Shown here: positions 1 through 64,000 of the stretch, piece by piece | Layout: each line of letters starts with the position of its first letter | How positions within the stretch are numbered: the stretch's first letter is position 1 | Assembly: GCF_003334305.1 (NCBI RefSeq) | Contig: NZ_QOWS01000023.1 | Reading direction: 5' to 3' (one strand) | DNA from: Escherichia coli | GTDB taxonomy: Bacteria > Pseudomonadota > Gammaproteobacteria > Enterobacterales > Enterobacteriaceae | DNA length: 64,000 nt | The notes under the pieces: model-generated | What the model was told of the DNA's origin: nothing | Seen by the model: only the letters and a program-made list of their open reading frames with translations | The model's database searches: none | Made by a program: the position numbers and the translations under genes

Positions 1-606
1 CAGGGTTGCAGATTCCATTTCATAGTTCATTACGCCCATCGCCTGCCACTCTTCCATAGAACCTTTAAAGTGACGAACTACGCGACCAGAGTAAGTATCG
101 TAACGTTCCTGGCCTGGGTAGAAGGTATCAGAAGAAGCTGTCACGCCAACGTGAGTTGTCGCGCCAATGGATTTCGCAGCTTCAACCAGCGCAGTCGTAC
201 ATTCGAAATCAGCGACAGCCGGGAATTCCAGCGGTGCGAAGTGCAGGCTCGCGCCATCCAGACGGACAGACGCCGTGGTAACCAGGACATCACCCACATT
301 AATATGCGGCTGAATAGCGCCCGTTGTACCGATACGCAGGAAGGTGCGAATGCCCAGCTGTGCCAGCTCTTCAACAGCAATAGAGGTAGACGGGCCGCCG
401 ATACCGGTAGAGCAGACGATAACAGGTTTACCATCCAGCTCTGCACGCCAGGTAGTGAATTCGCGGTGAGATGCCAGCTTAACCGGCTTATCCATCAGCG
501 CGGCGATCTTTTCCACACGATCCGGGTCGCCAGGGACGATGGCAAGCGTAGCCCCTTGTAAATCGTTTTTAGTGAGGCCGAGATGAAAAACATCAGACTT
601 GGACAT
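1..606 (-). CDS. udp: uridine phosphorylase, N-terminal ~202 codons (gene continues beyond window start)
   Basis: Reverse-strand translation from ATG at 606-604 reads [53 protein letters not shown]..., recognised as E. coli Udp; ORF runs off the window edge. Confidence 0.9.
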
Positions 607-867
607 ATACAACTCCTCTGTGAATCGGTTTAGTCAGAAGAAGCAAAAAGACACTTTACCGAAGGGTTTAACATTTTTTCGTGATACTCATCACCATGGC
701 GCAAATGCGTTGCATAAATTTACCCACCAAAAGTGATTCAAATCACATAAATCACTCTTCATTCTGCAGGACTGCATAAAAGATGAGCCGATTCAGGCAA
801 TGTGATTTGTTGCATGCTGACTATAGTTAACATTGCGCAACATTTTTATAAGGGTACGGAGAATACC

Positions 868-1683
868 ATGGCAACAACACAACAATCTGGATTTACACCT
901 GCTGCATCGCCTCTCGCTTCGACCATCGTTCAGACCCCGGACGACGCGATTGTGGCGGGCTTCACCTCTATCCCTTCACAAGGGGATAACATGCCTGCTT
1001 ACCATGCCAGACCAAAGCAAAGCGATGGCCAACTGCCAGTGGTCATTGTAGTGCAGGAAATTTTTGGCGTGCATGAACATATCCGCGACATTTGTCGCCG
1101 TCTGGCGCTGGAGGGGTATCTGGCTATCGCACCTGAACTTTACTTCCGCGAAGGCGATCCGAATGATTTTGCCGATATCCCCACGTTGCTTAGCGGTCTG
1201 GTAGCAAAAGTGCCTGACTCGCAGGTGCTGGCCGATCTCGATCATGTCGCCAGTTGGGCTTCCCGCAACGGCGGCGATGTTCATCGTTTAATGATCACCG
1301 GATTCTGCTGGGGTGGACGTATCACCTGGCTGTATGCCGCGCATAATCCACAGCTAAAAGCCGCAGTGGCGTGGTACGGCAAACTGACGGGCGATAAGTC
1401 GCTGAATTCACCGAAACAACCTGTTGATATCGCAACCGATCTTAACGCGCCGGTTCTCGGCTTATATGGCGGTCAGGATAACAGCATTCCGCAGGAGAGC
1501 GTTGAAACGATGCGCCAGGCGCTGCGGGCTGCTAATGCGAAAGCAGAGATTATCGTCTACCCGGATGCCGGGCATGCATTCAACGCTGATTATCGCCCGA
1601 GCTATCATGCCGAATCTGCGAAAGATGGCTGGCAGCGTATGCTGGAATGGTTTAAGCAGTATGGTGGGAAGAAGTCGCTGTAA
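868..1683 (+). CDS. ysgA: dienelactone hydrolase family protein (271 aa)
   Basis: ORF track 802-1683; internal ATG at 868 (MATTQQSGF...) gives the 271-aa length I recall for YsgA; position between udp and metE as in K-12. Confidence 0.8.
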   Translation: MATTQQSGFTPAASPLASTIVQTPDDAIVAGFTSIPSQGDNMPAYHARPKQSDGQLPVVIVVQEIFGVHEHIRDICRRLALEGYLAIAPELYFREGDPNDFADIPTLLSGLVAKVPDSQVLADLDHVASWASRNGGDVHRLMITGFCWGGRITWLYAAHNPQLKAAVAWYGKLTGDKSLNSPKQPVDIATDLNAPVLGLYGGQDNSIPQESVETMRQALRAANAKAEIIVYPDAGHAFNADYRPSYHAESAKDGWQRMLEWFKQYGGKKSL

Positions 1684-1692
1684 TGAGAAAAG

Positions 1693-1717
1693 ACCGGGTG
1701 GTATTACCACCCGGTTT
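1693..1717. terminator. bidirectional stem-loop between convergent ysgA and metE
   Basis: accgggtgg/ccacccggt inverted repeat with 5-nt loop, flanked by T-rich sequence on both strands. Confidence 0.5.
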
Positions 1718-1721
1718 GGAT

Positions 1722-3983
1722 TTACCCCAGACGCAAATTCTGCGCCGCCTGCACCATGTTCGCCAGTGCCGCGCGGGTTTCTGGCCAGCCGCGCGTTTTC
1801 AGGCCACAGTCTGGGTTGACCCACAGGCGCTCTGCCGGAATGCGTTTTGCCGCTTTCTTCAGCAGGGCTTCAATCCATTCCACGCTCGGTACGTTTGGCG
1901 AGTGAATGTCATAGACGCCTGGACCGATTTCATTCGGATAATCAAACTCTTCAAACGACTCCAGCAACTCCATGTCGGAACGCGAGGTTTCGATGGTGAT
2001 GACGTCTGCATCCAGCGCCGCAATGGAATCCATGATGTCGTTGAACTCGCAATAACACATGTGAGTGTGGATTTGTGTGTCATCTTTCGCCACGGCGGCG
2101 TTGATACGGAAGGCCTCTACGCCCCACTGGAGATAGGCGTCCCAGTCGCTACGACGCAGTGGTAAACCTTCGCGCAGCGCCGGTTCGTCAATCTGGATGA
2201 TACCAATCCCTGCCGCTTCCAGATCGGCCACCTCATCACGCAGCGCCAGCGCAATCTGTTTGGCGATGGTTTCACGGCTGACATCTTCACGCGGGAACGA
2301 CCAGCAGAGTATGGTCACCGGCCCCGTCAGCATCCCTTTCACCGGTTTGTCGGTCAGCGATTGCGCATACTTCGCCCACTCCACGGTAATCGGTGCCGGG
2401 CGACTAACGTCACCAATAACAATCGGTGGCTTCACGCAGCGGGAACCGTAGCTCTGTACCCAACCGTTTTGCGTAAAGACAAACCCGTCGAGGTGCTCGC
2501 CAAAGTATTCCACCATGTCATTACGCTCGGCCTCGCCATGTACCAGCACATCCAGTCCCAAACGTTCCTGTTCAACAATGGCCTGCCTGATATGTTCCGC
2601 AATGCCCGTGCGGTAGTTATTGGCGTCGAGATTGCCCTTTTTGAAATCCAGACGCAGGGTACGAATTTCCGTGGTTTGCGGGAAAGAACCAATCGTGGTG
2701 GTCGGCCACGCTGGCAGTTTAAAACGCGCACGCTGGGCTTCGGCACGCACTTCATAGACATTCGCACGCTGGCTGTCCTGGGCGGTGATCGCCGCCAGAC
2801 GCTTTTCTACCGCCGGATTATGTACGCGGGTAGAGTGACGACGTGCCTGAATCGGGGCGCTCCACTCTGCCAGAGCTGCCGTGTCACCACTGTTCAGCGC
2901 ATCGCGCAGCAGTGCCAGTTCATGGCATTTTTGTAGGGCGAAGGCAAACCAGCTTTTCACTTCTGCATCAAGACGCGTTTCCACGCTCAGGTCGATGGGG
3001 CTGTGCAGCAACGAGCAGGAAGATGCCACCCACAAATCACGTTTGCCGACAATGTCCTTAATTTGCGCATATTTCTCGGTAAGATCGGCGCGCCAGACGT
3101 TACGACCATTGATCAGACCCGCAGACAGCAACCAGTCAGAAGGCAGGCGCTTGTGCAGTTCAGCAACGTCATCTTTACCATGTACGAGGTCAACATGCAG
3201 ACCCTGAACAGGCAGCGCAGTAATCGTGTCGAGATTTGGCGTTACGCCTTCAAAATAGGTGGTCAGCAGCAGTTTCACCTGTCCCTGGAGCGCGTCGTAA
3301 GCGGGTTTGTATGCGTCCAGCCACGCCTGTGGTAGTTCCAGTACCAGCGCGGGTTCATCAATCTGTACCCACTCGATGCCGCGTTTCGCCAGTTCTGCCA
3401 GCACTTGCTGATAAACCGGCAGAATGTCGTTCAGCAGGCTAAGGCGGTCAAACTGTTCACCTTTCACTTTCCCCAGCCACAGGTAAGTAACCGGCCCCAG
3501 CAGCACAGGCTTAACGTTGTGGCCCAGCGCCAGCGCCTCGTCCACTTCCTCCAGCAGCTGCGTCCAGGTCAGTTTGAACTGTTGGCCTTTAACGAATTCC
3601 GGCACCATGTAGTGATAGTTGGTGTTAAACCATTTGGTCATTTCCGCTGCCGCCGCAGGTTCGCCAGTCGGCGCACGTCCACGACCAATACGGAACAGGG
3701 TGTCGATATCTACCGAACCGTCTTTGTTCTGATGACGTGGCGGAACATTACCCAGCAGCAGACTGGTGGTCAGAACATGATCGTACCAGGCAAAATCGCC
3801 CACCGGCAGCAGGTCGATACCCGCTTGCTTTTGTTGATCCCAGTGACGAGCACGCAGTTCACGCCCTACTGTCAGCAGTTCTTCACGCGTGGAGTTCCCC
3901 GCCCAATAACTTTCTTGCGCTTTTTTCAGCTCGCGACGCAGGCCAACGCGAGGGAAACCGAGGGTGTGATTAAGAATTGTCAT
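1722..3983 (-). CDS. metE: cobalamin-independent methionine synthase (753 aa)
   Basis: 753-aa [33 protein letters not shown]... recognised as MetE. Confidence 0.97.
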
Positions 3984-4100
3984 TATATGCCCCTTATGGA
4001 ATTTTTAGTATTTAGCCGTCCAGATGTTTACACATCCATAATTGGCGGTTACTGTATATTCCTCAAGCGCAAATTATTCATGCCGAAGTGAAGGACTTTC
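3984..4100. promoter_or_regulatory. metE-metR divergent control region (expected MetR and MetJ operator sites)
   Basis: 117-bp divergent intergenic region between metE and metR start codons; site positions not resolved by eye. Confidence 0.45.
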
Positions 4101-5054
4101 ATGATCGAAGTAAAACACCTGAAAACGCTACAAGCGTTGCGGAACTGCGGCTCTCTCGCAGCCGCTGCGGCGACGTTGCATCAGACGCAATCCGCCCTGT
4201 CTCACCAGTTTAGCGATCTGGAACAACGCCTTGGCTTCCGGCTATTTGTGCGTAAGAGCCAGCCGCTACGCTTTACACCGCAGGGAGAAATCCTGTTGCA
4301 ACTGGCAAACCAGGTGCTGCCGCAAATTAGCCAGGCACTGCAAGCCTGCAATGAACCGCAGCAGACGCGTCTGCGCATTGCCATTGAGTGCCATAGCTGT
4401 ATTCAGTGGCTGACGCCCGCGTTAGAAAATTTCCATAAGAACTGGCCGCAGGTAGAGATGGATTTTAAATCGGGCGTGACGTTTGACCCGCAGCCCGCGT
4501 TGCAACAGGGCGAGCTGGATCTGGTGATGACCTCCGATATCCTGCCGCGCAGTGGCCTGCATTATTCGCCGATGTTCGACTATGAAGTGCGTCTGGTGTT
4601 AGCACCTGACCATCCACTGGCGGCGAAAACGCGAATTACACCGGAAGATCTCGCCAGCGAGACGCTGTTGATTTATCCGGTGCAGCGTAGTCGACTGGAT
4701 GTCTGGCGGCATTTTCTTCAGCCGGCAGGCGTCAGCCCGTCACTGAAAAGCGTCGATAACACCTTATTGTTGATTCAGATGGTTGCCGCGCGGATGGGTA
4801 TTGCCGCGCTACCGCATTGGGTAGTAGAGAGTTTTGAGCGCCAGGGTCTGGTGGTGACCAAAACCCTGGGCGAAGGCTTGTGGAGCCGACTGTACGCCGC
4901 CGTGCGCGATGGCGAGCAGCGTCAGCCAGTTACGGAAGCGTTTATTCGCTCAGCGCGCAATCACGCCTGCGATCATCTGCCGTTTGTGAAGAGCGCGGAG
5001 CGACCCACTTACGATGCACCCACAGTGAGGCCAGGATCACCAGCGCGCCTGTAA
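4101..5054 (+). CDS. metR: LysR-family transcriptional activator MetR (317 aa)
   Basis: [48 protein letters not shown]... with LysR-type N-terminal HTH; recognised as MetR. Confidence 0.95.
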
Positions 5055-5841
5055 TAAACGTTGGCCAGTGCGGCTGTTGGTGCCAGATAGCCAGGTTTAC
5101 CAGCAGCCCTGCCGGAACGTGCATATTATTCATAATGCCCAGCGTTCCGGCGTCCACCTGCGTCGCGCCGTAGTTCCACATAAAGTAGCCAATCCCGGAA
5201 GCCACCACGCCAAGAAACACCAGAATGCCCCATTGCAGCGTGGTTTGCGGCATTTTCTGCGCATTTCCCAGCAAGAACCATGCAATTACCGCCACCAGGA
5301 ACGCGCCAAGATAGAACCACGCAAAGGCGTTATGCTGCGGCATCGGGCGAGTTTCCATCAGGCGTTTGTAACCCACCATGCCGATGGCAAAAGTGATATT
5401 GGAGAGTTGCACCAGCAACAAGCCAGTCCAGAAATGGTCGGTGACCTGATCATAGCGAATAATCCCGGCACCAATCACCGCCAACAAGGCACTAAAAGCA
5501 TATCCCCAGCGCAGACGGCGCTTACTCATGATGTCATAAATCAGCGTGATGTAGAGCGGCGTCAGTACGGTGAACAGCAGCAGTTCGGAAACCGTCAGAT
5601 AGAGATAAGCGCGGAAACTCAGCATATACATCACGCCAAGCTGCATCGCGCCCACCAGCATATACAGGCCGACTGTTTTCAGGCTATTGCCACGGGTACG
5701 CAGAAACGGCAGAAAAACGAGTGCCGCCAGGCCAACGCGCACCAGCACCGCAAAATAGCTATCGACGTGCCCCGCAAGGTACTCGCCATAAAAGCTAAAG
5801 GAGAAGGCCCACAGAATCGTGGTGATGATAAGTAGCGCCAC
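4942..5841 (-). CDS. yigM: inner-membrane transporter YigM/BioP family (299 aa)
   Basis: 299-aa polytopic hydrophobic ORF in the K-12 yigM position; 3' end overlaps metR 3' end. Confidence 0.8.
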
Positions 5842-5916
5842 AATGGAAAACTCTTTGATTAACGAGTATCCATTGTAGCGAAGTATCAGGTTGACAACTG
5901 ACCAAATAAAGAACGA

Positions 5917-6717
5917 TTACGATAAATAGAGTTTACGCAGATAATGCGGCACCGCGTCGTCGGCATTAGTACCAATCACTTCCAGCTCGGGATGAAGGTC
6001 TTTCAGACGCTGGTGCGCACTGCCCATAATGCAGCCTTTCCCCGCCATCGACAGCATTTCGGCATCGTTCATCCCGTCACCAAACGCAATACAATCCTTC
6101 AGGCTGTAGCCCAGTTTCTTCGCCACCGCTTCCAGCGCATGGCCTTTCGACACGCCGCCCGCCATCACTTCCAGACAGGTTAAGGTAGAGAAACTGACGT
6201 TGACGCGATCGCCCCAGCGAGCGTTAATCGCCTGCTCCAGCGGCAGCAGTTGTTCATGGGAATCGCAGGTGAAAAACACTTTGCTGACGCCTTCCGGCTC
6301 CAGTAATCCAGGCTCATACAGCGCATATTTGAACACCGCTTCTTTAAAAAAGCGCATCTCTTCCGGGCGATGGCGATTCATAAACCATTCGTCGTCGCGA
6401 TAAACGTTAGTAATGATGTCCGGATTGTCGTTGACTACGCCAAACAGATCGCTGGCAATGTCGCGATCCAGGTTATGAGCAAAAATCAGATTACCATCCA
6501 GATCGTGAACGCGCGCACCATTGGAGGTAATCATGTAAGACTTAATCTCCAGATTATCGCGAATTTGCCCCACATCAACGTGGTGACGACCGGTCGCAAA
6601 CACAAAGTTGATGCCGCGCGCGGTGAGCAGCTTCAGAGTTTCTTTGGCGTAAGGGGATAACGTATGGTCGGGAGAAAGTAACGTGCCATCTAAATCAGAC
6701 GCAACAACCTGGTACAT
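5917..6717 (-). CDS. yigL: HAD-family sugar phosphatase YigL (266 aa)
   Basis: ORF track 5917-6843; internal ATG at 6717 gives MYQVVASDLDGTLL... with the HAD DxDGT motif and the 266-aa length I recall. Confidence 0.85.
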   Translation of the reverse strand: MYQVVASDLDGTLLSPDHTLSPYAKETLKLLTARGINFVFATGRHHVDVGQIRDNLEIKSYMITSNGARVHDLDGNLIFAHNLDRDIASDLFGVVNDNPDIITNVYRDDEWFMNRHRPEEMRFFKEAVFKYALYEPGLLEPEGVSKVFFTCDSHEQLLPLEQAINARWGDRVNVSFSTLTCLEVMAGGVSKGHALEAVAKKLGYSLKDCIAFGDGMNDAEMLSMAGKGCIMGSAHQRLKDLHPELEVIGTNADDAVPHYLRKLYLS

Positions 6718-6724
6718 AAGAAAT

Positions 6725-7747
6725 TTAAACCTCTGTAGAGCGGTTTCCGCTGGGTGAGTTATGCCTGTTGAAAAAATCAACAATGGCGTGGAGCGCGACT
6801 GAGCGCATTGCGTCCTTTTCAAAAAGGATCTCATGGTAAGCACCTTTAATTACCAACGGTCGTCCTCCTTCGACAGGATGGCCCGCGGCGGTGCGGAGTT
6901 CACAAAAACGGTCATGCATGCGGTTATCCACCACGCGTTCCTCTTCAGCTTGTAAGAGAAGCGTTGGCGTGGCGTCATCACCCGCACCGGCTAACACCTG
7001 TTCGCCAGCCAGAATACTTTCGCGTACCCAATGGTAGGTCGGCCCACCGACGCGAATCGTTGGGTCATCAGCATAGAAGCGTAAGTTACGTCGATATCGC
7101 TGTCTGCTGTGGGTCAGTACGTTGATAGCAAACGGCAACGCGCGCCAGCGCCCGGTGCCTATTGCATAGCCATCACGGAAACGTGGATGCGCTTCGGCCC
7201 AGTTGAGGATCTGCCGTGCCATAAATGACGGCATACGAATCACGATCCCAAACATTGGCGCAGTTAGCGCAATGGCGTCACATACACCTGGATGGCGTTG
7301 CAGAAATAATGTGGAGATCGCACCGCCCATCGAATGTGCCAGTATATAGCGTTTACGCCACGGACCGGGCTGAACCTCCTGCTGCCAGAATGCCGCCAGA
7401 TCATCAACATAATCATTAAAGCGATTAACATGCCCGAGATGCGGATCGGCTAACAGGCGACCGGAACGTCCCTGCCCGCGATGGTCGATGATTAAGACAT
7501 CAAACCCCAAATGGAACAGGTCATAGGCCAGTTCCGCATATTTTACGTAGCTCTCAATACGCCCCGGGCAGATGACTACCACCCGGTCATGGTGCTGTGC
7601 GCGAAAACGGACAAAGCGCACCGGAATGTCATCCACACCAGTAAACTCTGCTTCATCACGCTGACGCCAGAAATCAGTCAGCGGTCCCATGGTAAAAGCA
7701 GCAAACGCGTTTTCTCTTGTTTCCCAGTCTTTTTGCTGCTGAAACAT
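6725..7747 (-). CDS. pldB: lysophospholipase L2 (340 aa)
   Basis: 340-aa ORF with alpha/beta hydrolase GHSMGG motif; synteny. Confidence 0.9.
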   Translation of the reverse strand: MFQQQKDWETRENAFAAFTMGPLTDFWRQRDEAEFTGVDDIPVRFVRFRAQHHDRVVVICPGRIESYVKYAELAYDLFHLGFDVLIIDHRGQGRSGRLLADPHLGHVNRFNDYVDDLAAFWQQEVQPGPWRKRYILAHSMGGAISTLFLQRHPGVCDAIALTAPMFGIVIRMPSFMARQILNWAEAHPRFRDGYAIGTGRWRALPFAINVLTHSRQRYRRNLRFYADDPTIRVGGPTYHWVRESILAGEQVLAGAGDDATPTLLLQAEEERVVDNRMHDRFCELRTAAGHPVEGGRPLVIKGAYHEILFEKDAMRSVALHAIVDFFNRHNSPSGNRSTEV

Positions 7748-7857
7748 CGGGTAATCTGCCTCTTAAACCACGTAAAATCGTTTTTTTTAGCGTGCCTGAC
7801 ACAACGCTGCGACAGTAGCGTATTGTGGCACAAAAATAGACACACCGGGAGTTCATC

Positions 7858-8478
7858 ATGACCTTAGAATGGTGGTTTGCCTACCTGCTGACATCGATCA
7901 TTTTAAGCCTGTCGCCAGGCTCTGGTGCAATCAACACTATGACCACCTCGCTCAACCACGGTTATCGCGGCGCGGTGGCGTCTATTGCTGGGCTTCAGAC
8001 CGGACTGGCGATTCATATTGTGCTGGTTGGCGTGGGGTTGGGGACGCTATTTTCCCGCTCAGTGATTGCGTTTGAAGTGTTGAAGTGGGCAGGCGCGGCT
8101 TACTTGATTTGGCTGGGAATCCAGCAGTGGCGCGCCGCTGGTGCAATTGACCTTAAATCGCTGGCCTCTACTCAATCGCGTCGACATTTGTTCCAGCGCG
8201 CAGTTTTTGTGAATCTCACCAATCCCAAAAGTATTGTGTTTCTGGCGGCGCTATTTCCGCAATTCATCATGCCGCAACAGCCGCAACTGATGCAGTATAT
8301 CGTGCTCGGCGTCACCACTATTGTGGTCGATATTATTGTGATGATCGGTTACGCCACCCTTGCTCAACGGATTGCTCTATGGATTAAAGGACCAAAGCAG
8401 ATGAAGGCGCTGAATAAGATTTTCGGCTCGTTGTTTATGCTGGTGGGAGCACTGTTAGCATCGGCGAGGCATGCGTGA
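7858..8478 (+). CDS. rhtB: homoserine/homoserine-lactone efflux protein, LysE family (206 aa)
   Basis: [33 protein letters not shown]... recognised as RhtB. Confidence 0.88.
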
Positions 8479-8486
8479 AAAATAAT

Positions 8487-8516
8487 GTCGGATGCGGCGT
8501 AAACGCCTTATCCGAC
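8487..8516. repeat. REP (repetitive extragenic palindromic) element
   Basis: gtcggatgcggcgtaaacgccttatccgac palindromic unit between convergent rhtB and rhtC. Confidence 0.55.
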
Positions 8517-8539
8517 TTACTCTGAAGACGCGTCTGGCA

Positions 8540-9160
8540 TCACCGCGAAATAATCAAATGAATGCCAAATCCGGCAAATAACGCCCCGGCAAAACCATCA
8601 ATCCACTTCGCCAGACGTTGATAACCACGGCGCATTTGCGGCAGGGCAAACAGGCTGGCAACGACGGTAAACCACGCCAGTGTTTCGACAATGATCAGCG
8701 CAAAAATGCCCCAGCGCGCGGTAGTGCCAACGTTATCACCGACAAACAATGAGAATACCGAACCAAAATAGATAATCGCTTTCGGATTAGCGAGATTGGT
8801 CAGTAAACCTTTCAGGAAACTGCGCCCACTTTTCGCCAGCTCGACCTGTGGCGCAGGTGCAGAAACCGCCTCTTTTTTCAGCGCGCCGCGCAGCATCTGA
8901 TAACCCATCCAGCAGAGATACAGGCCACCGCCAACCATAATCAGCGTATGCAGCCAGGCCATTTTTTCGATAATCAAATGCAGGCCAAGCAACGCAATCC
9001 CTTCCCAAACCATAACGCCGCAGGTAATACCCAGCACGCCCATCATCGCTTCTTTACGGGAACGACTGACAGCGGTCTGAGAGACAAAAAAGAAATCGGG
9101 ACCGGGACTCATAAGCGCCACAATGTGCACCATGGCGACGGTAAGAAATAACATCAACAT
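8540..9160 (-). CDS. rhtC: threonine efflux protein, LysE family (206 aa)
   Basis: ORF MLMLFLTVAMVHIVALMSPGPDFFFVSQTAVSRSRKEAMMGVLG... recognised as RhtC. Confidence 0.88.
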   Translation of the reverse strand: MLMLFLTVAMVHIVALMSPGPDFFFVSQTAVSRSRKEAMMGVLGITCGVMVWEGIALLGLHLIIEKMAWLHTLIMVGGGLYLCWMGYQMLRGALKKEAVSAPAPQVELAKSGRSFLKGLLTNLANPKAIIYFGSVFSLFVGDNVGTTARWGIFALIIVETLAWFTVVASLFALPQMRRGYQRLAKWIDGFAGALFAGFGIHLIISR

Positions 9161-9223
9161 ACATTTGACTCGCGGGGGAAACGTTTACGGAGTCTTCATC
9201 CTGGCACTTTTTTATGCTGCTGA

Positions 9224-11053
9224 CTACTCTTCGTCGTCGCCATCGACATGCGCACGAATCAGCGCCATAAACGGTTTACCAAAGCGTTCCAGCTTGCGCA
9301 TCCCAACGCCGTTAACGCTGAGCATTTCGCTGGCGGTGATCGGCATCTGTTCAGCCATCTCAATCAAGGTTGCGTCGTTAAACACCACGTACGGCGGGAC
9401 ATTACTTTCATCGGCAATCGATTTACGCAGTTTGCGTAATTTGGCGAACAGTTTGCGATCATAGTTGCCGCCGAACGATTTCTGCATCGCTTTCGGTTTG
9501 AGCGCCACGATACGCGGCACGGCAAGTTGCAAAGAGGATTCGCCGCGCAGCACCGGGCGCGCGGCCTCTGTCAGTTGTAGGGCAGAATGCTGGGCAATAT
9601 TTTGCGTCACCAGGCCGAGGTGAATCAGCTGGCGGATCACGCTCACCCAATGTTCATGGCTTTTATCACGGCCCATGCCATAGACTTTCAGTTTGTCATG
9701 ACCATAGTCGCGGATACGCTGGTTATTAGCACCACGAATCACTTCCACCACATAACCCATCCCAAACCGCTGATTCACACGACCAATGGTGGAAAGGGCA
9801 ATCTGAGCATCGGTTGAACCATCGTATTGTTTCGGCGGATCGAGGCAGATATCGCAGTTCCCGCACGGCTCCTGACGCCCTTCGCCAAAATAGTTCAGCA
9901 GTACCAGACGACGGCAAGTTTGCGCTTCGGCAAAAGCGCCCATCGCATTGAGTTTATGACGTTCGATATCCTGCAACTGCCCCTGCGGCTTCTCTTCCAG
10001 ACAACGGCGCAGCCACGCCATATCGGCCGGATCGTAAAACAGCATCGCTTCCGCGGGCAGGCCATCACGCCCGGCGCGACCGGTTTCCTGATAATAGGAT
10101 TCGATATTGCGCGGAATATCAAAGTGGACCACGAAGCGAACGTTTGGTTTATTGATGCCCATGCCGAACGCCACCGTCGCCACCACAATTTGCAGGTCAT
10201 CGCGCTGGAATTTTTCCTGCACATCGGCGCGAACATTATTTTCCAGCCCGGCATGATAGGCCGCCGCGCTAATTCCCTTGCTTTGCAGGCGCGCAGCGGT
10301 GTCTTCTACTTTCGCGCGGCTGTTGCAGTAGATAATGCCTGACTTACCGCGCTGTTCCTGCACGTAGCGCATCAACTGATCGAGCGGTTTGAACTTCTCC
10401 ATCAGCATGTAGCGAATATTCGGACGGTCAAAACTGTTGATTTGAATCAGCGGATCGTTCAGCCCCAGCAGGCGCACGATATCCTGGCGCGTGGTGTCGT
10501 CGGCTGTGGCGGTCAGCGCCATAAACGGCAGCGTCGGGAACCGCTGGCGCAACTGACCGAGCGCGGCATATTCCGGGCGGAAATCGTGGCCCCATTGGGA
10601 GATACAGTGCGCTTCATCAACGGCTAATAACACCGGATTCCAGTGCGCCAGATGCTCAAGAAAGTTATCCAGCATCAGGCGTTCCGGGGCGATATAAAGC
10701 AGACGAATTTGCCCGGTGCGGCAGCCTGTCATCACTTCAAGTTGCTGTTCGCGGGTTTGCGTCGAGTTAAGGCACGCCGCCGCCACGCCGTTGGCTTGCA
10801 GTTGATCCACCTGATCTTTCATCAACGAAATCAGCGGTGAAACAACCACGGTAAGGCCGTTTAGCAATAAGGCAGGAATTTGATAGCAAAGGGATTTTCC
10901 GCCACCGGTGGGCATGACGACCAGGCAATCGCGACCGGAAAGCACAGTGTCGATAATTTCTTCCTGGCCGGGGCGAAACTGTTGGTAGCCAAAGGTTTCT
11001 TGTAAAACCTGTTTAGCTCCGGACTCCAGATTCAACACTTCCGCCTGCGCCAC
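9224..11053 (-). CDS. recQ: ATP-dependent DNA helicase RecQ (609 aa from GTG at 11053; ORF track extends to 11059)
   Basis: ORF with helicase motifs ([14 protein letters not shown]) and C-terminal HRDC region; start chosen to give [15 protein letters not shown]... Confidence 0.93.
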
Positions 11054-11185
11054 ATTCACCCCGATTGCCTGAAATAAAAACAGGCGCTATTTTCAGCGCC
11101 TGCACGAGAAACTGCAATGCTTTTAGTCTCTGAGAGGGTAATCCTGGATGCTGGATTCCAGATTTGCCAACCACTCAACCGTTCA

Positions 11186-12055
11186 TCAAAACAAATCGTT
11201 TAGCATAACTCCCACACCGACACGGGTCTGGTTGAAGTTATAGTCGATGAGCGATTCGCCATAGCCGCTGTAAACCTGAGTATAAAGGCGCACATGTTTG
11301 GTGATCGGGTAACTTAAGCCTAACTCCGCGCCGCCGTAGCCGGTGTTCCAGTTGTACTGTCCTTTCGCACTGAGCACCGCATCACCGAGGTGATAGCCGA
11401 TTTTAAGCTGGTAGTAACCCATATATTTGGTGATATCCGGGTTATCGTCAGTATTACCCACCACATACCACGGCTTCACTTCTACCAGCCAGTTACCGTT
11501 TTCTGCCATCAGGCGAGTATAAAGGCGGTTCCAGCTGCGGGAGGTCGGGTCTGAACGCCCGTTAGAGTCGTGGTTATACCCCATCTCCACATCGCGCAGC
11601 GTCCAACCTGCAAAACGGTAATCGGTGGCAAAACCGAGGAACAATTGCGGTTCGTAGTTGGTTTCACGAAACGGTGAAGACTCTTCGCTATTGGACAGTT
11701 GCCACCAGGATTTTTGCGTATAAGATGCACCCAACACCGAGTTCGGGCCTAAAATCCCACGCCACAGTGGAAATGCCAGGCTCAACTGAAACTTTACTTC
11801 ATCCTTACGCGCATTTTCCGCCCAGTCGTAACTGGCAATCGCTTCTTTATTCAGATCGCTGGTTTGTGTGTAGATGAGGTAGTTGGTGTCATAAGGATAG
11901 AGCGTGAACGGATTGTCATGCTCCTGCAGCATATTGGCGATAATACTGCCACGCACCGCTGGCGCGTCATGCACCTCTTTCACCGTTGCCTCTTGTGCAT
12001 ATACTGCCATAGGCAACATAAACACCGGCAACAACCAGCCCTGCAGAGTCCGCAT
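11186..12055 (-). CDS. pldA: outer-membrane phospholipase A (289 aa)
   Basis: ORF MRTLQGWLLPVFMLPMAVYAQEATVKEVHDAPAVRGSIIANMLQEHDNPFTLYPYDTNYLIYT... recognised as OMPLA with signal peptide. Confidence 0.95.
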   Translation of the reverse strand: MRTLQGWLLPVFMLPMAVYAQEATVKEVHDAPAVRGSIIANMLQEHDNPFTLYPYDTNYLIYTQTSDLNKEAIASYDWAENARKDEVKFQLSLAFPLWRGILGPNSVLGASYTQKSWWQLSNSEESSPFRETNYEPQLFLGFATDYRFAGWTLRDVEMGYNHDSNGRSDPTSRSWNRLYTRLMAENGNWLVEVKPWYVVGNTDDNPDITKYMGYYQLKIGYHLGDAVLSAKGQYNWNTGYGGAELGLSYPITKHVRLYTQVYSGYGESLIDYNFNQTRVGVGVMLNDLF

Positions 12056-12219
12056 CGGTCGTGTTCTCCGTAACGAATTATTGATAAGGTGAATGTTTTT
12101 CTGCGGGCTATTTTACATACTTAACTCCATTGCCGTTAGTTATCCCTTCCTAAAGTAGAAACCAACAACAAAGAAGCATAAAATCAACATTTCATTAACC
12201 AATGAAGTGTAAGGATGAT

Positions 12220-12687
12220 ATGTCTGCCGTACTGACTGCTGAACAAGCCCTGAAATTAGTGGGTGAGATGTTTGTTTATCACATGCCATTTAACCGCGCA
12301 TTGGGGATGGAACTGGAGCGTTACGAAAAAGAGTTCGCACAGCTGGCCTTTAAAAATCAGCCAATGATGGTGGGCAACTGGGCGCAAAGCATTTTGCACG
12401 GCGGGGTCATTGCGTCGGCGCTGGATGTCGCCGCCGGTCTGGTGTGCGTGGGAAGTACCTTAACCCGCCACGAAACCATCAGTGAAGATGAACTACGCCA
12501 GCGGCTATCGCGGATGGGGACCATTGATCTTCGCGTTGATTATCTGCGCCCAGGCAGGGGCGAGCGTTTTACTGCTACCAGTAGCCTGTTGCGTGCAGGC
12601 AATAAAGTCGCCGTCGCCCGCGTTGAATTACACAATGAAGAACAGCTTTATATTGCCAGTGCCACCGCCACCTATATGGTAGGTTGA
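12220..12687 (+). CDS. yigI: hotdog-fold thioesterase YigI (155 aa)
   Basis: ORF track 12202-12687; ATG at 12220 ([37 protein letters not shown]...) gives the 155-aa length I recall. Confidence 0.8.
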
Positions 12688-12738
12688 AGACATAAAAGCA
12701 GGTAAACTGCTGTTACCAATTAAAAATGAGTATTCCCG

Positions 12739-13626
12739 ATGGATGCAAAACAAACGCGGCAGGGCGTATTACTCGCTCTTGCCGCTTATTTTATTTGGGG
12801 TATTGCGCCAGCGTACTTCAAGTTGATTTACTACGTGCCCGCCGATGAAATCCTGACGCATCGCGTGATCTGGTCGTTTTTCTTTATGGTGGTGCTGATG
12901 AGTATTTGCCGCCAGTGGTCCTATTTAAAAACGCTGATTCAGACGCCACAGAAAATTTTTATGCTGGCAGTCTCTGCCGTGCTGATTGGTGGCAACTGGC
13001 TACTGTTTATCTGGGCGGTGAACAATCACCATATGCTGGAAGCGAGCCTTGGTTACTTTATTAACCCGCTGGTGAACATTGTGCTGGGGATGATTTTCCT
13101 CGGCGAGCGATTCCGCCGGATGCAATGGCTGGCGGTGATTCTGGCGATATGTGGCGTGTTAGTCCAGCTGTGGACTTTTGGTTCGCTACCTATTATCGCG
13201 CTGGGACTGGCATTTAGTTTTGCCTTCTACGGTCTGGTACGCAAGAAGATTGCCGTTGAAGCGCAAACCGGCATGTTAATCGAAACCATGTGGCTGCTGC
13301 CCGTGGCGGCAATTTACCTGTTTGCTATTGCCGACAGCTCAACCAGCCATATGGGGCAAAACCCGATGTCGCTGAATTTACTGCTGATCGCCGCCGGTAT
13401 TGTCACTACCGTACCGCTGTTGTGTTTTACCGCCGCTGCCACGCGCTTGCGTCTCTCAACGTTAGGCTTTTTCCAGTACATTGGCCCGACGCTGATGTTC
13501 CTGCTGGCTGTGACGTTTTATGGTGAAAAACCGGGTGCCGATAAGATGGTGACTTTCGCCTTTATTTGGGTGGCGCTGGCAATTTTTGTTATGGATGCGA
13601 TTTATACGCAGCGTAGAAAAAGTTAA
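12739..13626 (+). CDS. rarD: EamA/DMT-family transporter RarD (295 aa)
   Basis: ORF MDAKQTRQGVLLALAAYFIWGIAPAYFKLIYYVPADEILTHRVIWSFFFMVV... polytopic membrane protein; synteny. Confidence 0.9.
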   Translation: MDAKQTRQGVLLALAAYFIWGIAPAYFKLIYYVPADEILTHRVIWSFFFMVVLMSICRQWSYLKTLIQTPQKIFMLAVSAVLIGGNWLLFIWAVNNHHMLEASLGYFINPLVNIVLGMIFLGERFRRMQWLAVILAICGVLVQLWTFGSLPIIALGLAFSFAFYGLVRKKIAVEAQTGMLIETMWLLPVAAIYLFAIADSSTSHMGQNPMSLNLLLIAAGIVTTVPLLCFTAAATRLRLSTLGFFQYIGPTLMFLLAVTFYGEKPGADKMVTFAFIWVALAIFVMDAIYTQRRKS

Positions 13627-13636
13627 GAATTAACAT

Positions 13637-13662
13637 GGGTAGGCCGTTTAATGAGCCTACCC
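13637..13662. terminator. stem-loop between convergent rarD and the 114-aa ORF
   Basis: gggtaggc ... gcctaccc inverted repeat followed by a T-run on the + strand. Confidence 0.45.
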
Positions 13663-13672
13663 ACTGACTTAT

Positions 13673-14017
13673 TTATCTTTTTTTGAAAAAAATTAAGATA
13701 AGAAAAAGAACAATATTTGTTACAGGAAGTACCCCCAAAACTCCCCAGTACTTACTCCATCCTAGAGACATCGTATATCTACCAAGGATTTGACAAAACC
13801 CAAAACTTAACCCTATACCTATACTTCTTAAATTTAATGTCGTAGTCAGGCTTAAAATAAATAGAACAAGGATGGTAATAGCCCACCACAATAACCATGC
13901 CTTAACAAAATCAGATTTTTTGCTGTAAGGTTCTTTACCCAAGAACAACTGCCAAAAGTTACCATTCCCCATATAGAATCCATTCCCCAAGATATTGTTT
14001 ATAGAATAAAAATACAT
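13673..14017 (-). CDS. hypothetical small hydrophobic protein (114 aa), AT-rich
   Basis: ORF MYFYSINNILGNGFYMGNGNFWQLFLGKEPYSKK... with two hydrophobic stretches; lies in low-GC DNA; no family recognised. Confidence 0.4.
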   Translation of the reverse strand: MYFYSINNILGNGFYMGNGNFWQLFLGKEPYSKKSDFVKAWLLWWAITILVLFILSLTTTLNLRSIGIGLSFGFCQILGRYTMSLGWSKYWGVLGVLPVTNIVLFLILIFFKKR

Positions 14018-14292
14018 TCCAATTATATAATTAAAATATACCCCATCAATAAAAACTTACACACTCTAAATTACTACTGTATAGTTATCAATGCAAAGAC
14101 TGCTATATTGCATATATATGCAAACCTCATAATTCAGGTAATATATATATTCAAAACAATTATATATAAAAAACAATGTAAAAAATATTCAAATCATCCA
14201 TCAGAAATATATTCTACCCATCCAGGCTTGAGCATTTATCACGCTTTCAGTTCATAATCTATACATTAACATCATGGTCAATATTAATAACT

Positions 14293-14571
14293 TTGAATGA
14301 TATCAACCTGGCTTTGAGTTTTATTCTGGTTATTAATAATACCTATGTAAATATCAATATTGGAGCAAAAAGAATAAGAGATACTGGATGTAAGGCAATC
14401 TACTTTGTATTGATTTCATTGGGTTTGACACTTTTTTCTATTATCTCTGCAGCAATTGAAGGGGTGAGATGTGAGTCATTAAGCGTCCAACTCAACGTGG
14501 CATGGATATTATTCACAACAATTATATTATCTGCGATTCCCTCGGCTAAAATGTCGCTGTCAGCACACTAA
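14293..14571 (+). CDS. hypothetical small hydrophobic protein (92 aa), AT-rich
   Basis: ORF MNDINLALSFILVINNTYVNINIGAKRIRDTGCKAIYFVLISLGLTLFSIISAAIEG...; divergent from the 114-aa ORF across a very AT-rich spacer. Confidence 0.35.
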   Translation: MNDINLALSFILVINNTYVNINIGAKRIRDTGCKAIYFVLISLGLTLFSIISAAIEGVRCESLSVQLNVAWILFTTIILSAIPSAKMSLSAH

Positions 14572-14588
14572 CTTACTCACAGCGACAT
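14551..14588. repeat. perfect 10-bp inverted repeat (atgtcgctgt ... acagcgacat) spanning the 92-aa ORF stop codon
   Basis: Read directly; lies immediately before the corA-like fragment. Confidence 0.5.
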
Positions 14589-14595
14589 CGTATAG

Positions 14596-14738
14596 TTACA
14601 GCCAGTTCTTACGCTTAAAGTACAGATACGGTGTCAGGCCCGCAAGGATCATAAAGATAATCGCGCCAGGGTAGCCAAAGCTCCACTTCAGTTCTGGCAT
14701 AAACTCAAAGTTCATGCCATAGCTGGAGGCAATCCGCG
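14596..14738 (-). pseudogene. diverged duplicate of the corA 3' end (last ~43 codons plus stop)
   Basis: Reverse-strand translation ...[43 protein letters not shown] matches the CorA C-terminus encoded at 16307-16449; ~143 nt alignable with several mismatches; upstream part of the 67-aa ORF is unrelated. Confidence 0.75.
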
Positions 14739-14922
14739 TAGGAAAAAGTTTCCTAATCGGTAAATTCAACATTTTGTTATTAACAATGAGCAAGACCAAT
14801 CATTAACGAGGTTCTCTTCAGAGATGTAATGAAAAAATGTGAAATGTACTTCTTTTTTAAATATTTTTTTACCCTAGCATTTGTTCTCGAATTGACATTG
14901 AGCTTAAATATAACCAAGGCAA

Positions 14923-15777
14923 ATGCAAATGAATAACATATTACTTCCGCCAATTAATATTCCCTGTACACTTTTCGAAACTATTAGTTTATTCGATGAT
15001 TTTTCTGCTGATGATATGCAATATGGTGATATGGTAGAACAAGACTTTCTCTCACTCGGCCTAAGCGATATCTCAGCAAAAGTTGATCCTTACAGACTTA
15101 TTAAATACCATTTCCCTGGCCCAGGTTCTATTAATGTTGCTTTTAGTGCCTCAAGTTCCGGAACAAAAATATCACAACGTGAATGCACTGATATTTTATT
15201 TGCAGAAATGAAAGAACTAGCAAAAATGTTTTCCTTTTTTGGACAAAATAAAACACTTATCGAAGATCTGATTGAACATTTTAGATATAGAAATGGCAGC
15301 AATTTTCATAGCCAACAATTAAATTTATCTTTTCATGAAAAAATAAATAAATATGGTTATAATAGTCCAATACGAATAATCAAAGAATGTATCGAAAATG
15401 GCATTAATTCAACTCCCTCGACAGGATACCAACCTCTTATCCTGCAAAGCATTAAAACCAAATTACTTTCATCAAGACTAAATAAATTTAATGACTTCGA
15501 GGACAGTTTTAATGGCTTAGGAATCAGTGTTCATGATATTTCAGCTCAAAAAATATCTCTTTTAAGTTTTCAAAACTACGCTATAGGATGGAGTGCAACA
15601 ATTCATTTTGTAGCACAGGACCACTTCGGTCTTGATGTAACTGATATCAAAAACAAGACTTACAGCAAATATAGATTTTTTCGCATATGGTTCTTTTTAC
15701 AACGGCATAAAGACTTTGCTTTCAAACCTTTTTTCACCAATTTTAACACTATCGAAAGAATCGAAAATTATCTATGA
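14923..15777 (+). CDS. hypothetical protein (284 aa; 282 aa if the second ATG at 14929 is used), no signal peptide
   Basis: Uninterrupted ORF in very AT-rich DNA; aagg Shine-Dalgarno-like motif ~10 nt before the ATG at 14929; stop overlaps the start of the next ORF (ATGA). Confidence 0.65.
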   Translation: MQMNNILLPPINIPCTLFETISLFDDFSADDMQYGDMVEQDFLSLGLSDISAKVDPYRLIKYHFPGPGSINVAFSASSSGTKISQRECTDILFAEMKELAKMFSFFGQNKTLIEDLIEHFRYRNGSNFHSQQLNLSFHEKINKYGYNSPIRIIKECIENGINSTPSTGYQPLILQSIKTKLLSSRLNKFNDFEDSFNGLGISVHDISAQKISLLSFQNYAIGWSATIHFVAQDHFGLDVTDIKNKTYSKYRFFRIWFFLQRHKDFAFKPFFTNFNTIERIENYL

Positions 15778-16253
15778 AAAGCAAACTCCAGAAAATTATA
15801 TTATGTTTATTTCTTCTATGCTGCATCTATAATTTATGGACATTGCGTCCTGTACAGATTTTGTATACATACTCTGATGCTGGCAATTCAGTCTTTCTGG
15901 TCGTTGATCATCTGCCATGGACTGACAGCGATAAAATAAATTGGTATCTGAAGCATCAGAATGAAATTAAAAATCAACATCCCCTACCAGAAGGTAGTTG
16001 GCATACCTGGTATGTCATTGATATCGGTAATGGCTTCACTGACTATAAAAAATATATCGAAGGGCCGTATGAAGATCTCTACTGTTTCCCGACAATTAAG
16101 AGCAATGATAATTGCATCGTGAAAAATTACTTAATGGTTATTAATGAATACCCTTATCGTAACACTCATATTGGTATTAACGATTTTACTGAGTATCAAT
16201 TAACACAAGAAAATAAAATAGAGCGAGTTTTCAATCCGCATGACTTTAAATAA
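15774..16253 (+). CDS. hypothetical protein (159 aa) with N-terminal hydrophobic anchor or signal segment
   Basis: ORF MKSKLQKIILCLFLLCCIYNLWTLRPVQ...; 4-bp ATGA overlap with the upstream ORF suggests translational coupling. Confidence 0.65.
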   Translation: MKSKLQKIILCLFLLCCIYNLWTLRPVQILYTYSDAGNSVFLVVDHLPWTDSDKINWYLKHQNEIKNQHPLPEGSWHTWYVIDIGNGFTDYKKYIEGPYEDLYCFPTIKSNDNCIVKNYLMVINEYPYRNTHIGINDFTEYQLTQENKIERVFNPHDFK

Positions 16254-16271
16254 GACAATTTTTAGAAATAA

Positions 16272-16300
16272 GCCGGATAAAAAAATAGCTTTATCCGGCA
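16272..16300. terminator. bidirectional stem-loop between the 159-aa ORF and corA
   Basis: gccggataaa ... tttatccggc inverted repeat with A/T runs. Confidence 0.5.
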
Positions 16301-16306
16301 CTCATA

Positions 16307-17257
16307 TTACAGCCAGTTCTTGCGCTTAAAGTACAGATACGGTGCCAGGCCCGCGAGGATCATAAAGATAATCGCGCCTGGGTAGCCGAAACTCCACTTC
16401 AGTTCTGGCATAAACTCAAAGTTCATCCCATAGCTGGAAGCAACGAGCGTCGGCGGCAGGAATACCACGGATACCACCGAGAAGATTTTGATGATGCGGT
16501 TCTGCTCGATGTTGATAAAGCCCATCGCCGCCTGCATCAGGAAGTTCACCTTCTGGAACAGGGATTCGTTATGCGGCAGCAGGGATTCGATATCTCGCAG
16601 GATTTCACGCGCCTGCTCCAGTTGCCCACCCGGTAAACGCGCCTTGCGTACCAGGAAGTTGAGCGCACGCTGGGTATCCATCAGACACAGGCGAACTTTC
16701 CAGCCGATATCTTCCAGTTCCGCCAGCGTGGAGAGCGCCTCATCGTACTCATCGCCCTGATGCCCTTCCATAATTACCCGGCTCAACTGCTCCAGATCGC
16801 TGTAGATATTTTCAATTTCATCTGCCAGCTGTTCGATTTTGGTTTCGAACAGATCCAACAGCAGCTCGTAGGCGTTACCGTCCACCATTGACTGGCTACG
16901 GGCGCGCATACGATACAGACGGAATGCAGGCAGTTCACGCTCACGCAGAGTAAACAGACGACCATCACGGATGGTAAATGCCACAGTGGAGTTACCGGCG
17001 TGATCTTCCGCATCTTCAAAGAAGAAGAAGGAGTGAATATGCAGGCCGTCGTCGTCTTCAAAGAAACGTGCCGATGCTTCGATGTCTTCCAGTTCCGGGC
17101 GGGTTGCCAGGCTCTGGCCAAGTTCAGATTGTACGCGCAGTCGCTCGTCGTCGTCCGGTTCGACAAGATCAATCCATACTGCATTTACAAGGGGTTGTGA
17201 CTCTTCGACTTCCAGCCGGGTCAGTCGGTTATTTTCCAGTTGAAATGCGCTCAGCAT
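16307..17257 (-). CDS. corA: Mg2+/Co2+ transport protein CorA (316 aa)
   Basis: ORF track 16307-17272; ATG at 17257 gives [31 protein letters not shown]... and the GMNFE signature near the C-terminus. Confidence 0.95.
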
Positions 17258-17626
17258 GACCGGGACTCCCAATGCTTAAAATATCGGACAGTTCGGTGGG
17301 CACACAGAAACAAATTGGGTTTCAGACCATTAAACAGCCTGACTCAGCGCGACGGGAAAAATTGAGGTCGCTGACAACCGCTAAGGCTATCAGCAAAAAG
17401 GGATAGCCTTAGGAGTTGATCCTGGATGACAGGATAGTGAGCCAGTATCTACTGGGTGTGTCCAAGGCGAATGTCCTCTTAGAGTGATCGTGCGCGCATG
17501 TTACGCCAGCAAAATTTTGCCGTCAACACGCAACAGAACACCACAGAACAATAGTTGAACTTCGCGCTTTTTGGTACTCGTCAAGGTCGCTAACAGGATA
17601 AAAAAATCCAACATCCAGGACCTATA

Positions 17627-18391
17627 ATGGCGCATCGGCTACTCATTGGTAAAGGAATGATCACCTTGAATCTCAAACGGATTTTTCTCACCCTCACCTT
17701 ACTTCCCTTGTTTGCTGTTGCCGCTGATGATTGCGCACTCTCAGATCCGACGCTGACCGTACAGGCGTATACCGTTAATCCTCAAACAGAGCGGGTGAAA
17801 ATGTACTGGCAAAAAGCCAATGGCGAAGCGTGGGGAACTTTACATGCTCTGCTGGCGGATATGAATAGTCAGGGTCAGGTGCAGATGGCGATGAACGGCG
17901 GCATCTATGATGAAAGCTATGCGCCGCTCGGTTTGTACATCGAAAACGGTCAGCAGAAGGTGGCGTTAAATCTCGCTTCAGGTGAAGGGAATTTCTTTAT
18001 CCGTCCTGGCGGCGTGTTTTATGTCGCGGGAGATAAAGTCGGCATCGTTCGTCTGGATGCCTTCAAAACCAGTAAAGAGATTCAGTTTGCGGTGCAGTCA
18101 GGGCCAATGTTGATGGAAAACAGTGTAATTAATCCGCGTATTCATCCCAACGTCGCCTCACGTAAAATTCGTAACGGTGTTGGGATTAATAAACATGGGA
18201 ATGCCGTGTTTTTGTTGAGCCAGCAGGCGACAAATTTTTATGATTTTGCCTGTTATGCCAAAGCGAAACTGAACGTTGAGCAGCTGCTTTATCTTGATGG
18301 CACGATTTCACATATGTATATGAAAGGCGGGGCAATCCCGTGGCAACGCTATCCTTTTGTCACCATGATTTCCGTAGAGCGGAAAGGTTAA
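17627..18391 (+). CDS. yigE: exported protein YigE (254 aa)
   Basis: 254-aa ORF with N-terminal signal-like segment; synteny between corA and uvrD. Confidence 0.8.
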   Translation: MAHRLLIGKGMITLNLKRIFLTLTLLPLFAVAADDCALSDPTLTVQAYTVNPQTERVKMYWQKANGEAWGTLHALLADMNSQGQVQMAMNGGIYDESYAPLGLYIENGQQKVALNLASGEGNFFIRPGGVFYVAGDKVGIVRLDAFKTSKEIQFAVQSGPMLMENSVINPRIHPNVASRKIRNGVGINKHGNAVFLLSQQATNFYDFACYAKAKLNVEQLLYLDGTISHMYMKGGAIPWQRYPFVTMISVERKG

Positions 18392-18430
18392 AACGATAGT
18401 TTTGTGTCAGATACTGAAGATGGCGCAGAT

Positions 18431-18460
18431 GCCGGATGCGGCGTAAACGCCCTATCCGGC
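18431..18460. repeat. REP element
   Basis: gccggatgcggcgtaaacgccctatccggc between convergent yigE and uvrD. Confidence 0.55.
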
Positions 18461-18537
18461 CTACATGACGTTGCAATTTATTGAATATGAATGATTTTTT
18501 AGGCCAAATAAGGTGCGCAGCACCGCATCCGGCAACG

Positions 18538-20700
18538 TTACACCGACTCCAGCCGGGCGTATGCCGCCACCAGCCATTTAATACCCTGGCCCTGGAATGC
18601 CACCTGCAAACGGCTATGCTCGCCGCTGCCTTCCATATTGACGATGGTGCCTTCACCAAACTTAGCGTGGCGTACACGCTGACCGAGCTTGTAGCCGCTG
18701 TCGTTCTCGACCATCGGCGTCCCCATCCGTTGATGGCTGACCGGACGACTTACCGTAGCGCGCAGGCGCACCTCTTCCACACACTCTTCCGGCAGCTCGC
18801 CGATAAAGCGCGACGGGCGATGGTAAACCTCTTTACCATACAGACGGCGGGTTTCCGCGTAGGTCAGCGTCAGTTTCTGCATCGCGCGGGTTACACCAAC
18901 GTAGGCCAGACGGCGTTCTTCTTCCAGACGCCCGCCTTCATCCAGCGACATCTGGCTTGGGAACATACCCTCTTCCATACCGACAATAAACACCTGCGGG
19001 AACTCCAGGCCTTTCGCCGAGTGCAGCGTCATCAACTGCACTGCATCCTGCCAGGTATCCGCCTGCCCCTCGCCCGCTTCCAGCGCCGCATGGGAGAGGA
19101 ATGCCTGCAGCGGCATTAAATCTTCATCTTCTTCGTTGTAGCTGAACTGGCGCGTTGCCGTCACCAGTTCCTCTAAGTTTTCGATACGCGTCTGGCCTTT
19201 TTCGCCCTTCTCCTGCTCGTACATGGTGCGCAGGCCGGAGTCTTTAATTACCCGGTCAGTCTGTACATGCAGCGGCATATCGGCAGTTTCTTGCGCTAAG
19301 GCATCGATTAATTCCATAAATCGCTGCAAGGCGCTGGCAGCTCGCCCGGCGAGGGCTTTTTCCTGCAACAGTTCACGACATGCCTGCCAGAGTGTTAACT
19401 GGCGATCGCGCGATGTCTGACGTACCACGTCCAGCGTCCGGTCACCAATACCCCGCGTTGGCGTATTCACCACACGCTCAAAGGCCGCGTCGTCGTTACG
19501 GTTGGCAATCAGGCGCAGATACGAGAGCGCATCTTTGATTTCCTGGCGTTCGAAGAAGCGCATCCCGCCGTAAATACGGTACGGCATACTCGCCTGCAAC
19601 AGTGCTTCTTCCAGCACACGCGACTGGGCGTTACTGCGGTAGAGAATGGCGCACTCGGCAAGCGCCCCGCCGTTGTCCTGCCAGGTTTTGATGCGGTTAA
19701 CCACAAAACGCGCTTCATCGAGTTCGTTAAAAGCGCAATAGAGGGAAATAGGCTCACCGTCCGCGCCATCGGTCCACAGTTTTTTACCCAAACGCCCGTT
19801 GTTGTTTTCAATCAGGGCGTTCGCGGCGCTCAGAATATTGCTGGTAGAGCGGTAGTTCTGCTCCAGACGGATAGTTTCAGCACCGGGGAAATCATTGAGG
19901 AAACGCTGAATATTCTCCACCTGCGCTCCACGCCAGCCGTAGATTGACTGATCGTCATCGCCAACGATCATCACTTTGCCGGTATCGCCCGCCAGCAGGC
20001 GGATCCACGCATACTGAATGTTGTTGGTATCCTGGAATTCGTCCACCAGGATATTGGTAAACCGTTCGCGATAGTGCTGAAGGATATGCGGCTTGTTAAG
20101 CCACAACTCGTGAGCACGTAGCAGCAGCTCGGCGAAGTCCACCAGGCCCGCGCGGTCACACGCTTCCTGATACGCCTGATACACCTTCTGCCAGGTCTGC
20201 TCCACCGGATTACCGTAGCTTTGAATATGATGCGGACGCAGGCCTTCATCTTTCTGGCTGTTGATGTACCACATTGCCTGGCGCGGCGGCCACTGCTTCT
20301 CGTCGAGGTTCATGGCTTTGATCAGACGCTTAAGCAGGCGCAGCTGGTCCTCGCTATCGAGGATCTGGAAATCCTGCGGCAGATTGGCGTCCATATGGTG
20401 CGCACGCAGCAAACGGTGCGCCAGCCCGTGGAAGGTGCCGACCCACATGCCGCCCTGGCTGGTGCCCATCAGTTGCCCGATACGATGACGCATTTCCGCC
20501 GCCGCTTTGTTGGTAAACGTCACCGCCATAATCGAGTATGGCGAGCAGTTTTCCACGCTCATCAACCAGGCGATACGATGCACCAGTACGCGCGTCTTAC
20601 CACTGCCCGCGCCCGCCAGCACCAGAAGGTTGCTGCGTGGCGCGGCCACCGCTTCGCGCTGTTTGTCATTAAGGCTGTCGAGCAGGTAAGAAACGTCCAT
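18538..20700 (-). CDS. uvrD: DNA helicase II UvrD (720 aa)
   Basis: ORF track 18538-20889; ATG at 20700 gives [39 protein letters not shown]...; the upstream 63 codons of the track ORF are treated as non-coding. Confidence 0.96.
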   Translation of the reverse strand: MDVSYLLDSLNDKQREAVAAPRSNLLVLAGAGSGKTRVLVHRIAWLMSVENCSPYSIMAVTFTNKAAAEMRHRIGQLMGTSQGGMWVGTFHGLAHRLLRAHHMDANLPQDFQILDSEDQLRLLKRLIKAMNLDEKQWPPRQAMWYINSQKDEGLRPHHIQSYGNPVEQTWQKVYQAYQEACDRAGLVDFAELLLRAHELWLNKPHILQHYRERFTNILVDEFQDTNNIQYAWIRLLAGDTGKVMIVGDDDQSIYGWRGAQVENIQRFLNDFPGAETIRLEQNYRSTSNILSAANALIENNNGRLGKKLWTDGADGEPISLYCAFNELDEARFVVNRIKTWQDNGGALAECAILYRSNAQSRVLEEALLQASMPYRIYGGMRFFERQEIKDALSYLRLIANRNDDAAFERVVNTPTRGIGDRTLDVVRQTSRDRQLTLWQACRELLQEKALAGRAASALQRFMELIDALAQETADMPLHVQTDRVIKDSGLRTMYEQEKGEKGQTRIENLEELVTATRQFSYNEEDEDLMPLQAFLSHAALEAGEGQADTWQDAVQLMTLHSAKGLEFPQVFIVGMEEGMFPSQMSLDEGGRLEEERRLAYVGVTRAMQKLTLTYAETRRLYGKEVYHRPSRFIGELPEECVEEVRLRATVSRPVSHQRMGTPMVENDSGYKLGQRVRHAKFGEGTIVNMEGSGEHSRLQVAFQGQGIKWLVAAYARLESV

Positions 20701-20783
20701 TGGCACCGCCGCGTAAAAATAGGTTGGGCGGAGAAGCGCAACGCCCTCCGCCAAAAAGCTGGGTATATATACAGATTTGCTGA

Positions 20784-21500
20784 TTATATCAGCGAGGTCA
20801 GAGATGCCAACCGGGAAATTTCCAGATGCGGCAGTAAACGGCTGTCCCAGGTTTGCATCAGATCGCCATTTTCCGGTCTGATCCAACAAGCCTGCATTCC
20901 GCTGCGAATTGCCCCACCCACGTCAGTGGTGAGATCGTCCCCAACATGTAAGATCTCGCCGATCGGCACGTTGAGTTTTTCCGCAGCCAGAAAGTACATA
21001 TCGCTGAACGGTTTTGAGCGCCCGTGCGGGCCAGCGCGCAGCACAAACTCAAAATAATCCCCCAAACCAAACAGTTCCGGCTGGGCGTTACCGTTGGTGA
21101 TCGCCACCAGCGGCCATTTCTTCGCCAGCTGTTTTAAGGTGTCGTGAGTTTGCTGCGGGACGTCGATTCGGCTGCGCCATTTGGCAAAGTTAATCATTGC
21201 TGCGTGTGCGCCTGCACTGGCTTCTTCGGCACTCAGCCCGGCGTCGAGCATCGCTTGTTCAATCGAACGAAAACGCCAACGCGTCACGTCGTGATAAATC
21301 TCGGGTTCCGCTTCCCGTACCGCCTGGCGCAGGCGTTGCAGATCTTCATTCTGGAAGCTGCGCAGCGCCGGATGATAATTTTGCACAAAGGTAAGCGCCT
21401 CTCGCTCGGTGCGCAAAATCACCGGACGGTTATCGTAAAGGGTATCATCCAGGTCAAAGGTGAGCGCCGAGATGCGCCCCAAAGGCCGGTAAAAACGCAT
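20784..21500 (-). CDS. yigB: HAD-family phosphatase YigB (238 aa)
   Basis: [37 protein letters not shown]... with the HAD DxDDT motif; synteny. Confidence 0.85.
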
Positions 21501-22396
21501 TATTTCCCCCGTTTGGCGCGTGGATGCGCCGCATCGTACACCGAGGCAAGGTGTTGAAAATCAAGATGAGTATAGATTTGCGTGGTGGAGAGGTTGGCAT
21601 GACCCAGCAGCTCCTGCACACCACGAAGATCGCCGCTCGACTCCAGCATATGCGTAGCGAACGAGTGACGTAATTTATGTGGGTGAACGTGATTATTCAG
21701 CCCTTGTTTTATGCCCCATTCGGCAAAGCGTTTCTGCACATTACGCGCGGAGATACGCTTGCCCAGTTTCGACAGAAAAAGCGCGTCGTCTTCGCTACCA
21801 AACAGGTCGCGCAAATCAAGCCAGTGCTCAATCCACGCCACAGCGTTGCGACCAATCGGCAGGCGGCGCTCTTTGCTGCCTTTCCCCATTACCCACACTT
21901 CACCAGACTCCAGGTCGAGGTGTTTGATATCCAGCCCCACCAGCTCGGAAAGACGCAGACCCGCGCCGTACATCACTTCCAGCATTGCACGGTCGCGTAC
22001 AGCGAGGGGATCGTTGATATCAATATCCAGCAGCCGATTCATATCGTCGACGTCGATGTTTTTCGGCAGATGACGCGGCGCTTTCGGTGCCGAAACTCCT
22101 TTCGCCGGGTTAGCTTTGAGTTCGTTCTGGCTGACCAGCCAGTCAAAAAAGCTACGTAGCGCAGAAAGCCGTAACGCGAGGCTTGCTGCTCCCAGCCCTT
22201 TACGGCGACTGCGTACAGCAAAATTGCGCACCATCGTCACATCACATTGCTGCCAGCTTTGCAGGCCGTTTTCGCTGGCAAAATTGATGATCGCCTCAAG
22301 CTGACGCTGGTAGTTAAGCAGGGTTATCGGGCTAAGCTGGCGCTCCACGCTCAGATAACGTAGGTAGCGTTCTACATCGGTGTGTAAATCGGTCAT
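21500..22396 (-). CDS. xerC: tyrosine recombinase XerC (298 aa)
   Basis: [40 protein letters not shown]... with C-terminal HxxR...Y catalytic region. Confidence 0.95.
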
Positions 22397-23100
22397 ACGC
22401 GTTCAATCCAACGCTCCAGAAGCTCCGGCAACATCAGCGCAATTTCATGAAGTAACTGCGTTCCTTGCCCTTGTTGATAGTGACTGGCATCGCGACTGGT
22501 AAACAGCACGACACCCAAATCAGCATCGCTTCCCAGCATCGACATCGCCACCGATCCCACCGCTTTCGCTTCCGGTAGCACCACCAGCAGCTCTGGTCCG
22601 TTAAGCGGCCCAAGATAGTGCTGTTCCTGCCCCAAACGCTGAATACGCAGCGGTTCGAAAGACTGACGGCTTAATGCCAGATGAGTGTGGTTCGACGGCG
22701 CACCTAAGCGCCAGCGATCCGGAAACAGGCGCAGACTCGCACCTGCCAGGCCGAGATCGCGCGCCCAGCGGTGAAAGCGCATCAGCATATCGTCGAGACT
22801 GCTGGCGGCGGTGAGACTGCGCTGCAGGTAGAGTAGGCGATAAAACAGGCCTTCGTTGGCGATAGCCTGTTCCATCAACAGCGCCATGTTCTCTTCCAGA
22901 ACATGAATATGATTACGTGCGCGGGCCATGTGCCACTCGACCAACGAAACGGTGCCGCGTACCGGATGCGGCACACGTATCGCTTCTACTGCGCGCGCAT
23001 TACGGATAAAAAACTCAGGATTTTTAATCAGATAATCGACAACCGCCCGGTCATCAAGCTCCGTGAGTGTTTCCTGCAGTTCTTCCCCTGGTTGCTTCAT
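22393..23100 (-). CDS. yigA: DUF484-family protein YigA (235 aa)
   Basis: 235-aa ORF between dapF and xerC as in K-12; 4-bp overlaps with both neighbours. Confidence 0.85.
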
Positions 23101-23921
23101 AGATGAATAAATCCGTCGTAGACATGTACCGCCGGGCCAGTCATATATAACGGGTGACCCGGACCTTTCCAGGCGATATCAAGACGACCGCCGGGGAGTT
23201 CCACGCGTACTTCTTCGGCCAGCAAACCTTGCTGAATCCCTACTGCGACCGCCGCACACGCGCCGCTGCCGCAGGCCTGGGTTTCTCCTGCCCCACGCTC
23301 ATAAACGCGTAAACGAATATGCTCGCGCTTAACCACTTGCATAAAACCGATATTGGCGCGCTCCGGAAAACGCTCGTGGCTTTCCAGAACAGGACCAAGC
23401 GTTTCTACCGCCGCGGTATCGACATCATCGACCTGAATCACGCAATGCGGATTTCCCATCGACACCACGCCGCATAAGATTGTCTGCTCGGCGGCGCGCA
23501 TAATATAGGTCTTTTCCGCTTTGTTAGCGCGAAACGGCACGGCGGAAGGTTCGAAGTTGGGTTCGCCCATATTTACGCGGACCAGATCATCATCGGTGAC
23601 GGTCAGAACCATCCGCCCGTTGGCGGTGCTGACGCGGATATCACGCTTATTGGTCAGTCCTTTCAGACGCACAAAACGGGCAAAGCAGCGCGCACCGTTG
23701 CCGCACTGCGCCACTTCACTGCCATCAGCATTGAAAATGCGATAGTGAAAATCCAGTTCAGGATCATACGGCGGCTCAACCACCAGCAGTTGGTCAAACC
23801 CTACCCCCAGGTGCCGATCCGCCAGGCGACGAATCAGCTCCGGTGAAAAAAAGACATTCTGCGTTACCGCGTCGACGACCATAAAATCGTTGCCAAGGCC
23901 ATGCATTTTCGAGAACTGCAT
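23097..23921 (-). CDS. dapF: diaminopimelate epimerase (274 aa)
   Basis: ORF track 23097-23924; ATG at 23921 gives [37 protein letters not shown]... Confidence 0.95.
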
Positions 23922-23957
23922 CATTTACTCCAATCACGCGGGTACAGAAACTGACTT

Positions 23958-24161
23958 TTAGTAATTCACCTGGGATGGACCATCGCCAGTGGCGCGATCG
24001 TTTTTATCCGGCACCGTGGATTGCGTTTGCGTCTCTACCGGTTTGGTCGGCGGCGGTGCCTTTTTATCTGCAGGCGGGAAATAGAGCGGACCTTTCAGAC
24101 CGCAGCCCGTCAGGCTGAAGAGAGTAATTAATACAGTGAGTGCCTTAAACACGTTTTTCAT
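23958..24161 (-). CDS. yifL: small lipoprotein YifL (67 aa)
   Basis: ORF MKNVFKALTVLITLFSLTGCGLKGPLYFPPADKK... with LTGC lipobox. Confidence 0.8.
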   Translation of the reverse strand: MKNVFKALTVLITLFSLTGCGLKGPLYFPPADKKAPPPTKPVETQTQSTVPDKNDRATGDGPSQVNY

Positions 24162-24240
24162 TATGGATTGCCTGTAAAGTTCATCGCTTTCTGCTTTCTA
24201 TCATCGCAGGAGAAGGCGTAAAAGCAAGCGTTTAGCGACT

Positions 24241-24410
24241 CTTTATGAAGTCTGAAAAGTGAGGAAATGCTGCGAGTATAACGCTTACTCGTGGGGATTT
24301 ATGTTTTGCTGGTAGTTTCGTGATCGGCACCTCGCGCCAGGATGGCTCTATGCACTATCGCAATGTAGTTTGTTTGTTGGCTTGTTCGTTGTTCTTATCG
24401 TCGGCATGGA
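24241..24410. repeat. ~170-bp direct repeat, copy 1 (promoter-like leader plus truncated signal-peptide mini-ORF)
   Basis: Aligns by eye with 25324-25493 at high identity; contains ATG-initiated MHYRNVVCLLACSLFLSSAWSF* (22 codons) ending in a stop. Confidence 0.7.
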
Positions 24411-24510
24411 GCTTTTAAAAGAGTGGCGCACCATGCAATTTTGTTGTCTGACCTTAGTCGCCAGTGACATACAACTTTGCCAACCTGGTGATAAGAGGGA
24501 ATAAAATCTG

Positions 24511-25065
24511 ATGGGGCTATTTACCCAACTGGAAAAATTTGACCAAAAGCTTACGCGCGGTTATGCCCGGTGGGGGCGCTGGGTATGGCGGACGTTAATT
24601 GTCGTTCCGGTACTGGTCGTGTTGTGGAATATAGGACAGGCAGTATGGGGAGGACCAAGAGGTGGAGTGATTCTGGAAATCCACAGTGAAATTGACCGTC
24701 CGATACTGGGATTCAGTGTTAACGGCGTGGCGGGCGCGAATGCTTTTGCAAATGGTGGCGGTTCAATCACCTGTTGTGGTGATGTCAGTGGGGATACGGC
24801 AGAGGTTATCTGGACATTAGATATGACTCACGAGCAATATCTTAAAGGGATGCGTCTGGAGAAACGTAACAAGACTTTGCCTCTCCCAAAAAGAGAATGG
24901 GGAGAAAATTATCTGCATGTGCATTTTATGCCTGGCGATAAAGTGCTGCTGGGGTGGAGTAAAGATTCTTTTTCTCCGTATGAAGATCTTCACAACGGGG
25001 GGTACAAGACCCGCGTTCGGCAGGATGTGAAAGATAAACTTTATGGTACAGGGAAAATGAATTGA
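24511..25065 (+). CDS. hypothetical membrane-anchored protein (184 aa)
   Basis: ATG at 24511 preceded by aagaggga Shine-Dalgarno; N-terminal hydrophobic segment WVWRTLIVVPVLVVLWNIGQAVW; GGGSITCCGD motif. Confidence 0.6.
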   Translation: MGLFTQLEKFDQKLTRGYARWGRWVWRTLIVVPVLVVLWNIGQAVWGGPRGGVILEIHSEIDRPILGFSVNGVAGANAFANGGGSITCCGDVSGDTAEVIWTLDMTHEQYLKGMRLEKRNKTLPLPKREWGENYLHVHFMPGDKVLLGWSKDSFSPYEDLHNGGYKTRVRQDVKDKLYGTGKMN

Positions 25066-25323
25066 TAGATTTCTATAAAAATCACGTTCGGCAGAAAGCG
25101 TAATAATGTGGCGAATGTTAGATACCGGTGGTGGGACCTGAATACAACACGCGAAAGACAATAAAGTAGGTAACGGTGGGCAGAGTCGCATGTTGAAACC
25201 CTTCCCGGCGTCAATCCGGCACATTTTAACGTGATCAGTCACACCATGGCGCAGTACCTCGTATTTATATCGTGAATGAAAACCTCAAGTTTACACCAGC
25301 AACTATCAGAAAATAGCGATGAC

Positions 25324-25493
25324 CTTTATGGATTCTGAAAAGTGACGATTTGCTGCGAAAGTTACGCTTACGTGCGGAGATTTATGTTCTGCTGGTAGTT
25401 TCGTGATCGGCACCTCGCGCCAGGATGGCTTTATGCACTATCGCAATGTGGTTTGTTTGTTGGCTTGTTCATTGTTCTTATCGTCGGCATGGG
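25324..25493. repeat. ~170-bp direct repeat, copy 2 (includes the start of the 492-aa ORF)
   Basis: Aligns with 24241-24410; here the signal-peptide reading frame continues into a long ORF. Confidence 0.7.
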
Positions 25494-26911
25494 GATGTCG
25501 GCTTGATGCGCCTGAACATAATATTTACCAGAAACAGGGAAAAGGCGTGGTGTACCTGCGCCCTTATAAAGAAACAAATCTTTCTCTTCCTGACGTGAAT
25601 TACAAAAGTTTGCGCCGTTTACCCAATTTATTAATAGACCCGACAACACTAGACAAATGGGATAAAGTACCTCCTCTGACTGATCTGACAACCGACTACC
25701 TCTATGAAGGCGCACAGGCCTGGTATCCTCATTACTCCTGGCATAGCGATGGTCGCTATATCCTCTACGCGGGTGAAGTTGTGCAAAACCCGCCAGACAA
25801 ACCTCCCGTCGATGTCGCCTCGTTCAAGGCGTGGGGTGATTTTGCCGCAGATAAACACAGTCTCTATTTCGAAGGCAAGCGCACCGATAACAATGGCGGG
25901 GGAAATCGCTTAGATATCAAAACACTGCATCAGGTGGAATTCCGGCCTCCCTGGGATCCTGACTTACTGGGGCTGATATTACGTGACGCTAATTTCTTGT
26001 ATATCAATGGGCATCGCCTCGCAGATCCCGATAGTTTCCGTGTGCTGGCACAAAAGTCATGGGATCAGCGAGGAAAGTTTTCTACCGCGTTTAATCCCTG
26101 TGTGGCTATGCCATTTGGCCCCTGGGATACCCTGGCTCGTACACGGACCAAAATCCTGATCAACGGCGAACAGCTTGATGCCGACCCGGACACCTTTTCC
26201 GTCGTGCGCTGGATGCCCGGCTCACTCTTGACCTGGCGTGATAAAAACGGGCTGCAGCGTAAAGTCCTCGACAAGGAAAATCTGGAGTGGGATGAAGATT
26301 TAACAAAGCACTGTCTGGATTTTTCTCTGCTGGAAAAGAAAGTGTTCTGGCGTAAAGGACCTGCTTGTAAACAGGAAGAATTACCCGGACTCGATCCGGA
26401 GCAGTTTCAACCCATCAGTGATGCTGTCGCCCAGTATCAGGACTCGCTTTATACCATCATCGAAACAGAGTCTGGTGACCGCAAGCTGGAAATCGTGAAA
26501 CTTGATGATCCCAATCTTATTATCAACAAACGTTTCAACGCCGGGAAACGCCACGGCTATTTACTTACGCGTGCCGAAGGGTGGCCATACCATTCCGGTT
26601 TACATGTGTTTGAATCTGACGGACCGCTGATCTTACTGGATAACCGTTCTCCGGATGAACGCGAAGCCCATCTTAATGACCATCCCTTTTTGCGCAGATG
26701 GTATGCCCGCGATAACCGCTACATTTACAGCTTTGATGGCGCGCAGCTCTGGCGATACCGCACCGCTGATCCGAAACAAGTTCGCTTAATCTGGAAGGAA
26801 CAACATTCGGGATATGGCTATGGCGTAAATTACAAAACGGGATATCTGGACGGAAAAATTACTGATGACGGCGAATTTATTCCTGCCCCGCGCAATGAGG
26901 CGACAAAATGA
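25433..26911 (+). CDS. hypothetical exported or lipoprotein repeat protein (492 aa from ATG 25433; ORF track starts 25403)
   Basis: N-terminus MHYRNVVCLLACSLFLSSAWGC... signal/lipoprotein-like; internal recurring AD-x-D-[ST]-F and D-K-x-x-L-Y-F-x-G motifs; paralogous to the next ORF. Confidence 0.7.
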   Translation: MHYRNVVCLLACSLFLSSAWGCRLDAPEHNIYQKQGKGVVYLRPYKETNLSLPDVNYKSLRRLPNLLIDPTTLDKWDKVPPLTDLTTDYLYEGAQAWYPHYSWHSDGRYILYAGEVVQNPPDKPPVDVASFKAWGDFAADKHSLYFEGKRTDNNGGGNRLDIKTLHQVEFRPPWDPDLLGLILRDANFLYINGHRLADPDSFRVLAQKSWDQRGKFSTAFNPCVAMPFGPWDTLARTRTKILINGEQLDADPDTFSVVRWMPGSLLTWRDKNGLQRKVLDKENLEWDEDLTKHCLDFSLLEKKVFWRKGPACKQEELPGLDPEQFQPISDAVAQYQDSLYTIIETESGDRKLEIVKLDDPNLIINKRFNAGKRHGYLLTRAEGWPYHSGLHVFESDGPLILLDNRSPDEREAHLNDHPFLRRWYARDNRYIYSFDGAQLWRYRTADPKQVRLIWKEQHSGYGYGVNYKTGYLDGKITDDGEFIPAPRNEATK

Positions 26912-28233
26912 AGGGTCAAATAATCACAGTTGCACTCATCCTGTTGGGACACACATTTCTGACGCCTGCTGTACAGGCCATAGGGTTCGACTATTACAAT
27001 GATCACGGTGTTATGTCTTACGGTAAAGGTTATTGGGGGGATAAGAAAATCATTGCCCAATTTCCGAAGATGAACAGAGCCGATTTGCGCCTTGTGACAA
27101 ATATATCCGGGGAGCGGGAGTTGGTGGAAGGCTATATACCCACCGATGAAATAAGCATAAAAAATGAGGAATACCACTGGGTGACAGACGGCCGCGTTAT
27201 TCTCTGGCGTGGCAAAATCGTTAGCAATCCACCGGGAACACCCACTGTCGATATTGCCAGCTTTCAGGCTATGGGCCGCTTCGCGGTCGATAAATATAGC
27301 CTCTATTTTGACGGACAGCGCACCGAAAGTAATAGCGGCGCGTCACGTGTTGATCTGGCGACACTAAAAGCTATCGAAGGTAACTCTACCACGCTGGTGG
27401 ATAGTAAAAATCTCTATTTGTCCGGTCGACGTCAGGGGAGCAGCAGTAATGTTACTGTATTAGAAAAAAGATGGTGGGGTATTAATCCACGTCTTATGAG
27501 TGTAAACAGAAATTTGTATTCCAATGATCTGCTTATCCGCAGTGGGCAGAATATTTATTTAAATGGCGTTCACCTTACGGCGAATGCAGACTCATTTGAG
27601 ATAATTCGCTGGATACCTCATTCACTGCTGGTTTTTCGCGACAATAAGGGTATGCATCGTTATCCCTTTGGGCAATTGTCTGGCAAAGCGATACCCGTAG
27701 ATGATGACGTCTCTTTTGAAGTAGGGGAAAGTCGCGTTCGCTGGCGTAAACAGCTCACGTCCGACCGTCAGTGGAGCAAGTGGATAGACCTACCAGATAT
27801 TGAACCTGAACAATTCCATCTGATTACTGGCAATATTGCGCAATATAAAGATCGGCTGTATGTAACAAAATTATCGACATTTGGTGAAGACCAGCTTGAG
27901 ATAATCCCGCTGGATACGCCAGACCTGGTCATTGATCGCTCATTTAATAGCGGCAAACAGCATGCTTATTTTATCCGCCAATTACGGTCAAAGAGCGTGC
28001 AAATTATTCCAGTTAACGGTCCGCTAACTAAAAACGATCGCTTCGCTTATGACGATCGCAATGTTTATACATGGACCGATACAGAGGTAAGGATTACGCC
28101 CTCCCCCTGCCCGGCGAAAACACACGTCAGAGAAGAGAATGTGCGTGAACTTCACAACAGAGACATTATTATTCCGTTGACGGATGACTCATGCCGGAAC
28201 GCAGCAACAGACGGGCAAACTTTGAAGCCCTGA
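26908..28233 (+). CDS. hypothetical secreted repeat protein (441 aa), paralogue of the upstream ORF
   Basis: N-terminal signal peptide MKGQIITVALILLGHTFLTPAVQA; shares conserved blocks with the 492-aa protein (e.g. NPPGTPTVDIASFQAMGRFAVDKYSLYFDGQRT vs NPPDKPPVDVASFKAWGDFAADKHSLYFEGKRT); ATGA start/stop overlap. Confidence 0.7.
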   Translation: MKGQIITVALILLGHTFLTPAVQAIGFDYYNDHGVMSYGKGYWGDKKIIAQFPKMNRADLRLVTNISGERELVEGYIPTDEISIKNEEYHWVTDGRVILWRGKIVSNPPGTPTVDIASFQAMGRFAVDKYSLYFDGQRTESNSGASRVDLATLKAIEGNSTTLVDSKNLYLSGRRQGSSSNVTVLEKRWWGINPRLMSVNRNLYSNDLLIRSGQNIYLNGVHLTANADSFEIIRWIPHSLLVFRDNKGMHRYPFGQLSGKAIPVDDDVSFEVGESRVRWRKQLTSDRQWSKWIDLPDIEPEQFHLITGNIAQYKDRLYVTKLSTFGEDQLEIIPLDTPDLVIDRSFNSGKQHAYFIRQLRSKSVQIIPVNGPLTKNDRFAYDDRNVYTWTDTEVRITPSPCPAKTHVREENVRELHNRDIIIPLTDDSCRNAATDGQTLKP

Positions 28234-28280
28234 CCCCATACCGCTATACTGCCGCCATCACTTAAAGACAGGATACAACA

Positions 28281-28601
28281 ATGAACGACAGTGAATTTCA
28301 TCGCCTGGCTGATCAACTCTGGCTGACCATTGAAGAACGCCTGGACGACTGGGATGGCGACAGCGATATCGACTGCGAAATCAACGGCGGCGTACTGACC
28401 ATTACCTTTGAAAACGGCAGCAAAATCATTATTAACCGCCAGGAGCCGCTGCACCAGGTGTGGCTGGCAACCAAACAGGGCGGCTACCATTTTGACCTAA
28501 AAGGCGATGAGTGGATTTGCGATCGCAGCGGCGAAACCTTCTGGGATTTGCTGGAACAGGCGGCGACGCAGCAGGCGGGTGAAACAGTCAGTTTCCGCTA
28601 A
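28281..28601 (+). CDS. cyaY: frataxin homologue CyaY (106 aa)
   Basis: [66 protein letters not shown]... recognised as CyaY. Confidence 0.95.
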
Positions 28602-28640
28602 GATTGCATGCCGGATAAGCCTCGCTTTCCGGCACGTTCA

Positions 28641-31187
28641 TCACGAAAAATACTGCTGTAATAGCGGCGTATCGTGATCCTGATTGGCAGGCGGCATGTT
28701 ACCGATAGATTTTGTGCGGAACGGAATCACCTGTTCACGACCATCAACCTTCACAATCTGATAGAACTGCGGCAGGTTGAAGTTGATGAAGCTTGAGCCG
28801 TAGGTAAAACGGTCATGCGATGACGAGTAGAAGCGACTGACGTCACGTACCAGCTCCTCTTTGCTGCCTTCGCAGTGGTGATACACCTCAACCCGGTTGC
28901 TTTCGTCGAGAATGTAGATATTAAAGCCATTCTCGTCTTGCGTTTCTTCGAAAAAGAACTGGATGATCCCTTCGCTGGCAAAGCCGTCCACCACCGCCGG
29001 TAATTTGACGTGATTGGTTTCAACCTGCACTGACAGGCCGTGCAGTTTGTTATGCGAAATCGCGCCATAAAACTCGATGGCGTTTTCCAGTTTCTGTACC
29101 GATACATTCAGGCGTTCGAAGAACAACCCCCAGGTTTGACCAGAAACGCGCAGCGCCTTGAAACGCCCGGTTTCCTGGCGGGTGCTGGAAAGGCGCAGTT
29201 CAATACACTCAGAAACCAGTTGCTGCACGCGAGTACGGATTAAGCCGCGCAGATGCTGGCTATAACAGAAGACTTCCACGCTATCTGGCGGTGCGGCGTC
29301 CTGATGCATTTTGCCGAGAATAGTTTTCAGGGCTTCGATCATCGATTGCTCGCCGTTGAAGTGCAGCGTACGCACTTCGTTCCACGAGTTGCGGTACAGC
29401 AGGTCAACGCTACCTACCAGGCAATTTTGATTCTCGCCAAAGCTGAAGACATCCAGCTTACGGAAATCAAAATGCACCACCTGATTGCGGAACGCCGCTG
29501 TCGGGTCATATTCCAGGTTAACGATAATCGCCAGATGGCGGATCTCACACGGGCTGTAGAGCGCCTTCGGTGTCGGTGCAGGTAAGCGCAGCGGGAAATG
29601 GTGCGACACGTCGGCGACCATCTCCTGCAACTTAGGCAAATCGACAATGCCGTTACCTTTAATATACAAACGGGTGCGCGAGGTCAGCAGGCCGTTAAAC
29701 CATGCCCACGCCACCAGTTTGTTCAGGTAACGGTTATATTCCAGCGGCTGATGGCTGATGATCGACTCAATATTTGGCGCGCGGTTATACAGATACCAAC
29801 CTGAACGGTTAGCACGGCCCGGCGGCACATAAATAAAGGTCAGATTCGGTTCCGAGAGATCGGGTGAAATCTGCGGGTTTACCAGCGTCACTTTACCTGG
29901 TAATGCTTCAAACGCGGCATACAGCTTACGCGTCAGCACGCCGATATCCTGCGGACTGGCGGAGACGCTAAGGTTATTGCGACGCGCAAAGCGGATCAGA
30001 TTACGGTAGCTCTGCATCATCGCGTCGAGCAACTCGTTGTGCGCCTCACGCACCTGATCAATCTTCCAGTTAGCGCGGTTATCGAGCATTGCCAGACGAG
30101 CTTCGTCCCAACCCCACTCGCTCACTAACTGGCTCAACACTGCGCGACGCCAGCCTACGCAGGCGCGTTCACGGCTGAGCTTTTCGCACACTTTTAAATA
30201 GAAGCAGCGACGTACTAAATCCAGACGGGTAAAATCTTCAATCGCCGTCAGGTATTCAGTAACACGCTCCAGCATCATGCAGTATGGATCGAGACCAAAC
30301 GATACAATCTCGCCGTCGTGCAAACGCTGTTTGATATCTTTCGCCAGCAGACGTGGGTTCGGGTATTCCCAGGAATAGGCTTCCAGCAGCAGTGTTTTCA
30401 GTACCGCTTTGTATGGGGAATCGATACTCTTGTAGAGCTGCCAGAGGCTGGCACCAAAGTACTCTTCAGCAGAAAGCGAGCTTAAGCCACCGAGATCCAG
30501 CCATTCATTTGGCGTCAGCACGCCCTGCGCGTAAAGCGTCATCACATAGTCGTCGTAATGCTCTTCTTCGTCGCACGGCACCATATTCCACAGAATACGC
30601 TTACCGGCGAGACGCACGGCGGTACGATAAAATTCGTCAAGCAGCAGTATATGCTGGGTGGAGCCACAATCTTCGCCCCCCAGGCTGCCGCTTTCATTAT
30701 GACGGAAGCGGTTTTCATCAATCAGGAAGAAGCTGACTTCCACACCCAGCGAGGCGGCCCAGCTTTCCAGCAGACTACATTTACGTTGTAGTAACTGGCG
30801 CTCTTCGCTATCGAGCCAGGATTGATGACAGACCCAGATATCCAGGTCAGAGGAACAACTTTGCCCTACGGACGAGGTGCTGCCCATGGTGTATACACCA
30901 GTAATTGGAAGCTCACCTTTCGGTGGGTCCTGTACTGACATTCCACGATACAGTTCAAGCTCGTTCAGGTAGTGGCGTTGAGTTTCATCAGGCGTGTAAA
31001 GGCAAATGCCTTTGGGAACGTTACCATCAAGGTAACCCGGCATTAGCGGATGGTGATAGTGCAACAATGTCGGCAGTAGACTGTAGACCTGTTGGAATGC
31101 AGGCCCCATAGCAGCAAGCGCGCGATCCACACGCAATTGATTTATGGCATCCAGTCTCTGTTTCAGAGTCTCAATATAGAGGTACAA
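28641..31187 (-). CDS. cyaA: adenylate cyclase (848 aa), TTG start
   Basis: 848-aa ORF beginning (TTG)[46 protein letters not shown]...; I recall cyaA using a UUG start in E. coli. Confidence 0.96.
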
Positions 31188-31573
31188 GACGTATCGCCTG
31201 ATTTGCTACCCGTCATGACTGTGATTCCGCCAACATCAACGGTAACACGCGGCATTCGGGATATTTCGTATGTCAAAGGTAACCGTTACCACTTTTCGCG
31301 CCTGGTTTTTTTAGTTTCACGACGAAAAAATGGTCTAAAACGTGATCAATTTAACACCTTGCTGATTGACCGTAAAGAAAGATGCGCTACATACAAGTGT
31401 AGCACCGTTTATTCTCTGTAAATTCCTTATTACGACGGCGTGAAACGCCTGTCAGGATCCACTGCCAGACCTCATTTTACGGTTTGCGCAGGCGTCTACG
31501 TTTCACCACAACACTGACATCACTCTGGCAAGGATGTTAGGATGGACCACGGATGATAATGACGGTAACAAGC
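31188..31573. promoter_or_regulatory. cyaA / hemC divergent promoter region
   Basis: 386-bp divergent intergenic region; individual promoters not resolved. Confidence 0.4.
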
Positions 31574-32515
31574 ATGTTAGACAATGTTTTAAGAATTGCC
31601 ACACGCCAAAGCCCACTTGCACTCTGGCAGGCACACTATGTCAAAGACAAGTTGATGGCGAGCCATCCGGGCCTGGTGGTTGAACTGGTACCGATGGTGA
31701 CGCGCGGCGATGTGATTCTTGATACGCCGCTGGCGAAAGTAGGCGGAAAAGGCTTATTTGTAAAAGAGCTGGAAGTCGCGCTCCTGGAGAATCGCGCCGA
31801 TATCGCCGTACATTCAATGAAAGATGTGCCGGTTGAATTCCCGCAAGGTCTGGGGTTGGTCACTATTTGTGAGCGTGAAGATCCTCGCGATGCCTTTGTG
31901 TCCAATAATTATGACAGTCTGGATGCGTTACCGGCAGGCAGTATCGTCGGGACGTCCAGTTTACGTCGCCAGTGCCAACTGGCTGAACGCCGCCCGGATC
32001 TGATTATCCGCTCCCTGCGCGGCAACGTCGGCACTCGCCTGAGCAAACTAGATAACGGCGAATACGATGCCATCATTCTTGCCGTAGCCGGACTAAAACG
32101 TTTAGGTCTGGAGTCCCGCATTCGCGCCGCGTTACCACCCGAGATTTCTCTTCCGGCGGTAGGACAAGGTGCAGTCGGTATTGAATGCCGCCTTGATGAT
32201 ACGCGCACTCGCGAGCTGCTTGCCGCGCTGAATCACCACGAAACTGCACTGCGCGTTACCGCAGAACGCGCCATGAATACCCGTCTCGAAGGTGGATGTC
32301 AGGTGCCAATTGGTAGCTACGCCGAGCTTATTGATGGTGAAATCTGGCTGCGTGCGCTGGTCGGCGCGCCGGACGGTTCGCAGATTATTCGCGGTGAACG
32401 CCGCGGTGCGCCGCAAAATGCCGAACAAATGGGGATTTCGCTGGCAGAAGAGCTACTGAATAACGGCGCGCGCGAGATCCTCGCTGAAGTCTATAACGGA
32501 GACGCCCCGGCATGA
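31574..32515 (+). CDS. hemC: porphobilinogen deaminase (313 aa)
   Basis: ORF track 31553-32515; ATG at 31574 gives [34 protein letters not shown]... Confidence 0.95.
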
Positions 32516-33252
32516 GTATCCTGGTCACCCGCCCGTCTCCCGCTGGAGAAGAGTTAGTGAGCCGTCTGCGCACACTGGGGCAGGTGGCCTGGCATTTTCC
32601 GCTGATTGAGTTTTCTCCGGGTCGACAATTACCGCAACTTGCTGATCAACTGGCGGCGCTGGGGGAGAGCGATCTGTTGTTTGCCCTCTCGCAACACGCG
32701 GTTGCTTTTGCCCAATCACAGCTGCATCAGCAAGATCGTAAATGGCCCCGACTACCTGATTATTTCGCCATTGGACGCACCACCGCACTGGCGCTACATA
32801 CCGTAAGCGGACAGAAGATTCTCTACCCGCAGGATCGGGAAATCAGCGAAGTCTTGCTACAATTACCTGAATTACAAAATATTGCGGGCAAACGTGCGCT
32901 GATATTACGTGGCAATGGCGGTCGTGAGCTAATTGGGGATACCCTGACAGCGCGCGGTGCTGAGGTCACTTTTTGTGAATGTTATCAACGATGCGCAATC
33001 CATTACGATGGTGCAGAAGAAGCGATGCGCTGGCAATCCCGCGAGGTGACGATGGTCGTTGTTACCAGCGGTGAAATGTTGCAGCAACTCTGGTCGCTGA
33101 TCCCACAATGGTATCGTGAGCACTGGTTACTACACTGTCGACTATTGGTCGTCAGTGAGCGTTTGGCGAAACTCGCCCGGGAACTGGGCTGGCAAGACAT
33201 TAAGGTCGCCGATAACGCTGACAACGATGCGCTTTTACGGGCATTACAATAA
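32512..33252 (+). CDS. hemD: uroporphyrinogen-III synthase (246 aa)
   Basis: [37 protein letters not shown]...; 4-bp overlap with hemC. Confidence 0.93.
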
Positions 33253-33273
33253 CTCTCATAACAGGAAGCCATA

Positions 33274-34521
33274 ATGACGGAACAAGAAAAAACCTCCGCC
33301 GTGGTTGAAGAGACCAGGGAGGCCGTGGACACCACGTCACAACCTGTCGCAACAGAAAAAAAGAGTAAGAACAATACCGCATTGATTCTCAGCGCGGTGG
33401 CTATCGCTATTGCTCTGGCGGCGGGCGTCGGTTTGTATGGCTGGGGTAAACAACAGGCCGTCAATCAGACCGCCACCAGCGATGCCCTGGCTAACCAACT
33501 GACGGCATTGCAAAAAGCCCAGGAGAGCCAAAAAGCCGAGCTGGAAGGCATTATTAAGCAACAAGCTGCACAGCTTAAGCAGGCGAATCGTCAGCAAGAA
33601 ACGCTGGCAAAACAGTTGGATGAAGTCCAACAAAAGGTCGCCACCATTTCCGGCAGCGATGCTAAAACCTGGCTGCTGGCTCAGGCCGATTTTCTGGTGA
33701 AACTCGCCGGACGGAAGCTGTGGAGCGATCAGGACGTCACGACCGCTGCAGCGTTGCTGAAAAGTGCAGATGCCAGCCTGGCGGATATGAATGACCCGAG
33801 TCTGATTACCGTTCGTCGGGCAATTACCGATGATATCGCCAGCCTTTCTGCAGTTTCGCAGGTGGATTATGACGGCATCATCCTTAAGCTTAATCAGCTT
33901 TCAAATCAGGTAGATAACCTGCGTCTGGCCGATAATGACAGCGATGGTTCGCCGATGGATTCCGACGGTGAAGAGCTTTCCAGTTCCATCAGCGAATGGC
34001 GTATCAATCTGCAAAAAAGCTGGCAGAACTTTATGGACAACTTCATTACGATTCGCCGTCGTGATGACACCGCCGTACCGCTGTTAGCGCCAAATCAGGA
34101 TATCTATCTGCGCGAAAATATTCGCTCTCGCCTGCTGGTCGCAGCACAAGCTGTACCGCGTCACCAGCAAGAGACTTATCGCCAGGCGCTGGAGAACGTC
34201 TCCACCTGGGTACGTGCTTACTACGATACTGATGATGCCACCACCAAAGCGTTCCTCGACGAGGTAGACCAGTTAAGCCAGCAAAATATCTCGATGGATC
34301 TTCCGGAAACCCTGCAAAGCCAGGCGATGCTGGAAAAACTGATGCAGACTCGCGTGCGTAACCTGCTGGCACAACCGGCAGCGGGGACAACGGAAGCTAA
34401 ACCTGCACCTGCACCTGCACCTGCACCTGCACCTGCACCTGCACCTGCACCTGCACCTGCACCTGCACCTGCACCTGCACCGCAAGGTGATACTCCGGCA
34501 GCCGCGCCGCAAGGAGAATAA
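33274..34521 (+). CDS. hemX: HemX family membrane protein with C-terminal Pro-Ala repeat tract (415 aa)
   Basis: [54 protein letters not shown]... ending ...[14 protein letters not shown]...[12 protein letters not shown]. Confidence 0.9.
34401..34480. repeat. (ACCTGC/CCTGCA)n hexanucleotide tandem repeat, ~13 units, in-frame inside hemX
   Basis: Read directly: acctgcacctgcacctgc... over 80 bp encoding the (PA)n tract. Confidence 0.95.
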
Positions 34522-34523
34522 CC

Positions 34524-35720
34524 ATGCTAAAAGTGTTATTACTCTTTGTTTTGCTGATTGCGGGGATAGTGGTTGGCCCGATGATTGCCGGTCATCAGGG
34601 TTACGTGCTGATCCAGACTGACAACTACAATATCGAAACCAGCGTCACGGGCCTGGCGATTATTTTGATTCTGGCGATGGTAGTGCTGTTTGCCATTGAG
34701 TGGCTACTGCGGCGGATCTTCCGCACAGGCGCACACACCCGTGGGTGGTTTGTCGGACGTAAGCGTCGCCGTGCCCGTAAGCAGACCGAACAGGCGCTGC
34801 TGAAACTGGCGGAAGGCGATTATCAGCAAGTTGAAAAGCTGATGGCGAAAAATGCCGATCACGCGGAACAACCGGTGGTGAACTATCTACTGGCTGCCGA
34901 AGCCGCGCAACAACGTGGTGATGAAGCACGCGCCAACCAACATCTGGAACGCGCAGCAGAGCTGGCCGGCAATGACACCATTCCGGTAGAAATCACCCGT
35001 GTACGTCTGCAACTGGCCCGTAATGAAAACCATGCTGCACGCCACGGCGTGGATAAGCTGCTGGAAGTTACGCCACGCCATCCGGAAGTATTACGTCTGG
35101 CGGAACAGGCGTATATCCGCACAGGTGCATGGAGTTCTCTGCTGGATATCATCCCATCAATGGCGAAAGCCCATGTTGGTGATGAAGAACATCGTGCAAT
35201 GCTGGAACAACAGGCATGGATTGGCCTGATGGATCAGGCGCGTGCCGATAACGGTAGTGAAGGTTTGCGTAACTGGTGGAAAAACCAAAGCCGGAAAACG
35301 CGTCATCAGGTAGCGTTGCAGGTGGCAATGGCGGAACATCTTATTGAATGTGACGATCATGATACTGCCCAGCAAATTATCATCGATGGCCTGAAACGCC
35401 AGTACGACGATCGCCTACTGCTGCCGATTCCTCGACTGAAAACCAACAATCCGGAACAGCTGGAAAAAGTGCTGCGCCAGCAGATCAAAAACGTCGGCGA
35501 TCGCCCGCTGTTGTGGAGCACACTGGGCCAGTCACTGATGAAGCACGGAGAATGGCAGGAAGCATCGCTCGCCTTCCGCGCGGCGCTGAAACAACGTCCG
35601 GACGCCTACGATTACGCATGGCTTGCCGACGCGCTGGACAGACTGCACAAGCCGGAAGAAGCTGCAGCGATGCGTCGCGACGGTTTGATGTTAACGTTGC
35701 AGAACAACCCACCACAGTAG
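34524..35720 (+). CDS. hemY: HemY family protein with TPR-like repeats (398 aa)
   Basis: ORF MLKVLLLFVLLIAGIVVGPMIAGHQGYVLIQTDNYNIETSVTGLAIILILAMVVLFAIEWLLRR... Confidence 0.93.
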   Translation: MLKVLLLFVLLIAGIVVGPMIAGHQGYVLIQTDNYNIETSVTGLAIILILAMVVLFAIEWLLRRIFRTGAHTRGWFVGRKRRRARKQTEQALLKLAEGDYQQVEKLMAKNADHAEQPVVNYLLAAEAAQQRGDEARANQHLERAAELAGNDTIPVEITRVRLQLARNENHAARHGVDKLLEVTPRHPEVLRLAEQAYIRTGAWSSLLDIIPSMAKAHVGDEEHRAMLEQQAWIGLMDQARADNGSEGLRNWWKNQSRKTRHQVALQVAMAEHLIECDDHDTAQQIIIDGLKRQYDDRLLLPIPRLKTNNPEQLEKVLRQQIKNVGDRPLLWSTLGQSLMKHGEWQEASLAFRAALKQRPDAYDYAWLADALDRLHKPEEAAAMRRDGLMLTLQNNPPQ

Positions 35721-35767
35721 TTCCTTCTCACCCGGAGGCAAGCACCTCCGGGACCTTTCTGATGCAT

Positions 35768-35974
35768 AAAAAAACGCCTGCTCTTATTACGGAGCAGGCG
35801 TTAAAACAGGTCTGTATGACAACAAGTGGGTGCTTCACTCAACGTTGTGTCCATGGTGTCTGATGAGGCATAAGCGACATCTGTCAGTGGACGATAAGCA
35901 CCGTAAACGGCTCTGCGTCATTCCGGAGTTTATGAGGCACTAAGGCGAACATAAGAGATGGAATGAGCATCTAC
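35768..35974 (-). ncRNA. glmZ: small RNA GlmZ
   Basis: Reverse complement reads GTAGATGCTCATTCCATCTCTTATGTTCGCCTTAGTGCCTCATAAACTCCGGAATGACGCAGAGCCG...GCCTGCTCCGTAATAAGAGCAGGCGTTTTTTT, which matches the GlmZ sequence as I recall it, including the intrinsic terminator. Confidence 0.85.
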
Positions 35975-36398
35975 CCGTTTATTATGCCACAGAGAATCGG
36001 GAAATAACATCCCTTAACACTTGTTATGAGATAATTCTGTAATCCTCTTTGCTTCCTGAGTAATAACTTCCTGAGTGAATATTTAACCTGAGCTTGATCC
36101 TACACATACTTATTATGAATGATAAAATTCATTCAATTAATAACACATATATTAATTGCCGTTAAAACTAAAAAAAGCATCAATAATCAACGCGATATAA
36201 TAAACCTGCCTTACATATCAACTGCGCCAGAGGTAGGATTGAAAACGCTCTCCTGATTTTCCAATTCATTTTCTGGATAAATAAATAATTTATTTTTGTC
36301 ACTATTATTTATGTAATCATCCTGTCAGGGAGAGGGATCTCAATTATCAATGCTTAATTACGTCATCATTTTGATGACATGAAACCGGAGCATTTTGC

Positions 36399-36560
36399 AT
36401 GGAATTTTCGTTTTCACCCAAACTTCTTGTTGTTGCTGTCGCCGCCGCTCTTCCTCTCATGGCCAGCGCAGCAGATACCCCGTCAACTGCCACCGCACGC
36501 AAAGGCTTTGCCGGATACGATCACCCAAACCAGTATCCACAGAACGCTGCAATTTATTGA
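36399..36560 (+). pseudogene. aslA: probable 5' remnant of arylsulfatase gene aslA (53 codons, signal peptide then premature stop)
   Basis: ATG-initiated [53 protein letters not shown]; sits where aslA is in K-12 (convergent with aslB, divergent from glmZ), but only ~160 bp precede the aslB 3' end. Confidence 0.45.
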
Positions 36561-36577
36561 ATTTGCACGATCATGTA

Positions 36578-36608
<31 letters not shown>

Positions 36609-36643
36609 AATCAACCGCAGGCGGCCACAAAATGGCCGCTTTT

Positions 36644-37879
36644 TTACTTATTCACCACCAGCAAATGTGCCTGCATAATGTCACTGGCCGGGCGACCGTG
36701 CGCCAGCAAATCAGCCATTGCTTTAAGATATGGCGGTAGATGGCGGAAATAACGCTGATACCCGGCACACAAATAATTCAGCCCCGGTTTGCCGCTGGCA
36801 TCGAGCATGAAGCGGTGTTTCGGGCAGCCTCCCCAGCACGCTTTTAACACGTTACAACTGCGACACTGCGCCGGTAATTGCTTAAATTTATCTTCACCAA
36901 ACACCTGCTGTTGCGGGGAATCGATCATTTCTGCAATTGTTTGCTGATGCATATTCCCCAGCCGATATTGCGGATAAACATAGTGATCGCAGGCGTAAAC
37001 GTCGCCGTTGTGCTCAACAATCACCGAGCGCCCACAGGTTGGCTGATGATGGCAAACCGCACCCGGCGCACCGACAAAATTGGCAAACGCCCATTCGATA
37101 TTCATCACGAAAATCTTGCCGACGTCGCGTTTGATCCAGTGGTCGAATATCGCCACCAGAAATTCACCAAATTCATCGGGGCGCACCGACCATTCCTTCA
37201 GTTCCCCCTGAATATCACCAGGCGCATGTAGTTTCAGTCCATCGCTGGCAGCTGTTTCATCAGCCAGGCGCTCGACCACCGGAATAAACTGGATGAATTC
37301 GACTCCCGCATCGCACAAAAAATCATAAACCTGCAACGGTTGCTGCGCGCTGGTGCGGTTGACGCAGACCAGCACGTTATAGTCGACATGATGTTTTTGC
37401 AGCAGCGTCAGGGCACGCATCACCAGCTTATGCGTTGGTCTGCCACCTTTGGTCACGCGATATTGATTGTGGATCTCAGCCGGACCGTCCAGCGATAACC
37501 CAACAAGAAAATGATTTTCTGCCAGAAATGCACACCATTTATCATCGAGCAGCACGCCGTTAGTCTGGAAGCTGTTACTTATCTTCCTGCCAGCACCGTA
37601 TTTCGCCTGTAACTTTACGGCACGGCGGTAAAAATCCAGCCCGAGTAACGTTGGTTCGCCGCCCTGCCAGGTAAAAGCCACTTCGTTTTGCGGTTCGCTG
37701 GCAGCGATATAGTGACGGACATACGCTTCCAGCGTGTCATCGTCCATATGCGTGACTGGCTTTTCGCGGTAAAGGGATTGTTTTTCGAGATAAAAACAGT
37801 AGTCACAGTTCAGATTACAATCGGAACCACTCGGTTTCGCCATCACATGAAAAGCACGCGTTGGAACCTGTTGCAGCAT
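36644..37879 (-). CDS. aslB: anaerobic sulfatase-maturating enzyme homologue, radical SAM (411 aa)
   Basis: ORF track 36644-37909; ATG at 37879 gives MLQQVPTRAFHVMAKPSGSDCNLNCDYCFY... with CxxxCxxC radical-SAM motif. Confidence 0.85.
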   Translation of the reverse strand: MLQQVPTRAFHVMAKPSGSDCNLNCDYCFYLEKQSLYREKPVTHMDDDTLEAYVRHYIAASEPQNEVAFTWQGGEPTLLGLDFYRRAVKLQAKYGAGRKISNSFQTNGVLLDDKWCAFLAENHFLVGLSLDGPAEIHNQYRVTKGGRPTHKLVMRALTLLQKHHVDYNVLVCVNRTSAQQPLQVYDFLCDAGVEFIQFIPVVERLADETAASDGLKLHAPGDIQGELKEWSVRPDEFGEFLVAIFDHWIKRDVGKIFVMNIEWAFANFVGAPGAVCHHQPTCGRSVIVEHNGDVYACDHYVYPQYRLGNMHQQTIAEMIDSPQQQVFGEDKFKQLPAQCRSCNVLKACWGGCPKHRFMLDASGKPGLNYLCAGYQRYFRHLPPYLKAMADLLAHGRPASDIMQAHLLVVNK

Positions 37880-37990
37880 GGTCACTCCTTGCCTGAAGTC
37901 ATCCTTCAATACGTTAAGGGCGAAATCATACCGTGGGGCAATGAGTTATTACGGGCGTTTATTGCGAAGGGAGGGTGACGAAATGCACAG

Positions 37991-38018
37991 AAAACAAAAA
38001 ACCCCGCCGAAGCGGGGT
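37991..38018 (-). terminator. rho-independent terminator of the argX-hisR-leuT-proM tRNA operon
   Basis: ccccgccgaagcgggg hairpin followed on the minus strand by a T-run. Confidence 0.6.
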
Positions 38019-38025
38019 TCAAAAT

Positions 38026-38102
38026 TGGTCGGCGAGAGAGGATTCGAACCTCCGACCCACTGGTCCCAAACCAGTTGCGCTACCAAGCTGCGCTACTCGC
38101 CG
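38026..38102 (-). tRNA. proM: tRNA-Pro (anticodon UGG)
   Basis: Reverse complement CGGCGAGTAGCGCAGCTTGGTAGCGCAACTGGTTTGGGACCAGTGGGTCGGAGGTTCGAATCCTCTCTCGCCGACCA. Confidence 0.93.
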
Positions 38103-38144
38103 AAATACTGCTTTTTGAATTTTTAGTTCAATTCTTTAAAGTCG

Positions 38145-38231
38145 TGGTGCGAGGGGGGGGACTTGAACCCCCACGTCCGTAAGGACACTAACACCTGAAG
38201 CTAGCGCGTCTACCAATTCCGCCACCTTCGC
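38145..38231 (-). tRNA. leuT: tRNA-Leu (anticodon CAG)
   Basis: Reverse complement GCGAAGGTGGCGGAATTGGTAGACGCGCTAGCTTCAGGTGTTAGTGTCCTTACGGACGTGGGGGTTCAAGTCCCCCCCCTCGCACCA. Confidence 0.93.
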
Positions 38232-38251
38232 ATTGTCACAACTTCTAATAA

Positions 38252-38328
38252 TGGGGTGGCTAATGGGATTCGAACCCACGACAACTGGAATCACAATCCA
38301 GGGCTCTACCAACTGAGCTATAGCCACC
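38252..38328 (-). tRNA. hisR: tRNA-His (anticodon GUG)
   Basis: Reverse complement GGTGGCTATAGCTCAGTTGGTAGAGCCCTGGATTGTGATTCCAGTTGTCGTGGGTTCGAATCCCATTAGCCACCCCA. Confidence 0.93.
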
Positions 38329-38385
38329 ACTACAAATCTTGTTACGCGGTATTACTACCACCGCAGCTCAAGCGCCGGGACTAAA

Positions 38386-38462
<77 letters not shown>

Positions 38463-38564
38463 TTAGCGCCGTTGCGGGGGTGGATAATACGGACTTCCCA
38501 CCCCTCTGTCTAGTCCCTTTTTAAATAAATTGCGCGTTTGGTTACGGTTTGTGCGTTTTGCTGC

Positions 38565-39950
38565 TTATTCCTCCAGTTTATGCGCTTTCCCGTGGCGATT
38601 AAGGCCAAAAACTTTATAAATCGCCGTCACCGCCAGCATAAAGATGATGCCAACAAACAGCGACATACGCGTATCTTCATTAAAGTACATGCCGATCAAA
38701 ACGCAAATCAGGAATGCCATTGTTACGTAGTTGGCCCACGGGAACAGGATTGAGCGGAACGGATGGCTGGCAATCGCCGCTTTATGTGCACGCCGAAAAC
38801 GCAGCTGGCTTATCAATATCACAAACCATGGCACCATCCCCGGAAGCACGCTGGCACTGTAGACGTAGACAAACACACGCTGCGGATTGGGAATGATGTA
38901 GTTCAGGCATGAGCCAATTAGCAGAATAGCAATAGATACTGCCACACCCGCAACGGGTACGCCGTGACGGGAAACTTTCGCCATCGCCGCCGGTAACTGA
39001 CGGTTTTTCGCCAGTGCGTAGAGCATACGTCCGCAACTGTACATGCCGCTGTTACAGCCAGAGAGCGCAGCCGTCAGCACCACAAAGTTGATAATGCCCG
39101 CCGCTGCGGTAATACCGATTTTGGCAAAAGTCAGTACGAACGGGCTGCCGTTGCTGCCTATTTCATTCCACGGGAAGATGGTGACGATAACGAAAATCGC
39201 GCCTACGTAGAAAATCAGGATCCGCCACAGCACCTTGCCTACGGCACTGCGCAGCGTCACCTGCGGATTCTTCGCTTCACCGGCAGTAATGCCAATCAGC
39301 TCCACGCCCTGGTAGGACGCCACCACAATACACAGCGCGGTCAGGAACCCTTTCCAGCCACCCGCAAAGAAACCGCCATGCTCTGTGAGATTGCTAAAAC
39401 CAATCGACTGCCCGCCATTGCCAAAGCCAAAGAAAATCACGCCCAGGCCAATGACAATCATCACGATAATCGTGGTGACTTTGATCATCGCGAACCAGAA
39501 CTCGATTTCGCCGTACAACCGCACCGCCGCCAGATTCGCCAACGCCACCAGCGCCACTGCGATCAATGCGGGTATCCACTGCGCCATCTCCGGGAACCAG
39601 AACTGGACATAAACGCCAATGGCGGTGATTTCTGAGATCCCCACCGCCATCCACATAAACCAATAAGACCAGGCGGTGAGATAACCAAAGAACGGGCTCA
39701 TATAACGATGCGCATAAACGGCGAACGAACCGGTAACCGGTTCGAGGAACAACATTTCGCCCATTGAACGCATGATGAAAAAGACGAATAGCCCGGCGAT
39801 GATATAGGCCAACAATACGGATGGCCCGGCCCATTTCAAGGTACTGGCGGCCCCCATAAACAGGCCGACGCCAATGGTGCCCCCCAGGGCGATGAGTTCG
39901 ATATGTCGAGCTTCCAGCCCACGCTGTAGCTCTGGTTTGTTATCTGCCAT
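38565..39950 (-). CDS. yifK: APC-family amino-acid permease YifK (461 aa)
   Basis: 461-aa polytopic [39 protein letters not shown]... Confidence 0.9.
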
Positions 39951-40140
39951 AAATCCTCGTGTTGTGTTTGCATGCTTTCCGGTGTTACCGGTTATCGTTA
40001 TGGGTACATCGAGTGTTGCGAATGTTTTCGTAATTCAGGAGAAATGGCAAATAAAGCATTAAAAATTTGAATGCTTTGTGTAATAAAAAAGCAGGCAGGC
40101 GACGAAGTGACCACTCCGTCGCTTTACAAAGAGAGGAAAA

Positions 40141-40881
40141 TCAGAGGTTGCCGGTGTAGTGCCAGCGTAAATAACGCAGCAAACGAAGCTGACGCTTAAT
40201 GCGGCTCGGCTGCGAAAGCAGGCGGTAGAGCCACTCCAGTCCCAGCGTTTGCCAGATTTTCGGTGCGCGTTTTACGTGACCGGTGAAAACATCGTAAGTC
40301 CCGCCAACGCCCATATACAGCGCATCTGGATGCACCAGACGGCAGTCGCGCATGAAGATCTCCTGCTTTGGCGATCCCATCGCAACGGTGACGATTTGCG
40401 CTCCGCTGGCATGAATGCGTTCAAACAGCGCCTGACGCTGCTCGGGTTTAAAATAACCATCCTGACTGCCAACGATATTCACATTCCATTGGTTGCGCAG
40501 TTTAGCTTCAGTTTGCGCCAGCACTTCAGGTTTACCGCCCACAAGAAATACCGGCGTCCCTTCTTTGCCTGCGCGCGCCATCAGCTCTTCCCAGAGATCG
40601 GCACCGGCAACGCGGGAAACCTGCGCCTGCGGGTACTTTTTACGTACTGAACGTACAACGCTGATGCCATCCGCATATTTAAATTCGGCAGCGTTAATTA
40701 ACTCCCTGACCTCGGCGTTATCTTCAATGGTCAGCATTTTTTCGGCATTAATGGCAACCAGCGTTCCCTGCTTAAGCTGCCCGTCAGCAAACAGATAATC
40801 GAGGGCGTGCTGCATATCACGCCAACCAATCAACTGTAAGCCACGCAGCGTATAGGTCGGTGCCGTGGTGTTGTTATTCAT
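40141..40881 (-). CDS. wecG: UDP-N-acetyl-D-mannosaminuronic acid transferase (246 aa), ECA biosynthesis
   Basis: [51 protein letters not shown]...; last gene of the wec cluster. Confidence 0.9.
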
Positions 40882-40883
40882 TG

Positions 40884-42236
40884 TTATCCTTCAACCTGCG
40901 TCCGGAGCGATGATTTTGTACGTTTATGAATGAGTCCGGCGCTTTCAAAAAGCCAGTACAACAGTTTTGCGATCATCAGACATGCGCCGAAGACCACGAT
41001 AAAAAAGACTACGCGTGAGACAAACGAATCCAGCCCTTCACGTGCCAGCACGATCATATTGAAGATCGCCCCAAAGCAGAAACTGTGCAATATCGCAGCC
41101 TTATAGCGATTAGTCTCGCGGTTGCCCAGCTCATACAGCCAGTCGAACCATTTGATGATCAGTCCAACCACAATCGCCCCGAGTGGGATGAACAACGCGC
41201 CGCCCATCACCACCAGTGAGCCTATAAGCGTAGGCGAGATCGCCAGTCCGGAGTGGTTATTCAGCACTTCCCAGGTAAAGTAGTTGGCTGAGTTCAGCAC
41301 CATACTCGGGCGACCCGGCCACAGCCAGGAAGGGATAAAGACATAGAAATCGCGGACAATTGGAGCCAGGCCCTGGAAGTCGATGTTGTCGTAGTTCTGC
41401 AACAGCAACGCCAGATTCTCCCATGGCGAGAAGGTGTCGCGAGTGAGATAGAGAAACGTATAGAACGCTTCATCGCCGCTCACATTCATTCCATAGCGTT
41501 TTAGCGCCAGCCAGAACATGCCCACAATCCCCAGCACGCCCGCCGCCGCCAGCATCCACAACGAAATCCAGCCGCGAATAATGCCAATAAACAGGAAGAT
41601 AGCGAATGCGATGATGATATTGGCGCGAGTGCCGCCGACAATCATATAAGTCAGCAAGCCAAAGGCGACCGTGCTGACGAGGAAAAACAGCCACGCTTTG
41701 CTATCCTGGCGCAGAAAGTAGACCACCAGCATCGCCGGGATGAAAAAGTAAAAGAAGCGTTTTAACGCCACGCCGGAGACTTCACTGGAGAAGATCTGAC
41801 TGTAGGAGTTAAGCCGGAACAGCAAAAAGCCGTTGTGCATGAAGAAGATGCCGACGCTTACCAGCGCGATGCCCATCAGGATCACCCACGTAAGATTGGT
41901 CTCCACGCGGTTCATGGTAAACAGCGGACGGCGCGGTACATCAGCAACGCGTTTGCGTAGGCGGGTTTTGTAGGTGACATAGTAAACCGCGTAGAAGCAG
42001 CCCGCAGAAAGCAACGCCTGCAACAAGATTTCTGGCGGCGCGACACCAACATCAAAGCGAAATACCAGCACGCTGGTCAGCGGGAAGCCGAAGAAAAAGG
42101 TGAGCAAAAACAGCAATGAAAAGAAGACATTGAAGTTAAAGCGCACACGGCGAAACTCAAACCAGGTCAGCGTGGCAATAAACAGCGTGCAGAGCAGCCA
42201 GACCACAAACAGGCCACTGAATTGCAGCAGACTCAT
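40884..42236 (-). CDS. wzyE: ECA polymerase (450 aa)
   Basis: 450-aa polytopic ORF in the conserved wec cluster position. Confidence 0.88.
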
Positions 42237-43312
42237 GCGCCCTCCCCGGCGGCAATCGCCAACGCCCGCTGCCAGCCTTGTAGATAGTTAGGGCTAAAGA
42301 AGGCAATGGTGTTTTTATCCACCGACGCCAACTGGCGCTGCGCTTCACGCACAATATCCTCGTTGAGATCGTCGGTAGTAAACAGCACTGGCAAATGCTG
42401 TTCCGTCATATCCTGCCAGAACGGATTTTCCCGGTTAAGCACACAAGGAATGCCCGCCTGAATCAGTAAGCACAGCGTACCAATGCCCTGCTGGCGAGCA
42501 AAAATAAAGTAACCAAGATCGCACTGACGAAGTAGCGCCAGATAGGCGTCAAATTCCAGTTTTTCGCTCAAAATTTGCAGATTTTCTTCGCTGAATAACT
42601 CCAGCCCCGCCTGACGAACTTCCTCAATGTACGCTTCGTTATTAGGCGGATATCCCATCGGCACCACCACTTTTACCGTATCGCCAAATTGCTGATGAAC
42701 GGCACGTAAAGCGGCGACATGCTCATTGCTGAGGTCGCCGGAGTTCCCCACCAGAATGGTCATTTTTCCTTCACGTTGCCGATCGTTCGCCATCGTATTG
42801 AGAGAAGGGTCCATCCGCGTCGGGAAGTACAGCAGTTCTCCCCGCACCTTTGGGTGCGTTTTGGCAAAAAAGCTCAAATCGCCGCGGGTGGCAAATACAC
42901 AGCCGACTCGCTTTTGCGCCAGGCGACGTAGTGGGTAAAAAAGCTTATATCTCAAGCCACTGGAAAGCTCATACAGGTCTGCCCCCCAGATATGCCAGAA
43001 AAACTGGCTGGGCTTAATGCCACCACTCAGCAGAGCCAGCCACAGTGTGGGATTGAACTGACCGTGGAAAAAAAATCGCTGCTGACGGTTAGCTTTTGCT
43101 TTCGCGATGACCGCTTCCGCCAGCGATTTTTTCCCAGGGAAAAATTGCACAGAAAGCGCCGGACAGCTATCACTTAAGCCGTCGTCCTTGCCAACAACCA
43201 TAAACTCGCGCGCGTGCTCGCTCGTCGCAGCCAGCGCGTCATTGAAAAACCGCAAAACGGTTCGGTTATGGTGAGGGATATCCGATCCCAGTACGTGAAT
43301 CAGTACAGTCAT
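42233..43312 (-). CDS. wecF: TDP-Fuc4NAc:lipid II 4-alpha-fucosyltransferase (359 aa)
   Basis: 359-aa [49 protein letters not shown]...; synteny. Confidence 0.88.
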
Positions 43313-44559
43313 GCCCGCCTACGCCAGAGTAAAAACACGCCACAACAAAGAGAAAAATAGACGATATAAGTTGCCATATATGCCTGCGCCGCGCCCAGTG
43401 CACCATGCGCAGGGATTAGCCAGTGGGCAAATACCATCAATAAAGTGAACTGGCTGATTTCCGCCAGAATATAAAACCGCAATGACGCTTTGGCGATCAC
43501 CAGATAACCAAAGACATAAGCGCCCACTTTTAACACATCACCCACTAACTGCCAGGCAAAGAGATCGCGCATAGCGGTAAATTTATTCGACAACAGCAGC
43601 CAGATAGCAAAATCACGCAGCAGCCAGACGGTAAAACTCGCCGCCGCCACTGCCGGTAAGACGAATTTCAGCGATTTAACCACTTCCCGGGTGATATCGC
43701 GCTTTTCCGTTAGCCGCGACAACGTGGGCAGCAAATATACGCTGAACGATGCCGTAATAAATTGCAGGTAGGCATCGGAAATACTGCTCACCCCTTGCCA
43801 GATCCCCACTTCATCCCAGCTATACTGCGCCGCGAGCAGTTTACGCATCATGATGTAAGCAACAGGCAAGGTCACCGACGTAATCAACGCCATGAGCGTA
43901 AATTTGCTCAACTGCCCTGCCAGACCGTTATCCCAGCTGGGTTTCAGATAGCTTAACGGGATGACACCACGTTTGATCAACATGATGGCGGCAGGAATCA
44001 CCACCAGCGCGGGAATCAGCGCCAGACCCAGCAACGCCCCTTCATAACCGCCCAAACGGTAACTGACGTAGTACGCGAGAACGCCAATCAAGCTGCCGAC
44101 AATCAGCGATAACGCATTACCTGCGGCATCGCGAAAGCCTTTCATCAGCGCCAGTAACAGGTTGCCCCAGGCGATCCCCATTTGCACCAGCGCCACTAAA
44201 CGCACCAGCCCCTGATAGTCGGTATTACCAAACAATCCCTGGCTGATTGGCGCAGCTGCCAGCACAAAAACCAGCGCCATCAGCGTAGAGAAACCAAGTA
44301 CCATCGCTGATGAAGTGCCGACCACGCGGCGCAGCTGTTGCGGATTATCATGGTACTGGGCAACGTATTTGGTTACACCGTTAAAGATGCCAGCTCCGGC
44401 AAGCACGCCGAGCACGGTAATCAACTGGCGGAAATTTGCCGCCAGCCCAAGCCCCGCCGGACCAAATGACACAGCCAGCAACTTACCGACCAGTAACCCG
44501 GCACCAATCTTGACCAGTGTACTGGCCGCCGTCCACAAGGACGCTTTTGCCAACGACAT
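43309..44559 (-). CDS. wzxE: lipid III flippase (416 aa)
   Basis: 416-aa polytopic [41 protein letters not shown]... Confidence 0.88.
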
Positions 44560-44560
44560 A

Positions 44561-56605: not shown

Positions 56606-58090
56606 ATGGGGTCCACCTCGTCGCTGTATGCAGCCATTGATCTCGGTTCGAATAGTTTTCATATGCTGGTTGTGCGCGAGGTGGCTGGAAGCATCCAGAC
56701 GCTGACGCGAATAAAACGCAAAGTGCGTCTGGCTGCTGGCCTGAATAGCGAAAATGCCCTGTCTAATGAAGCAATGGAGCGCGGTTGGCAATGTCTGCGC
56801 CTGTTTGCTGAACGTCTGCAAGATATCCCTCCCTCGCAAATTCGCGTTGTCGCTACGGCGACATTACGTCTTGCCGTCAATGCGGGTGATTTTATTGCCA
56901 AAGCGCAGGAAATCCTCGGTTGTCCGGTACAGGTAATCAGCGGTGAAGAGGAAGCACGTCTGATTTATCAGGGCGTTGCTCACACAACTGGCGGTGCCGA
57001 TCAGCGCCTGGTGGTGGATATAGGCGGTGCCAGTACTGAACTGGTAACCGGCACGGGTGCACAAACCACCTCGTTGTTCAGCCTGTCGATGGGCTGCGTC
57101 ACCTGGCTGGAACGCTATTTTGCCGATCGTAATCTGGGGCAGGAAAATTTTGATGCTGCAGAAAAAGCGGCACGCGAAGTGTTACGTCCGGTTGCCGATG
57201 AATTACGGTATCACGGCTGGAAAGTGTGCGTTGGTGCTTCCGGCACCGTGCAGGCGTTACAGGAAATCATGATGGCACAGGGGATGGATGAACGCATTAC
57301 CCTGGAAAAGTTGCAGCAATTGAAACAGCGAGCCATTCATTGCGGTCGGCTGGAGGAACTGGAGATTGACGGGCTGACGCTGGAACGTGCGTTAGTGTTC
57401 CCGAGTGGTCTGGCGATCCTGATCGCCATTTTTACCGAACTGAATATTCAGTGTATGACCCTGGCGGGCGGTGCGCTGCGTGAAGGCCTGGTCTACGGCA
57501 TGTTGCATCTGGCCGTCGAGCAGGATATTCGCAGCCGTACGCTGCGTAATATTCAGCGCCGCTTTATGATCGATATTGATCAGGCGCAGCGCGTAGCCAA
57601 AGTTGCAGCTAACTTCTTCGATCAGGTGGAAAACGAATGGTATCTTGAAGCAATAAGCCGCGATTTGCTCATCAGCGCTTGTCAGCTTCATGAAATCGGC
57701 CTGAGCGTTGACTTCAAACAAGCGCCGCAACACGCTGCTTATCTGGTGCGTAACCTGGATCTTCCCGGTTTTACCCCTGCACAGAAAAAACTGCTGGCGA
57801 CGCTACTGCTCAACCAGACTAACCCGGTCGATCTCTCATCGCTGCATCAGCAAAATGCCGTACCACCGCGCGTCGCAGAACAACTCTGCCGTTTACTCCG
57901 CCTGGCCATCATTTTTGCCAGCCGTCGTCGTGACGATTTAGTGCCAGAGATGACATTACAGGCTAACCATGAACTGTTGACCTTGACGCTTCCGCAAGGT
58001 TGGCTAACCCAACATCCGCTGGGTAAAGAGATTATTGCTCAGGAAAGCCAGTGGCAGAGCTATGTCCACTGGCCGCTGGAAGTGCATTAA
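56606..58090 (+). CDS. gppA: guanosine pentaphosphate phosphohydrolase (494 aa)
   Basis: ORF track 56597-58090; ATG at 56606 gives [33 protein letters not shown]... Confidence 0.93.
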
Positions 58091-58136
58091 TGAGTAAGTG
58101 CCGGATGCGATGCTGACGCATCTTTTCCGGCCTTGA

Positions 58137-60158
58137 TTATTTCCCTCGTTTTGCCGCCATCATCGCTTTCAGATTCGCCAGATGGCTTTGCCCTTTCAGC
58201 ATCCGTTCTTCGGCGCTGACCACTTTGCGCTCCTGTTCCCAAATCAGATCATCCTGCGGCAGCTCCAGCAAAAAGCGGCTCGGCTCCGGGCGCACCAGCT
58301 CGCCGTACTGACGGCGTTCTTTACACAGCGTAAAGGTCAATTCCTTCTGGGCGCGGGTAATGCCGACATAGGCCAGCCGCCGCTCCTCATCGATATTATC
58401 TTCATCGATGCTGCTCTGGTGCGGCAAAAACCCTTCTTCCATACCGACCATGTAGACATAAGGAAACTCCAGCCCTTTTGACGCGTGCAGAGTCATCAGT
58501 TGCACCTGATCCAGCTCTTCTTCACTCTCACCACGCTCCATCATGTCGCGCAAAGTAAAGCGCGTCACCACCTGGGTGAGCGTCATCGGCTCATCCAGTT
58601 CACTGCCTTCCAGCATCTCCGTCATCCAGCTAAACAGTTGGTTGACGTTCTTCATGCGCATTTCGGCGGCTTTCGGGCTGGGCGATGTTTCGTACAGCCA
58701 GGATTCATAATCCATGCCATGGATCAGATCACGCACCGCAGCAATCGGCTCCCGCTCCGCCAGGCGCTGGATTTCTGCCAACCAGTGAGTGAAGCGGGTC
58801 AATGCTTCATAACCACGTCCGCTAAGCGTCTGACTCAGGCCCATATCAAAGCTGGCGGTAAACATGCTTTTATTGCGCGTCATCGCCCACTCACCCAGCT
58901 TTTTCAGCGTCGCCGGGCCAATCTCTCGCTTCGGCGTGTTAACGATACGCAGAAATGCGCTGTCATCGTCCGGGTTAGTCAGCACGCGCAGATAAGCCAG
59001 CAAGTCCTTGATTTCAGGACGAGAGAAAAACGACGTACCACCAGAAATTTTGTACGGGATGCGGTTTTGCATCAGGAATTTTTCAAACACCCGCGACTGA
59101 TGGTTACCGCGATAAAGAATGGCGTAATCTTTGTACTGCGTTTTATTGACGAAGTGATGGGCGATCAGCTCGCCAGTAACGCGCTCGGCTTCATGTTCCT
59201 CGTTATTCGCGCTTAAAACTTTTAGCTCTGTGCCGTAACCCAGTTCGGAGAACAGACGCTTTTCAAAGACGTGCGGATTATTGGCGATCAGGATGTTCGC
59301 CGCTTTCAAAATACGTCCGGAAGAGCGGTAGTTCTGCTCAAGCTTAATCACCTTCAGCGCCGGAAAATCCTGACTCAGCAGCACCAGGTTTTGTGGACGT
59401 GCGCCGCGCCAGGAGTAGATCGACTGGTCGTCATCGCCCACCACGGTAAAGCGCGCGCGGCTGCCCACCAGCAGTTTCACCAGCTCATACTGGCTGGTGT
59501 TGGTGTCCTGATACTCATCCACCAGCAGATAGCGAATTTTGTTCTGCCAGCGCTCGCGGACTTCTTCATTGCGTTGCAGCAGCAACGTCGGCAATAAAAT
59601 CAGATCATCGAAGTCGAGAACGTTACAGGCTTTCAGGTGTGCATCATACAGCCCATAACAATGGGCAAAAATACGGTCCCGCTCGCCAATCGCACTGGCT
59701 GCCGCCTGGGACGGTGTTTTGAGATCGTTCTTCCAGTTAGAGATGGTCGAAATCAACTGTTGCAGGAGAACTTTGTCATCTTCAATCAGCCCTTCGGTCA
59801 ACTCTTTGAGCAACGCCAGCTGATCGGTATCGTCAAACAGCGAAAAGTTCGCCTTCATCCCCAGCGCCGCATACTCACGCTTGATGATATCCAGCCCCAG
59901 CGTGTGGAAGGTGGAGATCATCAGCCCACGCGCCTCTTTGCGACCCAGCGTCTGCCCGACACGCTCTTTCATCTCGCGCGCCGCCTTATTGGTAAAGGTC
60001 ACCGCCGCGATATGTCGCGCCTGATAACCGCAACCGCGGATCAGATGAGCGATTTTATTGGTGATAACACGAGTTTTACCGGAACCCGCGCCCGCCAGCA
60101 CCAGGCAGGGGCCGGTAACGAATTCGACAGCTTGTTGTTGGCCGGGGTTTAGACGCAT
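58137..60158 (-). CDS. rep: ATP-dependent DNA helicase Rep (673 aa)
   Basis: ORF track 58137-60209; ATG at 60158 gives [42 protein letters not shown]... Confidence 0.96.
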
Positions 60159-60374
60159 AGGTGTATTGCTCAATCTTCGAACGGGGGGAGGATTGTAGCA
60201 GAATCGCATTTGAATGTGACCGCGTGTAAGCCGCTAACCGGTTGGCTGCGGATGTTTAAATCAGAGAGAGAAGACCGAAACCGGAGTTCATCGTGAATCC
60301 ATTAGACTTAGAAAATATCGGGTCGTAACGTTGTGTTATTACTTTTTCAGAGTTTACTAAGGAGAGGTGTACTC

Positions 60375-60824
60375 GTGGCGATTAATTTCAGTCCTAAGGT
60401 TGGTGAAATACTGGAATGCAACTTTGGTAACTATCCTGTTAGCCAGAATGGACAGTTCAGCACCACGTATTACGATGGCCGCATTCCTCCTGAAATGATA
60501 AAAAACAGGTTAGTTGTCGTGCTCAACGGAAAAATTAATGGCAACGCATGTATCGTCATTCCATTATCAACCACTCGCGATCATGACAAGTTAAATCGTG
60601 GAATGCATGTTGAAATAGCCAGTAATGTTATCAATGGCCTGCAATTCTTTGATCAGCAGATTCGTTGGGCCAAAGCCGACCTGGTACAACAAGTCAGTCG
60701 AAACCGATTAAATAGAGCAAGGACTTACAGAGGGTATCTTAATCAATGTTTGCCACATGAGTTGGTTGCAGACATACAGAGGGCGGTCATCAAGTCAATC
60801 AATGCCATATCGCTCATAAATTGA
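60375..60824 (+). CDS. yifN: PemK/MazF-like toxin-fold protein (yifN-like), ~149 aa from GTG at 60375; ORF track starts 60333
   Basis: ggagag Shine-Dalgarno then GTG; translation MAINFSPKVGEILECNFG...RLVVVLNGKINGNACIVIPLSTT... resembles the PemK/MazF pattern of a Gly-rich N-terminal strand and a hydrophobic V-I-P-L-[ST] core; I recall yifN at this position in K-12. Confidence 0.55.
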   Translation: MAINFSPKVGEILECNFGNYPVSQNGQFSTTYYDGRIPPEMIKNRLVVVLNGKINGNACIVIPLSTTRDHDKLNRGMHVEIASNVINGLQFFDQQIRWAKADLVQQVSRNRLNRARTYRGYLNQCLPHELVADIQRAVIKSINAISLIN

Positions 60825-60901
60825 CAATAAAATCACCATCCCCGATAATGACTTTGTAGCCCATAGAGGCCCTAAGTTTTCTCCCCTTGAGGGACCTGCG
60901 A

Positions 60902-60924
60902 AGCCCGGATTTTCCGGGCTTTTG
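60902..60924 (+). terminator. rho-independent terminator after the yifN-like ORF
   Basis: agcccgga tttt ccgggct hairpin followed by TTT. Confidence 0.5.
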
Positions 60925-60998
60925 CCATATATGTACCAGCCCCTCCCTGACTGACAATTACGTTAGCATCTGCGGATCATGCTAAAATCGCCGCCTGA

Positions 60999-61304
<306 letters not shown>

Positions 61305-61308
61305 TAGC

Positions 61309-61340
61309 AAGGCCTTCTCCAGGAGAAGGCCTTGAGTGTT
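61309..61340. terminator. stem-loop between convergent ppiC and ilvC
   Basis: aaggccttctcc agg agaaggcctt hairpin followed by gtgtttt. Confidence 0.5.
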
Positions 61341-61390
61341 TTCTCCCTCTCCCTGTGGGAGAGGGTCGGGGTGAGGGCATCAGCGCGCAC

Positions 61391-62866
61391 TTAACCCGCA
61401 ACAGCAATACGTTTCATATCTGTCATATAGCCGCGCAGTTTCTTACCTACCTGCTCAATCGCATGGCTGCGAATCGCTTCGTTCACATCACGCAGTTGCG
61501 CGTTATCTACCGCGCCTTCCGGAATAGCTTTACCCAAGTCGCCCGGTTGCAGCTCTGCCATAAACGGTTTCAGCAACGGCACACAAGCGTAAGAGAACAG
61601 ATAGTTACCGTACTCAGCGGTATCAGAGATAACCACGTTCATTTCGTACAGACGCTTACGGGCGATGGTGTTGGCAATCAGCGGCAGCTCGTGCAGTGAT
61701 TCATAATATGCAGACTCTTCAATGATGCCGGAATCGACCATGGTTTCGAACGCCAGTTCAACGCCCGCTTTCACCATCGCGATCATCAGTACGCCTTTAT
61801 CGAAGTACTCCTGCTCGCCGATTTTGCCTTCATACTGCGGCGCGGTTTCGAAGGCGGTTTTGCCGGTCTCTTCACGCCAGGTCAGCAGTTTCTTATCATC
61901 GTTGGCCCAGTCCGCCATCATACCGGAGGAGAATTCGCCGGAGATGATGTCGTCCATATGTTTCTGGAACAGGGGTGCCATGATCTCTTTCAGCTGTTCA
62001 GACAGCGCGTAAGCACGCAGTTTCGCCGGGTTAGAGAGACGGTCCATCATCAGGGTGATGCCGCCCTGCTTCAGCGCTTCGGTGATGGTTTCCCAACCGA
62101 ACTGAATTAGTTTTTCTGCGTATGCCGGATCGGTGCCCTCTTCCACCAGCTTGTCGAAGCACAGCAGCGAGCCAGCCTGCAACATACCGCACAGGATGGT
62201 TTGCTCACCCATCAGGTCAGATTTCACTTCCGCAACGAAGGACGATTCCAGCACGCCCGCACGGTGACCACCGGTTGCTGCCGCCCATGCTTTAGCGATC
62301 GCCATACCTTCGCCTTTCGGATCGTTTTCCGGGTGAACGGCAATCAGCGTCGGTACGCCGAATCCACGTTTGTACTCTTCACGCACTTCGGTGCCAGGGC
62401 ATTTCGGCGCAACCATGACTACGGTGATATCTTTACGGATCTGCTCGCCCACTTCGACGATGTTGAAACCGTGCGAGTAACCCAGCGCCGCGCCGTCTTT
62501 CATCAGTGGCTGTACGGTGCGCACTACATCAGAGTGCTGCTTGTCCGGCGTCAGGTTAACCACCAGATCCGCCTGCGGGATCAGTTCTTCGTAAGTACCA
62601 ACTTTAAAACCGTTTTCGGTCGCTTTACGCCAGGACGCGCGCTTCTCGGCAATCGCTTCTTTACGCAGAGCGTAGGAGATATCGAGACCAGAATCACGCA
62701 TGTTCAGGCCCTGGTTCAGCCCCTGTGCGCCACAGCCGACGATAACCACTTTTTTACCCTGAAGGTAGCTCGCGCCGTCGGCGAATTCGTCGCGCCCCAT
62801 AAAGCGACATTTGCCCAGCTGTGCCAGCTGCTGGCGCAGGTTCAGTGTATTGAAGTAGTTAGCCAT
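61391..62866 (-). CDS. ilvC: ketol-acid reductoisomerase (491 aa)
   Basis: ORF track 61391-63016; ATG at 62866 gives [49 protein letters not shown]... Confidence 0.97.
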
Positions 62867-63015
62867 GGTGATTCCTCGTGATGTTGTGCTTCTTATTGTT
62901 CGGTTCGCGTTTGCGAGATTGAATTCACTATATGACAGGAAATTTATTGCGGAAATTGATATATTCACAACGTCACATTGCAATTTCTGCAACGTCAACA
63001 TTGAGGGCTGCGCCA
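62867..63015. promoter_or_regulatory. ilvC-ilvY divergent promoter/operator region
   Basis: 149-bp divergent intergenic region; known site of IlvY-dependent ilvC activation; operator positions not resolved. Confidence 0.55.
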
Positions 63016-63909
63016 TTGGATTTACGCGATCTGAAAACCTTCCTGCATCTGGCGGAAAGCCGCCATTTTGGCCGCAGCGCGCGGGCGATGCACGTTAGCC
63101 CATCCACGCTCTCTCGGCAGATTCAGCGCCTGGAAGAAGATCTTGGTCAGCCGCTATTTGTGCGCGATAACCGCACGGTAACGCTGACCGAAGCGGGCGA
63201 AGAGTTACGCGTTTTCGCCCAGCAAACATTGTTGCAGTATCAGCAACTGCGCCACACCATCGATCAGCAAGGGCCGTCGCTCTCTGGCGAGTTACATATT
63301 TTCTGCTCGGTGACCGCCGCTTACAGCCATCTACCGCCGATTCTCGACCGCTTCCGCGCGGAACACCCGTCGGTGGAGATCAAACTCACCACTGGTGATG
63401 CGGCAGATGCAATGGAAAAAGTGGTCACGGGAGAAGCGGATCTGGCGATTGCCGGGAAACCGGAGACGCTACCCGGCGCTGTGGCGTTTTCGATGCTGGA
63501 GAATCTGGCAGTAGTGCTGATTGCCCCCGCGCTGCCCTGCCCGGTGCGTAATCAGGTATCTGTCGAAAAGCCCGACTGGTCAACGGTGCCGTTTATTATG
63601 GCCGATCAGGGGCCGGTACGCCGCCGCATTGAACTGTGGTTTCGACGCAATAAAATCAGCAACCCGATGATTTACGCCACGGTTGGCGGGCATGAAGCGA
63701 TGGTATCGATGGTGGCGCTCGGCTGTGGTGTGGCGCTGTTGCCGGAAGTGGTGCTGGAAAACAGCCCGGAGCCTGTACGCAACCGGGTAATGATTTTAGA
63801 TCGCAGCGATGAGAAAACGCCGTTTGAACTGGGCGTGTGTGCACAAAAAAAGCGGCTGCATGAGCCGCTGATTGAGGCGTTCTGGAGGATTTTGCCGAAC
63901 CACAAATGA
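63016..63909 (+). CDS. ilvY: LysR-family regulator IlvY (297 aa), apparent TTG start
   Basis: Translation from TTG at 63016 gives (M)[47 protein letters not shown]...; the ORF track extends 28 codons further upstream. Confidence 0.88.
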
Positions 63910-63923
63910 CGTTGTCGCGCGGT

Positions 63924-63981
<58 letters not shown>

Positions 63982-64000
63982 GCCAGACACAGCGCCGTCA

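Follow-up and report, generated by a model that had tools for sequence, protein, structure and literature searches.

The window, the whole stretch of 64,000 nucleotides of E. coli DNA that we analysed, carries in order metE (- strand, 1722-3983), metR (+), yigM/bioP (-), yigL and pldB. The metR gene (+, 4101-5054) is divergent from its target metE and convergent with yigM/bioP (-, 4942-5841), and both the open reading frame (ORF) listing and the raw sequence place positions 4942-5054, 113 bp, in the two convergent genes at once. Both ORFs are intact and each stop codon lies within the ORF of the partner, which is what makes a convergent coding overlap genuine. The features of the junction are as follows.

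4101-5054, + strand: metR coding sequence, for the 317-aa LysR-type activator of metE/metH; stop codon TAA at 5052-5054; limits identical in the ORF list and in RefSeq
4942-5841, - strand: yigM/bioP coding sequence, annotated as a 299-aa DMT/EamA biotin transporter; GTG start at 5841; stop codon TAA, which is TTA on the + strand at 4942-4944
4942-5054, both strands: convergent coding overlap of 113 bp, in the sequence and in RefSeq
4942-4944 (feature 4942-4947), - strand: yigM stop codon, antisense of the conserved MetR Phe281-Ile282
5052-5054 and in-frame 5055-5057 (feature 5052-5058), + strand: tandem metR stops TAA-TAA, antisense of YigM Phe262-Ile263 (with Thr264)

A sequence-only reading of this DNA had put the metR stop at 5054 and the yigM stop at 4942 on the opposite strand, with an antisense overlap of 113 bp between them; these positions are exact in the sequence and in the ORF listing, and identical in RefSeq. 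The limits of both coding sequences according to RefSeq/PGAP are the same in strain H15 and in K-12 MG1655 (b3828/b3827), where bioP occupies 4011076-4011975 and metR 4011863-4012816. The overlap is an ordinary feature, already annotated and published: the locus and its 113 bp are those of the K-12 metR/bioP overlap noted by Côté et al. (2016, PMC5120140). What is added here is the comparative picture, namely a switch of constraint inside the overlap, locked stop codons, and lineages in which the overlap is absent. Next to this pair, the mechanically called yigL ORF (window 5917-6843, - strand, GTG start, 308 aa) overlaps the end of pldB, whereas the RefSeq YigL has 266 aa (5917-6717); the apparent yigL-pldB overlap is due to the longest-ORF rule and is not a real one.

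The identity of the two proteins is well supported. MetR scores 741 bits against the NCBIfam MetR equivalog NF011950 (cutoff 382), aligned over residues 1-317 of 317, and contains the Pfam domains HTH_1 (PF00126, 5-63) and LysR_substrate (PF03466, 86-288). The DNA-binding domain in PDB entry 5fo5 is identical to that of this MetR, and the alignment with PDB entry 4ab5, the effector domain of Neisseria MetR, covers MetR 87-296. YigM scores 310 bits against TIGR00950 (cutoff 230) over residues 11-273, with two EamA repeats (PF00892) at 3-128 and 139-275. A probable role in biotin uptake is assigned to it by the RefSeq product name, 'bioP: biotin transporter', and by Côté et al. [quoted passage not shown] The domain and family models stop early, and therefore the last 20-25 residues of both proteins fall outside model coverage.

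The overlap contains MetR codons 281-317 plus stop and YigM codons 263-299 plus stop. In the register adopted by this pair, position 1 of one codon is opposite position 1 of the other, metR position 2 is opposite yigM position 3, and metR position 3 is opposite yigM position 2. Consequently, any silent change in one gene hits the second codon position of the other.

Within the species the arrangement is practically universal: of 5426 complete E. coli genomes, 5424 contain the window segment 4000-5900 with an identity of at least 95%. As a separate observation, only 42% of this segment is matched, in two pieces, in E. coli Z135-6 (NZ_CP159632.1, 2012530-2014509), where the annotated features read 'hypothetical protein | LysR family transcriptional regulator | bioP', so that metR seems to be disrupted or replaced there.

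Conservation among species was assessed with one genome per species, for which 80 Enterobacteriaceae loci were returned. The 113-bp overlap, a metR of 317 codons and a yigM of 299 codons, without a single indel, are present in 77/80 species, and the yigM stop is at the same position in all 80. Few loci deviate: MetR has 312 aa in Citrobacter gillenii (L022); in two loci (L035 and L078) the first metR stop is lost and the protein ends one codon further on, at the second TAA, giving 318 aa; and one locus (L063) has a premature yigM stop and a YigM of 284 aa. One record of the sample, L053 (CACSKA010000013.1), is titled 'Chryseobacterium sp. 18061' and holds an Enterobacteriaceae metE-metR-yigM locus with a MetR 92% identical to that of E. 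coli; a sister record of the same project (L059) is labelled Citrobacter, and the L053 assembly is probably mislabelled or contaminated.

Among their best 120 and best 80 matches the large searches gave close relatives only, and outgroups were reached through representatives at 50% identity and a Dickeya MetR query. The MetR comparison covers the Enterobacterales. Outside the Enterobacteriaceae sample the pair looks as follows.

Yersinia (L091): 113-bp overlap; MetR 317 aa, YigM 299 aa
Rahnella (L094): 95-bp overlap; MetR 311 aa, YigM 299 aa
Pectobacterium (L090): 95-bp overlap; MetR 311 aa, YigM 299 aa
Dickeya-like (L082): 98-bp overlap; MetR 312 aa, YigM 299 aa
Serratia liquefaciens (L092): no overlap, 32-bp spacer; MetR 316 aa, YigM 287 aa
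Pantoea (L096): pair separated by an intervening gene; MetR 313 aa, YigM 287 aa
Mixta (L093): 476-bp gap; MetR 307 aa, YigM 282 aa

Elsewhere in the Enterobacterales the lengths range from 307 to 318 aa for MetR and from 282 to 299 aa for YigM. Homologues of YigM with 51% identity or less do not adjoin metR and mostly have 280-296 aa. The separated forms have features of their own. In Serratia the spacer (L092 3452-3483, on a metagenome contig) contains at 3458-3481 a GC-rich hairpin (GGGCAGC...GCTGCCC) with 10 base pairs in its stem, after which the + strand has a T-run; this hairpin, with the A-rich run before it, may be a bidirectional terminator, although the scan scored it on the + strand only. 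The sequence inserted between metR and yigM is a gene of the DUF1456 family in Pantoea (L096 3551-4027) and, in Mixta (L093 3612-3860), a small ORF of 82 aa with no Pfam hit; these insertions mark the metR-yigM junction as a site of rearrangement in the Erwiniaceae. Finally, the Dickeya-like YigM (L082 556-1455, Logan SRR11696187) contains a stretch of ~45 residues, ...GGTGVSWRGGVGPGLFHVELWRHPGGFRHVEYHEQLSRPG..., unlike any other YigM and with normal flanks. It looks like a double frameshift, from an assembly error or in a pseudogene, and it brings the YigM identity down to 57%.

The sequence-only reading had allowed for both ends being genuine, and they are: both stops are kept in 77/80 Enterobacteriaceae species and in three other genera or families of the Enterobacterales. 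Both C-termini proved to be conserved across the Enterobacteriaceae, with 317/299 aa, 113 bp and no indels in those 77 species. An earlier stop in orthologues, proposed as evidence against the overlap, is not general in the Enterobacteriaceae, 77/80 being standard, but it does occur in the YigM of Serratia, Pantoea and Mixta, which has 282-287 aa. The suggestion that one C-terminus is over-extended fails as a matter of annotation, since the stop codon sets the C-terminus and the same stops recur in thousands of genomes; in an evolutionary sense it survives. The tails are extensions in this sense because non-overlapping YigM proteins of Serratia, Pantoea and Mixta have 282-287 aa and MetR varies from 307 to 318 aa across the Enterobacterales.

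To see which protein governs the shared sequence we used column entropy for each codon phase over the 80 species, which are not independent of one another. In the following values, a metR wobble site is also position 2 of a yigM codon, and a yigM wobble site is also position 2 of a metR codon.

Upstream of the overlap (metR only): metR wobble 0.91 bit; yigM wobble 0.06 bit
4942-4998: metR wobble 0.59 bit; yigM wobble 0.08 bit
4999-5054: metR wobble 0.22 bit; yigM wobble 0.83 bit
Beyond the overlap (yigM only): metR wobble 0.12 bit; yigM wobble 1.05 bit

The periodicity of substitutions flips sharply within 4996-5004, near 4999, and divides the overlap into two halves.

4942-4998: metR-dominated half, encoding MetR aa 281-299, the end of the effector-domain fold; on the opposite strand, the YigM tail, aa 282-299 plus stop
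4999-5054: yigM-dominated half, encoding YigM aa 263-281, the end of the last membrane helix and the HRKWVAP segment; on the opposite strand, the MetR tail, ~aa 300-317 plus stop

Second codon positions are 5 times as variable in the YigM tail as in the YigM core (0.59 vs 0.12 bit, p=1e-7) and 13 times as variable in the MetR tail as in the MetR core (0.83 vs 0.06 bit, p=3e-9). As to purifying selection in the two frames, the codon periodicity within each half is that of one gene only, and the hints of constraint on the tails are weak. The sequence-only reading had held that the overlap constrains both proteins. This is correct for the core of each, but the constraint is one-sided in each half, and the last 17-18 residues of each protein are largely passengers. 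The switch point at ~4999 is consistent with where the domain models and the 4ab5 alignment end; together, switch point and domain ends indicate that the two functional cores meet without a spacer, each ORF running on through the core of its partner.

We consequently favour, with a probability of about 0.85, a genuine and ancient tail-to-tail overlap of two unrelated genes without a spacer, in which the cores abut and the tails are passengers. According to this interpretation, MetR would be constrained up to ~aa 299-300, where its LysR effector domain ends, and YigM/BioP up to ~aa 281, the end of the last membrane helix and a short basic segment. Past ~4999 each ribosome would read the antisense of the partner's constrained sequence as far as the first stop, adding 17-18 residues to each protein. 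The tails would be mostly passengers, their sequence dictated by the codons of the partner, with second positions that can change, and they could be lost. Some lineages do without them, and for E. coli itself we infer the same passenger status.

The length of the overlap needs no special explanation. Stops occur in this antisense register at a frequency of 4.3% per codon in the long ORFs of the window, so a run-on of 17 codons has a probability of ~0.47, one of 18 codons ~0.45, and both together ~0.22. Once the two cores abut, the overlap length is within chance expectation.

Both stop codons would, in addition, be locked, each being antisense of a conserved Phe-Ile in the partner. Either Phe codon keeps the yigM stop, because in this register TTY-ATH gives TRA on the opposite strand. 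When all single-base changes were enumerated for stops that stay silent in the partner, one site was found in each tail.

4988: the only partner-silent site for a yigM stop in the YigM tail; MetR Val296 GTG to GTC or GTT turns YigM Ser285 into a stop
5038: the only partner-silent site for a metR stop in the MetR tail; YigM Val268 GTG to GTT or GTC turns MetR Ser313 into a stop

Nature has used both. Citrobacter gillenii has exactly the change at 5038, which leaves a MetR of 312 aa, and locus L063 has the change at 4988, which leaves a YigM of 284 aa; two clusters with YigM of 284/285 aa (P0075 and P0076, Salmonella serovar Gaminara) match this by length alone. The tails persist because nearly all other shortening mutations would alter a conserved residue of the partner, and no function of the overlap needs to be invoked.

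The history of the junction can be followed in part through Serratia, whose MetR tail (RPSAGVASVKPLASQP) resembles the overprinted tails of Rahnella and Yersinia. A single Rahnella segment has significant alignments to two Serratia sequences, the metR tail and the 3' end of yigM (0/2000 shuffles in each case); the direct similarity of the two Serratia segments is not significant (p=0.65), only the transitive match via Rahnella being so. These alignments suggest that the overlap may be ancestral to at least the Yersiniaceae, Pectobacteriaceae and Enterobacteriaceae, and that in Serratia a duplication of the shared segment, with the gain of a terminator, may have undone it.

The alternative that survives best, and which we nevertheless consider unlikely, is true dual coding, in which both tails function as protein and the 113 bp are selected in both frames throughout. 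In its favour, variability at metR wobble sites is lower opposite the YigM tail than in the rest of metR (0.59 vs 0.91 bit, p=0.017 uncorrected and with non-independent species); the reverse comparison, of MetR-tail constraint on yigM synonymous sites, was not significant over the 80 species (p=0.30). Furthermore, the yigM wobble sites at 5014, 5032 and 5038, opposite MetR Asp305, Pro311 and Ser313, are nearly invariant in the 80 species: YigM Val268 is GTG in 78/80, compared with 59% GTG among the other Val codons of yigM, and the invariant MetR Asp305 implies CAT for YigM His276 in 80/80. These frozen sites may point to a degree of constraint on the MetR tail in the Enterobacteriaceae. The final YigM residue, Glu299, is also invariant, and truncating stops are far rarer than under a fully neutral model. 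No indels occur in the 80 species, as dual coding would have it, but their absence is accounted for by the partner's reading frame. Against selection for two functional tails stands the 5- to 13-fold variability of their second codon positions relative to the cores, together with the scarcity of invariant positions, which number 2/18 in the YigM tail and 5/18 in MetR aa 300-317, where ERP (aa 300-302) accounts for three of them. Mixta, Rahnella, Pectobacterium, Dickeya and C. gillenii have a MetR of 307-312 aa, and Asp305, Pro311 and Ser313 are missing from the shorter MetR of the first three; the YigM of Mixta, Pantoea, Serratia, Salmonella Gaminara and L063 stops after 282-287 aa.

A second group of observations concerns the transcripts. 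Because the coding regions overlap, the transcripts of metR and bioP necessarily overlap as well, and because there is no room for a terminator both mRNAs enter the partner gene, so that full-length 3' parts are complementary over at least 113 nt. A terminator scan of 4500-5600 found none in or just past the overlap on either strand, and one chance-level site at 4655, upstream of the overlap. RNA folding around the overlap was not unusual on either strand when compared with shuffled sequence (z -0.8 and -0.3), and Rfam gave no match at E<=1 over 3900-6000. Published transcriptomes contain a Rho termination region on the yigM strand, with its peak at MG1655 4011704 (+), a Rho score of 5.07 and p=1e-12 (Adams et al. 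2021, PMC7815308, supplementary file 2), and no discrete Term-seq 3' ends near the overlap in the tables of Adams et al. at MG1655 40118xx-40120xx (PMC7815308). Mapped to the window, the Rho region falls as follows.

~5213, within yigM: peak of the published Rho region, mapped from MG1655 and of coarse resolution (800-nt windows)

Rho-dependent termination would probably follow the end of translation, and heterogeneous Rho-dependent termination inside the partner gene is probably the mode that operates here.

Such transcripts raise the question of an excludon, a reading to which we give still less credit than to dual coding. It holds that the overlap was selected because convergent transcription, or pairing of the 3' ends of the mRNAs followed by RNase III cleavage, makes metR and bioP mutually antagonistic, and thereby links methionine/SAM control to biotin uptake. 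The arrangement has been kept over several families with no terminator between the genes, as this reading would expect. Biotin synthesis consumes SAM, and this general metabolic link between SAM and biotin also favours it. The pair is one of 165 convergent excludons of MG1655 obtained from RNA-seq coverage (ExcludonFinder 2025, PMC12288877), a list of adjacent genes with overlapping transcripts in no fewer than half of the analysed transcriptomes; the listing denotes transcript overlap only, not reciprocal regulation. The genes are separated in Serratia, with a terminator hairpin between them, and in Pantoea and Mixta, yet neither gene has been lost. The conservation of the arrangement is explained by the scarcity of partner-silent routes to shorter ORFs, the overlap has the length expected by chance, and there is no conserved RNA structure. 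A regulatory role is possible, and transcript overlap is the only observation in support of it.

More improbable again is a composite proposal. Here the state without a spacer would be kept since antisense transcription over the shared 3' ends couples MetR inversely to BioP, a coding-region excludon joining two cofactor economies, and, separately, Asp305, Pro311 and Ser313 might form a functional motif of the MetR tail in the Enterobacteriaceae.

The weakest alternative, that an annotation or sequencing artefact has over-extended one C-terminus and the real protein ends before the overlap, has next to no chance of being correct: most long overlaps annotated in prokaryotes are errors (Pallejà et al. 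2008, PMC2478687) and both tails extend beyond the Pfam/NCBIfam domain limits, but stop codons are independent of gene calling, the same frames and stops recur in 5424 E. coli genomes and 77/80 species, constrained core sequence of both proteins lies within the overlap besides the tails, the convergent orientation is the sole one with true long overlaps (Pallejà et al., PMC2478687), and deletion of metR phenocopies the loss of yigM (PMC5120140). Read as an annotation error, the artefact is refuted by stops conserved across genomes and species.

The abutting of two unrelated genes with passenger tails, which we prefer, places the locus among known systems. Pallejà, Harrington and Bork (2008, PMC2478687) accepted a class of long convergent overlaps with real cases, 54 in 338 genomes; as here, these are 3'-3', exceed 60 bp and keep the lengths of orthologues, and the metR-bioP overlap differs in being shown here as two halves, each dominated by one gene. 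With the convergent excludons of PMC12288877, where bioP-metR stands in the E. coli core list, it shares overlapping 3' transcripts. Classical excludons, in contrast, have a long UTR overlap and mutually exclusive expression, whereas the metR-bioP overlap is coding. The closest likeness is to C-terminal run-on, or overprinting: the tails reach past the family domains, non-overlapping orthologues have none or different ones, and the sequence that encodes them is antisense of older conserved coding sequence. Unlike generic run-on, the metR-bioP event is old and common to several families, and Serratia seems to have reversed it.

The practical meaning is a caveat on deletions and insertions in the final 113 bp of metR or bioP. 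Côté et al. (2016, PMC5120140) noted the substantial overlap of the two genes and traced the yigM-like behaviour of the Keio metR deletion strain to the simultaneous loss of yigM. Deletions or insertions in the last 113 bp of either gene damage the other, and therefore the phenotypes of metR mutants, for example that of the Keio collection, can be bioP phenotypes. Furthermore, the locus offers a clean textbook case of a long convergent overlap built from abutting cores and then locked by the constraints of each partner, for which the 'resolved' forms in Serratia and the Erwiniaceae are natural controls.

Follow-up and report, generated by a model that had tools for sequence, protein, structure and literature searches.

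The window analysed here, a stretch of 64,000 nucleotides from an Escherichia coli contig (NZ_QOWS01000023.1), harbours between rarD and corA a variable segment of 977 bp (13619–14595, 32% GC) that is the allelic counterpart of the 922-bp yigG-yigF stretch in strain K-12. Two divergent genes are accommodated within it: a minus-strand gene for a 99-amino-acid protein (13673–13972), located beside rarD, and a plus-strand yigG-like gene of 128 codons (14185–14571). A divergent intergenic spacer of 212 bp (13973–14184) lies between the two and its GC content is as low as 22.6%. A preliminary description of this DNA had listed a minus-strand open reading frame of 114 codons (13673–14017) and a plus-strand frame of 92 codons (14293–14571), kept apart by a very AT-rich spacer with 14 G/C in the 60 nucleotides at 14101–14160. 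Both frames are found exactly so in the list of open reading frames, the first with an ATG and the second with a TTG start, a recount at 14101–14160 yields the same figure and the spacer is as AT-rich as described; the frames hold as genes, but their boundaries had to be redrawn to the 99-residue and 128-codon extents given above.

The boundaries of the segment were established by pairwise BLASTN comparison with the K-12, TUM13936, Nord1 and D1 loci and by alignment of the junctions. On the left, nucleotide homology to K-12 ends at 13618, 8 nucleotides before the rarD stop codon; on the right, it resumes at 14596, at the stop codon of a duplicated corA 3′ end. The segment takes the exact place of yigG-yigF of K-12, extending from the final codons of rarD as far as the stop of corA, and a BLASTN search at word size 11 detected nothing alignable between 13619–14595 and the 922-bp K-12 counterpart. 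The base composition of the region is distinctive: 32.2% GC for 13627–14595 and 32.0% for the variable segment, against 51.5% for the whole window. The right boundary in this haplotype is formed by a 147-nucleotide remnant of the corA 3′ end on the minus strand (14596–14742), which is a direct repeat of 16307–16453 with 92% identity and is labelled in RefSeq as a partial CorA pseudogene. The duplication arose with the arrival of a DUF3289-DUF943 module, a toxin-immunity unit encoding a colicin-M-like effector-immunity pair, which neighbours the segment. The module and the variable segment can occur apart, as in MSB1_4I, which has the segment without the toxin module. Both genes flanking the segment are protein-coding. 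A search of 12500–17500 against Rfam at E ≤ 1 returned two chance-level matches, both outside the segment, and no known RNA element.

The gene beside rarD is intact and corresponds to the RefSeq coding sequence WP_000526434.1, annotated as ‘hypothetical protein’ in identical loci. The longer 114-codon model was discarded: its 15 N-terminal codons are unconserved and, owing to an indel of one nucleotide, out of frame in strains EDL933 and W, and the extension would start at about the predicted transcription start. Orthologues of the 99-residue protein are encoded at this very locus by Escherichia clades (79% amino acid identity), Salmonella (59%) and Pseudocitrobacter (61%), and the gene displays a dN/dS of 0.19–0.26. 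An AlphaFold (AF2) model with a pLDDT of 82 contains three predicted transmembrane helices, consistent with an inner-membrane protein of an as yet unnamed family. A scan of species-representative genomes with the profile of this family was performed with a single degenerate pattern that is too narrow for the Salmonella and Pseudocitrobacter members, and genomic context was instead drawn from look-ups of exact proteins. The scan recovered three contigs with 99–100% identity, filed under metagenome-assembled genomes of Clostridium, Alistipes and Collinsella, which are evidently E. coli contamination.

The plus-strand frame of 92 codons represents the 3′ three quarters of the 128-codon frame, which is open from 14182. 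At the conserved start position (14185–14187) an ATA codon is present in this strain, whereas ATG is found in EDL933, W, MSB1_4I, genomes of the Escherichia clades, Salmonella and Pseudocitrobacter; the next in-frame ATG, GTG or TTG is codon 37. An exact 32-mer search located the ATG form in 966 genomes and the ATA form in 356, approximately a quarter of the carriers. The start aside, the gene shows neither frameshift nor stop, and it differs from close ATG alleles by 3–4 non-synonymous and 0–1 synonymous substitutions, numbers that are small. Judging from these sequence features, the yigG-like gene is probably a start-codon pseudogene in this strain or else very poorly translated. Weak translation can be initiated at ATA codons, and the gene may therefore retain some activity; the change from ATG to ATA nevertheless makes it likely that the 99-residue protein alone is made at normal efficiency in this strain. 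An ATG-TAA pair at 14176–14181, considered as a regulatory start-stop element, is unconserved in W and MSB1_4I and was set aside. RefSeq leaves the yigG-like frame unannotated in every carrier genome examined, including those of O157:H7 EDL933 and E. coli W, and in GenBank the gene is sometimes called as the truncated form of 92 residues. Same-locus proteins of some Salmonella and Pseudocitrobacter share 47–49% identity with its product (49% in Salmonella), and the dN/dS of the gene is 0.15–0.24. The corresponding AF2 model (pLDDT 71) comprises four transmembrane helices. Kyte-Doolittle segments and the two AlphaFold models thus agree with the earlier prediction that both products are small membrane proteins.

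It might be argued that the two frames are chance openings in AT-rich, horizontally acquired junk that encodes nothing. A GC content of 32%, the lack of strong Shine-Dalgarno sequences, the absence of the plus-strand frame from the RefSeq annotation and the fact that neither protein has a significant Pfam match could all be accommodated by such a reading. The length and persistence of the frames tell a different story. The two longest stop-free runs in 13619–14595 measure 129 and 127 codons; in dinucleotide-preserving shuffles of the segment, a longest run of at least 129 codons was obtained in just 7 of 2000 cases and a second-longest run of at least 113 codons in 1 of 2000, a rarity which indicates that both frames are more than chance. 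Moreover, both are open across lineages at dS values of 0.3–0.6, and in Salmonella even past the point of saturation; the dN/dS of the two genes is about 0.15–0.26, a signature of purifying selection. The structural models are also confident enough, and match one specific family. The chance-frame reading has already been largely refuted and is extremely improbable.

The specific family is DUF805 (PF05656), the group that includes YhaH and YhaI. In Foldseek searches against afdb50, most of the top 50 matches of either model were DUF805/YhaH/YhaI proteins. For the 99-residue protein, the query-normalised TM-scores were 0.53–0.76 and the E-values weak (0.03–0.3), and these are to be read with the proviso that small helical bundles match easily. 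The best DUF805 match of the yigG-like model had an E-value of 4.3e-4, and matches to models labelled as YigG had E-values of 0.007–0.009. Both window proteins are therefore predicted, on the basis of these models, to fold as small helical membrane proteins of the DUF805 type. At the sequence level membership is sub-threshold, as neither reaches significance in Pfam: the yigG-like protein matches PF05656 at E 0.024 in its 92-residue form and at 0.32 in its 128-residue form, and for the 99-residue protein no DUF805 match was retrieved from Pfam at E ≤ 10. A distant relative of the latter family (30% identical) does match PF05656, at 1.8e-4. A central K-R-I-R-D-T-G in the yigG-like protein resembles the R-R-L-H-D motif of DUF805, whereas the 99-residue protein is devoid of an R-x-H/R-D motif. 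The literature on DUF805 reports no function. The proteins of the segment had no match in a PHROG search; PADLOC at E ≤ 0.1 assigned no family to either of them, to two distant relatives, or to YigG or YigF; and the 99-residue protein retrieved nothing from NCBIfam. A search of the literature on the presumed EDL933 locus tags Z5335–Z5340 returned nothing relevant.

How do these genes relate to the K-12 pair? The preliminary description had placed yigG and yigF between rarD and corA in K-12, and this is confirmed; it had also doubted that the two frames are their orthologues. In K-12 the order is yigG followed by yigF, both on the plus strand, whereas here the minus-strand gene adjoins rarD and is followed by the yigG-like gene on the plus strand. 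The yigG-like gene is similar in length to yigG of K-12 (NCBIfam NF008474/PRK11371) and shares with it both the position between rarD and corA and the strand, which is that of rarD. Its product has four hydrophobic helices, and the R-x-R-D-x-G, Y-x-x-I-N and Cys motifs are conserved and colinear over the full length. The match to NF008474 (24.3 bits, E 2.6e-5) extends over profile positions 15–131 of 138. Global MAFFT alignments give 26–30% identity with 16–32 invariant columns, among which are P12, R20, Y54, I57-N58, R63-x-R65-D66-x-G68 and C96. Sequence comparison thus identifies the plus-strand protein as a distant YigG homologue rather than the product of an unrelated gene. It differs in that K-12 yigG adjoins rarD, while the gene for the 99-residue protein stands between rarD and the yigG-like gene, whose partner is a different one and whose start codon is ATA in this strain. 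YigF of K-12 (DUF2628) is likewise a small membrane protein encoded between rarD and corA, but it has two transmembrane segments after a soluble N-terminal part, where the 99-residue protein has three helices, it is encoded on the opposite strand to that protein, and its sequence resembles neither window protein to any detectable extent. Direct comparison of YigF/DUF2628 with the 99-residue protein disclosed no similarity (BLASTP E 5.3; hhalign E 0.087, probability 0.7%). Profile comparisons of the 99-residue protein family with YigG (hhalign E 0.12 and 0.0076, probability 0.5–5%) aligned the N-terminal motif alone; the match is suggestive but falls short of evidence, and paralogy of the two genes of the segment is not claimed.

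The locus could accordingly be viewed as an ordinary yigG-yigF pair, diverged or inverted, in which both frames are true K-12 orthologues. Such a view can draw on the position between rarD and corA and on the full-length, colinear, albeit distant, homology of the plus-strand protein to YigG. It does not sit well with the absence of nucleotide similarity at word size 11, with a YigG score that falls far below the 217-bit equivalog cut-off of NF008474 (K-12 YigG itself scores 255.6), with a 99-residue protein that is unlike YigF, with the altered gene order and orientation, or with the coexistence of the two classes as discrete alleles in E. coli and Salmonella, and it appears highly improbable. 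Comparison with K-12 YigF and YigG yielded no high-identity, full-length match and an arrangement unlike that of K-12. The doubt on orthology was hence justified, with the caveat that the frame on the plus strand does share distant homology with YigG.

The segment is widespread. Of 5426 complete E. coli genomes, 1431 contain it at a coverage of at least 80%, in one copy each, and all 1468 matching places in this collection are chromosomal. The rarD-corA interval exists in at least four allele classes among these genomes: besides the allele described here, about 2475 genomes carry the K-12 class, about 490 a yigGF class at 79% nucleotide identity and about 1000 neither small gene. Beyond E. coli, intact copies of both genes, with locus and orientation conserved, are found in Escherichia clades (79–82% amino acid identity) and in Salmonella and Pseudocitrobacter (47–61%). 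Salmonella enterica carries this gene pair at the same locus and Salmonella LT2 has the K-12 class, so that either class is represented in E. coli as well as in Salmonella.

Recent acquisition beside rarD, whether as a genomic islet or as a load carried by a phage, a plasmid or an integrative element, is an alternative that the composition of the segment readily brings to mind. The segment is much poorer in G/C than the genome on average, the neighbouring toxin-immunity module duplicated the corA 3′ end on its arrival and IS1 copies are present in the rarD-corA interval of some strains. Nevertheless, no integrase or transposase frames and no flanking repeats were found around 13619–14595, the allele occurs in one copy per genome on chromosomes only, PHROGs are silent and the segment is also encountered in MSB1_4I, where the toxin module is missing. 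The sole ‘plasmid’ matches of the segment are two records of 1.0 Mb and 4.8 Mb, sizes too large for ordinary plasmids, and these records are probably mislabelled. Furthermore, the copies of the pair that Salmonella and Pseudocitrobacter carry at this locus have diverged at synonymous sites at least as far as rarD and corA have. With synonymous sites saturated in a pair that has kept its locus, the allele is old and not a recent replacement, and a recent arrival is very unlikely. The preliminary description had suggested a replaced or rearranged variable region: homology to K-12 is indeed absent from 13619–14595, but the event was not a recent one.

Taken together, these observations identify the locus as a common, old, strain-variable alternative allele of yigG-yigF and not as a new kind of element. 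In its fuller form, the interpretation favoured here, to which a probability of about 0.8 is assigned, is that 13619–14595 is one of several alternative alleles of a short accessory rarD-corA interval, that it consists of two divergent genes for small polytopic inner-membrane proteins with a DUF805 fold, that it is old and that the start codon of the yigG-like gene is lost in this strain. Homologous recombination in the core genes on either side presumably lets the allele move within species, without mobility machinery of its own.

How the allele might operate is a more tentative matter. Two promoter-like sites are arranged back to back in the spacer, one on the minus strand (14049→14022, TTGATG-16-TATAAT) and one on the plus strand (14056→14085). 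Such sites total 7 against 7.1 expected in shuffles, with no excess, and the promoters are accordingly putative. A hairpin with an 11-bp stem on the minus strand (13635–13664), between the convergent rarD and 99-residue protein genes, is a likely terminator: the terminator scan returned 4 sites against 0.6 expected in shuffles, and alignment by eye places a hairpin of a different sequence at the same position in the Salmonella allele.

Precedents are offered by the K-12 allele. Its yigF-yigG region has been flagged as alien DNA in the form of a ‘promoter island’ (PMC3661553), contains intragenic promoters repressed by H-NS (PMC7229825) and lies within an extended protein occupancy domain (bioRxiv 10.1101/2020.01.29.924811). 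The two alleles share the locus, a similar GC content (34.7% in K-12 and 32.0% here) and small genes of no known function, although their sequences are unrelated; silencing was measured at the K-12 allele, and for the allele described here we infer it from composition; promoters, membrane insertion and a physiological role are inferred as well. According to the scheme proposed, H-NS and other nucleoid proteins would largely silence the back-to-back promoters of the AT-rich 212-bp spacer, and the proteins, once expressed, would serve at the cytoplasmic membrane as accessory factors of the envelope with effects on surface and stress properties; of the two, the 99-residue protein alone would be made in this strain. 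This mode of action is possible, with odds somewhat below even. Since DUF805 has no known biochemical function, the term ‘envelope factor’ is a weak commitment. Attachment and chlorine phenotypes have been described in one study for Salmonella yigG (PMC3579871), but they concern yigG of the K-12 class, to which the yigG-like protein is just 26–30% identical.

A different role has been contemplated for the cassettes, namely that they confer immunity or resistance to membrane-acting bacteriocins, type VI secretion effectors or phages and are maintained as a balanced polymorphism. Immunity proteins against pore-formers are small and polytopic, and the proteins encoded here share these traits. The discrete and deeply diverged allele classes common to E. 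coli and S. enterica would fit this picture, as would the colicin-M-like effector-immunity pair hosted at the locus and the Foldseek lists, in which DUF805 modules appear fused to TIR, J and zinc-ribbon domains. Set against this are the lack of a PADLOC match and of an adjacent toxin gene specific to the cassette, and the separability of the cassette from the DUF3289-DUF943 module. In addition, the start codon of one gene is lost in about a quarter of carriers and about 1000 genomes have neither small gene, both of which argue against strong selection; an immunity function is unlikely. A broader evolutionary scenario envisages at least two outwardly unrelated cassettes of small DUF805-type membrane proteins, yigG-yigF on the one hand and the 99-residue protein gene with the yigG-like gene on the other, as an old cross-species polymorphism that has been present in E. 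coli and Salmonella enterica since before their split, held by frequency-dependent selection, for example through resistance or immunity at the membrane against phages, bacteriocins or contact-dependent toxins. This too is rather unlikely, if slightly less so.

The favoured interpretation has several consequences, modest in practical terms. A conserved yigG-like gene of 128 codons is absent from RefSeq in the carriers examined, out of roughly 1400 complete genomes with the allele, and the ‘hypothetical protein’ of 99 residues encoded beside rarD is now assignable to a small family whose predicted fold is DUF805-like. K-12 is unrepresentative at this locus, as about half of E. coli genomes are without a yigG-yigF of the K-12 type; functional work on yigG, such as the Salmonella attachment study, is therefore not automatically transferable between strains. 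The one mildly notable point is the old polymorphism itself: the occurrence of both classes in both species provides a tidy example of ancient variation at a core-genome junction and could be exploited to look for selection on DUF805-type proteins. Should a cross-species polymorphism under frequency-dependent selection prove true, it would offer the first functional handle on the large DUF805 family.

The segment at 13619-14595 of the window represents an alternative allele of the rarD–corA interval that is ordinary and widespread but under-annotated, containing a divergent yigG homologue whose start codon has been lost in the window and a second DUF805-like membrane protein. The flanking genes are pldA (11186-12055, minus strand), yigI (12202-12687, plus) and rarD (12739-13626, plus) on the left and corA (16307-17257, minus) on the right. 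In K-12, yigG and yigF do lie between rarD and corA, as the preliminary description had it: they follow rarD on the same strand, and the convergent corA comes next. Homology with K-12 ends at 13618, eight bases ahead of the rarD stop codon, so that the RarD C-terminus reads ...QRRKS in the window and ...QRRTSK in K-12; it restarts with the stop codon (14596) that closes a duplicate corA 3' end. Pairwise nucleotide comparison of the 977 bp of the segment with the 922 bp of K-12 yigG-yigF revealed nothing alignable, bearing out the earlier suspicion of a replaced variable region and showing an allelic replacement with exact boundaries. The segment forms the first portion of a low-GC trough (13600-16300) of 22–36% GC, compared with ~50% in pldA, yigI, rarD and corA. 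GC content is 51.5% for the whole window, 32% for the interval and 22.6% for the spacer between the two genes, in which 14101-14160 holds exactly the 14 G+C first reported.

Allele classes were counted over the rarD-proximal interval in 5426 complete E. coli genomes, the figures being approximate. The segment is present at a coverage of at least 80% in ~1431 genomes, including O157:H7, O121, O111, O145 and W, as a single chromosomal copy. K-12-type yigG-yigF (nucleotide identity at least 80%) is found in ~2475, with identity of at least 95% in all except 15. A variant of yigG-yigF with 79% nucleotide identity characterizes ~490 genomes, for example ST131, and in ~1000 a short remnant adjoining rarD is all that is left. 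IS1 has inserted within the rarD–corA interval in several strains of both allele classes.

The two ORFs initially described, of 114 aa (13673-14017, minus) and 92 aa (14293-14571, plus), are present and open, but the conserved genes span 99 aa and 128 codons, respectively. In a six-allele alignment, strains EDL933 and W show a 1-nt indel 5' of Met16 in the 114-aa ORF, which throws the N-terminal extension out of frame; the extension is therefore not conserved, and the 114-aa gene model was rejected. The conserved 99-aa frame (13673-13972, minus) corresponds to the RefSeq hypothetical protein WP_000526434.1. A terminator scan located a hairpin with an 11-bp stem between rarD and this gene, and a different hairpin lies at the matching position in the Salmonella allele, the alignment being judged by eye. 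The 99-aa protein has no match in Pfam, NCBIfam, PHROG or PADLOC, and similarity to YigF is absent by BLASTP and hhalign. An exhaustive HMMER search gathered a small family of relatives (100–112 aa, 30–45% identity), one of which matches Pfam DUF805 at E 1.8e-4. On two unrelated metagenomic contigs, distant members (30–40% identity) lie directly upstream of an alanine dehydrogenase gene, preceded on one contig by a second small membrane ORF of 97 aa.

The frame on the plus strand opens at 14182, and its conserved 128 codons occupy 14185-14571. The equivalent of 14185-14187 is ATG in EDL933, W, MSB1_4I, Escherichia clade genomes, Salmonella and Pseudocitrobacter, where the frame encodes 126–128 aa; the window has ATA instead. 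The next in-frame ATG, GTG or TTG in the window is a TTG at codon 37, within the first transmembrane helix, which is the start of the 92-aa ORF. By exact 32-mer the ATG form occurs in 966 genomes and the ATA form in 356; the loss of the start codon is therefore real and tags a sub-lineage of the allele. No RefSeq/PGAP CDS covers the 128-codon frame in any genome examined, including the ATG-intact EDL933 and W. Some GenBank records annotate it solely as the 92-aa TTG-start version. One codon upstream and in frame, an ATG-TAA pair (14176-14181) is shared by the window and the alleles D1, A7 and EDL933; it is probably incidental, since W and MSB1_4I lack it.

The BLASTP comparison with K-12 YigF and YigG returned no high-identity full-length match. 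The 128-aa protein is colinear with YigG at 26–30% identity, sharing the motifs R-x-R-D-x-G and Y-x-x-I-N and a Cys, and matches the NCBIfam YigG model (NF008474) over nearly the whole profile at E 2.6e-5. Its score of 24 bits against a cut-off of 217, together with the dissimilarity of the 99-aa protein to YigF, contradicts the view that the pair are true orthologues of yigG and yigF. The original doubt about orthology thus holds for both ORFs, the plus-strand product being a distant YigG homologue, not an equivalog.

That the ORFs are chance open frames is likewise contradicted. Stop codons are frequent in AT-rich DNA, and the longest stop-free runs in the segment extend over 129 and 127 codons; among 2000 dinucleotide-preserving shuffles, the longest run reached at least 129 codons in seven and the second-longest at least 113 in one. 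Locus, order and orientation of the pair are also conserved in Escherichia clades (79–82% amino acid identity in Escherichia sp. E4742, E. whittamii and genomes named as divergent E. coli), in Salmonella enterica (59% and 48–49%; a cluster of 807 sequences including serovar Infantis) and in Pseudocitrobacter corydidari (61% and 47%). Across Escherichia comparisons dN/dS is 0.19–0.26 for the 99-aa gene and 0.14–0.24 for the yigG-like gene, against 0.00–0.04 for rarD and corA, which points to purifying selection on both small genes, weaker than on their neighbours. Both products are hydrophobic, and their AlphaFold models contain three (99 aa, pLDDT 82) and four (128 aa, pLDDT 71) transmembrane helices, in keeping with the small membrane proteins predicted at the outset. 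In Foldseek searches of AFDB50, DUF805 proteins make up most of the top 50 for both models, with weak E-values for the 99-aa protein and YigG-labelled models also among the matches of the 128-aa one. Both proteins are thus placed, on predicted structure, in the DUF805 fold class; Pfam membership is not claimed.

Between E. coli and Salmonella, synonymous sites of the window class are saturated (pS 0.75–0.84), compared with 0.63 for rarD and 0.44 for corA. Synonymous divergence between the genera is thus at least as great as that of the flanking genes, with no sign of recent transfer. This divergence at the same locus, and the single chromosomal copy in E. coli, contradict an interpretation of the segment as mobile-element cargo. 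For Salmonella Typhimurium LT2, one flank of the yigG knock-out primers contains the 3' end of rarD and the opposite flank a YigF-like start (MDKDYINDGSLSEKW), and Figure S1C of the same study presents a DNA alignment of the LT2 and K-12 yigG genes (PMC3579871); LT2 accordingly belongs to the K-12 class. That class is also found in Saintpaul and Typhi, and the window class in other isolates, such as serovar Infantis. Both classes therefore segregate in E. coli and S. enterica, as judged for Salmonella from these example strains.

The corA 3' end copy (147 nt, 14596-14742) is 92% identical to 16307-16453. Between the two copies lie a DUF3289/YPO3983 gene (14929-15777, plus) and a DUF943 gene (15774-16253, plus); according to a 2024 paper, the first encodes a colicin-M-like T6SS effector and the second the protein conferring immunity to it. 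The arrangement suggests that the module inserted into the corA 3' end and carried a substitute end with it. The module is present in 2633 of the 5426 genomes. It accompanies the segment in 1407 and is missing beside it in MSB1_4I; yigG-yigF likewise occurs with and without it, and strain Nord1 has the module with neither corA remnant nor small membrane genes. It is improbable that the small genes are immunity or defence determinants, given the lack of a PADLOC match and of a cassette-specific toxin and the frequent gene loss in the population.

For both proteins, many of the entries from draft genomes in GenBank are marked 'partial', with the contigs carrying them recurring at ~32–36 kb and 58–60 kb, suggesting that short-read assembly of E. 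coli and Salmonella genomes often breaks at the low-GC interval. Contigs with the segment at 99–100% identity are filed as Clostridium, Alistipes and Collinsella metagenome-assembled genomes in a species-representative collection, most likely through binning contamination.

The two genes are transcribed divergently from a 212-bp spacer, which may harbour back-to-back promoters; the best consensus matches run from 14049 to 14022 and from 14056 to 14085, promoter-like matches being no commoner than in shuffles. K-12 yigF-yigG has been classed as alien DNA forming a 'promoter island' (PMC3661553), contains H-NS-repressed intragenic promoters (PMC7229825) and lies within a protein occupancy domain (bioRxiv 10.1101/2020.01.29.924811); similar H-NS silencing might apply to the segment. 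Among the genes at the locus, phenotypes are known only for K-12-class yigG, whose mutants in Salmonella show reduced surface attachment and chlorine tolerance (PMC3579871). There is roughly a one-in-three chance that the products are accessory envelope proteins expressed under particular conditions only, and that in the strain of the window the 99-aa protein alone is made efficiently. The sole mildly notable aspect of the segment is that two species share this old polymorphism. As regards the family, AFDB entries in the Foldseek lists show DUF805-like membrane modules fused to zinc-ribbon, J-domain, FtsK-like and TIR domains, and these fusions could hint at its function.

Follow-up and report, generated by a model that had tools for sequence, protein, structure and literature searches.

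A palindrome beside a displaced corA fragment in Escherichia coli is probably the native corA 3'-end hairpin, stranded by a two-gene insertion

Between rarD and corA of Escherichia coli, the stretch of DNA that we analysed (64,000 nucleotides; hereafter, the window) carries a palindrome, here called T2 (14551-14588, minus strand), next to a displaced piece of corA. What is this palindrome, and does it belong to the genes around it or to the inserted DNA? The initial annotation proposed either a terminator or a recombination or insertion-boundary motif, and held that the palindrome would be probably incidental if it were absent from all other occupied or empty rarD-corA configurations and no transcript ended there. 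We suggest that T2 is probably the stem-loop that natively ended corA in one allele of the spacer, acting there as a weak Rho-independent terminator and/or a stabiliser of the mRNA 3' end, and that in the window it is now a relic.

The gene order is recQ and pldA (both minus), yigI and rarD (plus; rarD at 12739-13626), the AT-rich rarD-side spacer (13627-14595), a corA fragment, a YPO3983-family gene, a DUF943 gene, and intact corA (16307-17272, minus). Over 13400-16500, the window is 100% identical to E. coli strain A7. The fragment (14596-14742, minus) consists of the last 48 codons of corA plus the stop; the RefSeq annotation of the identical A7 has it as a partial CorA pseudogene. The fragment and the 3' end of intact corA (16307-16453, minus) are the left and right copies of a 147-nt direct repeat, 92% identical to each other. 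The insert between them (14743-16306, plus) is AT-rich, with 30-35% GC vs. about 50% in the flanks. It encodes only the YPO3983-family gene (TIGR03034; 14923-15777, plus) and the DUF943 gene (15774-16253, plus), and we found no recombinase or transposase gene in it. A literature search on this island or on a corA terminator gave nothing specific.

We placed the left insert junction at 14742/14743, because the similarity between the fragment and intact corA runs for 147 nt from the stop and then ends. T2 is not part of the 147-nt repeat, and the whole fragment separates it from this junction. On the right side, the insert runs straight into the end of intact corA and has its own hairpin, T3 (16272-16299, minus; GCCGGATAAA...TTTATCCGGC then TTATTTCT), which is terminator-like and now follows intact corA. 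The true boundaries of the island are thus fixed by 14742/14743 and the 147-nt corA repeat.

The first description of T2 was accurate. The arms of the perfect 10-bp inverted repeat are ATGTCGCTGT at 14551-14560 and ACAGCGACAT at 14579-14588, and the 18-nt loop between them, CAGCACACTAACTTACTC, includes the TAA (14569-14571) that stops a 92-aa open reading frame (ORF) at 14293-14571. T2 also sits at the junction as claimed, with the corA-like fragment starting with its stop codon 7 nt beyond the right arm. A repeat search extended the arms to 13 nt (14551-14563 and 14576-14588; 92% complementary, one mismatch), leaving 12 nt between them.

The exact pattern of T2 occurred once in the 64-kb window and in 0 of 100 shuffles, a test that is too lenient. 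A fairer look-elsewhere test counts all inverted repeats with perfect 10-bp arms 3-30 nt apart, and gave 8 in the window vs. 1.2 ± 1.1 in shuffles. About one such repeat per 64 kb is expected by chance, and the class is strongly enriched in the window. Its members stand mostly at gene ends, and those other than T2 mostly resemble gene-end hairpins.

Two further repeats touch this sequence. The 10-mer ATGTCGCTGT, allowing one mismatch at most, is found 15 times in the whole window vs. 4.6 ± 2.3 times in shuffles, an excess that is probably an effect of codon usage (ATG/TCG/CTG-type words). A 33-nt direct repeat overlaps T2 (13750-13782 vs. 14567-14599, 73%), and we judged it to be due to chance: the two copies match exactly over a core of just 11 nt, and in 3.9 kb the expected number of such 11-mer repeats is about 1.8.

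Folding T2 as RNA gave a stable structure, more so on one strand than on the other. A 71-nt segment folded at -27.3 kcal/mol on the minus strand (z = -4.7) and at -19.4 kcal/mol on the plus strand (z = -3.6). For the stem-loop itself, dG was -20.6 kcal/mol on the corA strand vs. -14.1 kcal/mol on the plus strand, a difference due to G-U pairs. The fold on the corA strand consists of 10 bp, a 1-nt internal loop and 4 bp around an 8-nt loop. Behind the stem, a short U-run (14548-14550, minus) is present on this strand alone, reading UUUU when the closing A-U pair at 14551 is counted, and then AGCC; the plus-strand tail, CGUAUAGUUACAGCC, has no U-run. Since both the greater stability and the U-run favour the corA strand, we read T2 as a hairpin of the corA-transcript 3' end.

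As an intrinsic terminator, T2 has some of the usual traits in full and others only marginally. The stem-loop is stable and G+C-rich, with 10 perfect pairs (5 of them G-C, so the stem is 50% GC) and a 4-bp inner helix. At a gene end, 7 nt beyond the stop of intact corA, it is found in Escherichia sp. MOD1-EC7003 as well as in 52 island-free E. coli genomes; the window has only the corA stub before it. The loop of an intrinsic terminator is about 3-8 nt; in T2, the perfect arms are 18 nt apart and the extended ones 12 nt, and the loop comes to 8 nt only in the corA-strand fold that uses G-U pairs. The U-tract has 3-4 U, with 3 U in the first 8 tail bases vs. at least 5 T of 8 in a consensus terminator scan. 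That scan did not report T2, the loop being too long and the T too few, so the terminator reading draws on context and not on the scan. Moreover, a scan with the Rfam 15 covariance models gave no match overlapping 14500-14650, even at E <= 1. A place for T2 among efficient intrinsic terminators is unproven from its sequence, which has the short loop and the U-tract just marginally.

The ORF that ends inside the loop offers another candidate for the gene served by T2. It corresponds to the C-terminal portion of a YigG-like/DUF805-like frame that has diverged, is open from about 14182 (14182-14571, plus) and has no ATG, GTG or TTG before 14293. The frame matches YigG (33% over 45 aa, E = 9e-5), NF008474 (E = 2.6e-4) and DUF805 (E = 0.024), and the 92-aa ORF is absent from the RefSeq annotation. 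The frame is probably a decaying yigG-like gene. On the other strand of the same spacer, a 114-aa ORF (13673-14017, minus) is annotated in A7 as a 99-aa hypothetical protein (WP_000526434.1). It is predicted to be membrane-like, has no NCBIfam match, and stands in place of yigG/yigF in the spacer allele of the window.

T2 could then serve the plus strand, as a terminator or 3' stabiliser of the yigG-like frame, or work in both directions between convergent genes, as the K-12 hairpin T1 does for yigF. The stop codon in the loop, the plus-strand fold, which is still significant, and the positionally equivalent T1, which is the mapped 3' end of yigF, all speak for this. Nevertheless, the plus strand has the weaker stem and the tail lacking a U-run, the full YigG-like frame has no canonical start and is unannotated, and T2 outlives the ORF in genomes where the latter has been deleted (S87-like, see below). 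We therefore consider a plus-strand role quite unlikely.

The distribution of T2 tells whether it belongs to the island. With a 65-nt query centred on T2, exactly one site per genome was found in 1,462 of 5,426 complete E. coli genomes, and none on a plasmid in the same search. All carriers have the hairpin at the same distance from a corA stop codon, 7 nt beyond it. This codon closes the displaced 147-nt corA fragment in about 1,408 genomes, the arrangement seen in the window, and intact corA in 52 genomes that are free of the island. The latter were recognised with a query of T2 plus 300 nt of corA, for which a coverage of at least 80% is possible only without the insert. Together, the 52 island-free and 1,408 insert-bearing genomes are essentially all of the T2 carriers. 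Strains MS 21-1, S87 and NZRM3614 are among those where T2 adjoins intact corA. Thus, T2 goes with the native end of corA and with the allele of the spacer rather than with the island. As it recurs in empty configurations, T2 is not incidental in the sense of the initial annotation.

We also scanned one genome per species for the palindrome arms, which were found in 39 stretches of DNA. One was the cryptic-clade Escherichia sp. MOD1-EC7003, where T2 stands behind intact corA without the insert, and 35 had unrelated loops and came from unrelated taxa. The other three were E. coli DNA binned into gut metagenome-assembled genomes (MAGs). Contigs of public MAGs named 'uncultured Clostridium sp.', 'uncultured Alistipes sp.' and 'Collinsella sp.' share 98-99.8% identity with the E. 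coli locus studied here and are mis-binned E. coli DNA. Taken together, the searches of the window, of the 5,426 E. coli genomes and of one genome per species returned the palindrome, within Escherichia, at this locus only.

These data decide the second half of the original proposal, a motif for recombination or at an insertion boundary. Such a motif could be an att-like site, the end of a transposon or a hairpin targeted by the island on insertion. In favour of this idea, T2 lies at the margin of a variable region, near a gene end that is duplicated. However, each of 1,462 genomes has a single copy of T2 and no plasmid has one, the 147-nt repeat does not include it and no second copy stands at the insert ends, and genes for a recombinase or transposase are lacking from the insert. 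The 52 genomes have T2 but no island; CX21, with another spacer allele, and PEC1013, with no corA fragment, have the island but no T2. The 35 matches outside Escherichia-derived DNA, with their unrelated loops and taxa, also count against the idea. The distribution effectively refutes a boundary motif, and we hold it to be extremely improbable. The terminator half of the proposal stands on indirect grounds, namely the constant 7-nt distance from a corA stop, the strand asymmetry and the U-run.

Comparison of the rarD-corA region among strains gave forms a to f. K-12 has rarD-yigG-yigF-corA (form a), and CX21 has the same spacer with the island, rarD-yigG-yigF-corA fragment-YPO3983-DUF943-corA (form b). 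The window, A7, O157:H7 and about 1,408 genomes in all share another spacer, followed by corA fragment-YPO3983-DUF943-corA (form c). PEC1013 has a third spacer followed by YPO3983-DUF943-corA, and its insert is not accompanied by any corA fragment (form d). In MS 21-1, NZRM3614 and some O157:H7, the spacer of the window adjoins intact corA with no insert (form e). Finally, S87-like genomes, strain MP1 included, have a rarD-corA spacer of 128 bp (form f).

A few O157:H7 strains (NZRM3614, Z1835, Z1836, AC-3 and AC-5) have no insert, and intact corA is then followed by T2. Judging from the sequences, this fits a precise loss of the insert through recombination between the 147-nt repeats, which offer a ready route for losing the two-gene insert exactly.

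About half of the 52 island-free carriers (some 28 genomes similar to S87, including MP1) have the minimal spacer of the S87-like form. In S87 (locus L006, 2946-3073), it keeps little but T2 and the hairpin just past the rarD stop, and the 92-aa ORF is nearly all gone. The rarD hairpin, or rarD terminator, lies in the window at 13635-13664 (plus; GGGTAGGC...GCCTACCC). About 830 bp of spacer were lost in this deletion, which reaches up to about 28 nt from T2. The minimal spacer is a natural deletion series and a possible control for function.

Sequence conservation is in line with retention, to a limited degree. T2 shows 0 changes in 38 nt across all the alleles compared, with variable flanking bases, and the adjoining 92-aa ORF differs at 15-18 of 258 positions. 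With a local divergence of 6-7%, zero changes in 38 nt are weakly significant (roughly P = 0.1 per lineage). As the 38 nt are identical in every allele, covariation or compensatory change in the stem cannot be seen.

T2 might instead have no function, being a chance or decaying repeat carried along with the spacer allele by its tight linkage to corA. This agrees with the chance rate of about one perfect 10-bp inverted repeat per 64 kb, with the lack of a consensus-scan report or Rfam match, and with an invariance that is not statistically compelling at the low divergence within E. coli. We nonetheless find it unlikely: T2 occupies a place, 7 nt past a stop codon, that is taken by a hairpin in all other alleles too, and it survives a deletion of about 830 bp that ends about 28 nt away. 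In addition, G-U pairs and the U-run favour one strand, whose fold has z = -4.7.

The hairpins of the other alleles deserve a closer look. Whatever the configuration, each corA end compared is followed by a hairpin 7-14 nt beyond the stop. In K-12 this is T1, in the window T2 and with the insert T3, three unrelated sequences in the same place after corA. T1 (locus L002, 2608-2632; GGTGGCTTAG-N5-CTAAGCCACC) is the hairpin between the convergent genes yigF and corA of K-12, and in CX21 it is T1, not T2, that adjoins the displaced corA fragment. T3 is present in all insert-bearing forms and is reported by the consensus terminator scan. T1, T2 and T3 show, on a small scale but cleanly, terminator turnover at a gene end that is conserved.

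Published K-12 Term-seq data add a caution. A strong 3' end at T1 (position 4002383) is assigned to the convergent gene yigF (PMC7815308, supplementary file 1), and transcription in the corA direction continues for about 125 nt beyond the stop, to a Rho termination region at 4002485 (PMC7815308, supplementary files 1 and 2). A hairpin after corA need not be corA's terminator, since in K-12 the end at T1 is that of yigF and corA runs on to the Rho region. Moreover, the T-run is on the yigF side in T1 and on the corA side in T2, so the analogy between them holds for position, not for polarity.

At the other end of corA, we observed a perfect 12-bp inverted repeat, CTAAGGCTATCAGC...GGGATAGCCTTAG (17381-17412, minus), in the leader upstream of the gene, close to the small ORF ysgD. 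It includes CTAAGGCTATC, a stretch also found at the end of the sequence given for the K-12 Term-seq 3' end 4001272, which is placed upstream of corA with the note 'riboswitch' (PMC7815308, supplementary file 3). From its sequence, the repeat looks like a leader attenuation site.

Weighing this evidence, we return to T2 as the native corA-end hairpin. Its position, its retention in S87-like genomes, its invariance, the strand asymmetry, the positional equivalence with T1 and T3, the genuine RNA end mapped at the equivalent site T1, and an island boundary that lies elsewhere all argue for this reading. The miss in the consensus scan, the long loop, the 3-4 U and the K-12 T1 end that belongs to yigF argue against it. 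From the evidence on both sides we infer a role in termination or stabilisation, and also the order of events. In island-free genomes with the T2 allele, T2 would end the corA transcript as a fairly weak terminator and/or an exonuclease shield. The AT-rich insert with its YPO3983-family and DUF943 genes would later have joined corA 147 nt before the stop, bringing a replacement corA end and its own terminator, T3 (16272-16299). The old corA end would have been pushed 1.7 kb away together with T2. The same stranding would befall whichever hairpin natively followed corA, which in CX21 is of the K-12 type.

In the window, T2 stands behind a promoterless corA stub and so would be mainly a relic, left at most with stopping stray antisense or read-through transcripts. 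The stranded T2 may still be in use in island-bearing strains, as an insulator against minus-strand read-through toward the 114-aa ORF and rarD, or as the 3' end of a small RNA from the corA stub. Ongoing use would explain an intact T2 beside a corA fragment that has 7 private changes in the window; we nevertheless see it as very doubtful. With the native corA-end reading, a puzzling palindrome would be explained as a hairpin stranded by insertion, which has little import beyond annotation.

Among known systems, T2 recalls the REP/BIME elements in being palindromic and extragenic, in lying between convergent genes and in its potential to stabilise the mRNA upstream. REP/BIME-type palindromes are present in many copies per genome. 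T2 has no sequence resemblance to them and no Rfam match, and, being single-copy in each of its 1,462 carriers, it is not a repeat family.

The island itself can be compared to those that insert into gene 3' ends (tRNA, tmRNA and some protein-gene targets), which supply a replacement end and leave a displaced fragment. Here too, the direct repeat is the 3' end of the target gene (147 nt, 92% identical), and intact corA is rebuilt from an insert-borne end and terminator, with the old end and terminator stranded on the far side. Unlike such islands, this insert has no integrase or other recombinase, its repeat is long and diverged, and in PEC1013 it also occurs without the fragment. The insertion mechanism may have been site-specific or homology-anchored illegitimate recombination.

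The closest parallel at the locus is the yigF/corA hairpin T1 of K-12. Like T1, T2 lies between the stops of a small membrane-protein gene and corA, and both are displaced together with the 147-nt corA fragment when the island is present, T1 in CX21. The sequence of T2 is unrelated, and its U-run is on the corA side instead of the yigF side where T1 has its T-run. Compared with E. coli Rho-independent terminators in general, T2 differs in its long loop, its stem of 50% GC, its 3-4 U and a score below the consensus scan, and its terminator activity is only predicted. It resembles them in lying a few nucleotides past the stop at the end of a transcription unit, with U residues behind a stable, asymmetric fold, and it takes the same position as the terminator hairpins T1 and T3 at this locus. 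T2 is an unannotated instance of the familiar gene-end, terminator-like hairpin.

Follow-up and report, generated by a model that had tools for sequence, protein, structure and literature searches.

Homology-facilitated illegitimate recombination (HFIR) has been documented in E. coli as a rare event (about 3e-10 per recipient), and linear DNA that enters cells of this species more frequently ends up as a circle integrated through a single crossover than it is processed by HFIR (PMC3240628). HFIR has also been proposed as the process by which T6SS effector-immunity modules become stacked in Vibrio (PMC5361080). A PAAR-fused DUF3289 protein of Yersinia was found to be colicin M-like and to cause the rounding up of E. 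coli cells when it is sent to the periplasm, and its DUF943 partner neutralises this effector (Geller et al. 2024, PMC11148199). Here, we describe a locus of Escherichia coli where a DUF3289/DUF943 pair is situated between rarD and corA, preceded by a fragment of the corA 3′ end that we denote corA′. Our literature search returned no paper in which rarD, corA and yigF are named together or in which YPO3983 is named, and none that describes this locus. As detailed below, corA′ is very probably the scar of a recombinase-free joint between two alternative haplotypes of the rarD-corA interval. The population counts refer to 5426 complete E. coli genomes, while 16 E. coli loci were compared at the level of single bases. 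The neighbours of the toxin gene outside E. coli were defined by a protein search and contig look-ups.

The window, i.e. the whole stretch of 64,000 nucleotides of E. coli DNA that was analysed, has the gene order recQ-pldA-yigI-rarD-[variable]-corA-ysgD-yigE-uvrD. The rarD gene for an EamA transporter (12739-13626, plus strand) is present as an 888-nt allele, of which the last ~10 nt vary by cassette type. It is followed by an AT-rich cassette (13673-14571), here called alt, which takes the place of the K-12 genes yigG and yigF and which is found in 1430 of the 5426 genomes. The alt cassette includes a gene for a hypothetical protein of 99 aa (13673-13972, minus strand) and an ORF of 92 aa (14293-14571, plus strand) with a weak resemblance to YigG (33% over 45 aa; NCBIfam PRK11371, E = 3e-4). 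The GC content of the alt segment between rarD and the fragment is 21-40%. Next come corA′ and the native spacer and promoter region of the toxin gene (14764-14928, plus strand), which can be aligned with the corresponding rarD-toxin spacers of Salmonella and of one further enterobacterial contig (L024) over just ~110 nt beside the start codon. The toxin and immunity genes are separated from the intact corA gene by a GC-rich hairpin with a T tract (16272-16299, minus strand), which resembles a terminator and accompanies the module in all module-bearing loci. The intact corA gene (16307-17257, minus strand) is 951 nt long and encodes protein WP_000947159.1. Further downstream in the window, yigE is directly followed by uvrD (18392-18537); in several strains, including Nissle 1917, EM18-18-42 and SCU-301, a 903-nt gene of the ‘SAM hydrolase/SAM-dependent halogenase family’ is located between these two genes.

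By analogy with the Yersinia proteins, the two genes of the module are predicted to specify a colicin-M-like toxin and its immunity protein. The first gene (14929-15777, plus strand) encodes a stand-alone protein of the DUF3289/YPO3983 family with a colicin-M-like toxin domain (PF11692, E = 6e-82; TIGR03034, 429 bits versus a cutoff of 156). The DUF3289 domain spans residues 12-280 of the 284-aa protein, which is to say that it extends from end to end, and neither a signal peptide nor a fusion to PAAR, VgrG or Hcp was found in this protein. The second gene (15774-16253, plus strand) encodes a DUF943 protein of the cognate immunity family (PF06092, E = 2e-26) with an N-terminal membrane anchor, and its start overlaps the stop of the preceding toxin gene by 4 nt. 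The module has rarD and corA as its neighbours and lies outside any T6SS cluster. Its alleles in E. coli share 88% to 100% identity. A mosaic module was seen on a metagenomic E. coli-like contig (L022; 2-819 versus 833-3316), where the first ~820 nt of the toxin gene are 84% and the remainder is 98% identical to the window. BL21 carries its own DUF3289/DUF943 pair together with a corA′ fragment, and its yigG gene has an internal stop. Since BL21 is the host in which the toxicity of the Yersinia DUF3289 effector was shown (PMC11148199), the resident BL21 immunity evidently gave no protection. In an Enterobacter sp. (L011, 3499-6319), two consecutive DUF3289/DUF943 pairs are located at an unrelated locus between an oxidoreductase gene and a sugar kinase gene, which indicates that arrays of this pair form elsewhere too.

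A first-pass annotation of the window had reported a diverged duplicate of about 143 nt of the corA 3′ end, including the stop codon. This was confirmed, as positions 14596-14738 align without gaps to positions 16307-16449 with 11 mismatches in 143 nt. The secure core of corA′ spans 137 nt (14596-14732) and has 8 mismatches with corA of the window (94.2% identity); the identity to K-12 corA over the same 137 nt is 95.6%. In a BLAST search against a ~30-kb set of local loci the core was matched with an E-value of ~7e-58, and a repeat search returned a single direct repeat of 147 nt with 92% identity and a spacing of 1711 nt (14596-14742 versus 16307-16453). The stop codon (TTA on the plus strand) is the exact point at which the homology of the fragment to corA starts, and there is none downstream of this stop. 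The repeat is a real CorA-family pseudogene fragment, far beyond what can be expected by chance. As a feature, the corA′ pseudogene (14596-14742, minus strand) comprises the terminal 137-147 nt of a copy of corA with its stop codon, the N-terminal part being absent. Strain A7 has the same sequence as the window over positions 13500-16600 (100% identity), and there the same 147 nt carry the RefSeq/PGAP annotation ‘CorA family divalent cation transporter, incomplete, missing N-terminus’. The fragment is already annotated, it is present in about one third of the E. coli genomes, and it is ordinary in kind. Besides an integration event, recombination with a donor carrying a divergent corA had been proposed as its source, and a comparison with corA alleles of other species had been suggested as a check. 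The proposed recombination comes close to the haplotype exchange that we describe below. corA′ is of the E. coli type (127 of 132 positions identical to K-12 versus 119 of 132 to Salmonella). An origin of corA′ from another species was rejected on these grounds. Records classed as plasmids were also among the matches to the corA tail (~18 records).

The corA′ fragment is non-functional and decaying, while the CorA protein stays invariant. It is in frame with the corA coding sequence, of which just 45-48 codons are left, and the encoded tail differs from CorA by the Ala to Thr change that had been noted before. In each of the 15 RefSeq E. coli loci that were inspected, CorA has one and the same protein accession number. 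The intact corA tails vary at 13 sites, all of them synonymous, compared to 4 nonsynonymous and 3 synonymous variants that occur in the fragment only (Fisher p-value = 0.007), and the latter variants include a Tyr to Asp change in the YGMN motif. Most of the 8 core mismatches in the window fall into two groups: those at positions 73, 85 and 121 are inherited silent allelic differences, and those at positions 16, 39, 49 and 82 are changes specific to the fragment. Silent diversity in the 16 E. coli loci forms a gradient beside the variable cassette, with 3-4% over the 3′ 600 nt of corA and a value near zero at the 5′ end of the gene. The idea that corA′ is an orphan 3′ end of a polymorphic toxin gene, in which a constant 5′ region would precede a variable toxic 3′ region, was rejected, given the identity of CorA in the loci inspected and the 13 synonymous sites. 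We also consider it very improbable that corA′ has been retained as a small membrane peptide, composed of the GMN motif and TM2 of CorA, that modulates CorA activity. An ORF of 67 codons (14596-14799) does run across the fragment, each of the nine fragment-bearing loci that were inspected keeps this frame open, and the majority of the differences between corA′ and corA are synonymous. However, these synonymous differences are inherited allelic variants, whereas the variants unique to the fragment show the 4:3 ratio given above with a substitution in the essential YGMN motif. In addition, the sole start codon of this ORF is a TTG within joint-derived sequence, the PGAP call is that of a pseudogene, and 932 module-bearing genomes lack the fragment altogether.

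Comparison of the rarD-corA interval across strains, which had likewise been proposed as a check, allowed us to define four configurations. The arrangement rarD-yigG-yigF-corA, as found in the K-12 and ST131 types, accounts for ~2750 genomes, a number that was obtained by subtraction and not by a direct count. Although they occupy the same locus in the same species, the YigG proteins of the K-12 and ST131 types are 76% identical and the YigF proteins 70%. The alt cassette without the module is present in ~22 genomes (1430 minus 1408), for example in SMN197SH3. The third configuration, J1, is rarD-[yigGF or alt]-corA′-module-corA. Its joint was detected in 1710 of the 5426 genomes, with O157:H7, O111, BL21 and E24377A as examples, and 1408 genomes have J1 with the alt cassette as in the window, so that the alt cassette co-occurs with the toxin module in 1408 of its 1430 genomes. 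The fourth configuration, J2, consists of rarD, a 5′ remnant of yigG, the module and corA without corA′, and is represented by the 932 genomes mentioned above (e.g. Nissle 1917, ATCC 25922 and NC101). The module is present in 2649 of the 5426 genomes, and J1 and J2 together cover 2642 of these, which substantiates the earlier view that the scar is tied to the two-gene module. The K-12-type and ST131-type loci have neither the module nor the fragment, and SMN197SH3 equally has a single corA tail. Since module-less genomes have no fragment, the reading of corA′ as a scar of the module survives, as far as it is testable. All 2656 module matches in the 5426 genomes are chromosomal and no circular or extrachromosomal copy was seen; 7 genomes contain two separate module matches. 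Individual loci have undergone further changes. In EM18-18-42, an IS1 element is located between yigG and a 147-nt remnant of the DUF943 3′ end, and yigF, corA′ and the toxin gene have been deleted, as has the greater part of the immunity gene. In O111:H2 08-3342 rarD is frameshifted, and in EC11 yigF has an internal stop.

The same alternatives are found outside E. coli. Salmonella genomes with identical CorA (L025-L032) have either yigF/yigG or DUF943/DUF3289 between corA and rarD, and the contig L024 has the order rarD-DUF3289-DUF943-corA. This either/or choice of cassettes in Salmonella and E. coli shows that the polymorphism is shared across genera, and the two cassette types are old alternative haplotypes of the rarD-corA interval. 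The region from the module to corA is collinear between E. coli and Salmonella, with 79% identity. The module-type loci of Salmonella and L024 occur without a corA duplication, with one tandem arrangement set apart. This arrangement, in the complete Salmonella genome CP053409.1 (L026, 4667-8886), is composed of two units of 2.1 kb that are 98.5% identical, and each unit contains 285 nt of the corA 3′ end, DUF943, DUF3289 and 210 nt of the rarD 3′ end. The units are joined from corA (+285) to rarD (−210), and the differences between them are spread along the whole unit. Between the two units, there are 4 amino acid differences in the toxin and 5 in the immunity protein. The stack in CP053409.1 is an independent one; its joint is of the same type as in E. 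coli, but the breakpoints are different.

The joint in E. coli has a distinct structure. Homology of the fragment to corA is clean through position 132 of the repeat, after which four mismatches occur within 8 bases (positions 133 and 138-140). The novel joint zone (14728-14742) consists of this mismatch cluster and the motif GCGT(A)GG that follows it, and it is the same in all fragment-bearing loci examined. The motif represents a microhomology, GCGT(N)GG, between corA (GCGTCGG) and a rarD-like sequence (GCGTAGG). A joint signature of G133, T138 and A145 followed by AAAAAGTTTCC is common to all nine fragment-bearing loci, with yigGF as well as alt backgrounds, which points to one origin of the joint. 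Immediately adjacent is a putative remnant of rarD, rarD′ (14737-14763, plus strand), which reads CGT AGG AAA AAG TTT CCT AAT CGG TAA and would continue the rarD frame to the stop codon. The sequence GCGTAG(G)AAAAAGTT at the joint matches the end of rarD in the window (13611-13624), where the first 15 nt of rarD′, which contain one additional base, can be aligned with the final 14 nt of rarD (14 of 15 nt). In a local alignment against the whole window this match ties with a random hit for the best score, and we identify rarD′ because of its position and not because of its score. Positions 14737-14763 probably correspond to the last 27 nt of the rarD allele of the module haplotype. This assignment is suggested by the finding that the final ~10 nt of rarD are particular to each cassette type, by the start of the J2 joint at position 14760, one nt before the TAA of rarD′, and by the corA′-rarD′ joint that is likewise present in the Salmonella stack. 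Homology of rarD between the cassette types stops at locus position 1619, which is 8-11 nt before the stop codon, and a BLAST search with a synthetic query of rarD plus the joint extends 14 nt beyond the rarD part in window-type genomes. The rarD end of the module haplotype with its spacer would then read ...CGTAGGAAAAAGTTTCCTAATCGGTAA. A synthetic query for such a ‘pure’ parental joint, in which rarD runs straight into CGTAGGAAAAAGTTTCC, was covered in none of the 5426 complete E. coli genomes. The first-pass annotation had recognised the corA repeat at this joint, but the 27 rarD-like nucleotides and the alternative left cassette had been missed.

These observations bear on the possibility that a mobile element, now degraded, was integrated at an attachment site within the corA 3′ end and thereby reconstituted this end, as had been put forward before. 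A direct repeat of a gene 3′ end around AT-rich cargo (GC content 25-38% versus ~52% in the flanks) does have the classic appearance of an island. Nevertheless, we regard this scenario as most unlikely. As noted in the first-pass annotation there is no integrase, and the interval from rarD to corA has the ORFs of two small hypothetical genes, the DUF3289 gene and the DUF943 gene. The only tyrosine recombinase nearby is the housekeeping XerC (21500-22396), encoded in its usual dapF-xerC-yigB-uvrD context. The tRNA search did not find any tRNA gene, and there are no mobility genes. The region 14743-16306 is not bracketed by inverted repeats and has no transposase ORF; a transposon-borne or IS-borne origin of the cargo was rejected because terminal inverted repeats and a transposase are lacking. 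The module is also not an incomer at a corA attachment site, since it is a positional orthologue of the genes in Salmonella and L024, where it occurs without the duplication. Moreover, the repeat ends at a rarD-like remnant, and the J2 genomes carry the module without any corA repeat. Finally, the breakpoints in CP053409.1 (+285 and −210) differ from those in E. coli (+140 and −27), which argues against a fixed attachment site or att core.

The alleles of corA′ and of the intact corA gene provide an indication as to which haplotype each of them came from. The 3′ flank of the fragment is the native corA flank of the resident left cassette: in locus L002 it is the K-12 yigF-corA spacer, and in the window and L004 it is the alt-cassette hairpin, which is also the corA flank in the alt-only genome. 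The 3′ flank of the intact corA is always the module hairpin in module-bearing loci. Near the joint, every fragment has the bases G121 and A124 of the K-12/yigGF type. The intact corA next to the module always has C121, and it has G124 and C139 in all loci but the window itself; these bases are shared with the J2 type. The fragment thus appears to belong with the left cassette, and the intact corA with the module haplotype. Farther from the joint the alleles of the fragment track the left cassette, the O157 fragment being identical to the corA of the alt-only genome over positions 1-85. Chimeric alleles of the O157 type suggest that the left cassette was later swapped by homologous recombination with a crossover inside corA′. 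The intact corA tail of the window is identical to that of the alt-only genome. Recombination has since scrambled the alleles, so that the assignment of parents from these markers is weak. The allele pattern in SMN197SH3 is compatible with, but not decisive for, its being the product of a pop-out event at the repeat.

On this basis, we infer the following order and direction of events, with a mechanism of the HFIR type. corA′ would be the native 3′ end of a corA gene that once closed an interval of the yigGF type, and the ancestral haplotypes would have been rarD-yigG-yigF-corA and rarD-DUF3289-DUF943-corA. One illegitimate end-joining event via GCGT(N)GG would have connected corA of the first haplotype, at about +140 from its stop, to rarD of the second haplotype at about −27. 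The outer side or sides would have been resolved by ordinary homologous recombination after DNA transfer, as in HFIR. The product would be rarD, the left cassette and corA′ joined to rarD′, the toxin/immunity genes and corA, with the two cassettes in tandem and with the intact corA being the toxin haplotype's own gene. Subsequently, yigGF may have been exchanged for alt by homologous recombination with rarD and the 137-nt corA′ as arms. Neither a recombinase nor a mobile element would have been involved. In support of this, the left side of the locus is collinear with yigGF and alt genomes up to corA +137, and the right side is collinear with J2 module-type genomes. Among E. coli genomes, the yigGF parent is widespread. 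A pure rarD-module parent is known from Salmonella and L024 and occurs in 0 of the 5426 E. coli genomes, which means that one of the proposed parents is seen only in Salmonella and one other taxon. It counts against our account that this parent is missing from the E. coli collection, that HFIR is a rare event in this species, and that the four clustered mismatches in the 8 nt before GCGT lack an explanation. The allele association, i.e. a fragment of the yigGF type and an intact copy of the module type near the joint, favours an unequal exchange, and we judge the chance that such an exchange between haplotypes, of the HFIR type, made the stack to be slightly better than even.

The same allele association is relevant for a Campbell-type event, in which end-joining of a 1.71-kb segment of the toxin haplotype (from rarD −27 to corA +~140) gave rise to a circle that was then inserted into a yigGF chromosome by one crossover in the 137-nt corA tail. 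Such an event would predict donor alleles, linked to the module, in the joint-proximal part of the fragment and recipient alleles in the intact copy. The opposite was observed, and the two could be reconciled if the crossover took place within the last ~15 nt. Furthermore, 137 nt is a short target for RecA, and the exclusively chromosomal location of the module matches gives no hint of a circle. What speaks for this route is that the repeat spacing of 1711 nt is the size of the circle that it requires, that one crossover yields a direct duplication without extra assumptions, that integration of circularised DNA is commoner than HFIR in E. coli (PMC3240628), and that the 2.1-kb stack of diverged units in Salmonella has the same topology. 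We regard it as a possible, albeit rather unlikely, origin of the stack.

Less probable still is a tandem duplication in situ, from rarD −27 to corA +140 within the toxin haplotype, with a later replacement of one of the cassettes by yigGF and then by alt. The joint does have the form expected from a duplication, the end of one unit being joined to the start of the next. Salmonella CP053409.1 provides an example of a tandem with the order module, corA′ joined to rarD′, module, and chimeric fragment alleles such as that of O157 support a replacement in which corA′ served as an arm. However, two rare steps are needed, and a synthetic query for a module-corA′-module stack with the joint of the window was matched in 0 of the 5426 E. 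coli genomes. The 1.5% difference between the CP053409.1 units is spread throughout, which looks like two alleles and not like a fresh duplication.

Returning to the exchange between haplotypes that we prefer, a broader interpretation can be offered tentatively, and we consider it less likely to be right than wrong: the rarD-corA interval may be a long-lived polymorphism across genera under balancing selection, with the stand-alone toxin/immunity pair as one state and membrane proteins of the YigG/YigF type as the other, where cassettes were repeatedly stacked without a recombinase via corA′-rarD′ joints, and where the 137-nt corA′ repeat serves as a handle for swapping of the left cassette or for pop-out of the toxin pair. 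If this is true, the scar would be part of a recurrent process by which arrays of toxin and immunity genes are built and edited beside a housekeeping gene. This putative stand-alone toxin/immunity pair is found next to corA in about half of the complete E. coli genomes; O157:H7, BL21 and Nissle 1917 belong to this group, and K-12 does not. Independently of the broader interpretation, corA′ marks a clean and datable joint within one of the most polymorphic small intervals of the E. coli core chromosome, and it indicates that the stacking of cassettes is possible without the machinery of mobile elements. Taken together with the silent diversity of 3-4% in the adjacent half of corA, the scar could serve as a compact natural system for studies on illegitimate recombination and on balancing selection acting on genes for interbacterial competition. 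For annotators, it is relevant that the ‘CorA pseudogene’ represents a rearrangement joint and not a decayed paralogue. For users of BL21, it is relevant that this strain has a DUF3289/DUF943 pair of its own.

With the att duplications of integrase islands, the locus shares a direct repeat of a gene 3′ end that brackets low-GC cargo while the target gene remains intact. It differs from these islands in having no integrase or fixed core, in its variable breakpoints, and in a cargo that related genera have as a native part of this locus. The T6EC1/T6IC1 pair of Yersinia pseudotuberculosis (PMC11148199) matches the module in its two Pfam families and in their order, and its immunity protein likewise has a membrane anchor at the N-terminus. 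The Yersinia effector T6EC1 is fused to PAAR and encoded in a T6SS operon, whereas the E. coli protein is a bare DUF3289 domain whose gene lies beside corA, with an activity that is predicted. HFIR and circle integration (Amarir-Bouhram et al. 2011, PMC3240628) provide an experimentally established route in E. coli to a microhomology joint combined with homologous recombination; that system was based on engineered plasmids in the laboratory, while the events described here are deduced from natural polymorphism. The closest parallel is found in the T6SS immunity arrays of Vibrio cholerae and the orphan 3′ ends of Rhs and CDI systems (PMC5361080). There are three differences. The duplicated gene in E. 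coli encodes a housekeeping Mg2+ channel with an invariant protein sequence instead of the constant portion of a polymorphic toxin, the second cassette consists of genes for small membrane proteins of the yigG/yigF type and not of toxin genes, and the toxin is a stand-alone DUF3289 protein outside a T6SS cluster. What these systems and the rarD-corA interval have in common is a toxin-immunity module beside a conserved gene, a displaced older 3′ end that is left beside the new arrangement, and a structure with one homologous side and one illegitimate joint for which no recombinase is needed.

Follow-up and report, generated by a model that had tools for sequence, protein, structure and literature searches.

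The window examined here, a stretch of 64 kb of Escherichia coli DNA taken as a whole, carries between rarD and corA two open reading frames that lie on the same strand, overlap by the sequence ATGA and are bordered by two copies of the 3' end of corA. The features of this region are as follows.

14596-14742, minus strand: corA', a pseudogene that duplicates the final ~47 codons of corA, forming the left copy of a direct repeat
14743-14922, plus strand: AT-rich upstream stretch, presumed to hold the promoter and 5' UTR of the effector gene
14923-15777, plus strand: DUF3289 (YPO3983-family) gene, 284 aa, or 282 aa from the RefSeq start at 14929
15774-16253, plus strand: DUF943 gene, 159 aa, with a match to Pfam PF06092 and an N-terminal anchor
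16272-16299, no strand assigned: GC-rich terminator-like hairpin in the gap where DUF943 and corA converge
16307-16453, minus strand: 3' end of the intact corA gene, forming the right-hand repeat copy

The rarD-corA locus and the corA repeat

The coordinates of both reading frames and their ATGA overlap, as given in a first-pass annotation of this DNA, were reproduced, although RefSeq places the start of the first gene two codons downstream of 14923. The AT-richness noted there was likewise borne out: positions 14739-16306 have a GC content of 32.2%, compared with 49.6% and 51.5% in the flanks, and 15301-15360 contains exactly 10 G/C. The AT-rich tract exceeds the module, as the entire rarD-corA spacer (13627-16306) has 33.1% GC. 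The upstream stretch at 14743-14922 is the most diverged part among alleles (79-86% identity), and consensus-like promoter sites within it are not enriched relative to shuffled sequence. The hairpin at 16272-16299, which has a stem of 11 pairs followed by a T-run, was predicted for the minus strand, on the side of corA, and probably also terminates the module transcript. No match was obtained in an Rfam scan of 12000-18500, and a Pfam search with the 114-aa and 92-aa ORFs to the left of corA' returned only a weak hint of DUF805.

The corA repeat is real. Its two copies (14596-14742 and 16307-16453) are 147 nt in length, share 92% identity in the same orientation, far beyond chance, and extend slightly further than the 14596-14738 and 16307-16449 originally proposed. 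RefSeq lists corA' as a "CorA family divalent cation transporter" that is incomplete, and the product of corA is WP_000947159.1 in every E. coli locus retrieved. The accompanying suggestion, that a cassette was acquired at the 3' end of corA, is not upheld. In ~900 E. coli genomes, as well as in Salmonella arizonae and diarizonae, the pair is found between rarD and corA without a corA duplicate. The repeats are not the trace of a module insertion: the same locus holds the pair without them in both E. coli and Salmonella. In E. coli and Salmonella loci where the module directly follows rarD, corA' is missing; homology to these repeat-free (C-type) loci begins at 14743, the edge of corA', and the corA' fragment can be assigned to the upstream yigG-yigF segment as readily as to the module. 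A comparison of corA' with the corA 3' ends of each locus type, made to trace where the copy came from, gave a noisy signal. Site-specific integration at the 3' end of corA was considered and rejected, since no integrase is present between rarD and corA and the module occupies the same site elsewhere without repeats.

The DUF3289 and DUF943 proteins and their characterised homologues

The first protein belongs to the DUF3289 family (PF11692; Pfam E-value 5.8e-82, model positions 2-270 of 272) and scores 428.7 bits against TIGR03034 (YPO3983), for which the curated cut-off is 156.45. The second is a DUF943 protein (PF06092; E-value 1.7e-26, model positions 1-150 of 151). These profile searches confirm an assignment that the first-pass annotation had suggested. 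The pair itself is real, but it is of the DUF3289/DUF943 kind already published rather than an undescribed system or a new class; the opinion that its function was unknown no longer stands, since the match is a confident one and the family has been characterised (PMC11148199, PMC12135965).

The DUF3289 domain alone spans residues 12-280 of the first protein, and Pfam recognised none of the delivery domains PAAR, PIX, MIX or WHIX. No hydrophobic segment exceeds the cut-off that we applied for membrane segments (Kyte-Doolittle 1.6, 19-residue mean). Residues H234, F235, G236, D241, W256, L259, Q260, P269 and F270 are invariant across 32 family sequences, and the reading frame in the window is intact with every family-invariant residue present (QDHFGLDxxD, W, LQ, PF). 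The second protein has a single N-terminal hydrophobic helix, in agreement with the anchor seen earlier, with a Kyte-Doolittle peak of 1.79 at residues 8-26; the AF2 model (pLDDT 93) places a helix at residues 2-24, and the transmembrane helix covers about residues 5-27. In DUF943, D101 is invariant and C104 and C114 are near-invariant. The modelled transmembrane anchor and the conserved Cys pair fit a domain located in the periplasm.

Among 29 longer DUF3289 proteins scanned, nine carry PAAR and one carries DUF4280, both of which are T6SS spike tips; in others the fusion partners are cell-wall domains, namely M23, M14, SH3_3, PG_binding_1, LysM and a glycoside hydrolase domain of the Rv2525c-like type. 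Fusions to PAAR and to cell-wall domains suggest that the toxin is exported and targets the envelope. We predict that the first protein is a T6SS cargo effector with the cell envelope as its target and the periplasm as its site of action, and that the second, anchored in the inner membrane with a domain in the periplasm, confers the cognate immunity. The earlier reading of the architecture as a toxin with a membrane-anchored immunity partner was correct.

Among the closest characterised systems is T6EC1/T6IC1 of Yersinia pseudotuberculosis IP32881, a PAAR-DUF3289 effector with a DUF943 immunity protein (PMC11148199). T6EC1 is toxic in the E. coli periplasm when supplied with a periplasm-targeting signal, causing cells to round up, and is neutralised by its DUF943 partner (PMC11148199). 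The same two Pfam families occur in the same order in the E. coli pair, and T6IC1 resembles the DUF943 protein of the window in having an N-terminal transmembrane helix with its bulk in the periplasm. In contrast, T6EC1 is fused to PAAR and is located inside a T6SS operon, whereas the E. coli protein is a bare DUF3289 domain and is encoded at the orphan rarD-corA locus. An orphan DUF3289 effector of Aeromonas jandaei (WP_042032936.1) is present in the T6SS-dependent secretome (PMC12135965; bioRxiv 10.64898/2026.01.27.701733), and deletion of the Aeromonas DUF3289 pair renders cells sensitive to T6SS attack, from which the immunity gene rescues them (PMC12135965). Like the E. coli gene, it is situated away from T6SS genes and is immediately followed by its immunity gene. 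[quoted passage not shown] DUF3289 is also among the C-terminal toxin domains of the PIX-domain orphan polymorphic T6SS effectors of the Enterobacterales (bioRxiv 10.1101/2023.07.16.549128). These share with the E. coli pair the orphan location, the Enterobacterales host and an immunity gene immediately downstream, but in the E. coli protein DUF3289 begins at residue 12, leaving no N-terminal extension to house PIX.

Structural information is provided by the crystal complex of the BtpeA (Bfe5) CTD with BtpiA from Bacteroides fragilis (PDB 9JDI, 9JG8 and 9JG9), which comprises a DUF3289 domain and an immunity protein. BtpeA differs in being 608 aa long and associated with the spike of a T6SS from the Bacteroidota. 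When all PDB sequences were searched with a profile built from 32 DUF3289 proteins, BtpeA entries alone were retrieved. A Foldseek search of the PDB with the AF2 model of the DUF943 protein gave nothing significant (best E-value 0.13) and hence no match to the BtpiA chain of 9JDI. Family membership and fold, together with the predicted topology of the immunity protein, all come from this analysis.

After BtpeA, the structural neighbours of the DUF3289 protein are pectocin M1, PaeM, ColM and syringacin M, all of them weak matches. Members of the colicin M family (ColM, PaeM, pectocins and syringacin M) are periplasm-acting cell-wall toxins, namely lipid II phosphoesterases that split lipid II into undecaprenol and 1-pyrophospho-MurNAc-pentapeptide-GlcNAc, and their homology to DUF3289 has been proposed in the literature. 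Mutagenesis studies of ColM define its catalytic signature as DxYDx5HR. Searched for as a regular expression, which tests for a collinear site only, this signature is absent from the protein in the window and from all 118 family members. Colicin-M-like cleavage of lipid II is one possible chemistry for DUF3289, at somewhat less than even odds. That the pair should operate as a colicin-M-like bacteriocin, one that leaves the producer without a T6SS, through lysis or some other exporter, and enters its target via an outer-membrane receptor, is very unlikely: these neighbours speak for it, but the resemblance is weak and the catalytic motif is missing, the single DUF3289 domain leaves out any receptor-binding or translocation region, no lysis gene adjoins the pair, and the locus is chromosomal rather than on a colicin plasmid.

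The first-pass annotation also raised abortive infection and toxin-antitoxin activity, in which the 284-aa protein would become toxic inside the cell that makes it upon loss of the 159-aa partner or upon phage infection. A translationally coupled, AT-rich, accessory two-gene architecture agrees with this, and nothing else does. Neither PADLOC (E-values up to 1) nor PHROG gave a match for either protein or for two neighbouring small ORFs. A tblastn search of plasmid and phage collections yielded next to nothing, and genuine plasmids and phages are essentially devoid of the family. The bulk of DUF943 is predicted to be periplasmic and the Yersinia homologue is toxic with a periplasm-targeting signal (PMC11148199). 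The architecture suggests a periplasmic target; the PAAR and cell-wall-domain fusions again indicate export. We consider an intracellular mode of action extremely unlikely. Several of the matches in the plasmid and phage collections are Mb-scale records or misfiled Salmonella contigs, not true plasmids or phages.

Gene organisation, distribution and association with the T6SS

Across 70 related loci of the Enterobacterales we counted 118 DUF3289 genes and 159 DUF943-like genes. A same-strand DUF943-like gene follows DUF3289 in 68 of these loci, usually with an overlap of 1-4 nt. The genes are arranged as EI, EII or EIII, or in arrays that reach 8 pairs, and in every case they share one strand and are tightly coupled. 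When the 1481 ORFs of the 70 loci were clustered, no cluster beyond the pair itself was present in more than 12 loci, and the top neighbour clusters consist of housekeeping genes. A BLASTP search with 18 T6SS proteins of strain A7 revealed no T6SS core homologues within 10 kb of any of the 70 stand-alone loci. No T6SS genes are present in the window, and the rarD-corA locus is therefore an orphan one.

The pair is present in 2649 of 5426 complete E. coli genomes, always on the chromosome; as anticipated, the module is accessory and not core. Laboratory B strains and O157:H7 are among the carriers, and K-12 is without the module. Strain A7 is 100% identical to the window across 13600-16500, and the T6SS that it encodes at aspV is complete, with tssA-M, vgrG, two hcp genes and an Rhs gene. 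The A7-type tssC is found in 2267 of the 5426 genomes; 3314 have either the module or this tssC, and 1602 have both. In raw counts that ignore kinship, A7-type tssC occurs in 60.5% of module carriers versus 23.9% of non-carriers, an odds ratio of ~4.9, and ~40% of E. coli carriers are without it. The BL21-derived strain T7Express has the pair intact, and its aspV T6SS cluster is gone.

It is possible that the locus is maintained mainly as a defensive immunity island against the DUF3289 toxins of competitors, with the effector a decaying or unused passenger, especially in strains lacking a T6SS. An effector pseudogene is located beside an intact immunity gene in E. coli MS21199 and in many Salmonella, orphan DUF943 genes are commonly in surplus (as in the counts above), and BL21 retains the pair without the aspV T6SS. 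Nevertheless, the effector ORF in the window is intact in all its invariant positions, dN/dS is ~0.2 in both genes, indicative of purifying selection, the T6SS of strain A7 is complete, and carriers are enriched for the A7-type T6SS. This alternative is improbable, if less so than the two considered above.

A silent, horizontally acquired remnant devoid of current function, for instance one silenced by H-NS, would be in keeping with a GC content of 32%, with the lack of promoter-site enrichment and with a presence/absence polymorphism in which losses from E. coli include IS-mediated and frameshift events. However, purifying selection acts on both genes, Salmonella and Atlantibacter have the pair conserved at this locus too, and the ORFs appear intact in most of the carriers sampled. 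There is accordingly very little probability that the module is such a remnant.

A proposed role in competition between strains

We favour, with a probability of about 0.8, the explanation that the two genes form an orphan T6SS effector-immunity pair. Weighing against it are the lack of T6SS genes nearby, the carriers devoid of A7-type tssC (T7Express retaining the pair without its aspV cluster), the lack of a recognised delivery domain, the missing ColM signature and the effector pseudogenes beside intact immunity genes. In this scheme the DUF3289 protein (282/284 aa) would be produced in the cytoplasm without a signal peptide, loaded as cargo on a T6SS encoded elsewhere in the genome and delivered by it to the periplasm of Gram-negative neighbours. 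There it would damage the cell wall or its precursors, leading to loss of rod shape and death. The coupled DUF943 protein would be held in the inner membrane of the producer by its one N-terminal helix, so that a disulfide-stabilised domain in the periplasm may bind and block effector arriving from sister cells. We infer that the E. coli pair is expressed and is delivered by an A7-type T6SS, by way of a putative loading partner and with a presumed chemistry of this kind.

The E. coli alleles are mosaic: the last ~75 effector codons and the immunity gene are 96-100% conserved, and the first ~205 effector codons are replaced between alleles by a version that is 10-20% diverged. Such mosaics may retarget one toxin-immunity core to different T6SS loading partners. 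DUF3289 could be a catalytically distinct envelope enzyme that relies on the invariant residues of H204-D205, QDHFGLDxxD and W-x2-LQR. The corA'/corA repeat may in turn be a substrate for RecA, whereby the module is excised to give the roughly 50:50 presence/absence polymorphism. We regard these three linked possibilities (a non-ColM enzyme, mosaic retargeting and RecA excision via the corA repeat) as rather unlikely.

RefSeq still names these proteins "YPO3983 family" and "DUF943 family", although the pair occurs in about half of the complete E. coli genomes. Reading it as an orphan T6SS effector-immunity pair supplies a testable role in competition between E. coli strains. BL21, in which toxicity assays are commonly run, has a related immunity gene of its own, and the module-free K-12 represents a clean background in which to work out the enzymatic activity of DUF3289.

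The rarD-corA locus and its two-gene pair

Within the gene order recQ-pldA-yigI-rarD ... corA-ysgD-yigE-uvrD, the 2.7-kb tract from the rarD stop (13626) to the corA stop (16307) has a GC content of 33%, compared with 51.5% for the window as a whole. The first-pass annotation had described two ORFs overlapping by ATGA in an AT-rich tract beside a duplicated corA 3' end, and this arrangement was confirmed in the sequence.

Features between rarD and corA
13673-14017 (-): small hydrophobic ORF, 114 aa (RefSeq 13673-13972, 99 aa, WP_000526434.1), in the left half of the AT-rich spacer
14293-14571 (+): 92-aa TTG-start ORF, diverged yigG-like remnant, not annotated by RefSeq
14596-14742 (-): corA', left copy of the corA 3'-end direct repeat (147 nt, 92% identity to the right copy)
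14923-15777: DUF3289 (effector) gene, 284 aa; RefSeq start at 14929
15774-16253: DUF943 (immunity) gene, 159 aa
16307-16453: corA 3' end, right copy of the repeat, in the same orientation

The hydrophobic ORF at 13673-14017 has no match in Pfam, NCBIfam, PADLOC or PHROG. The yigG-like ORF is 33% identical to the YigG of K-12 across 45 aa and 26% identical to that of Atlantibacter across 70 aa, and it has weak DUF805 and PRK11371 matches.

The larger protein of the pair consists of a single DUF3289 domain (Pfam PF11692, E 5.8e-82, residues 12-280) and scores 428.7 bits against the NCBIfam “YPO3983 family” (TIGR03034), and the smaller is a DUF943 protein (PF06092, E 1.7e-26); the resemblance proposed in the first-pass annotation was correct. 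The DUF943 protein has one transmembrane helix, at its N-terminus, and an invariant D101; C104 and C114 are near-invariant, which is consistent with a periplasmic disulfide. Its AlphaFold2 model (pLDDT 93) has no significant neighbour in the PDB. The effector was modelled in AlphaFold2 with 32 diverse homologues as input (pLDDT 89.3, pTM 0.85). Searches of both proteins against PADLOC and PHROGs returned nothing, and an intracellular toxin-antitoxin or abortive-infection module is most improbable.

DUF3289 proteins as type VI effectors

Published work and PDB entries on DUF3289 refute the suggestion that this system is undescribed. In Yersinia pseudotuberculosis, a T6SS operon encodes a PAAR-DUF3289 protein that is toxic to E. 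coli when targeted to the periplasm, the cells becoming round, and that is neutralised by the downstream DUF943 protein, which has a transmembrane segment at residues 7-26 and is otherwise periplasmic (Mol Syst Biol 2024, PMC11148199). The T6SS-dependent secretome of Aeromonas jandaei includes an orphan DUF3289 protein that forms a true effector-immunity pair with its downstream gene product in competition assays (PLoS Biol 2025, PMC12135965), as confirmed in a 2026 preprint (bioRxiv 10.64898/2026.01.27.701733). Other reports describe DUF3289 as a PAAR extension, as the toxin domain of PIX effectors (bioRxiv 10.1101/2023.07.16.549128), as an M23 peptidase fusion adjoining VgrG in Enterobacter, and as a partner of DUF943 in T6SS-linked clusters of Klebsiella. 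Three PDB entries (9JDI, 9JG8 and 9JG9) are titled “DUF3289 family protein”; 9JDI, released in September 2025, is the BtpeA CTD-BtpiA complex, a T6SS effector-immunity pair from B. fragilis. The rarD-corA pair is therefore a new member of an already described kind, with a predicted role at this locus.

That the DUF3289 protein attacks the cell envelope from the periplasmic side is well supported. The authors of PMC11148199 proposed homology to colicin M on the basis of Foldseek, but both that homology and a cleavage of lipid II are unproven, since the ColM signature DxYDx5HR was found neither in the window effector nor in 118 family members. Among 29 longer family members, PAAR occurs in nine and DUF4280 in one; other domains found on longer proteins are M23, M14, SH3_3, PG_binding_1, LysM and an Rv2525c-like glycoside hydrolase domain. 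These fusions independently link the family to T6SS spikes and peptidoglycan.

BL21 was the host in the published Yersinia toxicity assays and natively encodes a DUF943 protein, which evidently gave no protection; either protection is allele-specific or the gene is not expressed.

A one-genome-per-species scan yielded 70 Enterobacterales loci with 118 DUF3289 and 159 DUF943-like genes. The genes are always co-oriented and mostly overlap by 1-4 nt, in layouts of one effector gene with one (30 loci), two or three immunity genes and in arrays of up to eight pairs, an organisation characteristic of polymorphic toxin-immunity loci that include orphan immunity genes. Tandem arrays with extra orphan DUF943 genes are seen at L014 7156-10826, L089 7632-12682 and many Erwiniaceae loci (L027-L087), and several genomes, e.g. 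Kosakonia oryziphila and Rosenbergiella gaditana, have 4-7 separate loci. Beyond the pair, no neighbour cluster recurs in more than 12 of the 70 loci, the neighbours being housekeeping genes. No homologue of 18 T6SS proteins of strain A7 (an E. coli strain identical to the window over 13600-16500) lies within 10 kb of any of these loci, so the stand-alone pairs are consistently orphans. Orphan arrays, in which no T6SS core gene is found within 10 kb, can include PAAR-DUF3289 genes as well.

Strain A7 has a complete T6SS at aspV (tssB, C, E, F, G, tagH, J, K, L, H, vasI, A, M, VasL, two hcp, vgrG and Rhs). By inclusion-exclusion (module 2649, A7-type tssC 2267, either 3314), 1602 genomes carry both; tssC is present in 60.5% of module carriers vs 23.9% of the genomes without the module (odds ratio ~4.9). 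This co-occurrence is suggestive of a T6SS link but confounded by phylogeny. In the BL21 derivative T7Express the pair is intact (L002 3330-4666; L090) and the aspV cluster is replaced by an IS1/ISAs1 scar.

The best explanation, to which we give a probability of about 0.8, ahead of all four alternatives considered, is an orphan T6SS cargo effector with a membrane-anchored immunity protein; a bacteriocin acting without a T6SS is very unlikely. The effector would be delivered by the aspV T6SS through a presumed loading partner and, once injected, would act by a putative chemistry on the cell envelope within the recipient periplasm. The immunity protein would expose its anchored domain to the periplasm of the cell that makes it.

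Distribution and origin of the locus in E. coli

The module is present in 2649 of 5426 complete E. coli genomes, always chromosomal and at a single locus, and the alternative yigG-yigF genes are present in 2471.

Locus types in E. coli
Type A: small ORF, yigG-like remnant, corA', effector, immunity; window, strain A7, O157:H7; at least 1406 genomes
Type B: yigG, yigF, corA', effector, immunity; BL21 derivative
Type C: effector and immunity only, without corA'; alleles 88-92% identical
Type D: yigG and yigF only; K-12

In type A, found in at least 1406 genomes, yigG-yigF are replaced by the ORF at 13673-14017.

When the window is compared with type C alleles, protein identity is 84-86% for the effector (dS 0.31-0.44, dN/dS ~0.2) and 93-99% for the immunity protein, and dS in flanking corA is 0.12. 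A silent remnant is most doubtful. A 100-nt sliding comparison of the window with L003, L006 and L007 placed a recombination breakpoint within the effector gene. Identity between allele groups is 79-91% across the upstream region and first ~205 codons (14743-15542), and mostly 96-100% from ~15543-15643 onwards (the last ~75 effector codons and the immunity gene, to 16306). In strain CH4811 (L003) it drops to 81-87% over 16143-16342 (end of the DUF943 gene and pre-corA spacer), with 81% across the final ~100 nt of the immunity gene. The predicted catalytic C-terminal part is therefore co-inherited with the immunity gene, and the N-terminal ~205 residues differ; that this divergence reflects loading specificity is speculation.

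In E. coli MS21199 (L008 1927-2764) and in Salmonella enterica L010 (7150-8000) with 17 similar contigs, the effector gene is broken by a frameshift (in MS21199) or in-frame stop, with an intact DUF943 gene following it, as is usual where immunity is kept after the effector has been lost. A defensive locus maintained for its immunity function alone is unlikely as an account of the pair. In E. coli EM18-18-42 (L009 1788-2648), an IS1 insertion and an adjacent deletion have taken out yigF, corA' and the effector gene, together with all of DUF943 except its last 147 nt.

Insertion of a cassette at the corA 3' end, as originally proposed, is probably not the origin of the module. Type C is repeat-free, its homology to the window starting at 14743, the inner edge of corA'; no integrase is present between rarD and corA; and true plasmids and phages have essentially no members of the family. 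The type C layout recurs at the same locus in Salmonella enterica subspecies arizonae and diarizonae, and Atlantibacter subterranea has type B (yigG, yigF, corA', DUF3289, DUF943, corA), so that the pair is old at this site. The corA' of A. subterranea is longer (267 bp; L018 9277-9543) and 95.5% identical to that genome's own corA, so the duplication has either happened more than once or is ancient, its copies having been homogenised by gene conversion. The corA' fragment may just as well belong to the yigG-yigF segment, as its tail. One homologous and one illegitimate crossover between types C and D could have produced type B as a hybrid; in the other scenario, type B would have come first and a deletion between the repeats would have given type D, the K-12 locus being the BL21 locus minus exactly corA' to the immunity gene. 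A comparison of corA' with corA 3' ends favoured neither direction.

A second presence/absence polymorphism lies ~2 kb from the module, in the yigE-uvrD spacer: a 300-aa “SAM hydrolase/SAM-dependent halogenase family” gene is found there in BL21 (L002 6875-7777) and the type C strain CH4811 (L003 6713-7615), and is missing from the window (~18392-18537), strain A7 and K-12.

Follow-up and report, generated by a model that had tools for sequence, protein, structure and literature searches.

Introduction

Which genes lie between lptM (yifL) and cyaY of Escherichia coli, how did they come to be there and what might their products do? The window, by which we mean the whole stretch of 64,000 nucleotides analysed here (GCF_003334305.1, NZ_QOWS01000023.1), carries about 4 kb at this place (24162-28280). 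The original prediction took them for an accessory insertion into an otherwise conserved core locus. We propose, with a probability of roughly 0.65, that the Enterobacteriaceae have in the lptM-cyaY interval an old accessory locus that is polymorphic and, in K-12 and most E. coli, internally deleted, and that its first gene in the window is an orphan T6SS immunity gene.

Results

The features of the locus are as follows.

lptM (yifL), 23958..24161, minus strand: left core flank, divergent from the locus (ORF list; RefSeq annotation of the identical strain A7)
Leader copy 1, 24241..24409, plus strand: an ORF2-type gene up to codon 20 (MHYRNVVCLLACSLFLSSAW), with its upstream region and AGGA ribosome-binding site
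Inserted cassette, 24410..25323, plus strand: 914 bp, between the two leader copies
DUF4123 (Tla1-like adaptor) gene fragments, 24411..24467, plus strand: internal 28 nt, then last 35 nt (blastn against strain no107)
ORF1, 24511..25065, plus strand: 184 aa, DUF3304, N-terminal membrane anchor; putative orphan T6SS immunity gene
Remnant of another DKNYY-like paralogue ('VETLPGVNPAHFNVISHTMAQY'), 25192..25279, plus strand: frame translation; blastn 76% to the fourth paralogue of Klebsiella spallanzanii (L007 13526-13617)
Leader copy 2, 25324..25492, plus strand: direct repeat, continues into intact ORF2
ORF2, 25433..26911, plus strand: 492 aa from ATG, 502 aa from GTG at 25403; probable lipoprotein, all-beta, DKNYY-like
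ORF3, 26908..28233, plus strand: 441 aa, predicted soluble periplasmic paralogue of ORF2, Sec signal ...AVQA↓I
cyaY, 28281..28601, plus strand: right core flank (ORF list; RefSeq annotation, strain A7)

According to the ORF list, all three ORFs of the interval lie on the plus strand, at the positions and with the lengths of 184, 492 and 441 aa that had been predicted, and the RefSeq annotation of strain A7, whose sequence matches the window at 100% identity, contains these three genes as well. The ATGA overlap claimed for the last two is present in the sequence as well: the ORF2/ORF3 junction reads '...acaaaATGAagggt', and the coupling is translational. ORF2 likely starts with the ATG at 25433, because AGGA is found 7 nt upstream and the MxYRN N-terminus is kept across genera. 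The GC content is 0.43-0.52 within the interval compared to 0.54-0.59 in the dapF-xerC flank. The ORF list and a repeat search revealed no integrase, transposase, tRNA gene or repeats bounding the interval, and no Rfam RNA element matched within 22000-32000. A terminator-like hairpin in the leader (24270-24294) was dropped as a candidate because it lacks conservation across genera.

History of the locus

The idea of an insertion was based on K-12, where yifL and cyaY were taken to be close neighbours with no genes between them. The spacing in K-12-type genomes is indeed only 462 bp, but the site is not empty, as it includes an annotated ORF2 pseudogene remnant, made up of the leader, ~150 nt of ORF2 (some 50 codons) and the 77 nt at the 3' end of ORF3. 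Because the leader, a part of ORF2 and the 3' end of ORF3 are retained there, the K-12 state is a deletion, and the spacer is its scar. Furthermore, the ORF2/ORF3 pair is located at the same site, between lptM and cyaY, in Citrobacter, Klebsiella (spallanzanii), Atlantibacter, Pseudocitrobacter and a Klebsiella-like metagenome contig, while Salmonella carries it there as an in-frame fusion of 670 aa. The divergent order with lptM is kept across genera, and the common intergenic segment is highly conserved. Pairs of the family also occur at other addresses, namely between hda and arsC in Leminorella and between cycA and ytfE in some E. coli, and the copy number ranges from 0 to 4. That the interval is accessory in E. 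coli was predicted correctly: among 5,426 complete genomes, the pair body is present in ~26% and the ORF1 cassette in ~1,075 (~20%), and intact interval genes are missing from K-12 and about 70% of E. coli.

The two leader copies (24241-24409 and 25324-25492) form a 169-nt direct repeat of 90% identity. Copy 1 shares 98% identity with the one leader present in the B2 and K-12 forms; it breaks just 5' of the lipobox Cys codon, leaving a stub of 22 codons (24351-24419). In a two-gene form without the cassette (L004), 24409 is joined to 25324 via a single leader, and the five-gene form has three leader copies. Within the cassette, 24411-24438 corresponds to 6789-6816 of the strain no107 locus (L012) and the sequence from 24433 onward to L012 from 7001, where the DUF4123 CDS ends at 7035 (blastn); the segment 24433-25072 shares 96.4% nucleotide identity with no107 DNA covering the 3' end of the DUF4123 gene and the DUF3304 gene. 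Judged from such sequence comparisons, the 914-bp ORF1 cassette is the only true insertion within the interval.

These findings suggest the following scenario. The basic unit of the locus would be two paralogous, exported all-beta proteins whose translation is coupled, the probable lipoprotein ORF2 and the soluble periplasmic ORF3. Modules would open with a common leader of about 110-170 nt, and recombination at this leader may duplicate, fuse or delete them, with at least five forms in E. coli as the outcome (remnant, two-gene, three-gene, five-gene, and pair plus fusion). The DUF3304 gene of the cassette was probably copied from a T6SS effector module that consists of VgrG, a DUF4123 adaptor, DUF3304 and a Tle1-like DUF2235 protein.

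ORF1

The original prediction linked none of the three proteins to a known activity, which does not hold for ORF1: it belongs to DUF3304 and shares 97% amino acid identity with a no107 gene in the immunity position of a T6SS module, between DUF4123 and DUF2235. Its match to Pfam DUF3304 (PF11745) is weak yet nearly full-length (i-E 2.6e-4, model positions 6-95 of 97), and RefSeq names the product 'DUF3304 domain-containing'. Against NCBIfam Tli1a_fam it scores 21.4 bits, under the cut-off of 110, as do its T6SS-linked E. coli homologues with 21-24 bits, while the DUF4123 product of no107 matches NCBIfam Tla1 at 1.2e-8. DUF3304 proteins confer immunity to Tle1 effectors in P. aeruginosa, B. thailandensis, K. 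pneumoniae and V. cholerae (PMC13133936), and in Klebsiella DUF3304 is the most abundant domain downstream of vgrG genes (PMC12469244).

In the window, ORF1 sits between lptM and ORF2 and adjoins neither a Tle1-family effector nor a DUF4123 adaptor. The partner DUF2235 allele occurs in 43 of the 5,426 genomes (618 if any detectable homologue is counted), thus the ORF1 cassette is ~25 times commoner than the partner effector. Strain A7, the genome of the window, is not among the 42 full-length carriers of this allele at >=99%, a comparison at allele level that is compatible with a divergent Tle1 elsewhere, and no DUF3304 or Tle1 gene was found in the 145 kb scanned near its aspV T6SS (905-1050 kb). 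Since the effector is found in 43 genomes compared to ~1,075 for the orphan, and is absent from the window's genome, ORF1 is most likely an orphan T6SS immunity gene. Among the points against this reading is a second megablast match of strain A7 to the query, the place of which was not found. The partner DUF2235 protein matches Pfam PF09994 weakly (i-E 0.04-0.05) and lacks a GxSxG motif; therefore it may not be a classical phospholipase.

By sequence inspection, ORF1 has a hydrophobic segment at about residues 28-46 after a basic N-terminus and no lipobox Cys, and exposure to the periplasm via a signal anchor is plausible. An anchor in the inner membrane would leave the DUF3304 beta-sandwich of the protein in the periplasm, where it would bind and neutralise a Tle1-like effector that comes from the few attacking E. 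coli strains with that module and is injected by them. A consensus scan detected no promoter 5' of ORF1, the transcription of which probably starts from leader copy 1, and the native ribosome-binding site is kept. All four ORF1-type copies set against the window are intact, three with dN/dS of 0.17-0.37 and one that differs by a single synonymous change.

The ORF2/ORF3 pair

ORF2 and ORF3 are paralogues (35% identity, E 4e-61). The ORF2 signal peptide ends with AWG↓C, and Cys22 is present in every aligned ORF2-type N-terminus (alignment and N-termini of 17 family members). The AWG↓C form is found in Escherichia, Citrobacter, Salmonella, Klebsiella, Atlantibacter and Pseudocitrobacter, while paralogues show LA↓C, IA↓C, TA↓C or QA↓C. 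As a lipobox, AWGC is non-canonical at positions -3 and -2; ORF2 is a probable lipoprotein. ORF3 is a predicted soluble periplasmic protein; Sec signals are found in ORF3-type proteins. The expectation that all three products of the interval are membrane-anchored or exported agrees with their export or anchor signals, as seen by sequence inspection.

The AF2 model of ORF3 is all-beta (pLDDT 83.5), and repeated D-x-x-x-[LIV]-Y-x-x-G units are found in both proteins, while an hhalign self-comparison gave no significant internal repeats. Matches to Pfam DKNYY (PF13644) are weak (i-E 0.032 and 0.075 for ORF3, 9.4 for ORF2), homologues in other genera have precomputed 'faint' DKNYY matches, and the Foldseek AFDB50 matches are all annotated as DKNYY or lipoprotein. 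No match was obtained in NCBIfam, PADLOC or PHROGs, nor in the PDB by sequence-profile search. The sub-family of the pair comprises 89 representatives among 1.84 billion and occurs mainly in Enterobacterales. According to these searches and models, the pair belongs to a small DKNYY-like family with a predicted fold that lacks a solved counterpart. dN/dS is 0.10-0.18 for ORF2 and 0.14-0.30 for ORF3, and dN of the pair against Citrobacter is ~10 times that of dapF and cyaY. Literature searches returned nothing relevant for 'DKNYY', incidental mentions only for 'yzcX', and no paper citing the RefSeq protein accessions of the pair.

Discussion

Two alternatives to the proposed history have to be considered. 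If the interval were a recent accessory island in a core locus, encoding secreted effectors or surface-binding proteins, one would expect intact genes to be missing from K-12 and about 70% of E. coli, a GC content below that of the flanks and export signals on all three products, which is what we found. Nevertheless, such an island is very unlikely: five other genera have the pair at this site, K-12 keeps both of its ends, the interval is free of integrase, transposase, tRNA or flanking repeats, and secretion-system genes are not adjacent. For the pair, the island is largely refuted by synteny and the K-12 remnant, and the idea of secreted effectors is without support; insertion into the locus holds for the 914-bp cassette only. 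ORF1, in turn, might be without function, a fragment left over from recombination with a T6SS cluster that hitch-hikes and has yet to decay. The gene debris around it (DUF4123 fragments, 22-codon stub, paralogue remnant), the lack of a promoter-like site and the absence of the lipoprotein signal seen in characterised Tli1 proteins would fit. However, ORF1 is full-length in all examined copies with dN/dS of 0.17-0.37 in three of four comparisons, retains its native ribosome-binding site downstream of a leader that drives ORF2-type genes and is carried by ~1,075 genomes, which makes a mere by-product improbable compared to an orphan immunity gene.

The role of the pair is a matter of more tentative interpretation. 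It may possibly be a periplasmic binding or inhibitor module, composed of a lipoprotein and a soluble protein, that takes part in antagonistic interactions; this is weakly inferred, but would account for the fast, lineage-specific divergence. No toxin gene was found directly beside family members, no T6SS genes near them in the Leminorella, L017, L018 and cycA-ytfE contexts, and no pair homologue in two E. coli T6SS loci examined by tblastn; in Limnobaculum alone, a family member adjoins a VgrG-Rhs orphan array, in convergent orientation. In addition, long-term synteny is unusual for immunity genes. The divergent order with lptM and the highly conserved intergenic segment, both kept across genera, would fit a factor of envelope biogenesis or maintenance tied to lptM (LptD maturation) or dapF (peptidoglycan) instead of a conflict system, as would the nature of the products, a lipoprotein and a periplasmic protein. 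Yet most E. coli have lost the pair, it is found at unrelated loci such as hda-arsC and cycA-ytfE, and its proteins evolve ~10 times faster than the flanks at copy numbers from 0 to 4, so that we regard such a factor as quite unlikely. Somewhat less so, albeit still unlikely, is a role unrelated to T6SS, with the pair as a surface or periplasmic module that keeps phages or bacteriocins from entering or serves in adhesion. Fast evolution, variable copy number, the envelope location and the lack of T6SS genes in most contexts speak for it; the missing PADLOC and PHROGs matches, the absence of an adhesin-like or receptor-like fold match and the fact that the sole functionally informative neighbour is a captured T6SS immunity-type gene speak against it. 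One might also speculate, with comparable doubt, that DKNYY-like pairs represent a new class of periplasmic defence or immunity against interbacterial toxins, organised as leader-sharing cassette arrays at fixed addresses (lptM-cyaY, cycA-ytfE) and able to capture DUF3304-type immunity genes. If true, enterobacteria would have their own equivalent of the Bacteroidales acquired interbacterial defence islands, one that lacks a dedicated recombinase.

Taken together, the locus is no new kind of system but an old, strain-variable one that is mostly deleted in K-12. It shows how a conserved leader can serve as a landing pad where envelope genes are duplicated, fused, deleted and captured at one fixed place in the core genome. 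If ORF1 does confer the proposed protection, about one fifth of E. coli would be immune to a T6SS effector deployed by <1% of strains, a concrete example of how orphan immunity shapes competition between strains in the gut. The ORF2/ORF3 family offers compact, well-modelled and fast-evolving exported proteins without a solved fold relative, and its absence from K-12 may explain why it was never studied.

Comparison with known systems

Many alleles of the pair are named 'DKNYY family protein' in RefSeq and UniProt after Pfam DKNYY (PF13644); the proteins of the window match this model at i-E 0.03-9 only and are organised as lipoprotein-plus-soluble pairs. The MliC/PliC lysozyme inhibitors are a periplasmic inhibitor family with a lipoprotein form and a soluble form, and might by analogy serve as a precedent for how the pair acts. 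However, they are ~100 aa proteins that do not form coupled pairs, and they have no sequence or fold relationship to ORF2 and ORF3.

ORF1 shares its DUF3304 domain with the DUF3304-type Tli1 proteins (P. aeruginosa Tli1a/PA3291; K. pneumoniae, B. thailandensis, V. cholerae), and the P. aeruginosa vgrG4a island comprises the same gene set, VgrG, DUF4123 (Tla1-like), DUF3304 and DUF2235, as the module of its homologue (PMC13133936). In contrast to Tli1, ORF1 reaches 21 bits against the Tli1a cut-off of 110, has a transmembrane anchor instead of a lipoprotein signal, stands alone and far from T6SS genes, and its DUF2235 partner lacks GxSxG. The EAEC Tli1, immunity protein of the Sci-1 Tle1, resembles the proposal for ORF1 in name and in the periplasm-facing role against the Tle1 family in E. 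coli (Flaugnatti 2016, as summarised in PMC6730261 and 10.1101/2024.03.05.583533). Identity of the two was rejected, because EAEC Tli1 is a DUF2931 protein; it is an outer-membrane lipoprotein encoded downstream of tle1. Another parallel is given by the orphan immunity genes and arrays of the V. cholerae auxiliary clusters and the Bacteroidales AID islands (as cited in PMC6730261 and PMC12469244): like them, ORF1 resembles the immunity-position gene of other strains while the adjacent effector is absent. Compared to these genes and arrays, ORF1 is a single gene outside T6SS clusters and recombinase-associated islands, placed within a locus of the core genome, with unrelated exported paralogues and a duplicated leader as its neighbours.

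The lptM-cyaY locus and its history

The interval between lptM (yifL) and cyaY is a polymorphic locus of ancestral origin, deleted in K-12, and in the window an orphan T6SS immunity-type gene sits there as an insertion between duplicated leaders. The window is 100% identical to E. coli strain A7, obtained from orangutan faeces. The original prediction described the three ORFs of the interval accurately, including their lengths, their shared strand and the ATGA overlap between ORF2 and ORF3:

23958-24161, minus strand: lptM (yifL)
24511-25065, plus strand: ORF1, 184 aa
25433-26911, plus strand: ORF2, 492 aa (502 aa from an alternative upstream GTG at 25403)
26908-28233, plus strand: ORF3, 441 aa
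28281-28601, plus strand: cyaY

The GC content of the interval (0.43-0.52) is lower than that of the dapF-xerC flank (0.54-0.59).

All three ORFs had been taken for an accessory insertion into a core locus. For ORF2 and ORF3, hereafter the pair, this reverses the history: synteny in other genera and a remnant in K-12 indicate that the pair is ancestral at this site and was deleted in K-12. ORF2 and ORF3 are paralogous to each other, with 35% identity over 325 aa (E = 4e-61), and in a homologue search the close relatives of ORF3 were restricted to Enterobacteriaceae. Citrobacter, Klebsiella spallanzanii, Atlantibacter and Pseudocitrobacter carry a pair of ~490 aa and ~425 aa at exactly the same site between lptM and cyaY, and the Klebsiella interval comprises three or four paralogues. 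In the K-12-type spacer of 462 bp, the leader (the upstream region and start of an ORF2-type gene) is followed by ~150 nt of ORF2 and then by 77 nt from the 3' end of ORF3; RefSeq labels this remnant as a DKNYY pseudogene. Thus K-12-type genomes are not empty sites but internally deleted ones, and judged by this spacer the K-12 state is an internal deletion of ~2.6 kb. In a set of 5,426 complete E. coli genomes, 1,425 cover the pair body to 80% or more; any match is found in 1,866, the weaker ones stemming in part from a second locus between cycA and ytfE. The pair is also present, with 98-99.8% identity, in IAI1 and O26:H11 11368, and for IAI1 the 3-gene form is confirmed.

This second locus was observed in some E. 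coli, such as AGR6137 (L026 7494-10175) and SCU-124 (L027 7501-10184). It encodes first a ~386-aa protein with a Sec signal and then a ~495-aa lipoprotein (..SIA|C), the reverse of the order in the window, and both are 31-36% identical to ORF2/ORF3. This locus is the probable source of the pair matches in ~448 genomes where these reach just 60-80%.

In Salmonella enterica, a complete ORF2-type protein continues in frame into ~190 C-terminal residues of an ORF3-type protein (670 aa; L013 10001-12013), a fusion that is common in Salmonella (786 member sequences). Judged by the junction, a domain boundary may lie near ORF3 residue 260. A putative fusion of similar length and position was seen in E. 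coli KK19-02 (L022 8644-10671), the lengths ranging from 670 to 675 aa.

Structural forms of the lptM-cyaY interval in E. coli
Remnant: K-12-type genomes
Pair only: B2/APEC IMT5155
ORF1 and pair: window, IAI1
ORF1 and two pairs (5-gene form): E. coli
ORF1, pair and putative 675-aa fusion: E. coli

In Klebsiella, a TnpB (Cas12f1-like) fragment adjoins lptM (L019 4038-4355), while a GntR-aminotransferase regulator, an amidohydrolase and two MFS transporters precede cyaY (L019 9641-16304, L007 14108-20772). The interval thus gathers other cargo as well.

Leader duplication and the ORF1 cassette

A direct repeat of 169 nt (24241-24409 and 25324-25492, 90% identical) flanks ORF1. It covers the beginning of an ORF2-type gene: the upstream region, an AGGA ribosome-binding site and codons 1-20. 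In the first copy this gene breaks off directly ahead of its lipobox Cys codon, leaving a stub of 22 codons. Since the 2-gene form has a single leader, joining 24409 to 25324, the true insertion is the 914 bp at 24410-25323. This cassette starts with 28 nt of internal sequence from a DUF4123 gene and the last 35 nt of that gene, continues with the gene's intergenic spacer including the ribosome-binding site and with ORF1, and carries toward its 3' end a ~90-nt remnant of another DKNYY-like paralogue (25192-25279, 'VETLPGVNPAHFNVISHTMAQY'). The 5-gene form has three leader copies, which identifies the leader as the recurrent recombination junction of the array. A terminator-like hairpin with a T-rich run lies in the 5' region of the leader, upstream of the ORF2-type start (24270-24294 and 25353-25378). 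It occurs in both window copies in altered form, and a cross-genus comparison revealed no conservation in other genera.

ORF1 as a probable orphan immunity gene

ORF1 most probably represents an orphan T6SS immunity gene. Its sequence places it in the DUF3304 family (Pfam i-E 2.6e-4 over nearly the whole model). In P. aeruginosa, B. thailandensis, K. pneumoniae and V. cholerae, members of this family are the immunity proteins to Tle1 effectors (PMC13133936). A gene 97% identical at the protein level resides in the T6SS cluster of strain no107, in the order TssH, VgrG, DUF4123, DUF3304, a second DUF3304 (pseudogene) and DUF2235, where the DUF4123 protein matches NCBIfam Tla1 (1.2e-8). Another strain has a 65%-identical version in the same T6SS position, next to a gene annotated as 'phospholipase effector Tle1 domain-containing protein'. 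ORF1-type copies were intact in all four comparisons with the window; dN/dS was 0.17-0.37 in three of them (small counts), and the fourth copy differed by one synonymous change.

Several points speak against this assignment. The score of ORF1 is far under the NCBIfam Tli1a cut-off, and sequence inspection revealed a transmembrane anchor and no lipoprotein signal, unlike Tli1-type lipoproteins. Tli1 of EAEC belongs to a different family, DUF2931. No ORF1 promoter was found by consensus scan. The DUF2235 proteins beside the DUF3304 genes (no107, L012 8496-10442; the other T6SS strain, L011 9603-11471) match Pfam PF09994 weakly, in two pieces (i-E 0.04-0.05), and a GxSxG lipase motif was not found in them, no107 having 'GYDTG' at residues 220-224. 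Consequently, the toxin chemistry is uncertain, and these 'Tle1-like' proteins may represent a divergent or non-serine variant of the Tle1 family.

The cassette occupies lptM-cyaY in ~1,075 of 5,426 genomes; the no107-type DUF2235 gene was detected in only 43 of the 5,426 and any blastn-detectable homologue in 618. Strain A7 was absent from the no107-type carriers in this search. Its aspV-linked T6SS region contains Hcp, VgrG and Rhs, and no DUF3304 or Tle1 gene was found there. Outside the window, A7 harbors a P4-like satellite at a tRNA-Thr gene (L025 8456-19894; record 1008456-1019894) in which the integrase gene precedes genes for an 'ATP-dependent nuclease' and for a 'UvrD-helicase domain' protein; the latter two resemble a Gabija-type anti-phage system.

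Family and possible role of the pair

Every aligned ORF2-type N-terminus has a signal peptide ending in Cys, with the motif AWG|C in most genera and LA|C, IA|C, TA|C or QA|C among paralogues, while nearly all ORF3-type proteins carry an ordinary Sec signal. Thus the unit is probably a lipoprotein translationally coupled to a soluble periplasmic paralogue. Pfam DKNYY matches of both proteins are marginal. A profile search of 1.84 billion representatives gave only 89 matches (E <= 1e-3), and those traceable to a named organism were Enterobacterales (Salmonella, Klebsiella, Leminorella, Limnobaculum). The AlphaFold2 model of ORF3 is confident and all-beta (pLDDT 83.5, pTM 0.73), and an AFDB50 search with it returned family members only. 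Uncharacterised so far, the family of the pair has a confidently predicted structure and no solved fold relative.

The pair is under purifying selection (dN/dS 0.10-0.30). Against Citrobacter its dN is 0.16-0.28, compared to 0.015-0.026 for dapF/cyaY, so that the pair proteins evolve ~10 times faster. Between the window and the B2 allele (25433-26911 vs. L004 1951-3420), the dS of ORF2 is 0.48, while dapF reaches 0.06 and ORF3 0.09. ORF2 alleles within E. coli are thus very old, and the contrast suggests either recombination or allelic lineages of long standing, the breakpoint lying within the pair.

One might speculate that the pair acts as a defensive inhibitor or in binding, a role we regard as possible, yet rather doubtful. 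Fast divergence, copy-number change, repeated loss and the envelope location would fit an antagonistic interaction, as would the fact that the same array captured an immunity-type gene. On the other side, toxin genes were not found directly next to any family member, and T6SS genes were missing from most contexts examined, Limnobaculum being the one exception. In L. zhutongyuii (L015 10001-21314), a single member of 437 aa, with the lipobox ..AQA|C, faces in convergent orientation the end of an array of VgrG, Rhs and orphan Rhs-tip/immunity genes, including an Imm33-like gene; it is the sole toxin-adjacent context found for the family. Alternatively, the pair might serve envelope housekeeping in connection with lptM, form a barrier to phages or colicins, or mediate adhesion.

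Taken together, orphan immunity genes and DUF3304 proteins are already known kinds, whereas the architecture, an array of cassettes that share a leader and occupy a core-genome site remote from any T6SS, is a new variation.

Follow-up and report, generated by a model that had tools for sequence, protein, structure and literature searches.

Among the described systems closest to a short tandem repeat within a coding region, the contingency loci of Haemophilus, Neisseria and Campylobacter have a repeat unit that is not a multiple of three nucleotides or a repeat within a promoter spacer, and they switch surface or restriction-modification genes on and off. At the protein level, Ala/Pro-rich segments such as the linkers of the E2p lipoyl domains, the OmpA hinge and the Pro-rich region of TonB join two folded or functional parts. 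Among typing markers, the generic E. coli MLVA of Lindstedt et al. 2007 and Løbersli et al. 2012 (GECM-7 / GECM-10) contains the locus CVN014. This scheme includes CVN014 as a locus with a 6-bp unit, for which the primers are given in Table 1 of PMC8143711. CVN014 has been described as more variable than any other locus of the generic scheme; within a Swedish ESBL collection no other locus varied as much (PMC5217547), and alleles 2 to 11 were present among ST131 isolates (PMC3407997). The MLVA loci STTR5 and STTR6 of Salmonella Typhimurium also have 6-bp units and are described in PMC5183578 as fast epidemiological clocks that are more variable at mid-high copy number.

Here we analyzed a hexanucleotide array near the 3' end of hemX in a 64-kb stretch of E. 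coli DNA (the window) and compared it to these systems. No structural difference was apparent between CVN014 and the array of the window, which share the same 6-bp unit and the 111-bp non-repeat offset. STTR5 and STTR6 resemble it as in-frame 6-bp arrays that change by whole units, while they reside in other genes of another species, and hemX of Salmonella carries no PA array. With contingency loci the array has in common that it is a putatively hypermutable simple-sequence repeat in or beside a gene and would change by slippage. In contrast to them, its 6-bp unit keeps the reading frame in all observed alleles, no promoter-like site was found at the array, and HemX is an inner-membrane product of a housekeeping operon that belongs neither to the surface and host-interaction proteins nor to the restriction-modification systems. 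Because on/off switching of the gene is impossible, no phenotype is known and the gene encodes neither a surface antigen nor a restriction-modification function, the term "contingency-like", applied to the array in an earlier note on this DNA, is unsupported. The alternating Ala/Pro residues, which likely adopt an extended non-globular conformation, recall the segments of E2p, OmpA and TonB; those are encoded by mixed codons and connect two parts, whereas the HemX tract is a single reiterated hexamer that joins no two folded domains. As the last predicted helix of HemX ends at residue 366 and the protein stops 13 residues after the tract, with no further folded domain, what the earlier note had called a linker is better described as part of a disordered C-terminal tail.

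The hemX array and the typing marker CVN014

Tandem Repeats Finder detected a single array at 34401..34481 on the + strand, with a period of 6, 13.5 copies of ACCTGC, 100% matches, no indels and a score of 162. This was the sole strong tandem array of the 64-kb window (the runner-up scored 57), and since the run is a perfect 81-bp periodicity, a chance origin within 64 kb is ruled out. The codon listing resolved the array into (CCT GCA)x13 at 34402..34479, encoding (Pro-Ala)13 as residues Pro377-Ala402 of the 415-aa HemX, followed by a non-repeat end of 13 residues (34480..34518, + strand) and the stop codon. The earlier note had placed about 13 copies of ACCTGC/CCTGCA at 34401-34480 and had read them as an in-frame (Pro-Ala)n tract near the HemX C-terminus, and this description is accurate in every point. 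The hemX coding sequence (33274..34521, + strand) was identified as an open reading frame matching NCBIfam PRK10920 (720 bits, cutoff 313) and Pfam PF04375 (E = 4.4e-108, aa 130-363), with the PA tract (aa 377-402) outside the domain. It sits in the hemCDXY operon, and the coding sequence of the 398-aa HemY (34524..35720, + strand; NCBIfam PRK10747, 830 bits) starts 2 nt past the hemX stop codon. The Shine-Dalgarno sequence of hemY (AAGGAG, 34511..34516) lies within the final hemX codons; the end of the array is separated by 29 nt from this site and by 42 nt from the hemY ATG.

Both CVN014 primers matched the window exactly, with 0 mismatches and at a unique position. The CVN014-R site (GCAGCRGGGACAACGGAAGC) was located at 34378..34397 on the + strand and the CVN014-F site (TCCCCGCAATCAGCAAMACAAAGA) at 34543..34566 on the - strand, inside the start of hemY, so that the primers are convergent in the window sequence with one on either side of the array. 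The resulting amplicon (34378..34566) is 189 bp long, from which the published formula gives (189-111)/6 = 13 repeats. The same calculation, (product - 111)/6, returned integers in the other fetched strains that carry the array (2, 5, 7, 13, 13, 14, 19, 21 and 22). Since the primers flank the array exactly and the size formula yields an integer, the hemX array is, on the basis of the primers and the formula as reprinted in PMC8143711, the VNTR CVN014 with allele 13.

A search of the 64-kb window for the other loci of the scheme (CVN001-017, CCR001) found none present. In the open-access literature, a search combining hemX with VNTR or tandem repeat retrieved no paper naming hemX as an E. coli VNTR, and the open-access MLVA papers name the marker as CVN014 only. 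The repeat locus of hemX and its variability are already known, having been in use as a routine E. coli typing marker since 2007, which the earlier note had not recognised. What is added here is the mapping of CVN014 to the disordered tail of HemX, its allele distribution in 5,426 genomes, and the position of the 13 copies of the window within the top 4.3% of lengths.

Copy number among genomes and within identical flanks

The sample consisted of 5,426 complete E. coli genomes, all of which carry the locus, and copy number was inferred from the length of the matched span. This proved exact in 9/9 fetched loci, with 2, 5, 7, 13, 13, 14, 19, 21 and 22 copies. As a first ranking with a short query was not monotonic in copy number, a synthetic 40-copy query, for which coverage increases with copy number, was built and used for the maximum and the quantiles. 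With this query, the lowest copy number was 2, the highest 25 and the median 6, frequencies being indicative only because the collection is not a random sample and over-represents laboratory derivatives of K-12 and clones from outbreaks. The maximum of 25 was that of strain SD134209; the next counts were 23 and 22, and several genomes had 21 or 20. At least 13 copies, the number in the window, were reached by 231 of the 5,426 genomes (4.3%). The quantile sample likewise gave a median of 6, and about one sixth of the genomes, mostly K-12-type laboratory strains, had 2 copies. Overall, counts of 5-7 were the most frequent and those above 13 were sparse, a shape for which either a bias in mutation or weak selection for length could be responsible. 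Independently of this, a systematic sample of 59 genomes contained 14 different alleles (2 to 22 copies, median 6) and gave a Simpson D of 0.906. The variability reported for CVN014 in the literature agrees with that measured here in complete genomes.

The length differences were multiples of 6 in 178/178 tabulated spans, and the same applied to the spans of the two lists obtained with the synthetic query. In each of the 11 sequences with CCTGCA units that were compared (nine other strains, strain A7 and the window), the array formed one pure run, while rare interrupted arrays (PAPAPTPAPAP) exist among HemX proteins. HemX of E. coli K-12 has 393 aa with (PA)2, and 2 copies were present in all K-12 derivatives seen. 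A 1-copy HemX of 391 aa is present in the wider protein collection, and strain NCTC11023 carries a natural deletion allele that lacks both the PA array and the QADT segment behind it. Its HemX has 384 aa, the locus is 27 bp shorter than in K-12, and the left CVN014 primer site has a mismatch. The hemX gene was an intact annotated coding sequence in 10/10 other strains fetched with annotation (A7, which has the sequence of the window itself, was not counted). The expectations of the earlier note with regard to variation thus hold: copy number varies among strains, a 6-bp unit keeps the frame and leaves the gene intact, and the K-12 protein is shorter than the 415 aa encoded here. An identical copy number in all strains, which it had named as the result that would speak against variability, is not what the 5,426 genomes show.

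Variation was also observed between loci that are otherwise the same. Among the best 59 matches to the 6-kb hemC-aslB region of the window (at least 99.9% identical), alleles 6, 7, 8, 12, 13, 14, 19 and 21 were found. Among the matches listed, O157:H7 genomes with 100.0% identical 6-kb flanks had 7 copies (44 genomes), 6 copies (9) or 13 copies (7), and further O157:H7 genomes had 5 and 17. The O157:H7 strain Z570 carries 13 copies and strain 1130 carries 7, and the two have the same sequence across 2,959 bp on the upstream side and 2,961 bp on the downstream side of the array. Change in the repeat is faster than in the DNA that flanks it. A query with an ST131 locus returned 60 best matches that were all identical and had 5 copies; perfect matches rank first, hence this result is uninformative on variation within ST131.

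Isolates from the same source shared one allele, as seen for STEC1589/1590 (both 19) and NWU_1/3/4 (all 13), and for this reason the locus acts as a typing marker and not as a switch. The agreement among same-source isolates and the constancy of K-12 are as expected of a useful typing marker and of stable short arrays, respectively. In practice, counting the (CCTGCA)n units of hemX in an assembly gives the CVN014 allele directly, and where HemX differs in length among strains (384 to about 439 aa), this is an effect of the repeat and not an annotation error. As a discovery, the hemX repeat is ordinary and carries little weight.

The HemX tail and the source of length variation

HemX has a single N-terminal TM helix, followed by a long helix and the HemX domain (aa 130-363); its Ala/Pro-rich tail (aa 367-415) is disordered. 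In an AlphaFold2 model built with 60 diverse homologues (mean pLDDT 81.8), the last HemX helix spans residues 348-366 and residues 367-415 are predicted as coil with a pLDDT of 51-66. Three Lys residues directly precede the TM helix, and by the positive-inside rule the N-terminus would be cytoplasmic and the tail periplasmic. A PDB sequence search with HemX yielded no significant relative (the best E of 0.01 was on the low-complexity tail), and neither did a Foldseek search of the AlphaFold2 model against the PDB (best E = 0.15). HemX is described in the literature as a poorly characterised membrane protein, for which a distant relationship to Mic60 and a conserved partnership with YhcB/ZapG have been reported; loss of hemX is reported to make cells less sensitive to gentamicin (PMC12282077). 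RefSeq records name it "uroporphyrinogen-III C-methyltransferase"; the model is all-helical and membrane-anchored, and no methyltransferase match was found for HemX in Pfam and no fold match in the PDB. The name looks like a legacy misnomer.

Among 133 representatives of the HemX family, the segment after the domain consisted of unrelated low-complexity sequence, its length lying between 0 and over 100 residues, and, judged from these sequences, the tail is conserved neither in length nor in sequence across the family. Tails rich in Ala and Pro were found in HemX of Escherichia, Citrobacter and Salmonella, where the ending "...APQGE" is conserved and the segment before it is not. Copy number in Citrobacter varies too: HemX of C. 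sedlakii contains one, two or three AAP units (394, 397 and 400 aa) and that of the C. freundii complex two to four PA units, so that, as far as these protein sequences go, repeat instability in the tail is not confined to E. coli. Many members of the family end in ...QGE, ...QEG or ...GE. The conservation of "...APQGE" can be explained without a role in the protein because it coincides with the hemY Shine-Dalgarno sequence AAGGAG, which suggests that the C-terminal residues of HemX may be constrained by the ribosome-binding site of the downstream gene.

The length variation is very probably due to replication slippage in a pure hexamer array, with in-frame products in a tail that tolerates different lengths and hence drift. 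Slipped-strand mispairing during replication would produce the length changes, and slipped intermediates may be favoured by the capacity of the repeat to form a weak TGCA.TGCA hairpin. As single-stranded DNA, the array had a predicted folding energy of -17.1 kcal/mol compared to -11.65 for shuffled sequences (z = -2.6); the hairpin is imperfect, consisting of 4-bp blocks split by CC mismatches, and the centroid structure is unpaired. Loops of 6 nt are poorly recognised by MutS-dependent mismatch repair, which may add to the instability of the array. Copy number moves in whole 6-bp units between identical flanks, so that the reading frame and the start of hemY stay undisturbed. Such a process fits the alleles observed, which differ by whole units between conserved flanks and are composed of identical units arranged head to tail. 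Longer arrays would be expected to change faster, and short ones such as the two copies of K-12 to be stable. Codon use points in the same direction. The Pro codon was CCT in 13/13 cases within the array, while outside of it hemX uses CCG in 9/11 and CCT in 1/11 cases. Uniform use of a codon that is otherwise rare in hemX argues for amplification of one hexamer at the DNA level and not for selection on the peptide. The alleles would drift because the tail tolerates any length, and the variation in array length is probably neutral. The array is a good epidemiological marker without demonstrated function.

It is improbable that the variation is instead kept by selection for functional length tuning, with (Pro-Ala)n serving as a stiff extended periplasmic spacer that sets the reach of the conserved HemX end. 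Length matters in other envelope proteins such as Lpp or TonB, and the Ala/Pro-rich tails with a conserved ending in three genera, the separate copy variation of AAP and PA units in Citrobacter, and the reported Mic60 relationship and YhcB/ZapG partnership, which make an envelope-spanning role of HemX conceivable, would all be compatible with such a spacer. The conserved QGE is already explained, however, by the hemY Shine-Dalgarno sequence at 34511..34516, the tails of different family members share neither length nor composition, a single species contains alleles from 0 to 25, with several of them side by side within single clones, and the uniform use of CCT points to a process at the level of the DNA. 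No phenotype linked to HemX tract length was found in a literature search. Even more doubtful is the specific form of this idea in which tail length is a selectable knob for the reach of a Mic60-like HemX across the periplasm, for instance towards ZapG/YhcB or LapA, with niches favouring different lengths and hypermutability being maintained. Were it true, the repeat expansions in Citrobacter HemX would be independent parallels. If tail length did affect the function of HemX, the array would offer a handle on a poorly understood envelope protein; nothing here points there.

A regulatory role, in which the array carries a promoter or modulates hemY by way of mRNA structure, translational coupling or pausing at rare codons, is very unlikely. 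The short distance of the array to the Shine-Dalgarno sequence and start codon of hemY, the status of CCT as a minor Pro codon in hemX and the weak imperfect hairpin that the repeat could form would be in keeping with it. On the other hand, this hairpin would be melted by ribosomes translating hemX, the spacing between the array end and the hemY start is equal in all fetched alleles that carry the array, and one HemY accession (WP_000921791.1) is shared by strains with 0 to 22 copies. Screening of 34200..34700 revealed no promoter-like site, and no terminator-like site was found at the array; with these results and the weakness of the hairpin, a role in regulation was rejected. Assembly or sequencing error in a region of low complexity, where short reads can mis-assemble repeats, has next to no probability as the origin of the copy-number differences and was rejected based on the same kind of variation seen by independent PCR fragment sizing in several laboratories; moreover, even the longest array (about 150 bp) is readily spanned by reads, only complete-genome assemblies were used, and same-source isolates agree. 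Replication slippage in a length-tolerant tail thus remains the preferred reading of the hemX array.

Surroundings of the hem genes in the window

Over 31500..37500, and probably over its whole length, the window matches E. coli A7 (NZ_CP028767.1), a strain from orangutan faeces, with 100% identity. Downstream of hemY, all that is left of the arylsulfatase gene aslA is a pseudogene remnant of 138 bp (approximately 36399..36536) between glmZ (35768..35974, - strand) and aslB (36644..37909, - strand), while O157:H7 and ST131 retain a full aslA at this position. A tRNA cluster consisting of Pro(tgg), Leu(cag), His(gtg) and Arg(ccg) at 38026..38462 (- strand) and a TrxA 5'-UTR thermometer (RF02773) at 55047..55146 (- strand) were both as expected for this chromosomal region.

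Two segments upstream of the hem genes stood out in base composition. An island at approximately 24511..28233 (A7 locus 13012..16734) between lptM and cyaY encodes a DUF3304 gene and two hypothetical genes, and here the GC content was lower (0.474) and the GC skew changed sign. The stretch 12001..16000 (A7 locus approximately 2174..4754), with a GC content of 0.397, lies beside an intact corA and contains a hypothetical gene, a DUF943 gene, a member of the YPO3983 family and a pseudogene corresponding to a corA fragment. This stretch has the look of an insertion acquired by horizontal transfer, with duplication of part of corA. The GC skew of the + strand was negative over most of the window (1..64000; cumulative -0.49), which suggests that hemCDXY, encoded on the + strand, would be on the lagging-strand template and oriented head-on to replication.
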